Shown: positions 1 to 42,611 of the stretch, piece by piece
Numbering within the stretch: position 1 is the stretch's first letter
Layout of the letters: every line of letters starts with the position of its first letter
Assembly (NCBI GenBank): GCA_018825385.1
Contig: JAHJEX010000056.1
Coordinates: 1-42,611 of the forward strand
DNA length: 42,611 nucleotides
Direction: 5' to 3'
DNA from: Patescibacteria group bacterium
Lineage (GTDB): Bacteria; Patescibacteriota; Patescibacteriia; UM-FILTER-42-10
The notes under the pieces: model-generated
Database searches by the model: none
What the model was told of the DNA's origin: nothing
The model's input: the letters and a program-made list of their open reading frames with translations, nothing else
Translations under genes and position numbers: made by a program

Positions 1-2
1 AA

Positions 3-86
3 CAGGCAATCGCAGCTATCGAAGCGGCTATGCCCCGGACGGATACCGACCTTTCCTGGAGCGGTGCCGATCCGCACGAACGCTGA
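3..86 (+). CDS. 3' end of a gene running in from the left edge (hypothetical)
   Basis: Open frame QAIAAIEAAMPRTDTDLSWSGADPHER-TGA, followed by a terminator-like hairpin with U-tract at ~102-137. Confidence 0.5.
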   Translation, partial: QAIAAIEAAMPRTDTDLSWSGADPHER

Positions 87-340
87 TTCGCACACTCTTC
101 CAAGGGACTCAACATTGCATCGAGCCCCTTTTTTTATTTCCTTTAAAAAACCGTTGCCTGAAAAACGCGGGTCGTGTCCTTATCGCTCAAGAAAAGAATA
201 TGATGTTTTAAATTTTCTTTGGATCCTCGCATCAAGCTCGATAATGACATATAGGCATAAATTCGAATTCGCGTTTTTTTAGAATAAAAAAAAGACCCTT
301 TTGAGCTTAAGCTCATGGCAATGGGTCAAAGCCGTAATGA

Positions 341-841
341 TCATCTGCAAAGATGCTTTTGTGCGTCAATGAATCTCTCGGCGGTCGTGGTCTGTATGGA
401 AGAGGCAATTACGATTTCGATTTCCAATTCGAAGATGGTATAGAGAACCTTGAATAGTTCATCGAGTATAGTCCTGTTTATACCATCTGCATCTTCGCAG
501 ACCATGAATACTTTACCGCTGAATATGATCTCGAAGTATATCAGGTTTTTGCGTCGGGCTTCGTTGTTTGCGACGATGACGCGTAGTTTCAACGGATTGG
601 ATCCGTTCACCAGATACCAGGCCAGAGCTTTGCAGAAATATTCCTGCGGATAGAAAAGATCGATGCTCCAGTTCGGGATGGTGCTGTCCTCAGGAACAGC
701 TAGATCGAAAGGGTGCTTTTCCAGTGGAGTTGCCAGACCGAGAAGAGCCGGCTTAACAGAACCGGCCGCGGAATCTAGAAATTGCTGAAATCCTTCCAAC
801 GCATGAAGATCTTTCAGTTTATCAGGTGCATCTTCCTGCAT
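341..841 (-). CDS. hypothetical protein (166 aa)
   Basis: SD AAAGGAG before ATG; TTGACA-17-TAAAGT promoter at 884-912; terminator hairpin ~285-328. Confidence 0.75.
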   Translation of the reverse strand: MQEDAPDKLKDLHALEGFQQFLDSAAGSVKPALLGLATPLEKHPFDLAVPEDSTIPNWSIDLFYPQEYFCKALAWYLVNGSNPLKLRVIVANNEARRKNLIYFEIIFSGKVFMVCEDADGINRTILDELFKVLYTIFELEIEIVIASSIQTTTAERFIDAQKHLCR

Positions 842-914
842 TACACACTCCTTTCTTGAAAGTGAGAATACCTGATGGCTTGGACTTTATCACTACTGTT
901 TGTCTTTGTCAAAA

Positions 915-955
915 CAAAAACACCAAATTGACTATTATTCTATGGAATAAAAAAA
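915..955 (+). repeat. 41-bp dispersed direct repeat, copy 1
   Basis: CAAAAACACCAAATTGACTATTATTCTATGGAATAAAAAAA; 2 mismatches to 3195-3235. Confidence 0.85.
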
Positions 956-999
956 CCACCGAGTATTGTCCTCAGTGGGGGCAGAAAAGAGCGGTTTGC

Positions 1000-1308
1000 C
1001 TAGGTGTCCAGCTCGACCAGTTTCACTTCCATGGGAAGACCCGACATTACGTCGTCGGTCAGGCTGGTGAACCATTCTCCGTCTTTCAAATCCAGCATCC
1101 GACTGTACTGTTCGAAATTCTTCCCCCAGAGGTGAATCTGGATCTGTCCGTCGGGCGGCATCACGCTGCGCTGCCGGACGAAGGTTTCCACCACCATGCT
1201 GTTCGGAAAGGTGACACGCACGCGGGACGCTACTTCAGGTACATTGTCGGGAAAAACATTGTCTGGCATGATGGCCCTTTCGGATAGGGTTTTGCTCAGC
1301 ATCGGCAT
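1000..1308 (-). CDS. hypothetical protein (true start may be ATG at 1269)
   Basis: TTGACA-17-TATCCT promoter at 1324-1352; GAAAGGG upstream of ATG 1269; terminator-like hairpin ~949-980. Confidence 0.6.
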   Translation of the reverse strand: MPMLSKTLSERAIMPDNVFPDNVPEVASRVRVTFPNSMVVETFVRQRSVMPPDGQIQIHLWGKNFEQYSRMLDLKDGEWFTSLTDDVMSGLPMEVKLVELDT

Positions 1309-1398
1309 AATGCTAAGTGGGGAAGGATAACATATGATTTTTTATGTGTCAATTATAGTTTGTCTTTCATAAAATAAACATGTTATAATCAGAGTCCT

Positions 1399-1770
1399 AT
1401 GAAATACAAAAAACTTACTGTTGAGGAAGAGCAGGTAATAGAGCACAAGGGAACTGAACCCGCTTTTTCCGGAGAATATGACAGACATTTCGGAAACGGG
1501 GGATACTTTTGCCGAAGATGTGACAGTAAGCTTTATAATTCTGAAGATAAATTTGACGCGCATTGCGGATGGCCTTCCTTTGATCAGGAAGTTGCTGGCG
1601 CAGTAAAGCGCTTGCCGGATGCGGACGGCAGGCGAGTGGAGATTCAATGCGCCAGTTGCAATGCGCATTTGGGGCATGTTTTTGAAGGAGAGCAAATGAC
1701 GGAAAAAAACACCCGTCACTGTGTTAATTCTATTTCATTAGTTTTTAAATCAAATGGAGAAGCGAAATAA
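1399..1770 (+). CDS. msrB: peptide-methionine (R)-S-oxide reductase MsrB
   Basis: KGTEPAFSGEY, CxxC, CGWPSF, CxxC-AHLGHVF and RHCVNSISL motifs. Confidence 0.97.
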   Translation: MKYKKLTVEEEQVIEHKGTEPAFSGEYDRHFGNGGYFCRRCDSKLYNSEDKFDAHCGWPSFDQEVAGAVKRLPDADGRRVEIQCASCNAHLGHVFEGEQMTEKNTRHCVNSISLVFKSNGEAK

Positions 1771-2269
1771 AATAGTTTTGGGCGGTGGATGCTTTTGGTG
1801 CGCGGAAGCGGTTTTTGCGTTGCAAAAAGGAGTTATTTCTGCGACCTGCGGTTATGCGGGCGGAGAAACCCCGAACCCAACATATGAGCAAGTAAGTAAT
1901 GGTGAGACAGGTCACGCCGAGGTAGTAGAGATTGAGTATGATCCTTCTATTGCAAGCCTTTCTGCAATTTTGAAAACGTTTTTTGCGATGCATGACCCAA
2001 CCTCATTAAACCGGCAGGGGAATGATGTTGGTACACAGTACAGGTCTGCTATTTACTGGACGGACGAAGAGCAGAAAAAAGAGATTGAGAATTATCTTAC
2101 AATGCTGAAAAGCGAATATACCCAGCCAATTGTCACCGAAGTAAAACTATTGGACAAATTTTACAAAGCGGAAGAATACCATCAGCGGTTTTTTGAGAAA
2201 AATCCAAATCAGGCTTATTGCCAAGCGGTGATTGCACCAAAGGTAGAGAATTTTAAAAAGAGTTTGTAG
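1754..2269 (+). CDS. msrA: peptide-methionine (S)-S-oxide reductase MsrA
   Basis: GGGCFWC, GYAGG, TGHAEVV, RQGNDVGTQYRS and AEEYHQ motifs; overlaps the end of msrB. Confidence 0.97.
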   Translation: MEKRNKIVLGGGCFWCAEAVFALQKGVISATCGYAGGETPNPTYEQVSNGETGHAEVVEIEYDPSIASLSAILKTFFAMHDPTSLNRQGNDVGTQYRSAIYWTDEEQKKEIENYLTMLKSEYTQPIVTEVKLLDKFYKAEEYHQRFFEKNPNQAYCQAVIAPKVENFKKSL

Positions 2270-2308
2270 CTATTATCTAAGCACGATCAATCAAAAAAGA
2301 CATTACTA

Positions 2309-2526
2309 TCCTTCGACTCTCCCACGGCAGCGGAATCACTCAGAAGCCAACTGATGACTTATTCCCTGAGTGGAGCCCCGCTTAAGCTGGACGGAATCGA
2401 AGGGTTATTTTATTGTCGTCCTTCGACTCTCTGTCGTTCGCTCAGGAGATAATGGATTTAATAAATATGTACGCTTCTGGGCGATTTTCCCTCGACTCTC
2501 CCGCATCCGCGGGATCGCTCAGGACA
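2309..2526. repeat. cluster of four REP-like palindromic units (CCTTCGACTC...CGCTCAGG)
   Basis: Units at ~2309-2345, 2364-2404 (inverted), 2419-2447 and 2488-2525 with variable inner hairpins. Confidence 0.8.
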
Positions 2527-2573
2527 AGTTTTGTCTTGAAATAAAAAAAGACCGTTGTCAGTAAGGACGCGGG

Positions 2574-3041
2574 TCATTTGGGGGCAAGTTCGTGCCTCTC
2601 TTGCGAGCGGGGTTCAACCTGCCTGGGGTTTTCGCCGATCTGCTCAGCGAAGATCTGGACTACTTCCGGCGGACACTCGACGGGCGTGTGAACCACCCGG
2701 TCGATGGCGTACTGCATGGAGCGACGGTGAACGTAGAAATCGATCTGCTGGCAGGAGAACTCACCGGGTTTGTAGAGGTCGGGGCGCGAGATGTGGGTCT
2801 GGAGGTCGAAGTATTCGAGTTCATCCACCTCCACATGTTCGCTGTAGCCGACCGCGCTGATGATTTCACCAGCAATCCGGATGCTGTCTCCACGATGCGA
2901 ATTCTTATCCCATTCCTCGAAGGTGTTTATGCTTGTGAAATGGCACTTGCCGTCGATGACTACGTAAAGAACGCGTTGTTTCATGCGTCCGATCGTGATA
3001 CAGATCCAGAATTCCTTCAGCGGGCTTTTGGCTGAATCCAT
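2574..3041 (-). CDS. hypothetical protein (155 aa)
   Basis: SD AAGGAG; TTGACA-17-TAACGT promoter at 3123-3151; terminator ~2541-2577. Confidence 0.7.
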   Translation of the reverse strand: MDSAKSPLKEFWICITIGRMKQRVLYVVIDGKCHFTSINTFEEWDKNSHRGDSIRIAGEIISAVGYSEHVEVDELEYFDLQTHISRPDLYKPGEFSCQQIDFYVHRRSMQYAIDRVVHTPVECPPEVVQIFAEQIGENPRQVEPRSQERHELAPK

Positions 3042-3194
3042 TGGCTCAGACTCCTTGCATTGCCCAAACTTAGACGACTAATCTAATAATCAGGCCCTGT
3101 TAAAAAGAGCATTAGTTTAAATACGTTATCAATAATAAGCCTGTGTGTCAATTCTTGGCTATAATTTAGCACGAAAGTCAATTTTAGCTATTGG

Positions 3195-3235
3195 CAAAAA
3201 CACCAAGTTGACTATTATTCTATGCAATAAAAAAA
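3195..3235 (+). repeat. 41-bp dispersed direct repeat, copy 2
   Basis: Matches 915-955 with 2 mismatches. Confidence 0.85.
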
Positions 3236-3349
3236 GCGCCAATCGATTAAAAAACAAATGTGTACGTGCACCTTTGACAGTTCAGCTAATTCATGATAAC
3301 TTAAGAAACTTGCATAGGTTGTGAACGGTGATCTAGAAAGAGGGGTATC

Positions 3350-3700
3350 ATGAGTTCACCGAAGATTGAAGCGGGAACCAAAATCTGGAGAATGGTAATG
3401 TTCTCTAAATTGGATCCGCCCCATCTGTTTTCTTCGCAATTTCCGACTAACGCTGACGGCCACGCGCTTTTTCGCGCCAATGTCGGCACCAATGTCTTCT
3501 CTACACAGCTCATGGCTTATTCCGCTTGCCAGCAGGGAACGCTCTGCGTCTGTCCGGATCCGATTCCGGATGACTTCACCCACTTTGAAGTGGTGGAAGT
3601 AGGGCAGGGAGAAAATCCCACAGTAGTGAAGCCGGTGGCAGGCGATTCTGCTGAGCACCTGCGTCAGTTCAATCCGCCTGAACGGTGCCGGCTGGAGTAG
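3350..3700 (+). CDS. hypothetical protein (116 aa)
   Basis: TTGACA at 3274 with TG-TAACTT 17 bp downstream; SD AGAGGGG; terminator AGGTAAATCT/AGATTTACCT-T7 just after the stop. Confidence 0.7.
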   Translation: MSSPKIEAGTKIWRMVMFSKLDPPHLFSSQFPTNADGHALFRANVGTNVFSTQLMAYSACQQGTLCVCPDPIPDDFTHFEVVEVGQGENPTVVKPVAGDSAEHLRQFNPPERCRLE

Positions 3701-3890
3701 TCCAGGTAAATCTTGACCAGATTTACCTTTTTTATTCCGATAAAAAAAACCCTTCGAAGCAAAATGGAGGAGAGAGAGTATGAGAATAGTTGTGACTAAC
3801 TTACACTAATCGTTTTGACAGAAGGCAAAAAGTATGCTACAATAACAAATATTACGCTAATGTTAGCGTTTAATTATTAAGCGTAAGCTT

Positions 3891-4976
3891 ATGGGACAAG
3901 AACAAAGAGAAACAACTGTAAAAACTAAAACGTCAGTTGGAGTAGTTAATGTAGCGGTTGCGACGCTACTTATGGGAGCATCTTTGGTGGTTGCTTCCGG
4001 AATTGTTATGGGTCTTGGAAATATTAAAACCGCATCAGTGAAAAAAAGCCCACCAAATGTTGCTGTAACTGAGGTTAGCGTTGATAAAAATGCATTTATT
4101 CCCAAGACTATTGATGATGGTCATGCTTCATTCATGAATTTTATTGGTCGCTTGGATGTTTATAATCAGGGAGTAATGGCAGGATCACTAACTTGGGATG
4201 GTGTATGGCATCCATCTGATAATGTCGGTTCAGATGTTACTGAACCATTATCAATTGAAGTATTTTTGCTTCAAGGTATGGTTACCGACGATGTTCCTTC
4301 TCAAGTTATAACTATGCTTACTGACGGAGGGACAATCACAGATCTTTGCTACCCTGGAGGAAAAGATGTTTCAACAGGAGATTTAAAGTATTATTATGAC
4401 CAAGACGGTATGCCTTACAAAGATGCCGCACTGAAAAACCCAGTTATGACATCTAAATGTACCGAACTACTAAAGAATTCTTACAATCCAATGGATTTAA
4501 TTGGTGGAGAGGTTAATACTGCTTATCCTGATGAAGTTGGTGAAGTGGGGTCAACTATTCGAGCTTGGATTGTCAGAGAGGGTCAAAGTATCGGCGCATA
4601 CTTAGGGAGTGAATATGGCTTCAATATGAAACTGTGGGATGATACTTATAACTTACTTGGTGGTAATGCTCCTTTATCGGTATCACTTGGACATTTTAGT
4701 GAGGGAGTACAGACTATTCCGGAACGGATGTGGAAATTAACATCAGATATTGGCGCTCATGAACTTTGTATACCGGCAGTTACTGTTGAGCCCTATACCG
4801 GCTCCTTCTTCTTCTATAATCAAGAAGGTTACCCATATGCTGATTCTCTATTAACAGAGGCAATTGCCTGTGGACCAAAATCCGGAAAATCGGTGGCCGA
4901 AACAAAAGAAGTAACAAAGGATCTTGATAATTCTGGTGAGTTCATTAATACTTTGCCAGACGAGGTAGTAGAATAA
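3891..4976 (+). CDS. membrane-anchored/exported hypothetical protein with a two-copy internal repeat
   Basis: N-terminal hydrophobic helix; DLCYP..YYYDQDGMPYKDAAL and ELCIP..FFYNQEGYPYADSLL repeats; TTGACA...TGCTACAAT promoter upstream. Confidence 0.8.
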   Translation: MGQEQRETTVKTKTSVGVVNVAVATLLMGASLVVASGIVMGLGNIKTASVKKSPPNVAVTEVSVDKNAFIPKTIDDGHASFMNFIGRLDVYNQGVMAGSLTWDGVWHPSDNVGSDVTEPLSIEVFLLQGMVTDDVPSQVITMLTDGGTITDLCYPGGKDVSTGDLKYYYDQDGMPYKDAALKNPVMTSKCTELLKNSYNPMDLIGGEVNTAYPDEVGEVGSTIRAWIVREGQSIGAYLGSEYGFNMKLWDDTYNLLGGNAPLSVSLGHFSEGVQTIPERMWKLTSDIGAHELCIPAVTVEPYTGSFFFYNQEGYPYADSLLTEAIACGPKSGKSVAETKEVTKDLDNSGEFINTLPDEVVE

Positions 4977-4996
4977 GAAAATCTAGAACTGAAAAT

Positions 4997-5027
4997 AAAT
5001 CCCCCGCATGAAAATGCGGGGGATTTT
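4997..5027. terminator. intrinsic terminator
   Basis: AAATCCCCCGCAT-GAAA-ATGCGGGGGATTT perfect stem with GNRA loop. Confidence 0.9.
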
Positions 5028-5069
5028 GGTTTTGAATAAAAAAACCGCTTCAGGGAAGAAACGGTGGGA

Positions 5070-5462
5070 TTAAAGGGAGCGAATCCGCGGAGAGCGATCG
5101 GTGTCGTACATTTCCTCTCTGGTGTAAGGTTTTCCCCAGAAGATAAAGGGGATTAGGCCAAAGAGCATAATGGCCAGAACCTCAGGGAATGGGTACAGGG
5201 GTCCCAGGAACCACTTACCAATTGCAAGCAGTGATCCCAAATAGAAGATGCCTAGAATCATCCTCAGTCCGTGGTTGTGGTTGCGTTCTGTGGCGATGCG
5301 AATCGCTACAAACAGGAACGGGAAGGCAGTAGCACGGGCCACGATCCAGCACGAAGCGAGGTAGTTGTGGCCCCACTTGTAGGCTGGGTATGATGCCATC
5401 GTGCTTACGAGGATAAGGAATAAAAAGAATCTGATACAAATCCTTTTCATTTGATCCGACAT
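5070..5462 (-). CDS. hypothetical integral membrane protein (about 4 TM helices)
   Basis: Hydrophobic segments; SD GAGGAG before ATG 5462; TTGACA-17-TATTAT promoter at 5502-5530. Confidence 0.75.
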   Translation of the reverse strand: MSDQMKRICIRFFLFLILVSTMASYPAYKWGHNYLASCWIVARATAFPFLFVAIRIATERNHNHGLRMILGIFYLGSLLAIGKWFLGPLYPFPEVLAIMLFGLIPFIFWGKPYTREEMYDTDRSPRIRSL

Positions 5463-5620
5463 GACCACTCCTCTCTTTCCAAGGAAAAGGGCTAGTTAAA
5501 AATAATACTTTTTATAACCGATATTGTCAATAGTAACTTTTTCATATAAAAAAATCCGCCAACTCATGTCCTGATAAGGATAAGTGGCGGTCTAGAAAAG
5601 ATCAAGTACGGCGAGGAGCC

Positions 5621-5968
5621 CTAGGCCCTTTGAACCTTGTACAGTTCATACACATCGAGGTGTACGGAACAAACGCTCTGCGGGTCTCGGAGTAGCACCT
5701 GGATGTGCCCACCCACCGATGCTATTGCGGGACTGAACATGACCAGCCCTTTACCCTTCTCCGCCGAGTTTTTGGGGAAGCGCCACTTGCCCGAGGAGGT
5801 CTGGTGCAAGCGCACCATCATCGGCTGGACACAGGCACTGTGAATATCCTTGGGCGGGTTGAAGCGAGGCATGGGTCGGTGAAAGAACTGGACGGCTTCT
5901 GGTGGCACATGGATGATGTCACCGGGATTGATGGAAAACGTGTGTGGATGATGATGCGGGTCGTTCAC
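5621..5968 (-). CDS. hypothetical protein (start reassigned to GTG 5968)
   Basis: AAGGAGG SD precedes GTG 5968; the ORF-track ATG at 6043 overlaps the -10 of a TTGACA-18-TATAAT promoter (6042-6071). Confidence 0.65.
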   Translation of the reverse strand: MNDPHHHPHTFSINPGDIIHVPPEAVQFFHRPMPRFNPPKDIHSACVQPMMVRLHQTSSGKWRFPKNSAEKGKGLVMFSPAIASVGGHIQVLLRDPQSVCSVHLDVYELYKVQRA

Positions 5969-6206
5969 GACTGGTCCTCCTTGAAAGGGTGGCAGAGCCT
6001 GACATGTTTCTGATACCTTTCTGACCATCAACAAGTTTTTCATTATAGAGGAATTTCGTCATATATGTCAATATAATGCTTTTCACTATGCAGAAATAGA
6101 GAAAAAAATGTTTTGTGATCTGTCAGACTATTAGCTTTAGAGTTCTTTGTTTCTAAAAAAAAGACCCATGTTTTTGATAACAGAGGAGTCAACTGTTTGT
6201 TAGAGT

Positions 6207-6395
6207 CTAGGTAGCAGAACTGGTTGGATTGTCAGTCCGCGGTGCCTTGCAACTGCGACAATGCTTGTCTTCAGGACGCAAATAGTCTTTCTGACAGTTG
6301 CTACAGATTGGCACTATTTTCATTCTTCCGCCACAATTGCCACAAGTATCTTTTCCTGCCAACGATGGTAAATGACAATCCAGGCAAACACGCAT
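6207..6395 (-). CDS. double zinc-ribbon protein
   Basis: Four CxxC pairs in 62 aa; TTGACA-17-TATGAT promoter at 6441-6469. Confidence 0.75.
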   Translation of the reverse strand: MRVCLDCHLPSLAGKDTCGNCGGRMKIVPICSNCQKDYLRPEDKHCRSCKAPRTDNPTSSAT

Positions 6396-6526
6396 ACCAC
6401 ATTCCTTTCCTTGCCTTTTCTCAATTTAAACAGTTGCTACATCATAGAGCGTTGTAATAATATTGTCAAACAAAGACCCCCCGAGTCGGGAGGTCTAGAG
6501 TTAGTAGGATTGCAATTTTGGTAGAC

Positions 6527-8791
6527 TTATCCTTCTAAATCAATTTTATATATATTGTTACCGTTTAAGAGATAAATGGCATTGTTTGATTCGGAAACTG
6601 TGAAGTCCTTCAGATTATCAAAAGAGTCTGAAAAATACTGATTAACTAGCCCGCCGTTTTCATTTAATACCACAATCCGTTTGTTATTTGGGTCCAGTAC
6701 ATAAACATTATCAAGATCAGGTGCTGCATGGATCTTAGTCGGATTAGAGAAAGCGGGATCAATAGTACTAGTCTTAAAATCTTCATCCTTCCCTCCAGCA
6801 AATAATTTCCATACCTCACCATTATTCTTTGCTACATAAACTGAACCGTCAACTGCTATGGAGTTTGCATTAGTCACATCTAAGCTATCGTCTGTAATCC
6901 AAGCGGTACCACTACCCCAATCGTTTGCTGATTTTTCGTGACGGAAGATCTGGTTATTTTTAGTATCAAGAGTATAGATTCTACCAAGATAGGTGTTGAA
7001 ATCTTTTATTGTTTTATCTACGTTTGCTGATTCAACACTACGTTTGGTAAATGAAGCATCAGCAATATTATATTCATAAAAATTGTCAGCGGATGTGTAT
7101 AAAAGGAACAGGTTAGTAGTAAGAGGAATGCCTTTTAGCAAATTACCATCAATAGCACCAGCTGATTCTATGGCAACTGACTGATCTTCCAGAGAAGCAC
7201 TTAAAATAGAATTATCTGCAGACTCATATGAGTAGAGAGTATCACCAATCAAAACCAGTCCGGCAGGGGATAGACCTCCGCCTGCTGTTGCCAGATCAGC
7301 AACCTGATTGGGACCTGTAATCTTCACTATATGATTGACTTTATCCAGCTGATTTTGAATTAGTTGCAAAAGTTCAGTTTTTTTGCTTTGAAAATCTTTT
7401 TCTTCATCCGGAACACTTTGCACCAAAGTCTTTGCTTCACTCAATAGGACCCTGGAGTCTTCTTCATTTTCATAAATTAGCGCAGCTTCTGCTTCCGAGG
7501 TCTTTTCTTCAGCCTGTACTAAAGCTTGCTCGTAGCCTTCCCGTAGCTGTTTTTGATCTTCTCGTTTGCCCAGGTTTACAATATTGAATGCAAATATCAC
7601 AATCAGCAATACCGCAATTCCCAATATTGCCTTACGAGGATTTGACATATTCTTTAAACGAACTAGAAATCTGGCAGTTCCTTTATTGGTATTATGAGGA
7701 AGCGTTCGAATACGACCGCGGATTGTTTCTTTTTTCCTGAATAGACCGCCAATTCCTCTGATACCTAACACTGCCAGTTCAAAAATCCTTTTTCCGGCCA
7801 AAATCGTATAGCTTAAAACAGTAGCAAGGAATCCCTGTCTCTCTGGCTTTCTGTTTTTTATTTTTCTCGTTACTTCTGATTTCTCTTCCGTGTCTTCTGT
7901 TAGTTCCCTTTTTGAAATACGGTTTCTGACTTTTCCGGTAAGAGATTTTATTCCTTTTGAAATATTTGGCCAGATCGATGGCGTGAGTAGTTCTGAAGTG
8001 CTGCGTTCCTGGTCAATTAATCCATCCATTGAATGTTCGGGAGTAGTTCTTTGTGCTCTATTCAGTAGTACAGATGTTGCTTGTGCATCTTCACTTACAC
8101 TGACAACTGCTTCTACTGATTTTATTCCTAAGATTATGGCAATGAATGATGCACCGTTTGAACTATCACCCAAAAGACTTTGAATAGTTCTTACTGCGTC
8201 TTCAGGACTATTCTCTGTGATAATCCTTCTAATTTTTTCCTGAGAGATATAATCCAAAAGACTATTGTTGCAGAACAGTAGGGAGTCATTTTCTTTTACG
8301 TTTCCAGAGATTACATTTGAAAAAATCTTCAAAGGATTTACTTTTCCGCCAGCTTCACCGGCCTGATCAACAATATCAACAATCTTTGTTTTTTGAATAA
8401 AAAAAGCATGCATACCACCAAGTTGAGCAATGTGTAACTCACTTCCTTTATGCACACCGACAATACAGTTGAAAACATCAACCCAGTCTTTTTCACCGGA
8501 TGCGATTAGCTCATGAAGTTTATTGTTGGTTTTTTGAAGCGCATCTTCAAAGGCTAACTCAACATTAATTTTGTCCGATCCGTAGTAGTGATTTTTTAGT
8601 TCCGATTCAACTAGCTGAACCACTTTCTTGTTTATGTCACTCTTTGCATCAATCTCTGTGAGCACAAATAAATGGCCCAAGTTCTGAAGTTCTAGCGGGG
8701 TGATTTCCGGAACAAATACATTTACAGTTGACCTGCCTTGTTCAGGGTTATGGACCAGGAGTCTGGTTATTTTTGCTTTGATGCCATTCAA
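6527..8791 (-). CDS. single-pass membrane protein: degenerate PP2C/PPM-like N-terminal domain, TM helix, C-terminal NHL-like beta-propeller
   Basis: SGxVKENDSLLFCNNSL resembles the PP2C core; TM at ~aa 388-406; IYTLD, SIAVDGSVYV and VYVLDPNNKRIVVL propeller repeats. Confidence 0.75.
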   Translation of the reverse strand: MNGIKAKITRLLVHNPEQGRSTVNVFVPEITPLELQNLGHLFVLTEIDAKSDINKKVVQLVESELKNHYYGSDKINVELAFEDALQKTNNKLHELIASGEKDWVDVFNCIVGVHKGSELHIAQLGGMHAFFIQKTKIVDIVDQAGEAGGKVNPLKIFSNVISGNVKENDSLLFCNNSLLDYISQEKIRRIITENSPEDAVRTIQSLLGDSSNGASFIAIILGIKSVEAVVSVSEDAQATSVLLNRAQRTTPEHSMDGLIDQERSTSELLTPSIWPNISKGIKSLTGKVRNRISKRELTEDTEEKSEVTRKIKNRKPERQGFLATVLSYTILAGKRIFELAVLGIRGIGGLFRKKETIRGRIRTLPHNTNKGTARFLVRLKNMSNPRKAILGIAVLLIVIFAFNIVNLGKREDQKQLREGYEQALVQAEEKTSEAEAALIYENEEDSRVLLSEAKTLVQSVPDEEKDFQSKKTELLQLIQNQLDKVNHIVKITGPNQVADLATAGGGLSPAGLVLIGDTLYSYESADNSILSASLEDQSVAIESAGAIDGNLLKGIPLTTNLFLLYTSADNFYEYNIADASFTKRSVESANVDKTIKDFNTYLGRIYTLDTKNNQIFRHEKSANDWGSGTAWITDDSLDVTNANSIAVDGSVYVAKNNGEVWKLFAGGKDEDFKTSTIDPAFSNPTKIHAAPDLDNVYVLDPNNKRIVVLNENGGLVNQYFSDSFDNLKDFTVSESNNAIYLLNGNNIYKIDLEG

Positions 8792-8988
8792 TTGTTTATG
8801 CCTTTGTAGTTATGAATAAAATAGGGGATATTCCACTTGCATATACCTTATTATTATTGAACATTTTTGCATTTTTCGCAAGTTGGGAAGGTATTTTAGC
8901 ATCATTTACTTCAATGCTTTACATGAATTGTGGAAAAACGTATAATAAAGGCAACTTTATGGTTACAAAAATAACGGATCGAAAATCC

Positions 8989-9594
8989 ATGCTTGAACAA
9001 CTTTTTGGTTCACGAACCAGAGTGAAATTATTAAGACTTTTTCTTTCCGAGCCGGATAAGCTGTATTTTGTTCGAGAAATAACCAGGGTGATTGATGAGA
9101 GAATAAACTCAGTAAGACGGGAATTAAAAAATATGGAAGATATGGGTCTGCTTGTTTCCAGGGACAAAGATCAAAAGAAATTCTATCAGGCCAACTCAAA
9201 CTTTGTCCTTTTTCCTGAATTAAAAAGTTTAATTTTGAAAGCCCAAGTAATATTAGAGGACAAATTGGTATCGGACATAAAAGCACTGGGCAATATTCAA
9301 TACATGGTTCTTACTGGATTTTTCGTGGGCATTCAGGATAATTCTACCGATATACTGCTGGTGGGAAAGATAAATCGGGAAAAGCTGACACGGCTAATGA
9401 ATAAGTTTGAAAAGTTCTTTAACCGAGATATCAACTATACAATGATGACTACTAAGGAATACAAATACCGTCGCGATCTCACGGATCGGTTCCTATACGA
9501 TATTCTGGAAAACAAGAACATAGTCATGATCGACAAGTTCAGCGAAATTCAAAAAAAAGACATCGAGGAAAAAGAAAACAAAGAAACCGAATAA
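8989..9594 (+). CDS. winged-HTH (ArsR/MarR-like) protein with C-terminal nucleotidyltransferase-like domain
   Basis: LFGSRTRVKLL..YFVREITR..INSVRRELKNME HTH and TDILLVG motif; TATAAT at 8941 argues for a start at 8959 or 8989 rather than 8812. Confidence 0.8.
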   Translation: MLEQLFGSRTRVKLLRLFLSEPDKLYFVREITRVIDERINSVRRELKNMEDMGLLVSRDKDQKKFYQANSNFVLFPELKSLILKAQVILEDKLVSDIKALGNIQYMVLTGFFVGIQDNSTDILLVGKINREKLTRLMNKFEKFFNRDINYTMMTTKEYKYRRDLTDRFLYDILENKNIVMIDKFSEIQKKDIEEKENKETE

Positions 9595-9597
9595 AAA

Positions 9598-10344
9598 ATG
9601 GTCAACAAAACAAAAGAGGGATCAGTATCACTGAGCAGGGATCTATCCATGATATTGCTGGCGATTGTCAGCATAGCTCTGTTGATTTTTGAAGCGAGCT
9701 CGGACCTTACTGAAGAACAAAACAAAGTATTTTTAATAGCTGATTTCATAATTGCTATTATTTTTTTAGCGGAGTATCTATACGGTATTATTCGTGCCGA
9801 GAGAAAGTGGCATTATGCCATTACTCATTGGTATGATCTTATCTCTTCTATTCCTATTACCAGTGAATCAACAAGAGTTTTGAGAGGTATTAGAGTTGCC
9901 AGAATATTTAGGGCAGCGCGCTTATTCCGACTGGTCCGGCTTAAAAAGATACTAAAAGATTCCAATAAGTTTGCAACAGAAAGCAAAATTATCTACATTG
10001 GTGTTATTTCTTTTACTATCATTATTTTCTGTTCACTAACATTTCACTATTATGAATTCGAAGTCAATTCTAATGTAGGGTCATATTTTGATAGTTTCTG
10101 GTGGGCAATGACTACAATCACAACGGTTGGGTATGGTGATATCGTTCCAATGACAATCATGGGCAGAATAATGGCAATTATCCTAATGCTGGTGGGCATC
10201 GGTACGCTTGGTACTTTGACCTATTCGATTGCAGGATATGTCTTGCGTGAACAGGAAAAAGGGGGCCACATGCTATCCAGGAAAAATATACCAATAGAAG
10301 GGAAAAGAACTAAGCAAAAAGCGGTTCGCAAAAGAAAAGAATAA
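9598..10344 (+). CDS. voltage-gated-type potassium channel
   Basis: FWWAMTTITTVGYGD selectivity filter; Arg-rich S4 segment; six TM helices. Confidence 0.93.
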   Translation: MVNKTKEGSVSLSRDLSMILLAIVSIALLIFEASSDLTEEQNKVFLIADFIIAIIFLAEYLYGIIRAERKWHYAITHWYDLISSIPITSESTRVLRGIRVARIFRAARLFRLVRLKKILKDSNKFATESKIIYIGVISFTIIIFCSLTFHYYEFEVNSNVGSYFDSFWWAMTTITTVGYGDIVPMTIMGRIMAIILMLVGIGTLGTLTYSIAGYVLREQEKGGHMLSRKNIPIEGKRTKQKAVRKRKE

Positions 10345-10398
10345 CAAAAAAAGGCCTCTCCGTTTGAAGGAAATGGCCTGGCGGATAAGATGCTCCCA

Positions 10399-10755
10399 TT
10401 AATAATATCGATAAGGGCGCATTTTATTTCCGCATTGACTACAGATGACCACCTGTACCGACGGCCGGTTTCCAACCTGAATGGTTCGGGTGGGGTTGGG
10501 GTAGTAGCGGCACTTGGAACATGCCCCGTCGCGGTATTGTGTTCGGCTGAGGAGATTGTACTCCCGCAAGGTCAGATCGGGCTGCCCTTTGAGAGATTTT
10601 TGCCTCTTTGCCCTACCTTCGGGAAGAACATACTGGCCAGATTGACCGCATTCCGCGAGGCGGCGCAGCTCTTTCCTCTTTTCCTCGGCGGTCAGGCCGA
10701 GGCGATTCAGAGCAATGCACATGCGGCGTCTGTATTTTCTGCGCCCTTTAGACAT
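10399..10755 (-). CDS. basic hypothetical protein with zinc ribbon
   Basis: CSKC...CSQC; TTGACT-17-TATTGT promoter at 10802-10830; terminator ~10345-10379. Confidence 0.6.
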   Translation of the reverse strand: MSKGRRKYRRRMCIALNRLGLTAEEKRKELRRLAECGQSGQYVLPEGRAKRQKSLKGQPDLTLREYNLLSRTQYRDGACSKCRYYPNPTRTIQVGNRPSVQVVICSQCGNKMRPYRYY

Positions 10756-10875
10756 AATACCCCACTTTCTCTAGGGTGGAAGAACGATTGGATAGTCTGT
10801 AACAATAGAATTATTCTGGAATGTAGTCAAGAGCCAGAATTGGCAATTTACGCAGAATTGCTATAATACATATTA

Positions 10876-11439
10876 ATGAACAAAAAAACTACCATTGCTG
10901 TAATAGTGATTCTTGCCATCGCTGGTGCATGGCTTGTTTTACGCTTTATTATCGGCTGTGATGAGGATACCTGGATTTGTGACAATGGGGTGTGGGTAGA
11001 ACATGGTGTCCCCAGTGCTCCTAAACCAACAGACCTGTGTCCAGGAGGGGAGGTAGAGCAGATTCTCAATAGTCCCAGTGTTCAGTTGGAAGAATTGACT
11101 CCGTTATCGCGCATTACTATTTCCATTACTGAGAGTGGTGAAATTAACTATGAAGGCCTAAACACGCTTGATCAGGAAGTAGAAACAAGTTCAACTACTG
11201 TTACCCAGGAAGAATATGCGGGACTTGTGAATTTAATCAGTAGTTCCGGTTTTTATGAATTAGAAGGGGAATACAAAGATGAAAGCCTTGTAGATGGAAA
11301 TACATATACAATTGTTGTTACGACTGAGGACGAAATTGAAATAGTCAGCTGCTATGGTGAATGTCCTGAAGGGTTTACAGCAATACGGGAAAAAATTGAA
11401 GAATTATATATTGGTGGAATTATAGATACTGGTGTTTAA
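10876..11439 (+). CDS. membrane-anchored exported protein
   Basis: N-terminal TM; EDTWICDNGVWVEHGVPSAPKP motif; acidic C-terminal domain; TGCTATAAT extended -10 upstream. Confidence 0.8.
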   Translation: MNKKTTIAVIVILAIAGAWLVLRFIIGCDEDTWICDNGVWVEHGVPSAPKPTDLCPGGEVEQILNSPSVQLEELTPLSRITISITESGEINYEGLNTLDQEVETSSTTVTQEEYAGLVNLISSSGFYELEGEYKDESLVDGNTYTIVVTTEDEIEIVSCYGECPEGFTAIREKIEELYIGGIIDTGV

Positions 11440-11460
11440 TAATTATTTATTAAAGAAAAT

Positions 11461-11982
11461 ATGTTAACAGATAAAATGCGAGAAGCATTAAACAAACAGG
11501 TGAATGCCGAACTTTTTTCAGCCTACTTGTATATGGCTATGTCAGCAGACTTTACAGATAAAAATTTGGCCGGATTCGCAAATTGGATGAAAGTACAAGC
11601 TCAGGAAGAAGTTACCCACGCTATGAAATTCTATAATTATATTCTGGATAGAGGGGGAAGAGCAGATTTGATGGCAATTGATCAGCCACAAGCTAAGTGG
11701 GATACCCCGCTGGCCGCTTTTGAGGAAGCTTTTAAGCATGAACAAAAAGTGACCGCAATGATTAACAATCTAGTAGAGCTTGCCAGAGTAGAAAAAGACC
11801 CTGCCACCGAGAGCATGCTTAAATGGTTTATAGATGAACAAGTGGAAGAAGAAGCAAATGCGGATGAAAATGTTCAAAAACTGAAAATGATTGGTAATGA
11901 TACCAGTGCTACCTTTTTTATGGACCAGGAAATGAAGCAAAGAACATTTGTAGACGAAACACAAGAAAACAGTAAGGAATAA
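11461..11982 (+). CDS. ftnA: non-heme ferritin
   Basis: LNKQVNAELFSAYLY, QAQEEVTHA, HEQKVT and WFIDEQVEEE ferroxidase motifs. Confidence 0.95.
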   Translation: MLTDKMREALNKQVNAELFSAYLYMAMSADFTDKNLAGFANWMKVQAQEEVTHAMKFYNYILDRGGRADLMAIDQPQAKWDTPLAAFEEAFKHEQKVTAMINNLVELARVEKDPATESMLKWFIDEQVEEEANADENVQKLKMIGNDTSATFFMDQEMKQRTFVDETQENSKE

Positions 11983-11997
11983 ATAACTAATAAAACA

Positions 11998-12369
11998 ATG
12001 AAAAAAATTGTAATTTTCGAAGATGACCTGCTAATTTCCGAAATGTACAAAAGCAAATTTGAAAAGGAAGGGTTTGAAATTGTGATATTTGATCATCCGC
12101 CAAAGGATGTAGTAGATGTAGTAGCAAAAGAAAAACCGGATTTAATTGCTATGGATATTGTAATGCCCCAGATGAGCGGGTACGATGCTATTAAACTTTT
12201 GAAAAGAGATGAAAAAACGAAAGATATTCCAATAGTTGTACTCACTAATCTAAAAGAAGGTGGCCATAGTATGTTAAGTGAGGATCTGGGAGCGGCTGCC
12301 TTTATTGCTAAAGCTGATAATACGCCGGCAGAAGTAGTGAAGAAAGTAAAGGAGTTAGTGAATAAATAA
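11998..12369 (+). CDS. single-domain response regulator (CheY-like receiver)
   Basis: IFEDD, MDIVMPQMSG, VVLTN and conserved K. Confidence 0.92.
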   Translation: MKKIVIFEDDLLISEMYKSKFEKEGFEIVIFDHPPKDVVDVVAKEKPDLIAMDIVMPQMSGYDAIKLLKRDEKTKDIPIVVLTNLKEGGHSMLSEDLGAAAFIAKADNTPAEVVKKVKELVNK

Positions 12370-12459
12370 ATAGTGCTTAAAATAAAAAACTGCCTGTTAG
12401 TAGGCAGTTTTTGAGTATAAAAAATACCCCCACTAGGGTGCTCTTTTGGTAGAGTGCTT

Positions 12460-13194
12460 TTATTCTTGCTGAGAATGAAGTTCTTCTTCACGCTCTTTAT
12501 AAGAATCTATGATTGTAGCTATTTCATCTTTGCGGGTGAATTCTTGAGCAAGATACCAATCAGTAAATTCTTGTCGAAGGGTGTATTGTTCTTTGCTACT
12601 CCTGCCAGATTTATATTTAAATCGTTCAAAATTTTCTGATTGAGTAGCAAGTGACGCTATAATTTCAAGTTCTTGTAAATCAATAGAAGCTTGTTGTTTA
12701 TATGGAAGAGAACCACCTCTATGATATTTTAGTGTTTCATTATTGTAAATTAGTGTGGGACGCCCTGCCGGGAAAATACTACTGATAATTTCTTCCCATA
12801 CTGCCTTAGCTTGATCTACAGCAATTTCTAGACGAGATAATTGCTCAGGATCTAGACCACTTTTTTCGTAATGTTTTTTCAATTTTTCTATCTCAGTATC
12901 ATTAACTATTTTTGGACCAATTTCGAAAAGAGTTGGTAAACCCATATTCGATTGAGTCTTTCTAAGTTGTCCATTTACTCTTTCAAGTCTTTGAATTCCG
13001 CCTGCAGTAAGAGAGCCGGCATATGGCTCTGTGAGCATTAATTTTTTATATCGTTCAGAATCATCTTCTAATAAGGCAGTTTTTATTGCATCAAGTTTTT
13101 CGATCAGGTTTTCAAATATTTCTATAGCTTCATTAGCTTCTCCTTGCCCCATTTGACTAGTAGAAGTAGCGTTGGGCTCTTTAAATTCAGGCAT
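12460..13194 (-). CDS. hypothetical protein (244 aa)
   Basis: Long ORF with E/K-rich helical composition; no recognisable motif. Confidence 0.7.
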   Translation of the reverse strand: MPEFKEPNATSTSQMGQGEANEAIEIFENLIEKLDAIKTALLEDDSERYKKLMLTEPYAGSLTAGGIQRLERVNGQLRKTQSNMGLPTLFEIGPKIVNDTEIEKLKKHYEKSGLDPEQLSRLEIAVDQAKAVWEEIISSIFPAGRPTLIYNNETLKYHRGGSLPYKQQASIDLQELEIIASLATQSENFERFKYKSGRSSKEQYTLRQEFTDWYLAQEFTRKDEIATIIDSYKEREEELHSQQE

Positions 13195-13293
13195 ATTTTT
13201 GAATTAGTAATTTATGTAATAATGGTAGCTAATATTAGTCTACTTGTAAATCAGGAATAAAAAACTCCTCAAAACTATCTCTGAAATAAGTTC

Positions 13294-13382
13294 CCCATTC
13301 GACTCACTTCGTTCGCTCAGGGCAGATGATAGTAGATAGTGCCCAGCTCCATCCTTCGCTAAAGCTTCGGACGGCAGGCCAG
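13294..13382. repeat. REP-like palindromic units
   Basis: CCATTCGACTCACTTCGTTCGCTCAGGG matches the 2309-2526 family; CCTTCGCTAAAGCTTCGGACGGCAGG follows. Confidence 0.7.
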
Positions 13383-13560
13383 ATCTACGGTTTTATAGCC
13401 TATAAATAAAATTCGCCTTACTTAATTGGTGTTTTTTGTTTAACTAAAGAATTTAACAGAGTTATAATTATTGAAGATAAATAAAGTATCAAAAACCGCG
13501 TGGATCTCCCGAGCGGTTTTTGAGTATAAAAAAACCTTCCAAGCGAGTTGAAAGGTTGGG

Positions 13561-14613
13561 CTAGAAAATACCCTTTTCTCGAAGCCATTCCAGTATCACC
13601 GGTTCGATCTGCCTACGCAGAGACTTGTTGGCATAGCCACACCAGTGTACGGGAGTATGAACATCCATTGGTGGACAAAGCTCATTGCCTAGCCCATCAG
13701 TAATGATTACACCAGCTTTCTGAGCGATTGTGATCCCTGCAACATCATATGGGTGACATTCTAGACCGCGCACTTTCTGGTTGGTCTCTTTTTCTAGAAT
13801 CTGGTAGAACAGTGGACGAAGATCACAGCAGAAACGATCATGTCCCAATATCAACTCAACCATCTGACCGGCGGTCGAGATGTACTGATCCTCAAAGACT
13901 AGTGCAGATCCTTCTTCTTGATCGCCCAGAGTTTTGGAAACAATCCGTTCCATTAACTCAGAAGCTAGTACCTTAGTGCCAGGAAAGAAGTTAGCAACCT
14001 GGGCAAAACCGTACTGCAAACTGGTGGCTGTACTAGGAACAGCCTTGATTTTAGAAACAGTTTCACTATTTATGTCTTTCTGGAGTGTCCGAATGCCTCT
14101 AGCGTTGCTTTGAGTAATAAAGATGGATCTTGCAGTTTGGCGACTGGGTGGAATTTCAAGCATCATAGAGACAACAGCATCTGCAACACTGGTTTCGGGT
14201 CCCAGATTTGGAGCAACGGCAGCAATAAACCATGCAGACCGCTTGTCATACATGATATTGCGAGTGCCATCGATTGGATCAATAATCAATCGCCACTTAG
14301 GTTTCGATTCTTTCGGACCAAAACACATGATACCATTCTCGCCTAATCCTTCGCATATCAGGATTAGCGGAAACAGTTTGTCAAGATCACCTGATCTTAA
14401 CCAGCTATTGATCTGAACCAGAATTAGAGGTTCCACTTCCCGGTCGATAGCAAAAATGGTGTCGCCTCCGGCGAAACCAATGGCTTTGCGAAGTGACTCT
14501 TGATCGCGCTGTTGCGACCTTTGTATGTTCCTGACAACTGTGTTTCCAAGATCTGACAGTCGCCAGATCCAGCTGCCGATGTCAGTGGCACTTATGTTGG
14601 GCTGGCGAGTCAT
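13561..14613 (-). CDS. inositol monophosphatase/FBPase (FIG) superfamily phosphatase
   Basis: CEGL, IIDPIDGT and HPYDVAG metal-binding motifs; SD GAGGAGG. Confidence 0.85.
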   Translation of the reverse strand: MTRQPNISATDIGSWIWRLSDLGNTVVRNIQRSQQRDQESLRKAIGFAGGDTIFAIDREVEPLILVQINSWLRSGDLDKLFPLILICEGLGENGIMCFGPKESKPKWRLIIDPIDGTRNIMYDKRSAWFIAAVAPNLGPETSVADAVVSMMLEIPPSRQTARSIFITQSNARGIRTLQKDINSETVSKIKAVPSTATSLQYGFAQVANFFPGTKVLASELMERIVSKTLGDQEEGSALVFEDQYISTAGQMVELILGHDRFCCDLRPLFYQILEKETNQKVRGLECHPYDVAGITIAQKAGVIITDGLGNELCPPMDVHTPVHWCGYANKSLRRQIEPVILEWLREKGIF

Positions 14614-14804
14614 GGCGACCTCCTCAGAGGTAGGATTTTTAAGGGCGACTATTCAATCCACAAATCGGATTGATTTTTTAGACTACTATAAATGGATATC
14701 GGTGTCAAGTTGCCATAACCAGAAAGCACTAAAAAAATACCCCCACCAGTTGAACCGATGGGGGCGAGCGCATGAGCTCCCAAATAGGGAGCCGCGACTC
14801 GTCA

Positions 14805-15236
14805 TTAGCACCGCAGGGGGTGCCAGGTGCAGGTGCCGGTGGCGCCGGCGAGGGTGGCCGTCGTCGTATAGTTGGCCGTCACATCGAAACTGCTCATGCT
14901 CAATTCCACGTATGAGTTCACCATCAGCGCCGAAGCGCTGGCGGGAAGAACCCCGACGTAGTTACGAGATCCCTTCGCCCGCAGGTAGAAATGGGTATCG
15001 GAGGTGTTGATGACGAAGCCGGCCGTCGCGGAGATCGCGCCGTCGTTCACATATGCGGCGGAAGAGCTCGTGAGGCCGAGGCCCTCGGCGCCGGCGTTGG
15101 CGTCCAGGGTGGTGATCGTCGGGATCGTTGCGGAGATCGATTGTATTGAAGAGAACTCGTTGGCGCTCGCTGTGAGCGGCGGGATCAGCATGATCCCGAG
15201 CACGACGAGCGCGAGCAGGACATTGAGTCGTCTCAA
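14805..15236 (-). CDS. secreted hypothetical protein, markedly GC-rich
   Basis: AAGGAGG SD with TTG start; signal peptide ending ASA; TTGACA-17-TAAGAT promoter at 15311-15339; terminator ~14731-14766. Confidence 0.75.
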   Translation of the reverse strand: MRRLNVLLALVVLGIMLIPPLTASANEFSSIQSISATIPTITTLDANAGAEGLGLTSSSAAYVNDGAISATAGFVINTSDTHFYLRAKGSRNYVGVLPASASALMVNSYVELSMSSFDVTANYTTTATLAGATGTCTWHPLRC

Positions 15237-15437
15237 GACGACACCTCCTTGTTCAGGGAATGCCCGTTGTTGGGCAACCTGACAAAATATGAAAATATGT
15301 CAGGTTGATCATCTTATACTATTTACTGTATTTTGTCAACCCCATTAGGGAATTTTCTCTAACAGGGCCAAGATGTGGGTTTGATTTTACTTCAAAATAA
15401 GTGCTAAACTGCATATATAATCATTAGTATAAACAAT

Positions 15438-15635
15438 ATGAATGAATTTGAAGTACCAAAAGATAGAAGACCAGAAGCGGCTCGACTATTCAATGAGATG
15501 GATGTTGAAGAAACGCTAAATGTACTTGATAAATTGGATAAGGCCGGTCAGGGCGATAACACGGTAACTGAACTTATTGACCAACTTACTGCTCTTCGTG
15601 GAAGGAATCTAGAAAAAAGAGACGAAGCTGCGTAA
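15438..15635 (+). CDS. hypothetical protein (65 aa)
   Basis: First ORF of a tightly packed plus-strand run. Confidence 0.6.
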   Translation: MNEFEVPKDRRPEAARLFNEMDVEETLNVLDKLDKAGQGDNTVTELIDQLTALRGRNLEKRDEAA

Positions 15636-15639
15636 AAAT

Positions 15640-16383
15640 ATGCACCGTTTAGAAAAAACAGTTCACAGATTATTTATCGCAATTTTAGTAGTCTTTGCTG
15701 TTCTTTTTTTTCTGCGCAATAGCTTACCCAGTCAAAATGAACTTGTTGATGAAGTAGCTCAGATACCAATTCAAAAAGAGATTAATAAAGACACAATTAC
15801 TATTCCTTTAGATGGGTCAATAGGGGAGGTGGATCCATTGTATTCATATGAACTGTATGGACTGGTGGTTGCAAGTTATGATAGCGATGTCTGGTATGAT
15901 CAGTTTCACAAAGATGATCCGCTTAATACCAAAGACTTATGCGTAGTCTGGGGTGGGAATGCAACAGAGGGGAAGTACTTAAAGGGCAAGTATTCTCATG
16001 GCGAATTCACTTGTTTCTGGAATTTCAAATCATATGAAGATTATAGAAACTTTAACGAATCAGAAATAGCTAACAATCATCTGATTCCTGCTGATGAATC
16101 ATTGGCCGATAAAATAAAAGAGGCTCAAATAGGAGATCAGATACATTTTAAGGGATACATCAGTAGCTATAGTATTATCTCCGAGGAAGACAGCTCAATA
16201 ATCTTCAGTAGAGGAACCAGCACAATCAGGGAAGACACTGGTGATAATTCATGTGAAACAGTATATGTAACAGATTTTGAGATAGTAAAAAAGAATCCGA
16301 ATATTTTTGCGCTTCTGTATCAATATGCGATATACGCCCTGATTTTTCTGACGGCTATCTCACTACTAATGTGGGCTTTCTGA
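15640..16383 (+). CDS. membrane protein with N- and C-terminal TM helices
   Basis: Two terminal hydrophobic segments; DLCVVWG, ANNHLIP and SCETVYV conserved-looking motifs. Confidence 0.8.
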   Translation: MHRLEKTVHRLFIAILVVFAVLFFLRNSLPSQNELVDEVAQIPIQKEINKDTITIPLDGSIGEVDPLYSYELYGLVVASYDSDVWYDQFHKDDPLNTKDLCVVWGGNATEGKYLKGKYSHGEFTCFWNFKSYEDYRNFNESEIANNHLIPADESLADKIKEAQIGDQIHFKGYISSYSIISEEDSSIIFSRGTSTIREDTGDNSCETVYVTDFEIVKKNPNIFALLYQYAIYALIFLTAISLLMWAF

Positions 16384-16390
16384 ATTGAGT

Positions 16391-16789
16391 ATGAATAAGG
16401 AAATTTTTGAAAAGATGGTTACAGACGCGATTATAGAAGTTCCGAAACGTCTGCGCAAACGGATAGAGAACCTGGCTTTTGTGGTTGAGGAGGATTCCAG
16501 GCCAGCTACGATAAAAGAACATGGAATCAATTATCGGGGAATGTTGCTCGGTTTATATCAGGGTATACCGTTATCAAAAAGGGGAGTGAATTATGGATCG
16601 GTGCTGCCGGATAAAATCACAATTTTCCAGAAGCAAATAGAACAGCTGGCCGGAACAGACCCGGAGAATATTCGAAAGCTGGTGCGGGAAGTTGTACATC
16701 ATGAAATTGGCCACTATTTTGGTATGGACGAAACAACGGTTCGTAAATGGGAACAGAAAAGAAGAAAAAATAACAAAATTAAGCAATGA
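16391..16789 (+). CDS. zincin-like metallopeptidase (Zincin_1-type)
   Basis: LLGLYQGIPL, PDKITIF and VVHHEIGHYFG motifs. Confidence 0.9.
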   Translation: MNKEIFEKMVTDAIIEVPKRLRKRIENLAFVVEEDSRPATIKEHGINYRGMLLGLYQGIPLSKRGVNYGSVLPDKITIFQKQIEQLAGTDPENIRKLVREVVHHEIGHYFGMDETTVRKWEQKRRKNNKIKQ

Positions 16790-17196
16790 TTCTATTTATT
16801 AACACCTCACAAGCAGAGGAGGCAACTTTGTTACTAGATGATGGTAAAAGAATTTTTAATCATTCTTTTGCAACAGGATTCAACAGGACTGATACCTTGC
16901 TGAAACATATAAGTGTATTTCTGACAAAAAGAAAAGTTGAAACCAAAGAACTGGAAGGGATAGCGGTGGTAACAGGGCCGGGCCCTTTCACCTCCTTGAG
17001 AATTGGTGTAGTAGTTGCCAATACGCTCGGATATGCTCTGAACATAAAAGTAGTAGGTATAAAAGCAACTGATTTTAAGTCTGATGATATGCTGGTAAAA
17101 AAAGGGAAAGCTCTATTGGCAAAGGCCAAAAACTTTCAAATTGTTGAACCATTTTATGGTAGAGCACCAAATATCACAAAGCCGAAAAAAAGGTAG
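16786..17196 (+). CDS. tsaB: tRNA threonylcarbamoyladenosine biosynthesis protein TsaB (short form)
   Basis: ILFINTS and IAVVTGPGPFTSLRIG motifs; C-terminal VEPFY. Confidence 0.88.
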   Translation: MILFINTSQAEEATLLLDDGKRIFNHSFATGFNRTDTLLKHISVFLTKRKVETKELEGIAVVTGPGPFTSLRIGVVVANTLGYALNIKVVGIKATDFKSDDMLVKKGKALLAKAKNFQIVEPFYGRAPNITKPKKR

Positions 17197-17347
17197 TATT
17201 TTAAAAATTCAATTTTGTCTAGCAATTAGCCAAAACTCATTGAATCTATCTGGATAAGTTTTCTTATCAAGTAGGTGGAGAGCTTACTTTCCTGTTTTTT
17301 ACTTTTTACTCGAATTTTTATTCTACTCTTACGAAGAAGCGCAGGGG

Positions 17348-17376
17348 TTGACAAAACACGTCTGTAGGTATATAAT
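17348..17376 (+). promoter_or_regulatory. consensus sigma70 promoter
   Basis: TTGACA-17 bp-TATAAT, exact match. Confidence 0.9.
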
Positions 17377-17536
17377 GCCTCGTTGACAATAAAATAGAGG
17401 AGAGAAATTAAGGGTTTTAATGGTCTTGCATTTGTATGTGTATCCTCAAACAATCATGTATAAATGCAAGACTATTTTCTATGTCGACCACCGGATTGGG
17501 GATTTCACCTGATCCATTCATCCTCCATGGAGGAAC

Positions 17537-17632
17537 ATGATGAGGACTCTTCTGCACATCATTTTGATGTTCATCAGCGACTTCTCCTTCCTGTCCGATC
17601 GGGACCAGGAAGAGATGGGCGTGGACGTCTAG
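17537..17632 (+). CDS. small 31-aa peptide MMRTLLHIILMFISDFSFLSDRDQEEMGVDV (absent from the ORF track)
   Basis: GGAGG SD at 17529-17533; only SD-led ORF between the consensus promoter and the terminator. Confidence 0.6.
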   Translation: MMRTLLHIILMFISDFSFLSDRDQEEMGVDV

Positions 17633-17665
17633 CAGGTTAACCTGCGACTGACTTCGGTCGGTTTT

Positions 17666-17697
17666 AGGGGCAGCTACTTCGGTATTTCTGCCCCTTT
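17666..17697 (+). terminator. intrinsic terminator with C(UUCG)G tetraloop
   Basis: AGGGGCAG...TAC-TTCG-GTA...CTGCCCCT-TT. Confidence 0.75.
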
Positions 17698-17830
17698 AAA
17701 TTTGTCTGAATATATTGATCTTGTTAGAATCAGAAATTCAACAGAATTGACAACAAACTAATTTTTTCGTAAGGTAAATTACCGTATCCACTGATGGATC
17801 ATTGAAAATGAGCCTTAGGAAGGAGGCAAA

Positions 17831-18016
17831 GTGACTCGCAGAAAAAGGAAGAAGATCGGAAGAAGAACTGCTGATAATCAGGAGAATGGTCCGATGAGTG
17901 ATAGTACCATGCTTGCTTGTCTTGTGTGGATTGCAATAATCCTAGCTGTTATTTTCAGCGGAAGGACAGATGAGCAAAGAGACGGTGCTGGCAGTCAGAT
18001 CGAGCAGCAAGAGTAG
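17831..18016 (+). CDS. small single-TM hypothetical protein
   Basis: AAGGAGG SD with GTG start; basic N-terminus followed by a hydrophobic helix. Confidence 0.6.
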   Translation: MTRRKRKKIGRRTADNQENGPMSDSTMLACLVWIAIILAVIFSGRTDEQRDGAGSQIEQQE

Positions 18017-18053
18017 CGTGCGGAAAGTCCGTACATTCAGGAAGGACCTCAAA

Positions 18054-18950
18054 ATGTCACGATTAATCACCTGTGCCTTTATCGGTGGAACCGGTATGGG
18101 TACACTGTTCGGAGATCTGGGATTCAAAACTGGAGGACACCGGAGCATTAAGACGCCCTACGGCGATGAAGTGATGTACACCATCGTCCGGCGCGGTGAC
18201 CTTGCCTTCGTGGCGATTGACCGGCACTACTCAACCGGCAATTTTCGTCAGGCGGATCAGCTGGACCATCGAGCATACATGTATGCTCTTTGGAAGGTGA
18301 ACCAGTTTTTTCCCAGTGTGTTCAACATCCAGTACATCTTCAGCACATCCGCGGTCGGCGGTTTACACAATACCCGTCACGTCCAGGACGGTTTGGAATT
18401 GGGGGATATTGTGGTCCCCCATGACGTGAAGGACTTCACTCGGGGAGTGTGGAGTTACTCTGTCAAGGATCGCTATGTGCATCCCACGGCGTTCCACCGG
18501 TCAGCCAACGGCTTGTTCTGTCGGCATCTCCAGCAACTGCTTCAGGAGAACGAACAGGTGAAATTCGGTGGCGTGCTGGCTTGCGCGATTACGGGTCCGC
18601 TGTACGAGACTCCGGTCGAGATCGTTGAATTTACCCGTCATGGCATCTTCAATCTGCTCGGTATGCAGACGGTAACACCAGAGGCGTACTACGCTCGTCA
18701 GAACAGCATGCATCTGGCAGTGGCTTGTGTGGTCACGGACACGCCGGACGTGGAACATGATGTGGACGGCGAAGAAGTTGCCCGGATCATGAACTTACGG
18801 AAGCCTCTTCTGGCTGATCTGTTCGTGACTGCCATGCTGGATGTACAGGACATGGCTGGATTCAAGTGCTCGTGCACCAAAAAGCTGCCTGTGTTCCACG
18901 AAGACCTGGCTGGTGATCCGGCGGATGTAATGGGTATGCCTGTAGACTAG
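18054..18950 (+). CDS. MTAP/purine nucleoside phosphorylase family protein (divergent)
   Basis: FIGGTG, TPYG, DRH, STSAVGGL, GDIVVP, GPLYETPVE, GMQTVTPEA and VVTD motifs; start set at ATG 18054 after GGAAGG. Confidence 0.85.
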   Translation: MSRLITCAFIGGTGMGTLFGDLGFKTGGHRSIKTPYGDEVMYTIVRRGDLAFVAIDRHYSTGNFRQADQLDHRAYMYALWKVNQFFPSVFNIQYIFSTSAVGGLHNTRHVQDGLELGDIVVPHDVKDFTRGVWSYSVKDRYVHPTAFHRSANGLFCRHLQQLLQENEQVKFGGVLACAITGPLYETPVEIVEFTRHGIFNLLGMQTVTPEAYYARQNSMHLAVACVVTDTPDVEHDVDGEEVARIMNLRKPLLADLFVTAMLDVQDMAGFKCSCTKKLPVFHEDLAGDPADVMGMPVD

Positions 18951-19119
18951 TCACGACCGATATTTTGATCTTTATTTCTAACATATTCGATGGACCAAAC
19001 TTATTCGCACCAAGGATGGTCCTTTTTTCTTTGATGCTTATTTAGCAAATGATCACTTCGACCATAGTGGATCTGCCTCACGTCGATGAACAACCACAAG
19101 TCGAGGCGGGGAAGTCTAT

Positions 19120-19329
19120 GGATTTCTCGACTTCGCTCGAAATGACATATTAACGTCCCTGTGTCATTCCGGAATTCGCCAGAAGTTGAGGACAGGTTTT
19201 GCAGGAATGACAGGTAGAATAGGAATGACAACTGAATATGGCAAATACTATGCACATGTCATTCCGGAATTCGCTCGCCTCGCTTATATTATGGCGAAGC
19301 GGGCCGGAAGGCGAATATCCGGAATCCAG
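19120..19329. repeat. REP-like (TGTCATT...GGAATC) palindromic repeat cluster
   Basis: GATTTCTCGACTTCGCTCGAAATGACA; TGTCATTCCGGAATTCGC at 19162 and 19257; GGAATGACA at 19204 and 19222. Confidence 0.8.
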
Positions 19330-19491
19330 AAAGATTACTAAAGGGATAGTGAAAGATACGCAAGTATTTTATTTACTGTATAAGGGTTTTCTGGAGACCA
19401 TGACCCCTAAACTATAATTGGTAAAGTAAAACTAACCCTATTTAATACTCCAATATTACCTTGAAAAGGGGACTGTTTTATGTTTTAACAG

Positions 19492-19648
19492 TTATCCACT
19501 TGTTGACCTGAGGCAAAAAGTGGTGTAGAATGGAAACATATGGTGAAAAGTGGATGAAAGTGGGGATAAGTAAGGAAATCTGTGGATAACTACGCACAAA
19601 CCACTTGAAATCCGCTCCGTTCAAATAAAAATTGGCTTTTGTGAACAA
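19492..19648 (+). promoter_or_regulatory. mraZ promoter with five MraZ-binding repeats and DnaA boxes
   Basis: TTGACC-17-TAGAAT at 19503-19531; RTGG at 19520, 19530, 19540, 19550 and 19560 (10-bp period); TGTGGATAA at 19581 and near-matches at 19492, 19561, 19640. Confidence 0.85.
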
Positions 19649-19689
19649 ATAAGCAAATAACAGAGGTTTTTAATACACTTCAAAATCAT

Positions 19690-20121
19690 ATGTTTATCGG
19701 CGAATACCAACATGCAGTAGACGACAAAGGAAGATTGGCGATTCCTATCAAGTTTCGCAATGATCTTGCCAAAGGGGCTGTCGTAACCAGAGGTCTGGAT
19801 AACTGTTTGTTTTTGTATTCAAAGGAAGAATGGGAAAAGATGGCGGAAAAATTGGCAAAACTTCCTGTCAGCAAATCAAACTCCCGTGCTTTTTCTAGGC
19901 TGATGTTTGCCGGAGCGATGGATGTAGAGGTTGATAAACAGGGGAGAGTGGTAATTCCGGATTATTTGAGAAAGTTTGCCACTATCAGCAAGAAGGTAGT
20001 TGTAGCAGGATTATACAACCGAATTGAAATCTGGAATGAGGAAAACTGGGAGAAATACAAGCAGGGAACTGAAAAAAGCGCAGTAGACATAGCAGAAAAA
20101 CTTGAGGAATTGGATGTTTAA
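19690..20121 (+). CDS. mraZ: division/cell wall cluster transcriptional repressor MraZ
   Basis: MFIGEY, DDKGRL, RGLDNCL, DKQGRV and RIEIW motifs. Confidence 0.97.
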   Translation: MFIGEYQHAVDDKGRLAIPIKFRNDLAKGAVVTRGLDNCLFLYSKEEWEKMAEKLAKLPVSKSNSRAFSRLMFAGAMDVEVDKQGRVVIPDYLRKFATISKKVVVAGLYNRIEIWNEENWEKYKQGTEKSAVDIAEKLEELDV

Positions 20122-20124
20122 GCA

Positions 20125-21096
20125 ATGATTCTTCAGAAAGTGAAGAAGGAGGATAGTAATCCTCTTCACACATCTGTCCTCCTGGAAGAAGTTATTTTGT
20201 ACCTTGATCCAAAACCAAATCAGAATTTCATAGATGGAACTATAGGCGCTGGTGGTCATGCCGAAAAGATTTTAGAAAGAACTGGCCCTGACGGAAAACT
20301 TATCGGGTTCGATATGAATCCAGAATCGATCAAACAGTCAAAGAAGCGTTTAAAAAAATACAAAAATAGAGTTTTACTTTATCAATCTAATTATTCAAAA
20401 ATAGAGCGAGTCACGTATGAACAGTCCAGGATACATAAAATTAGCGGCATTTTACTTGACCTTGGTATTTCTTCATTTCAGCTCAAGTCAAAGGGCGGAG
20501 GATTTTCTTTCAAAATTGATGGGCCTTTAGATATGCGGTTTGGTGGCCCCGATCAGGAGCTTACCGCAGAAGAAATAATTAATAAGTGGCCGGAAAAAGA
20601 ATTAGTAAATATTTTACAAAACTACGGCGAGGAAAGACATAGCAGGTTAATTGCAAGAGAGATAGTAAGGTCTAGAAAAACCAAACATATTGCAAAAACA
20701 AATGAGCTCGTTGAGATAATTGAAAAGGTTTACAGCAATAAACCAAAACCGAGAAGAATTCACCCGGCAACCAAAACTTTTCAAGCACTGAGGATCGCTG
20801 TAAATGACGAACTAAACAGCTTGCGCCGGATGCTTCCGCAAGCACTGAACATTTTATCGCCAAAGGGCAGAATAGCAATAATCTCCTTTCATTCTTTGGA
20901 AGACAGAATTGTAAAGCAATTCTTTCGTCAGGAATCTAAAGGTTGTCTATGTCCGCCGGAATTTCCTGTTTGTCGCTGTGCTCATAAGAAGCAGCTTACT
21001 ATATTAACCAAGAAGGTAATTACACCTTCATTGGAAGAAACAAAACAAAACTACCGCGCGCGGAGCGCAAAGCTCCGCGTCGCGGAAAAAATATAA
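20125..21096 (+). CDS. rsmH: 16S rRNA m4C1402 methyltransferase RsmH
   Basis: DGTIGAGGHA, DLGISSFQL, PLDMR, HPATKTFQALRIAVN, SFHSLEDRIVK and ARSAKLR motifs. Confidence 0.97.
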   Translation: MILQKVKKEDSNPLHTSVLLEEVILYLDPKPNQNFIDGTIGAGGHAEKILERTGPDGKLIGFDMNPESIKQSKKRLKKYKNRVLLYQSNYSKIERVTYEQSRIHKISGILLDLGISSFQLKSKGGGFSFKIDGPLDMRFGGPDQELTAEEIINKWPEKELVNILQNYGEERHSRLIAREIVRSRKTKHIAKTNELVEIIEKVYSNKPKPRRIHPATKTFQALRIAVNDELNSLRRMLPQALNILSPKGRIAIISFHSLEDRIVKQFFRQESKGCLCPPEFPVCRCAHKKQLTILTKKVITPSLEETKQNYRARSAKLRVAEKI

Positions 21097-21103
21097 CAAA
21101 CCA

Positions 21104-21466
21104 ATGACAAAATTTACCCGATTCACAACTAAATGCAAGAGGGAACGACTTCAAAAAGAAAGCAAGTTGAAGAAAGTTCGACTAGGAAATATTAGCATTC
21201 GCATGGTCGTGGTTGCTCTGACTGTTTTGGTTGGTTTTGTTTATTTGGTTCAAGTAAACAGTGTTTCAACTGGAGGATTTGTAATTAAAGACCTTTCCCA
21301 GCGGGCAGAAGAGCTGCAAAGAGAAAACAAAAAGCTAGACCTGCAAGTCTCAGAGCTTCAGTCACTGAGAACAATTAAAGAGGCGTCAGAAGATCTTGAA
21401 CTGGTCGGTGTTAGCAGAGTGGATTATGTAATCATTCCTCCGTCTGAAGTAGCATTAGGAGAATAG
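21104..21466 (+). CDS. ftsL: cell division protein FtsL-like
   Basis: Position between rsmH and ftsI; basic N-terminus, one TM, coiled coil. Confidence 0.7.
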   Translation: MTKFTRFTTKCKRERLQKESKLKKVRLGNISIRMVVVALTVLVGFVYLVQVNSVSTGGFVIKDLSQRAEELQRENKKLDLQVSELQSLRTIKEASEDLELVGVSRVDYVIIPPSEVALGE

Positions 21467-21557
21467 AACACATATATTGTGTAAGTTTTTTATTGCTATT
21501 GTTATGGGTCCCGCTTAAATCAGAGGGACTTTCTTTGTTAAAAGATTTAATACTAAA

Positions 21558-23339
21558 ATGAACGTCAGAAGATATTCGAAAGCAACAAAACGGCAAAATT
21601 ACGGTAGAGCTTCTTCTGATCGAAAGAAGAAAAAGTTCAGCCGTATCCATTTTCTAGTTGCAGTTTTCACTGTATTTGTTGTAGCAATTGTTGTTAGACT
21701 TTTTTCCCTGCAAGTTCTGCAACACGGTTTTTATGAAGCGCTGGCTGAGGGGCAGCATGCTATTTCTCAGTTATTACTTCCTGATCGTGGTGAGATATTA
21801 GCCTATGATAACTATTCTAAAGAACCGCATTCAGTGGCAACCAATTTGGATGTAAATTTGGTATTTGCTATTCCGAAGCAGATAGAAAATCCAGAAGAAG
21901 TTTCGGAAAAACTATTGCCTTATGTTGATTTAGAGGAGGAAGAATTATTGAGAAGACTTTCCAAAGAAGATGATATTTACGAACCGATCGAACACAATGT
22001 ATCTGATGAAAAATGGGAAGAGCTCCAACAATTAAATCTTCCTGGAATAGATGCCACAACTGAACGCACGCGCTACTACCCAGAAAAAGAAACATTTAGC
22101 CACTTAACTGGTTTTATTGGGTTCAGTGATGATCAACGAATTGGTCAATATGGAATCGAGGGCTACTTTGATGAGGAATTGGCAGGAGAACAGGGATTCC
22201 TAAAAACAGAGCAAGATGCCGGTGGTAGATGGATAACTGTTGGCAATACTTTGTTGGAAGAGGCTAAAGATGGAAATAGCATCATACTAACAATTGATCA
22301 TGCTGTTCAGTTTTACGTGTGCGACAGGCTTGCCGAAGCTGTACAAAGACATGGCGCCAGTGAAGGAAGCGCAATAGTCATGAATCCTTCTACGGGAGCG
22401 ATACTTGCTATGTGCAATGCGCCGGAATATGACGCTAATAATTATTCAGAAGTTGAAAATATAGAAGTGTTTATAAACTCAGCCGTTTCTGATCAATATG
22501 AGCCGGGTTCTGTTTTTAAAACTATTGCAATGGCAGCAGCGCTTGATATGGGTGCGGTAACTCCTACTTCAACCTATGAAGATACTGGAGAGGTGAAGAT
22601 TGGAAAATATACTATTCGCAATTCTGATCTAAAAGCATACGGAATTCAAACCATGACTAATGTTCTGGAAAACTCTTTAAATACCGGTGCTATCCATGCT
22701 GTACAGGAAATTGGTAATAAAGCTTTTTATCAGTATGTTTCAAAGTTCGGGTTTGGTGAGAAAACGGGAATTGAACTTGAAGGTGAAAATCCTGGAGATG
22801 TAGCTTCTCTGGCAACTTTGGGGGATATTTATGCTGCGACTGCTTCTTATGGTCAGGGGATTACGGTTACACCGATTCAGTTGATAAATGCATATGCTGT
22901 TGCTGTAAACGGTGGGAATCTTATGAGACCCTATATTGTTGGCAAAGTAATCAAAGAAAATGGATTTGAAGTAGAAACAGAACCGGAAATAATTCGTCAG
23001 GTTATTTCTGCTGAAACTTCCAGAACGATAAAAGCGATGTTAGTAAGTGTAGTAAATAAAGGGCATGCTTCCAACGCACAGGTGCCCGGGTATTTCGTAG
23101 GTGGCAAAACAGGAACAGCGCAAATAGCAAAAAGCACCGGAGTGGGATATGAATCAACTCGGCATAATGATACTTTTGTCGGGTTTGCCCCTGTAGATGA
23201 GCCAGAATTTGTGGTGCTAACAAAAATTAATGAACCAAAAGATGTCCCTTGGGCTGCATCATCAGCCGCTCCTCTATTTGGTGATATTATGAAGTTTTTA
23301 GTTGACTATTATCAAATACCTCCTGATGAGGTAGAGTGA
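21558..23339 (+). CDS. ftsI: class B penicillin-binding protein (FtsI/PBP2 family)
   Basis: RGEI, RYYP, GQYGIE, EPGSVFK (SxxK), SLN (SxN) and KTGTAQ motifs. Confidence 0.93.
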   Translation: MNVRRYSKATKRQNYGRASSDRKKKKFSRIHFLVAVFTVFVVAIVVRLFSLQVLQHGFYEALAEGQHAISQLLLPDRGEILAYDNYSKEPHSVATNLDVNLVFAIPKQIENPEEVSEKLLPYVDLEEEELLRRLSKEDDIYEPIEHNVSDEKWEELQQLNLPGIDATTERTRYYPEKETFSHLTGFIGFSDDQRIGQYGIEGYFDEELAGEQGFLKTEQDAGGRWITVGNTLLEEAKDGNSIILTIDHAVQFYVCDRLAEAVQRHGASEGSAIVMNPSTGAILAMCNAPEYDANNYSEVENIEVFINSAVSDQYEPGSVFKTIAMAAALDMGAVTPTSTYEDTGEVKIGKYTIRNSDLKAYGIQTMTNVLENSLNTGAIHAVQEIGNKAFYQYVSKFGFGEKTGIELEGENPGDVASLATLGDIYAATASYGQGITVTPIQLINAYAVAVNGGNLMRPYIVGKVIKENGFEVETEPEIIRQVISAETSRTIKAMLVSVVNKGHASNAQVPGYFVGGKTGTAQIAKSTGVGYESTRHNDTFVGFAPVDEPEFVVLTKINEPKDVPWAASSAAPLFGDIMKFLVDYYQIPPDEVE

Positions 23340-23426
23340 ATAATAGGGACGGGACATGATCTCCAGAAAACCCTTTGTGAATTATTTAGCATATTTTCTT
23401 GTCTTGCACTATTCTAGTAGTAACTT

Positions 23427-23551
23427 CTAGATTCCGAATATCCGCCTACCGGCACATTCCGGAATGACAGGAAGTATAGTGCTTGTCAGCTTCGGGCCTG
23501 TCTGCCCCGCTACCTAGCAGCGGCTAGGCGATTGGGGACCCGGGAATCCAG
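23427..23551. repeat. REP-like palindromic repeats of the 19120-19329 family
   Basis: Reverse complement of 23427-23469 is TGTCATTCCGGAAT..GCCGGTAGGCGGATATTCGGAATCTAG; second unit GTCAG...GGGAATCCAG. Confidence 0.75.
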
Positions 23552-23697
23552 TAAATCAAAATGTACAAAAAAAGAGAGGAAAAGAATTGATGCAAGTAAT
23601 AAGGAATTATGATATATGGGAGTAGGTGGTGAGCTTGCTCGCCTAAGCGGATAGTCACCTCAAGTATAAATAGACCATTTATTGTAGACTAATAATA

Positions 23698-24348
23698 ATG
23701 CGAACACCAGCGAATCCAAGGAGTTTCAAAGATCCAACAGCAGTTCTTTTTCGGACAAATTATATAGATGAAAATAATGTTAGGGAGTTAAATCAGTATG
23801 TTCGTACATTACAAGAATCCCGTGGTGAGGATTTCTACATACCGTGGTTTGATCCTTTTGATGGAGGAGTAAACGCCAAAATACTCTTAGTTGGGGAAGC
23901 GCCGGGTGGAAAAGCGAGTGGAACAACATCTGCAAGTGGATTTGTTTCAACTGACAATAATGATCCAACTGCCGAAAACATGTTTGTTCTTAGAGAACGT
24001 GTTGGGCTGGAAAGGTCACAGCTAGTTCATTGGAATATTGTACCTTGGTATGTTGGAAGTGGAATGCGAATATCAAGACCAAACACAGAAATGCTAAAGA
24101 ATGGTGCGAAAGAACTTGAACATGTTCTTAAATCACTTACCAAACTTCAAGTAATTATACTTCTTGGAAAAACAGCACAAACTGCTTTTTATAAAAATAT
24201 CCTGAATATTCGTAAAGGTATTAAGATATTTGATGCGCCACACCCTAGTCAGCAAGGTATATCCAAACACCTTCATCCCGGAAATAAAAGACTACTCATC
24301 CTTGCATTAAAGAAAGCAAAAATAGTAATCAGTAATAAGAAGCATTAG
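23698..24348 (+). CDS. uracil-DNA glycosylase superfamily protein
   Basis: ILLVGEAPG, WNIVPW, IILLGKTA and APHPS motifs. Confidence 0.88.
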   Translation: MRTPANPRSFKDPTAVLFRTNYIDENNVRELNQYVRTLQESRGEDFYIPWFDPFDGGVNAKILLVGEAPGGKASGTTSASGFVSTDNNDPTAENMFVLRERVGLERSQLVHWNIVPWYVGSGMRISRPNTEMLKNGAKELEHVLKSLTKLQVIILLGKTAQTAFYKNILNIRKGIKIFDAPHPSQQGISKHLHPGNKRLLILALKKAKIVISNKKH

Positions 24349-24372
24349 ATTAGCAATTACGATTCAATAACT

Positions 24373-25680
24373 ATGTTAAAGAAAATTCTAGAAAAAAAAT
24401 TAAGATACTTGGCCAAGCGGATTTTAAATAAATATAAGCCGGAAGTAATTGGAATTACTGGAAGTGTGGGAAAAACTTCTACAAAGGAAGTAGTATCTGC
24501 AGTATTAGAAAAGAAGTTCAGAGTTCGAAAAAACATAAAAAATTACAACAATGAAATTGGTGTGCCACTTACCATTATCGGATCTGAATCTGGTAACAAG
24601 AACATATTTATTTGGATTGTCATATTCTTGAAGGCTTTTTGGTTAATTTTGTTTAGAAGCAAAAAGTATCCAGAAAAGTTGGTTATAGAAATGGGAGCTG
24701 ATCATCCGGGAGATATTAAATATTTGGTAGAGATGGCTCCATGTAAAATTGGGATAATCACAGCTATTGGCTCTTTAGGGCCAGTACATTTGGAATTTTT
24801 TAAAAATGTTGATGAGCTAATAGATGAAAAATCTAATATCATTAAACATCTTTCTCGAGAAGGAATTGCTGTATTGAATCGGGACGATATACATGTGTAT
24901 CCATTAAAAACAAAAACAAATGCTAAAATAATCTCTTTTGGGTTTGTGGAACAAGCGGATATTCGTGCCAGTGATGTTTCTATCGCTGATCACGTGGAAA
25001 TAGGTGAGAGAGAACCTATCACTGGTGTCAGCTTTAAACTACATTATAAAGAAAGCGTGGTGCCTATTGTGTTATCGCAGGTTTTAGGAAGACATCAAAT
25101 ATATTCTGCATTGTGTGCAGCTGCAGTGGGAACTATTTATGATATTAATATAGCAGATATAGCAGAAGTTTTGAGAGGATACACTCCGCCACCCGGTAGA
25201 ATGCATTTGATTCCAGGAATTAAGGGAACGGCGATAATTGATGATTCGTATAACTCCTCACCGGTCGCGACTATTGCGGCAATAAAAACTTTGGAAACTC
25301 TTCATGTGGAAGAAGGAAAAAGAAAATATGCAGTATTGGGAGACATGGCGGAACTGGGGACATATACAGAAGAGGGTCACGAAAAGGTGGGTCAATATGT
25401 GGCACGGGTTGCAGACATTTTGGTGACGATTGGTGAGAAAGGAAAAATGATTGCAAAAGCAGCTAAAAAAAATAATATGCCTGAGGATAGAGTGTTTGAA
25501 TTTTCTAATTCAAACGAGGCCGGAAGATTTTTGCAGGAGAGAATTAAAGAGGGCGATTTGATTTTAGTTAAAGGATCTCAGTCTGTTCGTACAGAGAAGG
25601 TGGTAAAAGAAATAATGGCAGAGCCTATGAGGGCAAAGGAGCTTTTAGTAAGACAGAGCAAAACATGGCAAAATAAATAG
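24373..25680 (+). CDS. murF: UDP-N-acetylmuramoyl-tripeptide--D-alanyl-D-alanine ligase MurF
   Basis: GITGSVGKTSTK, NNEIGVPLT, EMGAD, IDDSYNSSP, LGDMAELG and LVKGS motifs. Confidence 0.95.
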   Translation: MLKKILEKKLRYLAKRILNKYKPEVIGITGSVGKTSTKEVVSAVLEKKFRVRKNIKNYNNEIGVPLTIIGSESGNKNIFIWIVIFLKAFWLILFRSKKYPEKLVIEMGADHPGDIKYLVEMAPCKIGIITAIGSLGPVHLEFFKNVDELIDEKSNIIKHLSREGIAVLNRDDIHVYPLKTKTNAKIISFGFVEQADIRASDVSIADHVEIGEREPITGVSFKLHYKESVVPIVLSQVLGRHQIYSALCAAAVGTIYDINIADIAEVLRGYTPPPGRMHLIPGIKGTAIIDDSYNSSPVATIAAIKTLETLHVEEGKRKYAVLGDMAELGTYTEEGHEKVGQYVARVADILVTIGEKGKMIAKAAKKNNMPEDRVFEFSNSNEAGRFLQERIKEGDLILVKGSQSVRTEKVVKEIMAEPMRAKELLVRQSKTWQNK

Positions 25681-25696
25681 CCCCGACTTTTTGGTT

Positions 25697-25731
25697 ATCC
25701 ACCCTCCAAAAACAAGAGTGGTGGATTTTTT
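25697..25731 (+). terminator. intrinsic terminator after murF
   Basis: ATCCACC...GGTGGAT followed by a T run. Confidence 0.75.
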
Positions 25732-25779
25732 ATTCTAAAATTTGCTATAATGAAGGCATAATACTTAATAGCAAAACAT

Positions 25780-28068
25780 ATGAATAAACGTTCCAATACT
25801 ATATGGCTTATTATACTGATAGTAGTGTTCGGTCTTGGTGCTTATTATATAGTAAATGAAAATGCTACGGATAATACGAATACTACGGTAGCAACCAATA
25901 CAAACGCATCAAACACTAATCAAGACACTAAATTCGTTGATTCGCTGAAAACGCCCGAAGCTCTGGCATCGTCTTTTGCCGAGTATGAACCGGTGATAGT
26001 GGATGTCGACCCGCAGGTTCCTGCAATTGACGTGGCGGAAGATTTTTCCAATGTGAATAATTTTGATCAAGTATCATACTTGCTCAGTGGTACAAATCAG
26101 AAGGCACAGTTGCTGGATGAAGGGTTTATTGTAGAACCTGGATGGGGTGATGAGTTCTTTTCTGTCTATGAGCAGAACAGATATAACTACAGACCAAGTT
26201 TTGTTACTGTTGATTCTCTTTTGCATAACTACCATCTGCTGTTTGATCATTTACTGAGACAAACAGAAGAAAGTTATTTGATTGAAAATTTAAAATCATT
26301 AAACGCTACAATGTTGAATGTCTCGCAGGAACAGTATGAGATTCTCAAAAATACTGATTGGCAAAATTCTGCTAAAAGAAATGTAGGACTATTTGCCGTT
26401 TCCAGTAGACTGCTTGATCCTACTGTAGAAATACCTTCAATCGTTAAAACAGAAGTGGAAGGGGAATTAAAATTAATAGAAGAGAAGGCGGGAATTGAAA
26501 ATGCTATTGTAGTAAACCTAGGCAGAGAGGAAGAACTTGGTCTGACAAATCCGACGGATGTGGAGATGCCTAGCCTCCTTTTAGAGGACTATTCACAATA
26601 CATACCAAGAGGTCATTATGATAGGACGGAGGAATTGGAAAAATATTTTAAATCAATGATGTGGCTGGGACGCATGACATACCGATTCAGCAATGCAGAC
26701 GAGGCAGCTTCCGCAATTCTCATTACTCAAGCGCTTTCAGATTCGGATATTTCATCTTTATGGCAGTCAATCTATGAGCCAACCAACTTCTTTGTTGGTC
26801 AGAGCGATGATATAACTTATCAGGAATTAGAGCCGCTCATCGATGATGAATACGGTGCTGTATCAGCAGTATCTGAATTGGCAGGCAATAGTTCAGCCTT
26901 TTCAGATCTATTTGTTGCTATCCAAGAAATATCCCCACCAAAGATCAATTCAATCCCAGTATTCCAGGCTAGTATTGAGCCCGATCGCGATACACAAATA
27001 ATAGGGTTTAGATTCATGGGCCAGCGATTTACTCTTGACGCTTCAATTATCCAGAGGCTGATTTGTAGGGATGTGGGGAATAAAAGAGGAACCATAGACT
27101 GCGGAGGACTAATTCCTGATTCTAGGATGCTTCCTAATGGTTTGGATATCCCTGCTGCATTTGGGTCAGACGAAGCTTATACTATATTAGACGATTTGGG
27201 TGAAACAGAATATTATCGATACCCAGAAAACATGGATTTATTGAAAAAGTATATTGTAGGTTTAGACCAAACTATCTGGACACAGAATTTATATTGGGGT
27301 TGGTTATATGCAATTAAACCACTAACGGAACCGGTTGATGAAGGTTACCCAGAATTCATGCAAAACCAATCATGGGTCAGAAAAGATCTGCAATCATTTC
27401 TGGGAAGTTGGGCAGAATTAAAGCATGATACAATCCTGTATGCAAAACAAGCTTATGCTGAATTAGGAGGAGGCCCGATACCGGAATATGATGATAGGGG
27501 ATATGTAGAACCGAGACCGGAAGTTTTCGGTCGTCTTGCCTCATTAACAAAAATGACGCGAGAAGGACTTGAACTGCGCGGTCTAATCAGCGAAAGTATG
27601 TCAGAAAATCTTACCCTTATGGAGACGCTTGCTACTTCGCTTAAAACAATTTCCGAAAAAGAATTGAACAATGAATCCAGAACAGAAGATGAATATGAGT
27701 TGATCCGGTCTTATGGCGGGCAACTGGAACATTTTTGGCTGGAAGTGAACAAAGCTGATATGGAAGTCGCAGGAAAGACTGCGGATCAGTTTCTCACAGA
27801 CAATCCGGCGGCAGTGATTGCTGACGTTGCAACAGACCCGAATGGGGATGTGCTGGAAGTAGGAGTCGGAAAAGTTGATAATATCTACGTTCTGGTTGAA
27901 GTTGAGGGGGTGATAAAAATTGCAAAAGGCGGTGTGTTCTCTTATTACGAATTTCCTTGGCCGCTTAATGATCGGTTGACGGATGATAAATGGAGAGAAT
28001 TATTGGTTTCTGATGAAGTACCTGAGCGCCCAGACTGGCAGGAAATGTTTCTCAGTCAGACGGAATAA
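25780..28068 (+). CDS. DUF3160-domain membrane-anchored protein
   Basis: FVTVDSLLHNYH, EDYSQYIPRGHY, YFKSMMWLGR, FRFMGQRF, SWAELKHDTILYAKQ, GYVEP, GGVFSYYEF and RLTDDKW motifs. Confidence 0.88.
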   Translation: MNKRSNTIWLIILIVVFGLGAYYIVNENATDNTNTTVATNTNASNTNQDTKFVDSLKTPEALASSFAEYEPVIVDVDPQVPAIDVAEDFSNVNNFDQVSYLLSGTNQKAQLLDEGFIVEPGWGDEFFSVYEQNRYNYRPSFVTVDSLLHNYHLLFDHLLRQTEESYLIENLKSLNATMLNVSQEQYEILKNTDWQNSAKRNVGLFAVSSRLLDPTVEIPSIVKTEVEGELKLIEEKAGIENAIVVNLGREEELGLTNPTDVEMPSLLLEDYSQYIPRGHYDRTEELEKYFKSMMWLGRMTYRFSNADEAASAILITQALSDSDISSLWQSIYEPTNFFVGQSDDITYQELEPLIDDEYGAVSAVSELAGNSSAFSDLFVAIQEISPPKINSIPVFQASIEPDRDTQIIGFRFMGQRFTLDASIIQRLICRDVGNKRGTIDCGGLIPDSRMLPNGLDIPAAFGSDEAYTILDDLGETEYYRYPENMDLLKKYIVGLDQTIWTQNLYWGWLYAIKPLTEPVDEGYPEFMQNQSWVRKDLQSFLGSWAELKHDTILYAKQAYAELGGGPIPEYDDRGYVEPRPEVFGRLASLTKMTREGLELRGLISESMSENLTLMETLATSLKTISEKELNNESRTEDEYELIRSYGGQLEHFWLEVNKADMEVAGKTADQFLTDNPAAVIADVATDPNGDVLEVGVGKVDNIYVLVEVEGVIKIAKGGVFSYYEFPWPLNDRLTDDKWRELLVSDEVPERPDWQEMFLSQTE

Positions 28069-28070
28069 TA

Positions 28071-28769
28071 ATGTCAAAAAAGCGAATTATCGTACTTAGC
28101 GCCATACTTGTTGTCGTGGCGGGGGTTGTGACATACAGATTTTGGAGCGGATCAAACGTAAAAAATAAGGCTATACCTTTTGATATTTTTTTGGAGCATG
28201 CTGTATCCGATGATCAATATATAGAAGAAGACGTTTCGGGCGACCACTTGCCGGAAACTTATATTCTTAGCAGTGGCAGATTGACTGTTACCCAAGCAGG
28301 GGAGGAATTGTGGCAAACACCATCTGAATGGTGGGTTGATCATTTTGAAATTGCTGATACAACAAGCGATGGTCAAATGGAAATAGCGCTTTCAGTCTGG
28401 AAATCAGGATCATACGGAACATCCAAACCGTTTTGGGTATCAGAGGAGGATAAAAGTGTAAAAAATCATTTCTTTGTTTTTGGGTTTAAAGATCAGAAAA
28501 TTCAACCTATTTGGCAGTCTTCAAACTTGTCTCGGCCGAACTGCGAATTTAACTTTAAAGATGTAAATGGTGATGGTATGGATGAGTTAGTAGTTATTGA
28601 AGGAGAGTATTCAAGTGATTTTATTTGTTCGGGCAAATATTTGGCGGTTTGGAGTTGGCAGGAATGGGGATTTTATAATGACTGGAGAAGCAAAGCGGGA
28701 GAATATGAGGGCGAGTTATCACAGGAGTATTTGGATCAGATAATTGAAGTGTCTAAATTTTGGGAATAG
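28071..28769 (+). CDS. membrane-anchored protein with FG-GAP/EF-like Dx[N/T]xDG motifs
   Basis: N-terminal TM; ADTTSDGQME and KDVNGDGMDEL; WQSSNL; coupled to the DUF3160 gene. Confidence 0.8.
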   Translation: MSKKRIIVLSAILVVVAGVVTYRFWSGSNVKNKAIPFDIFLEHAVSDDQYIEEDVSGDHLPETYILSSGRLTVTQAGEELWQTPSEWWVDHFEIADTTSDGQMEIALSVWKSGSYGTSKPFWVSEEDKSVKNHFFVFGFKDQKIQPIWQSSNLSRPNCEFNFKDVNGDGMDELVVIEGEYSSDFICSGKYLAVWSWQEWGFYNDWRSKAGEYEGELSQEYLDQIIEVSKFWE

Positions 28770-28828
28770 TATAATTGACAAAACGGCTCTGTTTGATAAA
28801 ATATAAGTACAACACAAAAAGATTATTT

Positions 28829-28854
28829 GAGGCGTCCTAGGCGATGCCTTTTTT
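28829..28854 (+). promoter_or_regulatory. GGCGTC leader hairpin plus U-tract (family copy 1)
   Basis: GAGGCGTC-ctaggc-GATGCCTT-TTTT, just downstream of TTGACA...TGATAAAAT (28775-28802). Confidence 0.6.
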
Positions 28855-28855
28855 A

Positions 28856-29315
28856 AATCTCTAATTCCTAATATCTAATTTCTTATCAAATCCCAATGAC
28901 CAATGGAAAAATTAATAAATATGATCTAGAGGAAAGGACTGCGAAACTTGGAGAGCAGATAATAAAATTCACAAATGACATGCCTAAAAGTCCAGTGACG
29001 CTACCCCTGATTACCCAATTAGTAAAATCAGGCACAAATGTCGGGGCAAATTATTGCGAAGCTGATGACGCTGAGTCAAGAAAAGATTTTAAGCACAAAA
29101 TTGGGATTTGCAAAAAAGAAGCTAGAGAAACAAAACATTGGCTGAGAATGATTATTATTGCTGTACCATCCTGCAAAAATGAAGCCATGAAATTGTGGCA
29201 GGAAGCAAAGGAGTTAAATCTTATTTTTAATGCAATAACTAATTCATTAAAGAGGAATATCGAGTGATTGGACATTATGCATTAGGCATTTATTAGAAAT
29301 TAGGAATTAGAGATT
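28856..29315. repeat. 24-bp inverted repeats built of heptamers flanking the four-helix-bundle gene
   Basis: 28856-28879 AATCTCTAATTCCTAATATCTAAT versus reverse complement of 29292-29315, 1 mismatch. Confidence 0.85.
28896..29267 (+). CDS. four helix bundle protein (TIGR02436 / 23S rRNA IVP family)
   Basis: YDLEERT, QLVKSGTNVGANYCEA, ESRKDFKHKIGICKKEARETKHWL and EAKELNLIF motifs. Confidence 0.93.
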   Translation: MTNGKINKYDLEERTAKLGEQIIKFTNDMPKSPVTLPLITQLVKSGTNVGANYCEADDAESRKDFKHKIGICKKEARETKHWLRMIIIAVPSCKNEAMKLWQEAKELNLIFNAITNSLKRNIE

Positions 29316-29382
29316 GAATCATTCGCAGTCTTGCATATTTATCTAGCTGTGCTAAAATAAAAACAAAGGTAGATAAGATTAT

Positions 29383-29421
29383 GGGGGCGTCCAGTTCTTG
29401 CGACGGCTCGTTTTGTTTTTT
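29383..29421 (+). promoter_or_regulatory. GGCGTC leader hairpin plus U-tract (family copy 2)
   Basis: GGGGGCGTC-cagttcttgc-GACGGCTC-GTTTTGTTTTTT after TTGCAT...TGCTAAAAT. Confidence 0.55.
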
Positions 29422-29533
29422 GGAAAGATAAACTCCGCCAAACTAAAACAAAATACCCGCGAAGATGTTTATGCAGCGACGGCGCAAATAAGTGTGGACA
29501 AATATTTAAAGGTCGAACAATAATTATTAATAA

Positions 29534-30139
29534 ATGATTATTAACAATAAGACTATGCCTAAATTAATAGTTCTTAATAATAAAAATCGAAAAATAATAC
29601 CAATCCTGCTAATATTTGAACTGGCTTTTATATTTTTTCCTCATAGTGATTCAAAGGCATATACTTATGGAGGTCAAAAATGGAGTAATGGTAAAGCAGG
29701 TTATTATCTTGATATAGCAGGATGGGATCCAACTTTGATTGTGTATCCGGCGCATACTTGGAATGATGCTGGGTCGCCGTTCAGGTTCAATTTCAAAGGG
29801 CATAATATATATCACGATAGAGATGGTAAGAATACAGTTACACGTTTTACAATGAATAATAGTAGGCCAGCTGAGACTCGTCTTAGATGGAATGGGAACT
29901 CTCTTTCTGAGGCTGATGTGGTTTTTAATATGCGTTATGGATGGGGATGTTGTGGGGAGCCAAATTTATATGATGTCAAAAACGCAATGACTCATGAGTT
30001 TGGCCACTGGTTAGTCTTACTGGATCAAAACAATCCCTGGGACTATTGGGATACGATGTACAAAACTACTTATCCGGGTGAGACAAGAAAGAGAACACTG
30101 CATAGCGATGATAGGAATGGAATTAATTACATCTATTAG
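29534..30139 (+). CDS. secreted matrixin/M10-like zinc metalloprotease
   Basis: Signal peptide; EADVVFN, YDVKNAMTHEFGHWLVLLD (HExxH), Met-turn TMY and LHSDDRNGINYIY. Confidence 0.88.
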   Translation: MIINNKTMPKLIVLNNKNRKIIPILLIFELAFIFFPHSDSKAYTYGGQKWSNGKAGYYLDIAGWDPTLIVYPAHTWNDAGSPFRFNFKGHNIYHDRDGKNTVTRFTMNNSRPAETRLRWNGNSLSEADVVFNMRYGWGCCGEPNLYDVKNAMTHEFGHWLVLLDQNNPWDYWDTMYKTTYPGETRKRTLHSDDRNGINYIY

Positions 30140-30159
30140 TTATAATTAAGTAAACGACT

Positions 30160-30771
30160 ATGAAAAAAGCAATTCCAATTATATCTACACTATTGGTGGT
30201 AGGCGCATTACTATATGTAGGAATACTAATGTTTTCTGGTTATACCAATGAAAAGGAGATTGTAAATTATTTGGAGCAAAACAAGCTAGATATTCCGGAG
30301 GGAAAAGAAGTAGTTGAGATGCGAGGTTTATTGCCAAATGATCCTACGACAAAGAACATTTCTGAAGATACCAAAATTATTGTTCATGGTAAAGTGGAAA
30401 AAATCACTGATCCATATAAAGGAGATCATGATGCTGTTTATCACGATATACTAATTAAACCGAAGGAAGTATTTAAAAACGTTGCTAAAGTTGATGAAAA
30501 TGAGTTGTTAACAGCTGAGATATATGGTGGTGAAATTGACGATGTAACCTATTGGTCTCCTGGAGCTGCAAGTTTTAAAGAAGGAGAAGAGGTAATACTA
30601 TTTCTAGGAAAAGTTGACGGATTTGATAAGTACTATGTTTCATATGGGGTTTATGGGAAATTAACTATAGAAAATGGGATAGTAAATGGAATCAATAAGG
30701 AAGATGGCCTAGTCGATATGAGTTTAGAAAAATATACTGAAAAACTAAATAGGGTACTATCGAGTAGCTAA
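30160..30771 (+). CDS. membrane-anchored partner protein of the metalloprotease
   Basis: N-terminal TM; IIVHGKV...GGEI...FKEGEEVILFL pattern. Confidence 0.8.
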   Translation: MKKAIPIISTLLVVGALLYVGILMFSGYTNEKEIVNYLEQNKLDIPEGKEVVEMRGLLPNDPTTKNISEDTKIIVHGKVEKITDPYKGDHDAVYHDILIKPKEVFKNVAKVDENELLTAEIYGGEIDDVTYWSPGAASFKEGEEVILFLGKVDGFDKYYVSYGVYGKLTIENGIVNGINKEDGLVDMSLEKYTEKLNRVLSSS

Positions 30772-30790
30772 ATCAAATAAAATTCTAGTA

Positions 30791-30838
30791 TAAAAGGGCG
30801 TCCTCGACTCTCAAGTATGAGAGAATGACGTCCTTTTA
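30791..30838 (+). promoter_or_regulatory. GGCGTC leader hairpin plus U-tract (family copy 3)
   Basis: TAAAAGGGCGTC / GACGTCCTTTTA outer stem with inner CTCTCA/TGAGAG stem. Confidence 0.65.
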
Positions 30839-30897
30839 GCCAAAATGAAAATTAAAGGTCGCATTGGGCATGAGAATAATTATTAAAGAAAAAACCA

Positions 30898-31323
30898 ATG
30901 GATCTAAATAAAGTAACAATGATCGGCAATCTAACAAAAGATCCGATCGGCAAAAAAATTGCATCCGGCCAAAGCATTACATATTTTGGCCTTGCAACCA
31001 ATTATTCGTGGAAAGATATAAAAACTAAAGAGCGCAAAGAAAAAGTCGAGTTTCATAACATAATTGCCTGGGGAAGACTGGGCGAGATTGTAACAACTTA
31101 CCTAAAAAAAGGCGACAAAGTATATATCGAAGGCCGATTGCAAAACAGAAAATGGGAAGATGATAAAGGGGAAAAGCGTTCTAAATCAGAAGTAGTGGCG
31201 CAGAATCTGATAATGCTCGGCAAGGCCAGTGCAGTTAAGGAGAAAGTTGGAAATGAAGCTCAGAAACAGAATGCAACAGAAGAAGTAAGTGCAGAAGAGG
31301 TACCAGTTATAGAAGTAGAATAA
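30898..31323 (+). CDS. ssb: single-stranded DNA-binding protein lacking the DDIPF-type tail
   Basis: LNKVTMIGNLTKDP, EFHNIIAWG and LKKGDKVYIEGRLQ motifs. Confidence 0.93.
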   Translation: MDLNKVTMIGNLTKDPIGKKIASGQSITYFGLATNYSWKDIKTKERKEKVEFHNIIAWGRLGEIVTTYLKKGDKVYIEGRLQNRKWEDDKGEKRSKSEVVAQNLIMLGKASAVKEKVGNEAQKQNATEEVSAEEVPVIEVE

Positions 31324-31325
31324 TT

Positions 31326-31675
31326 TTATCTCCTCTCCTTGGGGTTCTTCGTAGGCTGAAGGACCTCGAGACAAAGAAGATAAGACGTTGGGCGTTCGAA
31401 ACTGATTGATTTCAGTTTAGACGCTCTTTTCATTTCAAGCCGTTCTCAGATCTTTGAGAACAAAACCTGTCTAAGGAGGTGAAACCATTAAAAGCCCTTT
31501 CTTTGAATCGCAGAAAACGTTTCTCTTAAACAAGGAGTAGTGTCATGAAACGGACACTTTGGATTCTCGGAATGGCCATCTGCATGGTGGCCGTGTTCAT
31601 GGTCGCAGGTTGCGACCAGACGGATTTACCCATGTCGCCGCCAACCGACGAGGTTGTCGTCGATCAGCCGGGGGA
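31326..31675 (+). repeat. 350-bp direct repeat, copy 1 (structured leader plus lipoprotein N-terminus)
   Basis: Aligns without gaps to 34105-34454; 4 substitutions in the 219-nt non-coding part. Confidence 0.97.
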
Positions 31676-32294
31676 TGATGGTTTTCTGACTGCTGAGCAG
31701 ATCAACGCTATCGGCCAGAAACAGCATGAAGAGTTTCTGGCAAACGGTGGTGTGCTCCCGCAGCACGACGGAGAAAAGAGCTGGCAGGTTTACGTGCACG
31801 TACCGTTCTATAGCCAAAAAGACTATCACTGGAGTGGTGTTGGTCTTGGATTCAACTATGACGGTAGATCCACAATCGGAAGATATGGATGTCATCTGTG
31901 TTGTGTTTCCATGCTCTATGCTAAATGGGGGTATGGGTCAGAAACAAATCCTCCGAACCTGAACGCGTGGAAGAAGAGGTCTCGTGACCACTACGCCTTT
32001 TCAACTTCAGCGAATGGGGATCTAATCCGACCAACTCAAGCACTGGAGTATCCCTACAATTGTCGTCCTTGGTACACTATCTCCTCGAGCCAGATTTATG
32101 GCGAGTTGAGGCGAGGTCGACCAGTGATTGTGAGGACTACCTATGGGGGGAGCCATTTCATGGTCATTTTCGCCTTTGATGGCCAGCGGTTCTGGGTAAA
32201 GGACCCGCTTAAAGACGGGAATCATCAAAGTGTGCCACTCTACGGCGATGCACACCCGAAAAAACCTTTCCGAGTGTATGGTTATAGCCGATAA
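31545..32294 (+). CDS. lipoprotein with C39-like (papain-fold) peptidase domain
   Basis: Lipobox VAG-C; VPFYSQKD, IGRYGC, GRPVIV, SHFMVI and VKDP motifs. Confidence 0.85.
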   Translation: MKRTLWILGMAICMVAVFMVAGCDQTDLPMSPPTDEVVVDQPGDDGFLTAEQINAIGQKQHEEFLANGGVLPQHDGEKSWQVYVHVPFYSQKDYHWSGVGLGFNYDGRSTIGRYGCHLCCVSMLYAKWGYGSETNPPNLNAWKKRSRDHYAFSTSANGDLIRPTQALEYPYNCRPWYTISSSQIYGELRRGRPVIVRTTYGGSHFMVIFAFDGQRFWVKDPLKDGNHQSVPLYGDAHPKKPFRVYGYSR

Positions 32295-32308
32295 GTGGCT
32301 TAGCTTGA

Positions 32309-32345
32309 GGTGTGGGGGTCATAACGATCCTCACACCCATTTTTT
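32309..32345 (+). terminator. intrinsic terminator
   Basis: GGTGTGGGGGTC/GATCCTCACACC stem followed by T6. Confidence 0.8.
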
Positions 32346-32401
32346 CAAATAGCGTACCTTTGTTTATATGCTATAATTGAAACGAATTTATTAGTAATAC
32401 T

Positions 32402-33565
32402 ATGGATAAAAAAACGGGAATAATTATATTTGTGCTTCTCACTGTTTTTGTTTTTGGTATTTTCGTGGTGGTATCATTACTAGATGGAGAACGTAATTTG
32501 GAAATGGAGATTAGTAGTATTGAAAATGGAGAAGTTGATGATGAAATTGTCGAAGCTGGTAAAGATCAACATATATTTAGATCTACTGGTATTCGTGATA
32601 ATAACTGGATTCAGTATGTAAGTATTGAATATGATTTCGCAATTGATATACCACGTGAGTTCTATTGTTCTCTTTCACCAGAAGTTCTTTGGGGTGGTAA
32701 CACAGTCTATTGTCTAAGGCCAAACTCCAATTCCTCTAATAGTCAAGACGATCCACTTTTTATTGAAATTTTCTCGACAGGGTATGATTACACACAAAAA
32801 GATGCGTTTGAAAATTGGTATAAAAATGGAATAGAAAAATATTACGCACGTCAACTTGATAAAATTGCTAGCGAAGAATCTCTATTTACATTAACTCATG
32901 AAACAACTACAGGGGGCATTGCTTCATACGTATATTTTCCAACAAAAGAAACTGTGCTAACAATTGGCTCAACAGTTGTCTCAGAGGAAGAGATTCTAGA
33001 AATTGCAAATTCATTTCACTGGAAAGATGAATCACAAATAAGTAATATTAATAATAATTTAAACAGCTCTACTAATGATGAATGGATAACATTTACCGCA
33101 GATGAAATAGACCTCAGATTATCTTATCCCGGAAACTGGAAAAAATATTATGACTATTCCGAAGACTATGGTTTTACACTAGAATTAGAATCTAATATTC
33201 AAGTTTATAATGTTGATCCATTAACAAACCAGGGGGCTGAAGGTCCGTTAATAGAATTTCGTGTCAATAGTCAACCAAACTTTGAAAATTATGTACTAAG
33301 TGATTGGGTTAGTCACTCTTCTGCTGTTGAAGATGAACAAGAAAGAATTAGAAAAGACATTCAGGGGTATATGGGTTACACACAATGGATTTGGCATCAA
33401 AGTAATCCATTTGCGTTTTCTTCCATAAATTATTATGTTGATGTAAACGATGAAATTTGGGAATTTAGAGCAAGTATAAATGATGATAATCCTGAGTCAG
33501 AACAGTTTATAAAATCAAAAAAGATTATAGAGCAAATCTTCGAGAGTATTGAGTTTACAGATTAA
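32402..33565 (+). CDS. membrane-anchored acidic protein with two PsbP-like domains
   Basis: N-terminal TM; WIQY..YDFAIDIP and WITF..LRLSYPGNW; ends EQIFESIEF; TGCTATAAT promoter upstream. Confidence 0.75.
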   Translation: MDKKTGIIIFVLLTVFVFGIFVVVSLLDGERNLEMEISSIENGEVDDEIVEAGKDQHIFRSTGIRDNNWIQYVSIEYDFAIDIPREFYCSLSPEVLWGGNTVYCLRPNSNSSNSQDDPLFIEIFSTGYDYTQKDAFENWYKNGIEKYYARQLDKIASEESLFTLTHETTTGGIASYVYFPTKETVLTIGSTVVSEEEILEIANSFHWKDESQISNINNNLNSSTNDEWITFTADEIDLRLSYPGNWKKYYDYSEDYGFTLELESNIQVYNVDPLTNQGAEGPLIEFRVNSQPNFENYVLSDWVSHSSAVEDEQERIRKDIQGYMGYTQWIWHQSNPFAFSSINYYVDVNDEIWEFRASINDDNPESEQFIKSKKIIEQIFESIEFTD

Positions 33566-33575
33566 TTCAAAAAAT

Positions 33576-34073
33576 ATGAAGCACAAGCTTATCACTATCA
33601 TAACTATCATTGCCAGCTTGTCTATGAGTTTATACGGCGTTGGTGCTAATGCCGCTGTTTCAGATTACGAAGGAAGTATTTTGCTGGATGTGGAGCGTAA
33701 TGGAGAAGCATATTATGTATATCAGGGAGAAAAATACTTCCTTGGTAGACCATGGCAAGCTTTTGAGATAATGCGAAAATTATCGTTAGGAATATCAGAA
33801 GATAATTTCCAGACAGGATTCCAACAAGTAAATGATATCTGGCAGATCTATAGAATAGTAAATATATACTTATTTCCCTACATTCAGGGTAGGATAGTCA
33901 TACGTCCCGAAGCCAATGGAGAAGCTTATTATGTGACCCCCAATCTTGCCGGAGGAAGTGGATATTCTGCTGAGTATCTTGGAAGGCCTTATGATGCATT
34001 TCAGATAATGACAAAGTTTGGACAAGGCACGCAGTCGGCACAAATAGATTCGATTCCAAATGGTACTCTGTAA
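33576..34073 (+). CDS. secreted protein with two G-x-I-L/V...NGEAYYV...LGRP..AF.IM repeats
   Basis: Signal peptide ending ANA; tandem repeat visible in the translation. Confidence 0.85.
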   Translation: MKHKLITIITIIASLSMSLYGVGANAAVSDYEGSILLDVERNGEAYYVYQGEKYFLGRPWQAFEIMRKLSLGISEDNFQTGFQQVNDIWQIYRIVNIYLFPYIQGRIVIRPEANGEAYYVTPNLAGGSGYSAEYLGRPYDAFQIMTKFGQGTQSAQIDSIPNGTL

Positions 34074-34104
34074 ATAATATCTGTTTAGACTAAGCAAAAT
34101 ACAA

Positions 34105-34454
34105 TTATCTCCTCTCCTTGGGGTTCTTCGCAAGATGAAGGACCTCGAGACAAAGAAGATAAGACGTTGGGCGTTCGAAACTGATTGATTTCAGTTTAGA
34201 CGCTCTTTTCATTTCAAGCCGTTCTCAGATCTTTGAGAACAAAACCTGTCTAAGGAGGTAAAACCATTAAAAGCCCTTTCTTTGAATCGCAGAAAACGTT
34301 TCTCTTAAACAAGGAGTAGTGTCATGAAACGGACACTCTGGATTCTCGGATTGGCCATCTGTACGGTGGCCATGTTCTGGGTCACGGGCTGTGACCAGAC
34401 GGATTCACCCATGTCGCCGCCAACCGACGAGGTTGTCGTCGATCAGCCGGGGGA
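34105..34454 (+). repeat. 350-bp direct repeat, copy 2
   Basis: Matches 31326-31675 at an offset of 2779 bp. Confidence 0.97.
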
Positions 34455-34935
34455 GGAGGGGGCACAGGTAGAGAAATCTGCCTTGTCGAATTACTGGCGT
34501 TCCGCTGTCTACCGCGAGATCTGCTACGCGCTTTCCCGCGTACGCTACAATGCCGGTGATTGGGGTGCTTCTACCCGAATCTACCACGGATGGTTTGCCG
34601 GTGACTGGGACTACAGTAACCGAAGCAACATCATCGGGTGGGGTGGCGAATGTAAACAGTTCGCACGTGAAATCGTCTGGCGGGCGACTGGTCAGAACTG
34701 TCTTCCGACTAGTTACTACTACGCTAATGGTGACATTGCTTGGTGCCGTCCTGGTGATGTGATCCAGCGCAGGCCTCCTAATCAGCACACGGCCATCGTT
34801 TTCAAAGTGTTGGCTCGTGATTCACATGGTCGTGCGACGAAGATCGATGTCATCGATAGCAACTACATCCGGTATCACACGATCGGCAGGCACGTCCTGA
34901 GTGGCAGTACGCTTTCCAAGTACAAGGTTTGGTAG
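34324..34935 (+). CDS. lipoprotein with CHAP/NlpC-P60-like amidase domain
   Basis: Lipobox VTG-C; GGECKQFA, PGDVIQ, HTAIV and IDVIDSNY motifs. Confidence 0.75.
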   Translation: MKRTLWILGLAICTVAMFWVTGCDQTDSPMSPPTDEVVVDQPGEEGAQVEKSALSNYWRSAVYREICYALSRVRYNAGDWGASTRIYHGWFAGDWDYSNRSNIIGWGGECKQFAREIVWRATGQNCLPTSYYYANGDIAWCRPGDVIQRRPPNQHTAIVFKVLARDSHGRATKIDVIDSNYIRYHTIGRHVLSGSTLSKYKVW

Positions 34936-34940
34936 TCCTC

Positions 34941-34989
34941 TGTGGTCGATACGGCTCATTACGAGCTAGTATCGGCCACATACTTTTTT
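34941..34989 (+). terminator. intrinsic terminator
   Basis: TGTGGTCGATAC/GTATCGGCCACA stem followed by T6. Confidence 0.8.
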
Positions 34990-35031
34990 CTCAGTAAATA
35001 AAGTGATATAATTAAATAACATTGGTTAATT

Positions 35032-35640
35032 ATGAAAGGAAATAATATGAAAAAATCTCTCTATACAATAGGTGTGTTACTAGTAGTAGGTATTTTTGCC
35101 TACTATGCAGCGACGACACTAAGTAAGAACGATCAGGATAATGATAATGCAAATACCAATAGCGTAGTGAATAGCGAATGGAAGACTTATAGTCATGATT
35201 CTGGTTTATCTTTTGATTATCCTGAGAATGCTACAGTGTGGCCGGATGGGTATAAGGAAGAATCTGGTTCTTTGTCTATCATAAAGAATAGCGATTACAT
35301 TGATGATTATATGGAAGAATATGTGTTATTCAAGAATGGTATCCCAGGGATTACGTTATCAGAATATATTTCTCAAAATAGTGCTCCAGAATATAAAGAT
35401 AGTAAGAAAGAAATTGACTTGAATGGAATGACCGCATATCAGTATGTAGTAAAAAATCCTACTGATATCTATCTTGGAACATTCTTTGAAGATAATAATA
35501 GCAATTACTATGATTTCTATATTGAACAAGGTGCTCCTAGTCTTGAAGGGAAAATAACTGGAGAATTGTCACAAGAGTATCTTAATCAGATTGAATCTAC
35601 ATATACTCAGATTTTGAATAGCATTAAGTTTGTTAACTAG
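35032..35640 (+). CDS. membrane-anchored PsbP-like protein
   Basis: N-terminal TM; WKTY..GLSFDYP; ends QILNSIKF; TGATATAAT promoter upstream. Confidence 0.78.
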   Translation: MKGNNMKKSLYTIGVLLVVGIFAYYAATTLSKNDQDNDNANTNSVVNSEWKTYSHDSGLSFDYPENATVWPDGYKEESGSLSIIKNSDYIDDYMEEYVLFKNGIPGITLSEYISQNSAPEYKDSKKEIDLNGMTAYQYVVKNPTDIYLGTFFEDNNSNYYDFYIEQGAPSLEGKITGELSQEYLNQIESTYTQILNSIKFVN

Positions 35641-35651
35641 CTTTTAGAAAT

Positions 35652-36749
35652 ATGAATAAAATATCAAAAATATTACTCACAATTCTATTAATTGTTGTGC
35701 TTGGTTTTGGTGCATACTACACAATAAATGAAATCTCTACTGAAGATACAAACACAGCTACAATAATAAATACAACTGCAGAAGAGGAAGAAATAACTGC
35801 TGCAGAAGAAGATTTTGAATACAAAACAATAACTTTTAGAGATGAAGTTCACGCTGTTTCAATGCAAATTCTTGAACAATGGAAAGATTATCCTCTAAAT
35901 ATTAATGACAGAGAAAAAGCTAGTTTGTTAAGCTTTGATGTCGAAGAACTAAATCCAACATCACTAGAAGATGGTTATCCATATTCCGCAGATTTGAGTT
36001 GGTATAATTCAAATGGAATTGAATTAAATGCATGGGTAGAAGAACATTATGATAATGAGCTTACTACACATTCAGTATGTAATGGAGTGTACAATACATC
36101 TACTAATGATGGCTATAATGGTGTCGAAGTTGTGTGTAAGGAAGAATATGAAGCGTCTTATACAAACACAGGCCATTCAGCGACTAGAGCGTATTACTTT
36201 TTTAGTGTTGGTGACTATATTTATAAGTTTATGGTTTATTTAGGAACTTCTATGTATACAAATATGCAACCTATTATTGAAGAAATTAAAGATAGTATAG
36301 TTTTTGGTGAACCATTTAATCTTGATGAATGGAAAACATATGCAAGTGAAGATAATGGTTTTAGTGTGAAGTATCCACCAGTTTGGTATGTATCAGAAAA
36401 CTGGGAACAGCTTGGAGGATTTGTTGGTTTTGATGAAATAAAGGATCTTTTTGAGGGTCATAAGGTAACAATAAGTACACATTCTGATGAGGGATATACA
36501 AGCTCATTGGCAGGGCAAACAAGATTAGAAAATACTCAATTATCTTATCCTCATATTGGGGGTGTCCCCGCAGTTAGAATTAGTGGAATTTTTCCTGAAC
36601 CTACATATGGGTTTTCAGATTATACTGATTCCGTTTTTGTAATGAGTGACGGGTTAGGAATAGAAATGGCATATCAGGAAACGGGTTTTGATCTTGAATC
36701 TCGTGAAACATTTAGCCAAATGCTCAGAACATTTGAATTTATAAAATAA
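35652..36749 (+). CDS. membrane-anchored protein with two PsbP-like domains
   Basis: N-terminal TM; WKTY..GFSVKYPPVW; EEIKDSIVF; ends QMLRTFEF. Confidence 0.78.
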   Translation: MNKISKILLTILLIVVLGFGAYYTINEISTEDTNTATIINTTAEEEEITAAEEDFEYKTITFRDEVHAVSMQILEQWKDYPLNINDREKASLLSFDVEELNPTSLEDGYPYSADLSWYNSNGIELNAWVEEHYDNELTTHSVCNGVYNTSTNDGYNGVEVVCKEEYEASYTNTGHSATRAYYFFSVGDYIYKFMVYLGTSMYTNMQPIIEEIKDSIVFGEPFNLDEWKTYASEDNGFSVKYPPVWYVSENWEQLGGFVGFDEIKDLFEGHKVTISTHSDEGYTSSLAGQTRLENTQLSYPHIGGVPAVRISGIFPEPTYGFSDYTDSVFVMSDGLGIEMAYQETGFDLESRETFSQMLRTFEFIK

Positions 36750-36754
36750 TCTAG

Positions 36755-37537
36755 ATGCCCCCAAAAAAACAACAACCCCAAAATTCAAAAATAATCAATC
36801 TGCTTTTTCTGATTGCTGTAATTGTAGTTGGTGCTATAGGAGCATATTATTTGATCACAGATTCTGATTCTGATACAGAAATAAATACAAAAAAAAGCGG
36901 TTCAACTAAAACTACCATTACTAATCAACCCGCAAGTTCTTCTAATGAAAATATAAATAAAAATACTTTTGAAGGAGATGAACTAAATGTTGGAAATGGA
37001 TTTACAATCACTGTACCAACGGGATGGAATTTGGCCGGTTTTTTGGAAGACGCTATAAATATTGTGAAATTTGGGTCGCCGGCACAGATCTACACTCTTA
37101 CTCCTGAAGGCGGTCAAATTGATATGTTTGGGCCGGTTATTTCTGTAGACACATTTACAATTGATGAAAATCTGAACGCAACAGAAGTGGTAAACCTGAT
37201 TCATGATCAGGGGATTGCTAGCGATCTAGAAAGAAAAAAAGATAACTGTTTCTTTGAGATGGAGAAATCAAAATTTGGGCAGTTTGATACTTTCTCTTTT
37301 ATTCGAGACAATACTGATCCAGAAAAATGCAATGAAGAAGCAACTGAAACTGCTAAATCCCAGACAGTAGTATTGAAGGAAAAAGGGAATTCTGATACAG
37401 CTATTCTCACACTTGTGGCGATTGACGATCCTCAACTTGTAGCATTACTCCCAGATTTTCAACAAATCTTGGGAAGCATGAAGTATAAAAAAACAGTTTC
37501 TGATACTGTAGAAGAAGCAGTAGAAGAGACTGAATAA
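36755..37537 (+). CDS. membrane-anchored PsbP-like protein
   Basis: N-terminal TM; GFTITVPTGW; FQQILGSMKY. Confidence 0.75.
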   Translation: MPPKKQQPQNSKIINLLFLIAVIVVGAIGAYYLITDSDSDTEINTKKSGSTKTTITNQPASSSNENINKNTFEGDELNVGNGFTITVPTGWNLAGFLEDAINIVKFGSPAQIYTLTPEGGQIDMFGPVISVDTFTIDENLNATEVVNLIHDQGIASDLERKKDNCFFEMEKSKFGQFDTFSFIRDNTDPEKCNEEATETAKSQTVVLKEKGNSDTAILTLVAIDDPQLVALLPDFQQILGSMKYKKTVSDTVEEAVEETE

Positions 37538-37650
37538 AACACGAAAAAAACGCGGAAAGCAAAACCTTCCAATTGATAAATTCGAGAATTGATGAAACAA
37601 TAAACACATATAATGCGCTTCTGCATAATTGTTTAAATGATTAAGCTGAT

Positions 37651-38307
37651 ATGAGAATATATACATTAAAAGAAAAACTGTTAGGAATAATATTATCAAA
37701 TACTAGGAATTCTGATGTTGCCCATGACTCTGAACACACTTTTCGCGTGTTAAAAACAGCAGAAAAAATAGCTCGTGCAGAAAAAGCAGATCTTGAGGTT
37801 GTAATACCTGCCGCATTGTTTCATGATTTTATCGTTTCGGCAAAAAATAATCCCAAATCGAGATCTGACACCAAATTAAGCGCAGATTTTGCTAAGCAGG
37901 TTTTGAGTGAACTCAAAGGATATCCTGCACATAAAATTGACCTTGTTTGTCGGGCTATTTTAGATTGTTCATTTACAAATGGAACTAAGCCAAATTTTTT
38001 GGAGAGCAAGGTGGTTAAAGATGCAGATAGTTTAGATACTGTAGGATCGTTAGGTGTAATGCGTATTTTTGCTACTGCTGGTCAACTTCAGATACCATTT
38101 TATAGTTTGTAGGATCCATTTTGCAGTAAACGCAAGCCAAATCCAAAATTATACGCAATTGATTTCATATTTACACGTTCCCTAAAAGTTTGTGATAACG
38201 TGTATACTAATACTGCTCGTAAGATGGCTCAAAGTAGAAGTAAGTATATTAGAAGTTTCTTAAAGCAATTACAATTAGAACTTAACCAAATATCAAGATT
38301 GAGGTAA
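37651..38307 (+). pseudogene. HD-domain phosphohydrolase (YedJ-like) interrupted by in-frame TAG at 38110-38112
   Basis: AHDSEH, AALFHD and VVKDADSLD motifs; the frame stays open after TAG (DPFCSKRKP..TARKMA..FLKQL) to TAA 38305-38307, 2 nt before the next ATG. Confidence 0.8.
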
Positions 38308-38309
38308 TA

Positions 38310-39368
38310 ATGAAAAGAAAATTTTCTGCTGGTGGAATAATATCAAAAATACACGAGGGTAATACTTTTATACTTTGTTTGACGACAAAAAATAATCTTT
38401 TGACATTACCAAAGGGGCATTTAGAGAAAGGTGAAACACCAGAGCAAGCGGCGATTCGGGAAATAAAGGAAGAAATTGGATTGAGGTCAGCTAGCATTAC
38501 AAAGAAATTGGGAGAAATCGTACGAGTGGGAACAGAACAAGACGGGAGTCAATCTATCAAGAAAATTACGTACTTTATTATGGACGGCTCTGAATATACC
38601 TACGATCATGAAGAAAATTACGTGTGGGTTGGTTTTGATATGGCACTGAAATTAATGGACCACCCTGAAGAAAAAAACTTGTTGTTTGATAATGAAGAAT
38701 CTATTGCAAAAAACACTTCCGCATATTTTAATAGTTATAAATCATTTATTAATTATTACTATTATCCTAAAAAGACAATTTTGAGCGAAAATTACGAATT
38801 ATTAAATAAAGTGAGAAAATTTGTTAATAGTAATACAGTGGCAGTAGTTATTGGAATACCAACAAAACAAGAGAAGGAATTATTTTCTAAGACACACAAA
38901 ACTTTGTATGTTTCTCCAGGAATTGATAAAAAAGAAAGATTTAAGAAGAATAAAAAACCTATTGCTAATCTATTGTCACCTCATACTGTTAAAAACTTAG
39001 TTGATGCTGATTTGCCTGAAGATATTTCTATTTGCTATGCATGTCAATCAATAAACCTATCAAATACTAAAACCTTTTTTTTAATCAACCAGTTAGTGAA
39101 AAAAATGCGACCTGAGGCTAAATTTTTTATAGAGGGCATAGGAGAAGATGATCTAATGATACATGGGGGGGTAAAAATTGGTCCGAACCTCATTAATCTT
39201 GGAGGGTATATTATAAGAATGTGGAATAAAAGCAATACTATAAACTATTTTGTAAGAAAACTTGGTCTAAATATTATTTCTTACGACAGTATAAAAGTTG
39301 ATAAAAAGGGTGAAAGATGTGAAGTTCATCAAATTATTTTAGAAAGACCAGATAAAACTATTTTTTAA
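38310..39368 (+). CDS. Nudix hydrolase fused to a degenerate SAM-methyltransferase-like domain
   Basis: Complete Nudix box GHLEKGETPEQAAIREIKEEIGL; C-terminal LVKKMRPEAKFFIE resembles class I MTase (tentative). Confidence 0.8.
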   Translation: MKRKFSAGGIISKIHEGNTFILCLTTKNNLLTLPKGHLEKGETPEQAAIREIKEEIGLRSASITKKLGEIVRVGTEQDGSQSIKKITYFIMDGSEYTYDHEENYVWVGFDMALKLMDHPEEKNLLFDNEESIAKNTSAYFNSYKSFINYYYYPKKTILSENYELLNKVRKFVNSNTVAVVIGIPTKQEKELFSKTHKTLYVSPGIDKKERFKKNKKPIANLLSPHTVKNLVDADLPEDISICYACQSINLSNTKTFFLINQLVKKMRPEAKFFIEGIGEDDLMIHGGVKIGPNLINLGGYIIRMWNKSNTINYFVRKLGLNIISYDSIKVDKKGERCEVHQIILERPDKTIF

Positions 39369-39369
39369 G

Positions 39370-39912
39370 GTGAAAAAGAAAAATACAATTGTTTTAGAGG
39401 GATTGCCTGCAAGTGGAAAAACAACATTGGCAAACTATTTGCGTGATCATTTTGGTGTATTTAAAGTGAACGAGTCTACTGGTATTGCTTCTAAAAACTC
39501 TGGTAACCAAACTAAAATATTCGAAGAAACGATTGATAAATATATTGAAGCAAGAAATTGTTCCCAGTTATCTATAATTGATCGAGGTTATCCATCTATA
39601 CTGGCATGGGATTATTGCCGAGAGAAAGAAGGAGGGGAACATAATTACTATAAAAAAAAGTATTGGATACGCGAGGCAATAAAAAAAGGCTATTTGTTTG
39701 AGCCTCAATTATATATATATTTATATGCAGATTGTAATTTAAGCTTTATTCGCAGGCCTAGACAAGAGACAAAAATTGATGTTTGGAGTAGTAAAATAGG
39801 TGTTGCAAATTGTAAATTATTTTATGAAAAATTTTTTCTAACAAAGAGATCAAGAAAAATACTTTATTTGTTAATGCAGAAGATAAAACTAAAAAAATTG
39901 CGGATATTTTAA
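39370..39912 (+). CDS. thymidylate/deoxynucleoside kinase-like P-loop protein (probable frameshift near the C-terminus)
   Basis: IVLEGLPASGKTT, IIDRGYPS and PQLYIYL motifs. Confidence 0.8.
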   Translation: MKKKNTIVLEGLPASGKTTLANYLRDHFGVFKVNESTGIASKNSGNQTKIFEETIDKYIEARNCSQLSIIDRGYPSILAWDYCREKEGGEHNYYKKKYWIREAIKKGYLFEPQLYIYLYADCNLSFIRRPRQETKIDVWSSKIGVANCKLFYEKFFLTKRSRKILYLLMQKIKLKKLRIF

Positions 39913-39932
39913 TGAATTCAATCCAAAAGTGA

Positions 39933-41243
39933 ATGTTAGATTATAAAATAATATACTTGACTGATGATGGAATAACGTCACTAAGGTGTGGTGTCGGAGC
40001 AATTACTAGTAATTTTATTGAATCCTTTCCAGCTATCAATGATTATTTCAAAAAAAGAAAAATAAATATATCTTTATCAGTAATTTCTTTTAATACTTCT
40101 AAAAAAAATATTGGGTATAGAATTGACTTGAAGAATCGGGCAAAAAGTATTTGTCGTTCAACTGGAGGAAAAGTTTATCTGATTTATAGAAGGAAAATTA
40201 GAAAAATCGGTTATTTTGATTTCTCATATTGGAAAAAGTATAACGAAGAGATATCAAAAATTATAAATAGAATTGCTGATGATGGTAATAAAAAAGTAAT
40301 AGTACTTGCAAATGACACAATATTTGCTAATGTTCACTGCCCAAAAAATGTGATCTTCGTGTGGATACCTCACAGTTTGGCGATGGTTCATTCGCAAACG
40401 TATGTAAATAATGCTAAGAGATTAAACTGGGAAAAAGAAGCGATTTCTCGTATAAACAGCATGCCAGATCATTTTATTGGGTATATTTCCCCCTTTGTTA
40501 AAAGTATACTTACCAAAAAGCTGAAAGTGAAGAAAGATAAAGCAATACCATTTCAAAATGGTTTTTGTCTAAAATATATTAAAAAACAGAGTAGTTATTC
40601 CAAAAAACAAATCGATAAGATGCTTATTAAAAGAGGTATAGACACAAAACGGCCGATAATATTGACATTTGCTCGAGCTGATGAGTATAAAGGCCTAGAG
40701 CATTCTTTAAGGGTAATGACACATTTTACGGATACGGGTTATTATTATGGAGTAATTATCGCATCAAGGTTTAGTAATGAATTGATTGTTGATCGTGTCC
40801 AAGAAAATTTGAGAAAAATATTATCAGGTCACAAAAATATTAGTGCATTTTTTGAATATGAATTTGAATTACCTAAATACTTATTGCGCTATGCAAAAAC
40901 TCAGGTATTACTTAATTTACCAAATAAAGACTTCTGCCCGTTGATTCCATTTGAAGCAGAATTAATTGGGAATAAGAACTTGCAAGTAATAAACAGTAAT
41001 ATAGCTTGTTTTAATAAATTGGTAATAAATAATCATAATGGTTTTTTAGTTGATCCGTATTACCCTAAAGCTTTTATACAGGTTAGAAAAGCAATAAGCA
41101 TCAGAGCAGAAAAAAAGAAAACAGTAATTAAAAATGCAAAAAAATTTGCACAACAGAATTTCGATATAATAACTAATTATATAAAAGGATTTGAATGCTT
41201 GTTTGAAAAAGAGAAGCTGGGCAAAGGTTTAACAAGAACCTGA
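39933..41243 (+). CDS. GT-B fold (family 4-like) glycosyltransferase
   Basis: WIPHS, LTFARADEYKG, DFCPLIPFEA and NGFLVDP motifs. Confidence 0.82.
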   Translation: MLDYKIIYLTDDGITSLRCGVGAITSNFIESFPAINDYFKKRKINISLSVISFNTSKKNIGYRIDLKNRAKSICRSTGGKVYLIYRRKIRKIGYFDFSYWKKYNEEISKIINRIADDGNKKVIVLANDTIFANVHCPKNVIFVWIPHSLAMVHSQTYVNNAKRLNWEKEAISRINSMPDHFIGYISPFVKSILTKKLKVKKDKAIPFQNGFCLKYIKKQSSYSKKQIDKMLIKRGIDTKRPIILTFARADEYKGLEHSLRVMTHFTDTGYYYGVIIASRFSNELIVDRVQENLRKILSGHKNISAFFEYEFELPKYLLRYAKTQVLLNLPNKDFCPLIPFEAELIGNKNLQVINSNIACFNKLVINNHNGFLVDPYYPKAFIQVRKAISIRAEKKKTVIKNAKKFAQQNFDIITNYIKGFECLFEKEKLGKGLTRT

Positions 41244-41290
41244 TAATTCTATCAGGTTGTTTCTTTAGAATTCTAGCCAGGGAGGATGAA

Positions 41291-41890
41291 GTGAAGAAGC
41301 AAATAGTCTTTGTCGGTGGCATCCATGGTGCTGGCAAAAGCACTAATTGCCACGCTCTGTCCGTCCAGCACGGTTGGCGTGTAGTGAAGCAGCGCAGGCA
41401 ACTGATTAGTGTGGGAGCGGAACATGGTATATTGTGGCCTGAAGTGGCAAGTAGACATGACGAACTGATTCCGCATGTTGCTGATCGGTTGTTGGATATG
41501 TTAAGACAGTCTGCAGAGGCAGTCTTACTGGTTGATTGCCACTATGCAATTCCGACTTCTGCTGCGCTGAGAACACGCCACTGCACCGGCTGTTATATGC
41601 CGAATCTTGACTGGAATCTGGTAGAACGTGTTAAACAAGAGCACTGGTGCAGGTTTGTCCTTCTAAAAGTTGACCCTGCAATAGCTTTAGCACGCATCAT
41701 GGCTAGACCAGAAGCTACCCATTACGTGAATACGCTGAGACATTTCGTAGAAGAAGCAGTTGCAGAAAACGAAGTATTTCAGCGTTTACTTGCTCATTTT
41801 TCGGTACAATTCAGCGACTGTATTATCCTGGAAGCTATAAATTCCAGGCAAACAGTTTCTATGCTGGATAGGTTTATTTGCTCTACTTAA
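41291..41890 (+). CDS. P-loop nucleotide kinase (archaeal adenylate-kinase-like)
   Basis: IVFVGGIHGAGKST and LLVDCHY motifs; GGAGG SD with GTG start. Confidence 0.78.
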   Translation: MKKQIVFVGGIHGAGKSTNCHALSVQHGWRVVKQRRQLISVGAEHGILWPEVASRHDELIPHVADRLLDMLRQSAEAVLLVDCHYAIPTSAALRTRHCTGCYMPNLDWNLVERVKQEHWCRFVLLKVDPAIALARIMARPEATHYVNTLRHFVEEAVAENEVFQRLLAHFSVQFSDCIILEAINSRQTVSMLDRFICST

Positions 41891-41915
41891 GCATCCACAG
41901 CGTGGATGCTTTTTT
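41889..41915 (+). terminator. intrinsic terminator
   Basis: AAGCATCCAC/GTGGATGCTT stem followed by a T run. Confidence 0.85.
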
Positions 41916-42171
41916 AAAGAAGACTTTTTTTGAGCCTTGATTTATTTAGAATGCAAAACCTTCCCCTACAATGGGGGAAGGCTTTTGTGAACAAACAGTA
42001 TAGATCTTGTCTATACCGTCAAGCATTATAATATCAAATTGCGCTTTAGCGGTCAATAGAGTTGTACACACTTACTCCCCAAGAGTAATAAATTTATTCT
42101 CAAATTAGCCATAATATTGACTGAATTCCCCCTATGATTTAGGATGAAGATGCAATCAAAATTACAGTGTT

Positions 42172-42225
42172 GGCGTTCTCTTAAATTCCCGGTAATCGGG
42201 ATAAGGAGTAACGCTTATTTTATTT
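42172..42225 (+). promoter_or_regulatory. GGCGTT leader hairpin plus U-tract (family copy 6)
   Basis: GGCGTTCTCTTA...TAAGGAGTAACGCT-TATTTTATTT, downstream of TTGACT-17-TAGGAT. Confidence 0.55.
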
Positions 42226-42242
42226 CAAGGATCTACGCGGCA

Positions 42243-42611
42243 ATGACATTGTACCGCAATTCACAAAAACGAATATATTTGGATGAAGCAATTTATTTTG
42301 TGACATTCAATACAAGGGGAGGCCTTCCGAATTTTAAAGAAGAGATTTTCTGCCAACTTTTTGTGGACAATTTGAAAATTTGTAAACAGTTGAAACAGTT
42401 TGAATTGTACGCATTTAATCTTTTATACAACCACGCGCATTTATTGTTGAAACCGGGACGGAAATATAATGTGTCGAAAATCATACAAAATTTGAAAATG
42501 AATACATCGCGCAATATAAACAAAGTTATGGGTTATGAAACCCATGAAGGCGCGAATACGTATTCGCGCCTTCATGTTGGGAAATATCGTAAATTATTCA
42601 TAAAAAAATAC
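42243..42611 (+). mobile_element. HUH (Y1) transposase, REP-associated tyrosine transposase/IS200-like; runs off the window edge
   Basis: MTLYRNSQKRIY..IYFVTFNT..FELYAF..NHAHLLL..VSKIIQNLK; not in the ORF track because it has no stop in the window. Confidence 0.85.

Follow-up and report, generated by a model that had tools for sequence, protein, structure and literature searches.

The window, the whole 42,611-nt stretch of DNA analysed here, carries six sites on its forward strand (c1 to c6), at each of which a hairpin runs into a U-rich tract, and all six coincide with the positions proposed in the first-pass annotation. It belongs to the 1.27-Mb genome G000, which was compared with five relatives of the same order (G001-G005). 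The host bacteria are ultra-small groundwater organisms. At c1, a promoter-like site, TTGACA-16-TAAAAT with a TG before the -10 (28775..28802, 11/12 matches), starts 6 nt past the stop codon that ends the preceding gene (28071-28769). It is followed by a module of the AAGATTATTTGAGGCGTCC motif, the hairpin (stem 28829-28850) and a T6 run (28819..28855; 35.2 bits with covariance model R1). The next gene (28896..29267) encodes a 23S_rRNA_IVP four-helix-bundle protein (PF05635, 1.8e-13) and is flanked by 27-nt inverted repeats at 28853-28879 and 29292-29318 (92.6% over 27 nt). The module-plus-IVP unit also occurs in G005, and in DNA contigs of run X1 the IVP gene region (28883-29289) is replaced by other sequence. 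At c2, a promoter-like site read from the sequence, TTGCAT-16-TAAAAT (29331..29358), has orthologues in G001 and G003 of the form TTGACT-16-TGATAAAAT. The module behind it (29375..29421; R1 37.6 bits) consists of the AAGATTATGGGGGCGTCC motif, the hairpin (stem 29384-29409) and a U-rich run at 29410-29421. It is nearly invariant across G001-G003, has an orthologue in G004 and heads the ssb leader in G001 and G002. Further downstream, the conserved leader blocks GCGACGGCGCA, GTGTG, TAAAGGTCG and AATAATTATTAA (29476..29533) are kept in four genomes, and the distance from the U-run to the next start codon is about 115-170 nt.

Site c3 is an intercistronic hairpin, AAAAGGGCGTCC..GGACGTCCTTTT, located before ssb (30791..30838; R1 22 bits, E 0.038), with an orthologue preceding ssb in G003. 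Behind it comes an AT-rich block with TAAAGGTCGCATTGGGCA.. (30853..30897). This block is the portion of the ancestral ssb leader nearest to ssb and stands directly 5' of ssb in G001 and G002; c2 and c3 together represent an ssb leader that was split and partly duplicated. The hairpins of c4 (31390-31426) and c5 (34169-34205) lie in the two copies, 94% identical, of a 300-nt direct repeat. Copy A (31313..31612) comprises an approximately 220-nt leader after ssb plus lipoprotein signal-peptide codons, and copy B (34092..34391) heads a different lipoprotein gene (34324-34935). Since both hairpins are contained in one direct repeat, a single element was copied together with a gene head, and the six sites amount to five independent copies rather than the six counted earlier. 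The c4 leader and its position after ssb are kept in G001-G003, where the base stem GGGCG/CGCTC is retained and the upper stem differs. For the intercistronic c3, c4 and c5, no promoter of their own was found, the best match upstream of c3 being merely 7/12. At c6, a promoter-like site, TTGACT-17-TAGGAT (42117..42145, 9/12), precedes a module of the TTGGCGTTCTC.. hairpin (42172-42215) and a U-rich run (42172..42224; R1 32.6 bits), located 19 nt upstream of a Y1 (IS200-like) transposase-like gene (42243-42611). A similar promoter-like site lies before the c6-orthologous element in G002, and paralogous Y1 genes on contig C41 of G000 and in G002 and G003 are preceded by the same kind of element. 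Promoter-like sites thus precede three copies, c1, c2 and c6.

The family is marked by an A-rich lead-in and then ATTGGGCG[G/T][C/T]CTC, which forms the 5' arm of the hairpin, followed by the U-rich run. The loop and the G.U-rich 3' arm are variable, and the conserved sequence reaches beyond the stem to an unpaired ATT before and CTC after the 5' arm. The AAGAT lead-in given in the first-pass annotation is absent from c3 and lies 26 nt upstream in c6. Its other shared sequences were recovered as described, namely CAAAG..AGATAAGA in c2, c4 and c5, ATTTCAAG after c4, c5 and c6, and TAAAGGTCG..AATAATTATTAA after c2 and c3. Compared with 200 shuffles, the folds of c1 (-11.0 kcal/mol, z -2.9), c3 (-23.0, z -5.7), c4 (-17.9, z -4.7) and c6 (-20.0, z -4.4) were scored alongside that of c2 (-10.9, z -1.3), which is not exceptional. 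Ten U occur within the 12 nt after the c2 stem and four to six in the first nine nt at c3, c4 and c6, and c3 and the c4 orthologues have short U-runs of 3-4 U. The sites therefore have the build of an intrinsic terminator, with a U-rich run immediately behind a GC-rich stem-loop; of these sites, a strict terminator scan lists c1 alone.

Across the six genomes of the order, a search for the exact 13-mer ATTGGGCGKYCTC returned 24 matches versus 1 for the control; in 118 genomes elsewhere in the class, the figures were 8 and 6, which is background. Within G000, 15 of 334 crude intergenic terminator-like hairpins carry the motif. Model R1 identified nine sites at E<0.05 in this genome, six of them inside the window and two of them new, at C17:12326-12380 and C17:13780-13820. 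At E<=1, it found 5, 7, 9, 10 and 11 sites in G001-G005; the model hits range from 5 to 13 per genome, their loops differ, and the counts are not independent because the collections contain no more than six related genomes. Orthologous positions are kept in five genomes for c2, four for c4, two for c3 and two for c1 plus IVP. The sites form a real family that was found in this order alone, represented by six Kerfeldbacteria-like genomes. When 11 members were aligned, 90.9% of the cells of the 8-bp base stem were paired, versus 35-66% with the partner slid. The compensatory changes ascribed to it are few, with both-sided changes in two of the eight pairs and the others changing from G-C to G-U or invariant. 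Covariation is weak evidence here, since the aligned set was also chosen by motif, and the consensus is partly circular, its members having been gathered with a motif-rewarding model. The element matches no existing Rfam family: there were no matches in the whole window at the gathering score or in 28600-34400 at E<=1, and tRNAs alone were returned at eight loci of modules or of the RNA X described below (E<=0.1).

The genetic context analysis indicated a close link to promoters, a property that is not encoded in R1. A promoter match of at least 9/12 was present within 75 nt upstream of 26 of 35 members from the six genomes, versus 9.25% of 2000 random windows, and a match of at least 10/12 in 16 of 35 versus 1.65%. 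The gap from -10 to stem is mostly 22-29 nt, and a motif element occurs at 5 of the 335 strong promoter-like sites of G000. In c1, c6, C41u, C17a, C17b, C81 and the UPF0102 members, the start codon lies 26-71 nt from the stem start, leaving no room for a second promoter, so that these members show a promoter-terminator-gene layout, which the promoter-less c3, c4 and c5 do not. Plain terminators at gene 3' ends, as which the first-pass annotation had asked whether most copies could be read, make up a minority, namely the two model hits after rpoC that are true 3' terminators. At least four members are not simply 3'-end terminators, as they either have no co-directional upstream gene to terminate (C1, which sits in a divergent intergenic region, C11 and C17b) or come after a separate terminator of that gene (c2 in G001 and G003). 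For others (c1, c2 in G000, C17a and C81), the gene immediately upstream is co-directional and has no terminator besides the element, whose main role could be to terminate it. Contigs from the RNA library of run X8 cross c1 (27500-29248) and c3 plus c4 (30151-31480); these contigs cannot show RNA ends or levels, may derive from DNA in the library, and are at most a hint of read-through.

The explanation that we favour, and to which we assign about an even chance, is that the promoter-proximal and intercistronic terminator hairpins are attenuators whose shared motif implies one trans-acting factor. In a typical member, a strong sigma-70-type promoter is followed by an A-rich transcript start of 13-20 nt, the motif in the 5' arm of the hairpin, a U-rich run and, 15-180 nt later, the start codon. 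RNA polymerase would meet the terminator about 45-70 nt into the transcript, and the frequency of read-through would set the expression of the gene behind the element. The 5' arm and its flanks are fixed across non-orthologous members and the partner arm is free, which suggests that one trans-acting factor reads the 5' arm and unpaired flanks. Such a factor may compete with hairpin formation or stabilise the hairpin, and would tie the element-bearing genes into a small regulon. Within the window, c1, c2 and c6 sit next to a promoter, and c3-c5 are promoter-less intercistronic elements around ssb, with c5 as the duplicate of c4. The regulon signal proposed in the first-pass annotation is partly supported: a motif shared beyond a generic terminator, promoter proximity and the small gene set speak for it, and the promoter-less c3-c5 and the sparse compensatory changes do not.

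Neither an alternative antiterminator fold nor a leader peptide turned up, the only small open reading frame, in c2 of G000, not being kept in relatives; the conserved motif is a candidate binding site. The co-occurring NusG paralogue that had been thought worth seeking did not appear, as the 90%-complete G000 holds a single PF02357 match. A CAT_RBD antiterminator protein was likewise not detected in G000 (no PF03123 match; control genomes matched), Hfq was not found either, and an ANTAR-domain search of G000 gave no match, with the control search likewise matching nowhere. The earlier idea of a competence regulon draws its whole support from gene content, where ssb and a ComM-type Mg-chelatase ATPase, joined in relatives by a UPF0102 nuclease-like gene, stand among lipoprotein, IVP and Y1 transposase-like genes.

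Leader attenuators, termed 'ribo-regulators' in Term-seq work, are promoter-proximal intrinsic terminators in 5' leaders. The family resembles them in that a promoter is followed by a short untranslated leader, in which a GC hairpin and its U-run come ahead of the start codon, with the gene reached by read-through alone. It differs in that neither an aptamer nor a leader peptide nor a competing antiterminator fold was detected, in that 13 nt of 5' arm and flank are common to unrelated genes in one lineage, and in that the leader before the hairpin measures only about 15-20 nt. RAT elements, which are bound by antiterminator proteins of the BglG/LicT/SacY type, and ANTAR-regulated leaders are comparable in that one conserved RNA sequence, overlapping the 5' half of the terminator, is present in several leaders and defines a regulon. 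Unlike RAT, the family leaders allow no alternative RAT-like hairpin to be drawn because their upstream part is A-rich, and the CAT_RBD protein was not found in G000.

A possible but rather unlikely alternative to attenuation is constitutive punctuation, in which the elements would be ordinary terminators, insulators or 5' mRNA stabilisers behind promoters embedded in a compact genome, with motif and spacing inherited from one duplicated promoter-leader cassette and read by no factor. The copying of c4 to c5 proves that leader cassettes duplicate, the splitting and partial duplication of the ssb leader into c2 and c3 points the same way, and the sites after rpoC, the members that are the sole terminator-like element behind a co-directional gene (c1, c2 in G000, C17a and C81) and the RNA-library contigs bridging c1, c3 and c4 all fit. 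Descent alone does not predict the asymmetry by which 13 nt of 5' arm and flanks are fixed across two genera in non-orthologous copies while loops and 3' arms have fully diverged; nor do the 319 of 334 terminator-like hairpins that do without the motif, or the members C1, C11 and C17b, agree with punctuation. It is most improbable that each promoter-to-U-run unit is a small RNA gene in its own right, about 50-70 nt long, with the gene behind it expressed otherwise. The order of strong promoter, short A-rich single-stranded 5' segment and terminator hairpin would suit such genes, as would the long distance from U-run to start codon at c2, but in most members the start codon comes 3-40 nt past the U-run without a second promoter, so that the downstream gene must share the promoter of the module, and c3, c4 and c5 are promoter-less. 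A very unlikely reading places the function in DNA, as REP-like or IS200/IS605-end-like palindromes for Y1 (HUH) proteins or as an operator for a DNA-binding regulator. Like the family, REP elements with RAYT and the subterminal hairpins of IS200/IS605 are short imperfect intergenic palindromes, and c6, C41u, the orthologues of both and the n1 members lie directly before Y1_Tnp genes, a Y1 HUH transposase beside a palindrome being found only for c6 and C41u with orthologues. The C41 gene is also flanked by inverted GGCGTCCTC, upstream in a hairpin and downstream inside X, and reading as double-stranded DNA would explain the motif on either strand. Against this, the copies are few rather than many, are not near-identical, vary in their loops and hold stable orthologous positions across 2-5 species instead of being insertion-polymorphic; their strand and promoter distance are fixed, the motif is not palindromic, and wherever the stem has a G.U pair, the opposite DNA strand would have a C.A mismatch.

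A candidate trans partner is X, a separate predicted RNA of about 320 nt that is conserved and present in a single copy (G000, C41 about 3858-4180, + strand). We consider it unlikely, though conceivable, that base pairing between the apical loop of X and the nascent transcript, at the leader motif and terminator 5' arm, blocks the hairpin, so that transcription, or translation, would proceed. Every one of the six genomes of the order retains X together with its promoter-like site (TTGACA-16-TAAAAT, 11/12, with TG), the only one in 700 nt; the site comes after a terminator that belongs to the gene before it, and the opposite strand is shielded by a minus-strand terminator. The + strand is favoured by its G.U pairs, by the consensus fold (-40.2 vs -35.3 kcal/mol) and by the hairpin alone (-20.7 with 28 pairs vs -16.9 with 18 pairs). 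The loop, GGACGCCCAAUAAUC, is invariant, is predicted to be exposed in all six genomes (P(unpaired) 0.70-0.74) and is, in silico, the exact complement of the leader family consensus. Unbroken complementarity extends over 24 nt in the UPF0102 leader of G004, 22 nt in G005 and 13+8 nt in c2, and the best non-self partners in G000 are C1 (-29.0), c1 (-28.6) and c2 (-28.0 kcal/mol), against a background of 29,488 intergenic 40-nt windows with mean -9.2 and sd 3.4 kcal/mol. The failure to find Hfq, CAT_RBD or a NusG paralogue also speaks for an RNA partner. Conversely, the complementarity could stem from an old inverted duplication, as the other strand of X is colinear with the c2 leader, and the loop, being invariant in just six genomes, offers no covariation. 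The GGGCGGCC subclass (C17a, C17b, C11, n2 and n3) is centrally mismatched with the loop, its duplexes (-21 to -26) falling within the background tail. Furthermore, the X terminator is degenerate in G000, and binding to a nascent transcript before more than about 30 nt are synthesised would probably be kinetically demanding.

Antisense-RNA-mediated transcription attenuation is established for pT181 and pIP501, and X would likewise present an exposed small-RNA loop that pairs with a nascent leader near its terminator and decides termination. This kind of attenuation has also been described for RnaG-icsA of Shigella (PMC2879508) and pCF10 prgQ/Anti-Q (PMC3181467). The RNAs of these four systems lie opposite a single target and promote termination. 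X, predicted to prevent hairpin formation at several targets, is encoded elsewhere, on contig C41 with its predicted targets on C66, C1 and C17. It seems doubtful, but worth stating, that X is a trans master antisense regulator that would co-activate the ssb, ComM-type ATPase, UPF0102 nuclease-like, surface lipoprotein, IVP and Y1 genes. If so, X would represent plasmid antisense attenuation in a chromosomal form, with several targets and with antitermination as the outcome, in a lineage for which a search found no Hfq, and its regulon may link to DNA uptake or cell-surface remodelling in episymbiotic-type bacteria.

The hairpin copies of contig C66, here c1 to c6, were examined in their source genome (G000; 1.27 Mb, 38% GC, 90 contigs, 90% complete) and in five other species-level genomes of the same order and family, three of the same genus (G001-G003) and two of a sister genus (G004 and G005). 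Since only these five share its order and family, counts over the six genomes are counts over kin. A hairpin followed by a U-rich run was found at each of the six sites proposed between 28829 and 42172, and every side motif listed in the first-pass annotation was recovered from the window. Compared with shuffled sequences, c3, c4 and c6 folded far better (z -4.4 to -5.7) and c1 moderately so (z -2.9), whereas c2 was unexceptional (z -1.3). The copies c4 and c5 both lie within one 300-nt direct repeat (31313-31612 and 34092-34391, 94% identical), which carries a leader of ~220 nt and the signal-peptide codons of a pair of lipoprotein genes that otherwise differ. The two copies are therefore a single element counted twice, which leaves five independent copies of the six claimed. 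The duplicated cassette has a GC content above its surroundings and heads two genes that are otherwise unrelated; a third lipoprotein gene with a similar signal peptide occurs at G000:C1:23272.

Comparison with the relatives clarified how the remaining copies are connected. The c2-type unit leads directly into ssb in G001 and G002, whereas in G000 and G003 other genes lie between this unit and ssb, which is directly preceded by a c3-type hairpin and a proximal block. The downstream block common to c2 and c3 reflects their origin, each being a piece of the ancestral ssb leader. Furthermore, c1 is a paralogue of c2 with the same extended -10, spacing, AAGATTAT and GGCGTCC arm, and with a shortened loop. 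Directly after the ssb stop (window 31326-31375; orthologs L004-L006), a pyrimidine-rich TCTCCTCTCC is followed by a 10-bp hairpin of variable loop (GGGGTTCTTC/GAAGGACCYC) and by a mid-leader AGGAGG ~100 nt before the real start, all three being kept in four genomes. The gene behind c1, encoding a four-helix protein of the 23S_rRNA_IVP type, is flanked by 27-nt inverted repeats (28853-29318 with the repeats). The cassette between these repeats varies in the population, since minor contigs of the DNA run X1 link 28883 to 29267-29289 with different letters between; a module-plus-IVP unit is also present in G005. A diversity-generating retroelement around this IVP/Avd-like gene was considered and rejected, as a Pfam scan of 47 ORFs of the window gave no reverse transcriptase.

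To define the family, 11 copies were aligned: the five independent window copies, C1:23113, the hairpin before the Y1 transposase-like gene on C41 (C41u), three c2 orthologs and one G004 copy. The 8-bp base stem was paired in 90.9% of cells, versus 35-66% with the partner slid; the compensatory changes reported earlier amounted to both-side changes in just two of the eight pairs. A covariance model built on this alignment yielded nine sites in G000 at E<0.05, including two new ones, both on C17 (C17a and C17b), and 5-11 sites per relative at E<=1, while regular-expression scans added C11:3441 and C81:56700. The resulting set of 35 members combined eight G000 model matches, the C11, C81 and C41u members and 24 matches in relatives (E<=0.024, with loci); the c5 duplicate, the copies within the candidate RNA X described below, weaker matches and two matches without loci were left out. 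Anchored on GGCG, the consensus reads A-rich ... aTTGGGCGTCCTC, and conservation also takes in the unpaired ATT ahead of the stem as well as the CTC that follows the 5' arm. Members differ in their loops and 3' arms, which often pair via G.U.

The element is a real, lineage-specific family. The exact 13-mer ATTGGGCGKYCTC gave 24 matches in the six genomes versus one control match; in the class, a further 118 genomes showed background levels (8 versus 6 control matches). The longer pattern AAGATTAY-N1-6-GGCGTCC occurred in all six family genomes and in 7 of 395 others, versus 5 control matches, and its matches outside the family fell in unrelated contexts. An exact 17-mer, AAGATTATTGGGCGTCC, had a match in G052 that, like seven other class-level pattern matches, lay in an unrelated and mostly coding context; a scan of genome contigs with this 17-mer returned 26 matches, mostly chance occurrences in large genomes, the Patescibacteria among them being Candidatus Kerfeldbacteria or Patescibacteria group bacterium records. 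A metagenome scan with the Y1 protein for further relatives returned just the source organism and one G003-like contig, and Rfam gave no match to the element at gathering score or at E<=1. Copy number, variability and stability set the element apart from the REP and IS200-end families, although several members adjoin Y1 genes. No report of such an element in Patescibacteria appeared in the portions of the literature retrieved by our search; a paper on TIGR-Tas (PMC12045711) that came up there appears unrelated.

Because the covariance model starts ~15 nt before the stem, promoters provide an independent check. A promoter match of >=9/12 within 75 nt upstream was found for 26 of the 35 members, versus 9.25% of 2000 random windows, and one of >=10/12 for 16 of the 35, versus 1.65%. 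Most members have 22-29 nt between the -10 and GGCG, so the hairpin starts ~15-22 nt into the transcript. For c1, c6, C41u, C17a, C17b, C81 and the UPF0102 members, the start codon is so near that the module promoter must serve the gene. The C1 member lies in a divergent intergenic region, and the gene upstream of c2 in G001 and G003 has its own terminator ahead of the promoter. The copies c3, c4 and c5 are intercistronic and without promoter (best 6-7 of 12), and two model matches after rpoC are ordinary 3' terminators; c1, c2 (in G000), C17a and C81 each also follow a co-directional gene that has no other terminator-like element behind it. Few sites in G000 carry the element: 5 of the 335 strong promoter-like sites, and 15 of the 334 intergenic hairpins crudely classed as terminator-like. 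An unbiased search for 7-mers enriched below those 335 sites recovered ATTGGGC (4 observed versus 0.52 expected) in a list dominated by start-codon words. The top-enriched 7-mers include ATG, which suggests that leaders in this genome are typically very short and that those bearing a module are exceptions.

A GC hairpin with a U-rich run immediately behind it, placed 45-70 nt past a strong promoter and ahead of the sole start codon, has the anatomy of a promoter-proximal terminator. Judged from sequence, attenuation is the most economical reading of this layout, and the element would then work as a leader attenuator does. The 5' arm and its flanks are fixed while the partner arm is free, an asymmetry that is, on sequence grounds, the putative signature of something reading the 5' arm. 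RAT and ANTAR regulons likewise carry conserved sequence over the 5' half of a terminator; unlike them, the element has no alternative hairpin, and no competing antiterminator fold was found in the leaders examined. In the 90%-complete G000, neither a CAT_RBD protein, a NusG paralogue nor Hfq was found, and the ANTAR search had no match there, its control search also matching nowhere. A 16-codon sORF overlapping c2 in G000 is missing from the orthologs, leaving no conserved leader peptide. In X8, a metatranscriptomic library with the source organism (contigs only), contigs cover 27500-29248 across c1 and 30151-31480 across c3, ssb and c4, with 29248-30151 uncovered among the contigs listed. 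This bridging is compatible with read-through, contigs revealing neither RNA ends nor levels. The first-pass annotation was largely right in what it observed, with five independent copies. Its reading as a regulon signal is supported in part: the motif is conserved, mostly promoter-proximal and tied to a small gene set, with a function that we infer.

The genes behind the modules encode the IVP protein, a weakly M10-like peptidase, ssb, a Peptidase_C39_2-like lipoprotein and two other lipoproteins, Y1_Tnp transposase-like proteins, a ComM/YifB-type Mg-chelatase ATPase (C81), a PsbP_2-like membrane-anchored protein with a 445-aa paralogue-like neighbour (C17), a 45-residue Cys-rich peptide (C11) and UPF0102 (G004 and G005). 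This mixture of DNA-handling and surface genes is compatible with the earlier guess of competence or host contact, but is no proof of it. On C11 (G000:C11:3441-3750; L111), a module of the GGGCGGCC subclass is followed by a 170-nt leader and then the 45-codon Cys-rich reading frame. The window's Y1 transposase-like gene contains, in frame, a perfect GC-rich palindrome of 34 nt (42543-42576); at the homologous position its C41 paralogue carries another perfect palindrome of different sequence (G000:C41:3483-3512), and related palindromes occur on C35 and C17.

Apart from leader copies, the 17-mer occurs once per family genome, in a conserved noncoding stretch of ~320 nt termed X (G000:C41 ~3858-4180 or, more widely, ~3824-4180, + strand; L026:1232-1590). 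X is a single-copy candidate noncoding RNA in G000; each of the six genomes of the order has it once, in most cases beside a Y1 transposase-like gene, and it had no match in Rfam. Its extended -10 promoter (TTGACA-16-TAAAAT, 11/12, with TG) is the sole promoter-like site in 700 nt of the C41 + strand, is kept in all six genomes and follows the terminator of the Y1 gene next to it. The + strand is favoured by G.U pairs, and a strong minus-strand terminator shields the opposite strand. Two other interpretations were rejected: a minus-strand terminator inside X is present in G000 alone and so is not a conserved feature, and reading frames differ among genomes, which argues against a protein gene. 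X also holds four GCCGUCG repeats and an invariant CCUCAUGAGG. The c2 leader contains GCGACGGC twice, in the 3' arm of the hairpin (29400-29409) and in a conserved block 76 nt downstream (29476-29486), and its complement occurs four times in X, as two pairs with 18-nt spacing.

On the + strand of X, the leader motif appears as its complement, GGACGCCCAAUAAUC, at the tip of a long hairpin. Between the two genera this hairpin has undergone compensatory changes, and its loop has a P(unpaired) of 0.70-0.74. The complementarity spans at least the 5' arm in all members, reaching 24 nt in the UPF0102 leader of G004, 22 nt in that of G005 and 13+8 nt in c2. Pairing with the X loop would hold the 5' arm, leaving the terminator unable to form; in the UPF0102 leader, the 3' arm that would be freed includes GGAGG. 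A duplex scan of 29,488 intergenic G000 windows (mean -9.2, sd 3.4 kcal/mol) ranked C1, c1 and c2 first among non-self partners of the loop, at -28 to -29 kcal/mol. An ORF-poor stretch of ~770 nt (window 17196-17970) also holds one of the better predicted partners (17591-17640, -27.4 kcal/mol). Nevertheless, X read on its other strand is colinear with the c2 leader, and the complementarity may be just an old inverted duplication. The X loop is invariant across genomes, no further relatives having been found; the GGGCGGCC subclass has a central mismatch to it, with duplex energies within the background tail; and the X terminator is poor in G000. On balance, we consider it rather unlikely that X reads the leader motif in trans. 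Under such a role the element would resemble antisense-RNA attenuation as described in PMC2879508 and PMC3181467, except that X would work in trans, would have many targets and would act with the opposite sign.

Patescibacteria (CPR) have few transcription factors, and to our knowledge almost nothing is known about their gene regulation. A shared RNA-level signal that closely follows the promoters in a defined set of genes would be among the first CPR regulons recognisable from sequence alone, and for this one the X RNA offers a concrete candidate regulator. If X is the factor, it would demonstrate that intrinsic terminators in several operons can be controlled by a trans-acting RNA; if it is not, the conserved 5'-arm motif would still point to some RNA-binding factor.

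Follow-up and report, generated by a model that had tools for sequence, protein, structure and literature searches.

The stretch of 42,611 nucleotides analysed here (the window) is from a very small, uncultured Patescibacteria bacterium of groundwater, and two of its predicted lipoprotein genes have the same front end and unrelated enzymes behind it. We read this front end as a shared 5' expression-and-address module placed on non-homologous small hydrolase domains, and not as part of a toxin system, with a probability of about 0.7. The module would consist of a structured leader of ~219 nt, a type-II signal peptide and then ~23 residues of flexible, acidic/proline linker. In the window it would stand before a C39_2-like and a CHAP-like domain, and relatives would have it before an M23 domain. 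Recombination (gene conversion, cassette replacement) would spread and homogenise the module, so that the enzymes would come under a common post-transcriptional control and share one tether. Control would be exerted by plus-strand RNA hairpins together with an internal Shine-Dalgarno (SD)-like GGAGG, possibly stabilising the mRNA. The tether would result from Lgt/LspA lipidation on the membrane's outer surface, and the linker would keep the domain at a distance from it, in the wall zone. Since the same front end stands on a third enzyme type in relatives, recombination seems to keep a hydrolase family under one control and at one address. The targets of the enzymes would most likely be the peptide links of peptidoglycan, either the cell's own or a host's.

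The Patescibacteria form a very large branch of the bacteria, most of it uncultured, and reportedly depend on host cells. Little is known of how they deal with the host's wall and with their own, and no account of such a module in Patescibacteria was found in the literature searched. Copying of one front end among unrelated wall-cutting enzymes, together with its uniformity in each genome, would mark out a set of co-controlled surface enzymes. It also provides an experimental handle, the leader plus three small domains, and a case in which non-coding and signal sequences evolve in concert, in genomes of a mere ~1.3 Mb.

The repeated unit

The preliminary description of this region had a unit of ~350 bp occurring twice, after which the genes diverge abruptly, and pairwise alignment confirmed that the repeat is genuine. 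Copy A (31326-31680, plus strand) comprises a leader of 219 nt, 23 codons of lipoprotein signal and ~23 codons of linker. Copy B (34105-34459, plus strand) is 95% identical to copy A, the match covering 34105-34457, and lies 2.8 kb from it in direct orientation; the genome of 1.27 Mb has only these two copies. Within the leader (31326-31544 in copy A), 4 positions differ between A and B, and the first hairpin loop accounts for 3 of these. The coding part common to both has 14 differences, of which 12 fall within 31559-31627 and none within 31628-31675, and the similarity stops at about codon 46. The unit begins 2 nt past the stop codon of ssb (30898-31323, plus strand; Pfam SSB, E = 2.3e-33), in the window as well as in 4/4 related loci.

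A lipobox has the motif [LVI][ASTVI][GAS]C after a basic n-region and a hydrophobic h-region. In A and B, MKR is followed by TLWILG.AIC..A.F.V and then by VAG-C or VTG-C at residue 23; these lipoboxes and the linker DQTD.PMSPPTDEVVVDQPG, both named in the earlier account, can be read directly in the sequence. The two genes of the lipidation pathway, whose presence was to be checked, were found in the genome above their cut-offs: lgt (PF01790, 173.8 bits, E = 1.8e-51) and lspA (PF01252, 94.3 bits, E = 6.9e-27). The tripeptide EKS, seen before the catalytic region of both proteins, is indeed there (residues 76-78 of A and 50-52 of B), but it is not a conserved site, since only 1 of the 16 C39 relatives listed and 1 of the 20 relatives of gene B have it, and conservation lends no support to its suggested role in maturation.

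Both genes are GC-richer than their neighbours, as described (0.51 for A and 0.55 for B against 0.32-0.39; GC3 0.54 and 0.64), but this is not a specific property, ~9% of the ORFs of the genome being likewise. Each has an intrinsic terminator behind it on the plus strand, at 32309-32347 for gene A (from a terminator scan and folding) and at 34943-34990 for gene B (also read directly). Both fold strongly 5' of U-runs (z = -5.4 and -7.3, respectively), with 0/200 shuffles equal, in keeping with what was first noted.

Two enzyme bodies behind one front end

Gene A (31545-32294, plus strand) encodes a predicted lipoprotein whose cysteine peptidase domain (Cys116, His204) is C39_2-like and probably of papain fold. 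The initial C39-like assignment was upheld by Pfam Peptidase_C39_2, which matches above its gathering score (38.6 bits against a cut-off of 24, E = 2e-9) over profile positions 3-142 of 143. Among relatives Cys116 is nearly invariant and His204 is invariant, and in the predicted model they start helix 116-126 and strand 204-211, respectively. The best Foldseek match to the model (pLDDT 74) is 3erv, a C39-like peptidase (probability 0.99, E = 4.5e-3, TM 0.38-0.45), and the second is the pseudomurein endoisopeptidase PeiR; there is no match at E <= 0.001.

Gene B (34324-34935, plus strand) encodes a predicted lipoprotein whose Cys/His domain (Cys110, His155) is divergent and CHAP-like. The CHAP-like assignment made at the outset is consistent with the Cys/His pattern and, weakly, with relatives and fold neighbours, but gene B itself has no Pfam match at E <= 1. 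In its family, 10/20 members match Pfam CHAP (PF05257), with a best E of 5.7e-4. Both catalytic candidates are invariant in 20 sequences; in the predicted model Cys110 (in GGxCKxF) starts helix 110-122 and His155 (in HTAIV) starts strand 155-165. Searching the PDB with the sequence and profile of gene B found no CHAP chain. Among the best 10 Foldseek matches in the PDB (E = 0.026-0.08, TM 0.22-0.45), 8 are CHAP-containing by reading of the entries. CHAP entries among the matches are 9eum, 4olk, 4csh and four chains of 5t1q, and Ly7917, also found there, is one that we take to be CHAP-containing. As gene B lacks a Pfam match of its own and the family and fold matches score low, the label CHAP-like is weakly held. 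The linker is predicted to be disordered, with a pLDDT below 50 in both models (residues 21-44 in A and 35-47 in B).

The leader RNA

Three hairpins can be drawn on the plus strand of the leader. Hairpin 1 (31326-31383) is a long interrupted stem with TTATCT...AGATAA as its outer part, 13-14 bp as its inner part and a variable loop. Twenty-two of its pairs are retained across 6 sequences, and the one-sided changes are G-U/G-C and U-G/U-A; such wobble-preserving changes keep the pairing on the plus strand only. The folding z-score is -2.8 for this hairpin and likewise for the entire leader. Hairpin 2 (31390-31426, plus strand) has an outer stem, GGGCG...CGCTC, that encloses an inner hairpin. 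It has a compensatory A-U to G-C change in L012, the nearest relative, and the sequence of the inner stem differs in the G001-G003 clade. Hairpin 3 (31442-31461, plus strand; GTTCTCA/TGAGAAC) has an altered loop and a retained stem in L012. The covariation is thin, because there are only 6 leader sequences from two clades; one clade has 1 compensatory pair, and for the other 5 are predicted. The leaders of the sister genus do not fold better than shuffles. Rfam 15 gave no match at gathering score across the window, and only chance-level matches at E <= 10 within 31200-31700. There is no convincing promoter inside the unit. Since the ssb stop codon is immediately followed by hairpin 1 in all the genomes, this hairpin could be the 3' end of the ssb transcript and not part of the hydrolase mRNA.

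Downstream of the hairpins, an internal SD-like AAGGAGG (31473-31479, plus strand) lies 65 nt 5' of the ATG of gene A, whose own ribosome-binding site, AAGGAG (31532-31537, plus strand; read directly), has a conserved spacing of 6 nt. The internal element reads GAAAGGAGG in G001 and G002. Agaisse and Lereclus are said to have described in 1996 an SD-type stabiliser of the mRNA 5' end, the STAB-SD of Bacillus thuringiensis cryIIIA. The leaders here may resemble it in that an SD-like GGAGG stands far upstream of the start codon, by 65-97 nt, in 6/6 of them. Alternatively, the internal GGAGG may be the start of a short, unconserved reading frame.

One could go further and suppose that the leader is an undescribed cis-regulatory RNA governing a surface wall-hydrolase regulon in epibiotic Patescibacteria, and that the module is a recombination handle by which C39-like, CHAP-like and M23 domains are exchanged at fixed expression sites, as a cassette system for different host walls. 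We regard this extension as tentative and, on balance, doubtful.

Genes downstream of the module

The genes that follow are AT-rich and encode mostly anchored proteins. Extended -10-like elements, as described and here read directly on the plus strand, stand before the first follower (TGCTATAAT; TGcTATAAT, 32369-32377) and before the third (TGATATAAT; TGaTATAAT, 35004-35012). The five followers are all on the plus strand: F1 (32402-33565) encodes a membrane-anchored acidic protein of two domains, D1 and D2; F2 (33549-34073) a secreted protein of no known family, which, of the 5 loci compared, only that of the window has; F3 (35032-35640) an anchored protein; F4 (35652-36749) an anchored acidic protein of two domains; and F5 (36755-37537) an anchored acidic protein. 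The followers had been called PsbP-like. For F3, the follower whose fold was compared, a PsbP_2-like fold is predicted (TM 0.71 between its Atlas model, pLDDT 0.66, and a PsbP_2 cluster), and F4 has a sub-threshold match to Pfam PsbP_2 (PF18933; E = 0.028, 14.8 bits, below the cut-off of 27), but no follower reaches the Pfam cut-off. A homologue of F5 lies two genes past C39 in L012. By reading of the sequence, the gene after an M23 in G005 also appears to resemble F5.

Polymorphic toxin systems combine a constant N-terminus with a variable C-terminal toxin and a downstream immunity gene, and this layout, with cognate partners, was the one first proposed for the region. The hydrolases would then be weapons against the walls of hosts or rivals, with swapped C-termini, and the anchored followers would be their cognate immunity proteins. 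The likeness is in the varied C-terminal catalytic domain behind a constant N-terminus, in the exchange of domains between species at one locus, and in the AT-rich gene with an N-terminal membrane anchor that follows the module-bearing gene at 8/8 loci in two genera. In addition, growth as epibionts is reported for Patescibacteria in excerpts of one account (PMC12102498). However, the constant part here is only 46 residues, a signal of 23 and a linker of 23, without a trafficking domain, and the downstream genes do not co-vary with the type of enzyme. Homologues of F3 are present in 3/3 sister genomes (G001-G003), whereas the CHAP-like family is in 0/3. D2 comes after M23 in G001, but in the window it is fused behind D1 after C39 (54% identity). 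In 3 loci D1 stands after C39, but in L012 an unrelated protein takes that place. The followers also have promoter-like sites of their own past a strong terminator. The effector-immunity reading is thus unlikely, and the anchored PsbP-like followers are best explained as regular neighbours with their own putative promoters rather than as cognate immunity partners.

Distribution and probable homogenisation of the module

A search for more C-terminal variants, suggested in the preliminary description, found M23 as a third type. The 46-residue front end occurs in 6 proteins only among 5.8 billion clusters (proteins of 111-356 aa; 6/6 candidates), and these are 2 C39, 2 CHAP-like and 2 M23. The module is common to several genes and limited to a small Patescibacteria clade. 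The swapping of hydrolase bodies behind a constant front, as originally claimed, extends beyond the window: in one sister species, G001, an M23 gene comes after ssb, and in G000, G002, G003 and L012 it is a C39 gene.

Module copies are more alike within a genome than between genomes. The leaders of A and B are 98.2% identical to each other and each is 82-83% identical to that of L012; the ssb genes of the window genome and L012 are 84.5% identical. The first 46 residues are identical in P0031 (CHAP-like) and P0055 (M23), two proteins that appear to belong to one genome, as the longest contig listed for each measures 357,667 bases. Homogenisation is patchy, since in the signal-peptide part A and B are not closer to each other (89%) than either is to L012 (88%). 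In the sister genus, which has a different module, three G005 genes (two M23 and one C39) are 93-97% alike in the proximal leader, and the distal leader of one of them is 86.5% identical to that of the syntenic orthologue in G004. This mosaic, as seen in the alignments, would be of the conversion type and points to gene conversion.

Could the two copies of the window stem instead from a one-off, neutral segmental duplication in which gene B happened to receive the front of gene A, and which had no lasting function? Such an event would account for there being only two copies in the genome, 2.8 kb apart and direct, and for leaders so nearly identical that they look recent. It would not account for the module being found with three types of enzyme across at least 3 other assemblies, whose enzyme bodies are 58-64% identical to those of the window. 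Moreover, the CHAP-module fusion is found in P0031 as well, and so predates the near-identity of the window leaders, and the different module of the sister genus behaves alike. We consider such a duplication quite unlikely.

Comparison with known systems

The closest analogues of the proposed module would be the shared 5' modules of the Borrelia UHB ('upstream homology box') and the Mycoplasma Vpma/Vsp lipoprotein genes. Akins and colleagues reportedly noted in 1999 that the leader peptides of Borrelia UHB genes are also shared and that the mature proteins may be unrelated. In excerpts of a paper on Borrelia burgdorferi (PMC7002432), the UHB genes (OspE/OspF-related, Erp) have similar promoter or upstream sequences across lipoprotein genes of one genome, and it is in this feature, as far as the excerpts go, that the window genes are alike. 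However, the UHB genes are carried by cp32 prophage plasmids, and their products are not enzymes but surface proteins that bind to the host, whereas the genes here are chromosomal, follow ssb and encode three hydrolase folds; a sequence relation is not expected.

For Mycoplasma agalactiae Vpma and M. bovis Vsp genes, excerpts of another paper (PMC2268961) describe conserved 5' UTR and signal-peptide regions, with the rest of the genes lacking significant homology. These too are host-dependent bacteria with small genomes. Their products are repeat-rich antigens, unlike the enzymes here, and switching, with one promoter only, is by an adjacent tyrosine recombinase whose sites lie in the 5' UTR. 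A switching locus of this type was rejected for the window: Pfam finds no recombinase in 20 neighbouring products, and the copies are not inverted but direct and complete.

Crossing-over between the direct repeats could still delete or amplify the 2.8-kb segment and so switch the enzyme produced, in a kind of phase variation, and repeats of 350 bp with 95% identity lend themselves well to recombination. A 350-nt contig of run X7 is A-type but has the B-type letter at the 3 listed of 5 differing places. We hold such a switch to be very unlikely, however: a joint across the repeats was seen in 0/4 runs (contigs drop rare variants), the 20 neighbouring products, 7 of them without a Pfam match at the thresholds used, include no recognisable recombinase, and a silent copy is absent, as both unit copies carry a complete leader.

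Finally, an assembly artefact, either a chimera in which foreign, GC-rich reads were joined into an AT-rich contig or a repeat doubled in error, is highly improbable, for although the bin has 4.6% estimated contamination in 90 contigs and short-read graphs break at the repeat, the check across both junctions found the region covered by contigs of 3 DNA runs, each from a different study, with no conflicting joint, the repeat contigs are at 1.5-2.8 times the flank depth, and the same order of ssb, GC-rich hydrolase and AT-rich follower is found in 4 independently assembled relatives.

The repeated unit and its support in reads

A unit of leader, lipoprotein signal and linker occurs as a direct repeat at 31326-31680 (copy A) and 34105-34457 (copy B), with 95% identity and no further copies in the whole genome (1.27 Mb, 90 contigs). 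It starts 2 nt after the stop codon of ssb and comprises a 219-nt non-coding leader, a lipoprotein signal of 23 codons (MKRTLWILG.AIC..A.F.V.G-C) and an acidic/proline linker of about 23 codons (DQTD.PMSPPTDEVVVDQPG) that is predicted to be disordered. Beyond codon 46, gene A (31545-32294) and gene B (34324-34935) are unrelated, which bears out the preliminary description of a repeated unit followed by abruptly diverging genes. The copies do not differ evenly along their length: four differences fall in the leader, three of them in the loop of the first hairpin, while 12 lie in 31559-31627 and none in 31628-31675. A diversity-generating retroelement was rejected as their source, since the changes are not adenine-specific. 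Both genes end, as had been claimed, in a terminator with a strong hairpin and a U-run (z -5.4 for A, -7.3 for B), and a TGnTATAAT motif, read from the sequence, follows each terminator ahead of the next gene.

Mis-assembly at the two junctions, a possibility raised at the outset, is not what the reads indicate. Over 30800-37600, contigs from four runs were compared, three of DNA (from three studies) and one of RNA; they have no joints and few letter differences, and they do not phase copies A and B across identical stretches. The assembly graph breaks exactly at the repeat borders, and contigs of the repeat are covered 1.5-2.8 times as deeply as the unique flanks. Sequencing run X7 yielded, at twice the depth of the flanks, a contig of 350 nt (31326-31675) with five departures from copy A, of which the three listed (31356, 31481, 31559) have the letter of copy B; this contig represents either a consensus collapsed from both copies or a recombinant variant in that population. 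Coverage is missing, and says nothing either way, over ssb and the leader's first 200 nt in RNA run X8 and beyond 34205 in X7. The stretch 33800-35200 is partly present in 14 listed runs from seven studies, ten of which hold at least half its words. RNA-library contigs cover A, the downstream genes F1 and F2, B through F3, F4 and F5 at 99% or better; this attests presence in the RNA library, not transcription.

The enzymes behind the module

Gene A matches Pfam Peptidase_C39_2 over the cut-off, so the C39-like assignment holds. Among 18 relatives its Cys116 is nearly invariant and its His204 invariant, and in the predicted model the Cys opens a helix and the His a strand. Structural comparison ranks 3erv (a C39-like peptidase), the pseudomurein endoisopeptidase PeiR and further peptidases of the papain fold highest, all with weak scores (E of at least 4.5e-3). 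Gene B is harder to place. Its own protein has no match in Pfam, NCBIfam or PDB sequence searches, and its 27 relatives are unnamed or annotated as hypothetical proteins of Patescibacteria. Cys110 and His155 are nevertheless invariant in 20 sequences and again open a helix and a strand. Ten of 20 relatives have some Pfam CHAP hit (best E 5.7e-4), and the top structural matches are CHAP domains, also weak (E 0.026-0.08). Because of these weak hits and matches, gene B is called a divergent CHAP-like domain, a membership not established by a family model, and the earlier CHAP-like assignment holds only weakly. PDB sequence and profile searches gave nothing useful for A and B, nor did NCBIfam for A, B, F1 or F2. 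The genome encodes both lgt and lspA, as expected of the lipoprotein claim. In both enzyme families, C39 and CHAP-like, the more remote members are lipoproteins too, with unrelated signal peptides.

Distribution of the module

A search with the first 46 residues alone, in 5.8 billion protein clusters and restricted to proteins of 111-356 aa, found six and nothing else: the products of genes A and B; P0003, the C39 protein of the related ssb locus L012; P0054, the M23 peptidase encoded after ssb in sister genome G001; P0031, a CHAP-like protein; and P0055, another M23. Further C-terminal variants behind the constant front, as had been anticipated, thus exist, M23 being an additional body type. 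P0031 and P0055 are identical over their first 46 residues and probably come from one genome, because the longest contig listed for each is 357,667 bases. A 48-residue query against 1.84 billion representatives, too short for that library, returned none at E <= 0.001, which has no bearing on the module's range. Within the genus, the site after ssb is occupied by C39 in the window's genome, G002, G003 and L012, and by M23 in G001, and these five share 78-80% identity over the leader's first 72 nt. The CHAP-like family is patchy, present in one of four genomes of the genus and one of two of the sister genus.

A second, independent case of a shared module is found in the sister genus. In its genome G005, three GC-rich genes (two M23 and one C39, P0026) open with another module, MWQKSTIIAMAVLAIALAAGFYGCG.QE.PVG, and the proximal 72 nt of their leaders are 93-97% identical. 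The leader of the M23 gene on contig C12 is a mosaic: its distal part is 86.5% identical to the syntenic orthologue in G004, with which its proximal part aligns only partly. Such a mosaic is the pattern made by gene conversion between paralogues. The window appears to have the same homogenising tendency: the leaders of A and B are 98.2% identical, with 82-83% identity between each and that of L012, and the ssb genes of the window and L012 genomes are 84.5% identical. Homogenisation would be patchy, since the signal-peptide parts of A and B (89%) are no closer to each other than to that of L012 (88%). Two of the G005 loci (L039 and L041, on contigs C81 and C73) have longer leaders with about 100 further nt in common at 92% identity; each starts immediately downstream of a TGnTAAAAT-type promoter-like site of its own and includes the T-rich run GTTTTTGTTTTTTT.

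The leader RNA

No Rfam family matches the leader. Its predicted fold outscores those of 199 in 200 shuffled sequences (z -2.8); leaders from the sister genus do not surpass their shuffles. Hairpin 1 (31326-31383) has 22 pairs that are kept in all six sequences. One-sided changes at six pairs (G-U to or from G-C, or U-G to or from U-A) preserve pairing in the plus-strand RNA only, and the loop varies freely. Hairpin 2 has a compensatory change in L012 (A-U to G-C) and a different inner-stem sequence in G001-G003; hairpin 3 keeps its stem and changes its loop. This covariation rests on six sequences in two clades and is thin. Hairpin 1 may instead be the end of the ssb transcript, copied into position B with the rest of the unit, because it directly follows the ssb stop codon everywhere. 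An integron attC site was rejected, as the hairpin lacks core sites and no integrase turned up among the neighbouring gene products scanned with Pfam.

[quoted passage not shown] The distant GGAGG recalls the SD-type mRNA stabilisers reportedly described by Agaisse and Lereclus in 1996. A leader peptide was also considered: an ATT-started frame of 17 codons (31478-31531) follows the internal AAGGAGG and stops at the real ribosome site, and L012 has one of 16 codons at the same place with the same end. The idea was dropped because the two peptides show no relation and, by eye, G001 and G003 lack the frame. No promoter could be placed in the leader. A scan of 30700-37800 gave 20 sites, none inside the unit, which is no excess over a shuffle mean of 23.7, and the site TTGATT-17-TACAAT of the L012 leader reads, by eye, only TTGATT-17-TTCATT in the window.

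Follower genes and the comparison with toxin systems

An AT-rich gene for an anchored protein follows the module-bearing gene in all eight loci examined. F1, F3, F4 and F5 have an N-terminal hydrophobic anchor and are AT-rich. Their description as PsbP-like is plausible for F3, whose Atlas model aligns to a PsbP_2 cluster with TM 0.71, and is less certain for F4, whose PsbP_2 hit is below threshold. With D1 and D2 denoting the two domains of F1, the order is ssb, C39, D1+F3 in G003; ssb, C39, D1, F3 in G002; ssb, M23, D2, D1+F3 in G001; ssb, C39, D1+D2, F2, CHAP-like, F3, F4, F5 in the window; and ssb, C39, an unrelated protein, F5 in L012. Set against G002, the window has the appearance of an insertion between D1 and F3 that comprises D2, F2, the leader and the CHAP-like gene with its terminator. 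Across the five loci the followers are shuffled independently of enzyme type. F2 (33549-34073), a secreted protein of no known family with an internal repeat (EANGEAYYV ... LGRP..AF.IM, twice), occurs only in the window among the five related loci compared.

The polymorphic-toxin layout with downstream partners, proposed earlier, is not supported by these comparisons, the module system failing two of the three defining features of such systems. The presence of F3 in three genomes without a CHAP-like gene argues against cognate immunity. The proposed maturation site EKS fares no better: it is in both window proteins, in one of 16 C39 relatives shown and in one of 20 gene-B relatives. EK[SG] precedes the domain in four of the six module-bearing proteins, and P0030 and P0054 share GAQ.EK directly after the linker; in this pair the module simply extends a few residues further. 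Nothing here favours EKS as a processing site. Overall, the initial observation is confirmed and its interpretation partly supported, the exceptions being the toxin-type layout and EKS.

The module would rather work like the shared 5' modules of lipoprotein families in host-dependent, small-genome bacteria. Promoter sequences are common to the OspE/F-related lipoproteins in the UHB genes of Borrelia (PMC7002432), and the 5' UTR and signal-peptide regions of Mycoplasma Vpma/Vsp genes are conserved while the remainder is without homology (PMC2268961). Unlike these, the module here comes with three enzyme folds, both copies are complete and in direct orientation, and no recombinase turned up among the 20 neighbouring gene products scanned with Pfam. 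A search of a limited body of literature found no published description of this pattern in Patescibacteria.

Base composition and surroundings

Genes A and B have GC contents of 0.51 and 0.55 (GC3 0.54 and 0.64), with neighbours at 0.32-0.39. This was rejected as a mark of the module system because the genome (mean 38.4%) is a mosaic with 92 islands of GC at least 0.48, about 1-2 kb long, and 107 of 1207 crude ORFs have GC of at least 0.47. Orthologous C39 and M23 genes of relatives are GC-rich too (0.48-0.55), and foreign origin or frequent exchange is the likely source. Islands within the window include 2201-3200, 14301-15500 and 17801-19300; several island genes look, by their N-termini, like putative purine-synthesis enzymes.

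The stretch 29.5-37.5 kb is rich in genes for exported proteins. A small protein at 29534-30139 has a sub-threshold Matrixin (M10) match (23.2 bits, cut-off 24) and weakly matches the family of myxosortase-dependent metalloproteases; its gene is followed by that of an anchored protein (30160-30771). About 2 kb upstream of the unit lies a 23S rRNA-intervening-sequence protein gene (28896-29267, Pfam 1.8e-13), with a look-alike by eye just upstream of the module-bearing C39 gene in G005 (L039, 898-1257). A 762-residue DUF3160 protein is encoded upstream of ssb in the window (25780-28068). ORFs of 762 residues also occur downstream, in the follower arrays of G001 (L010, 11193-13481) and G003 (L009, 9354-11642), and may be the DUF3160 gene relocated, a sign of rearrangement at the locus.
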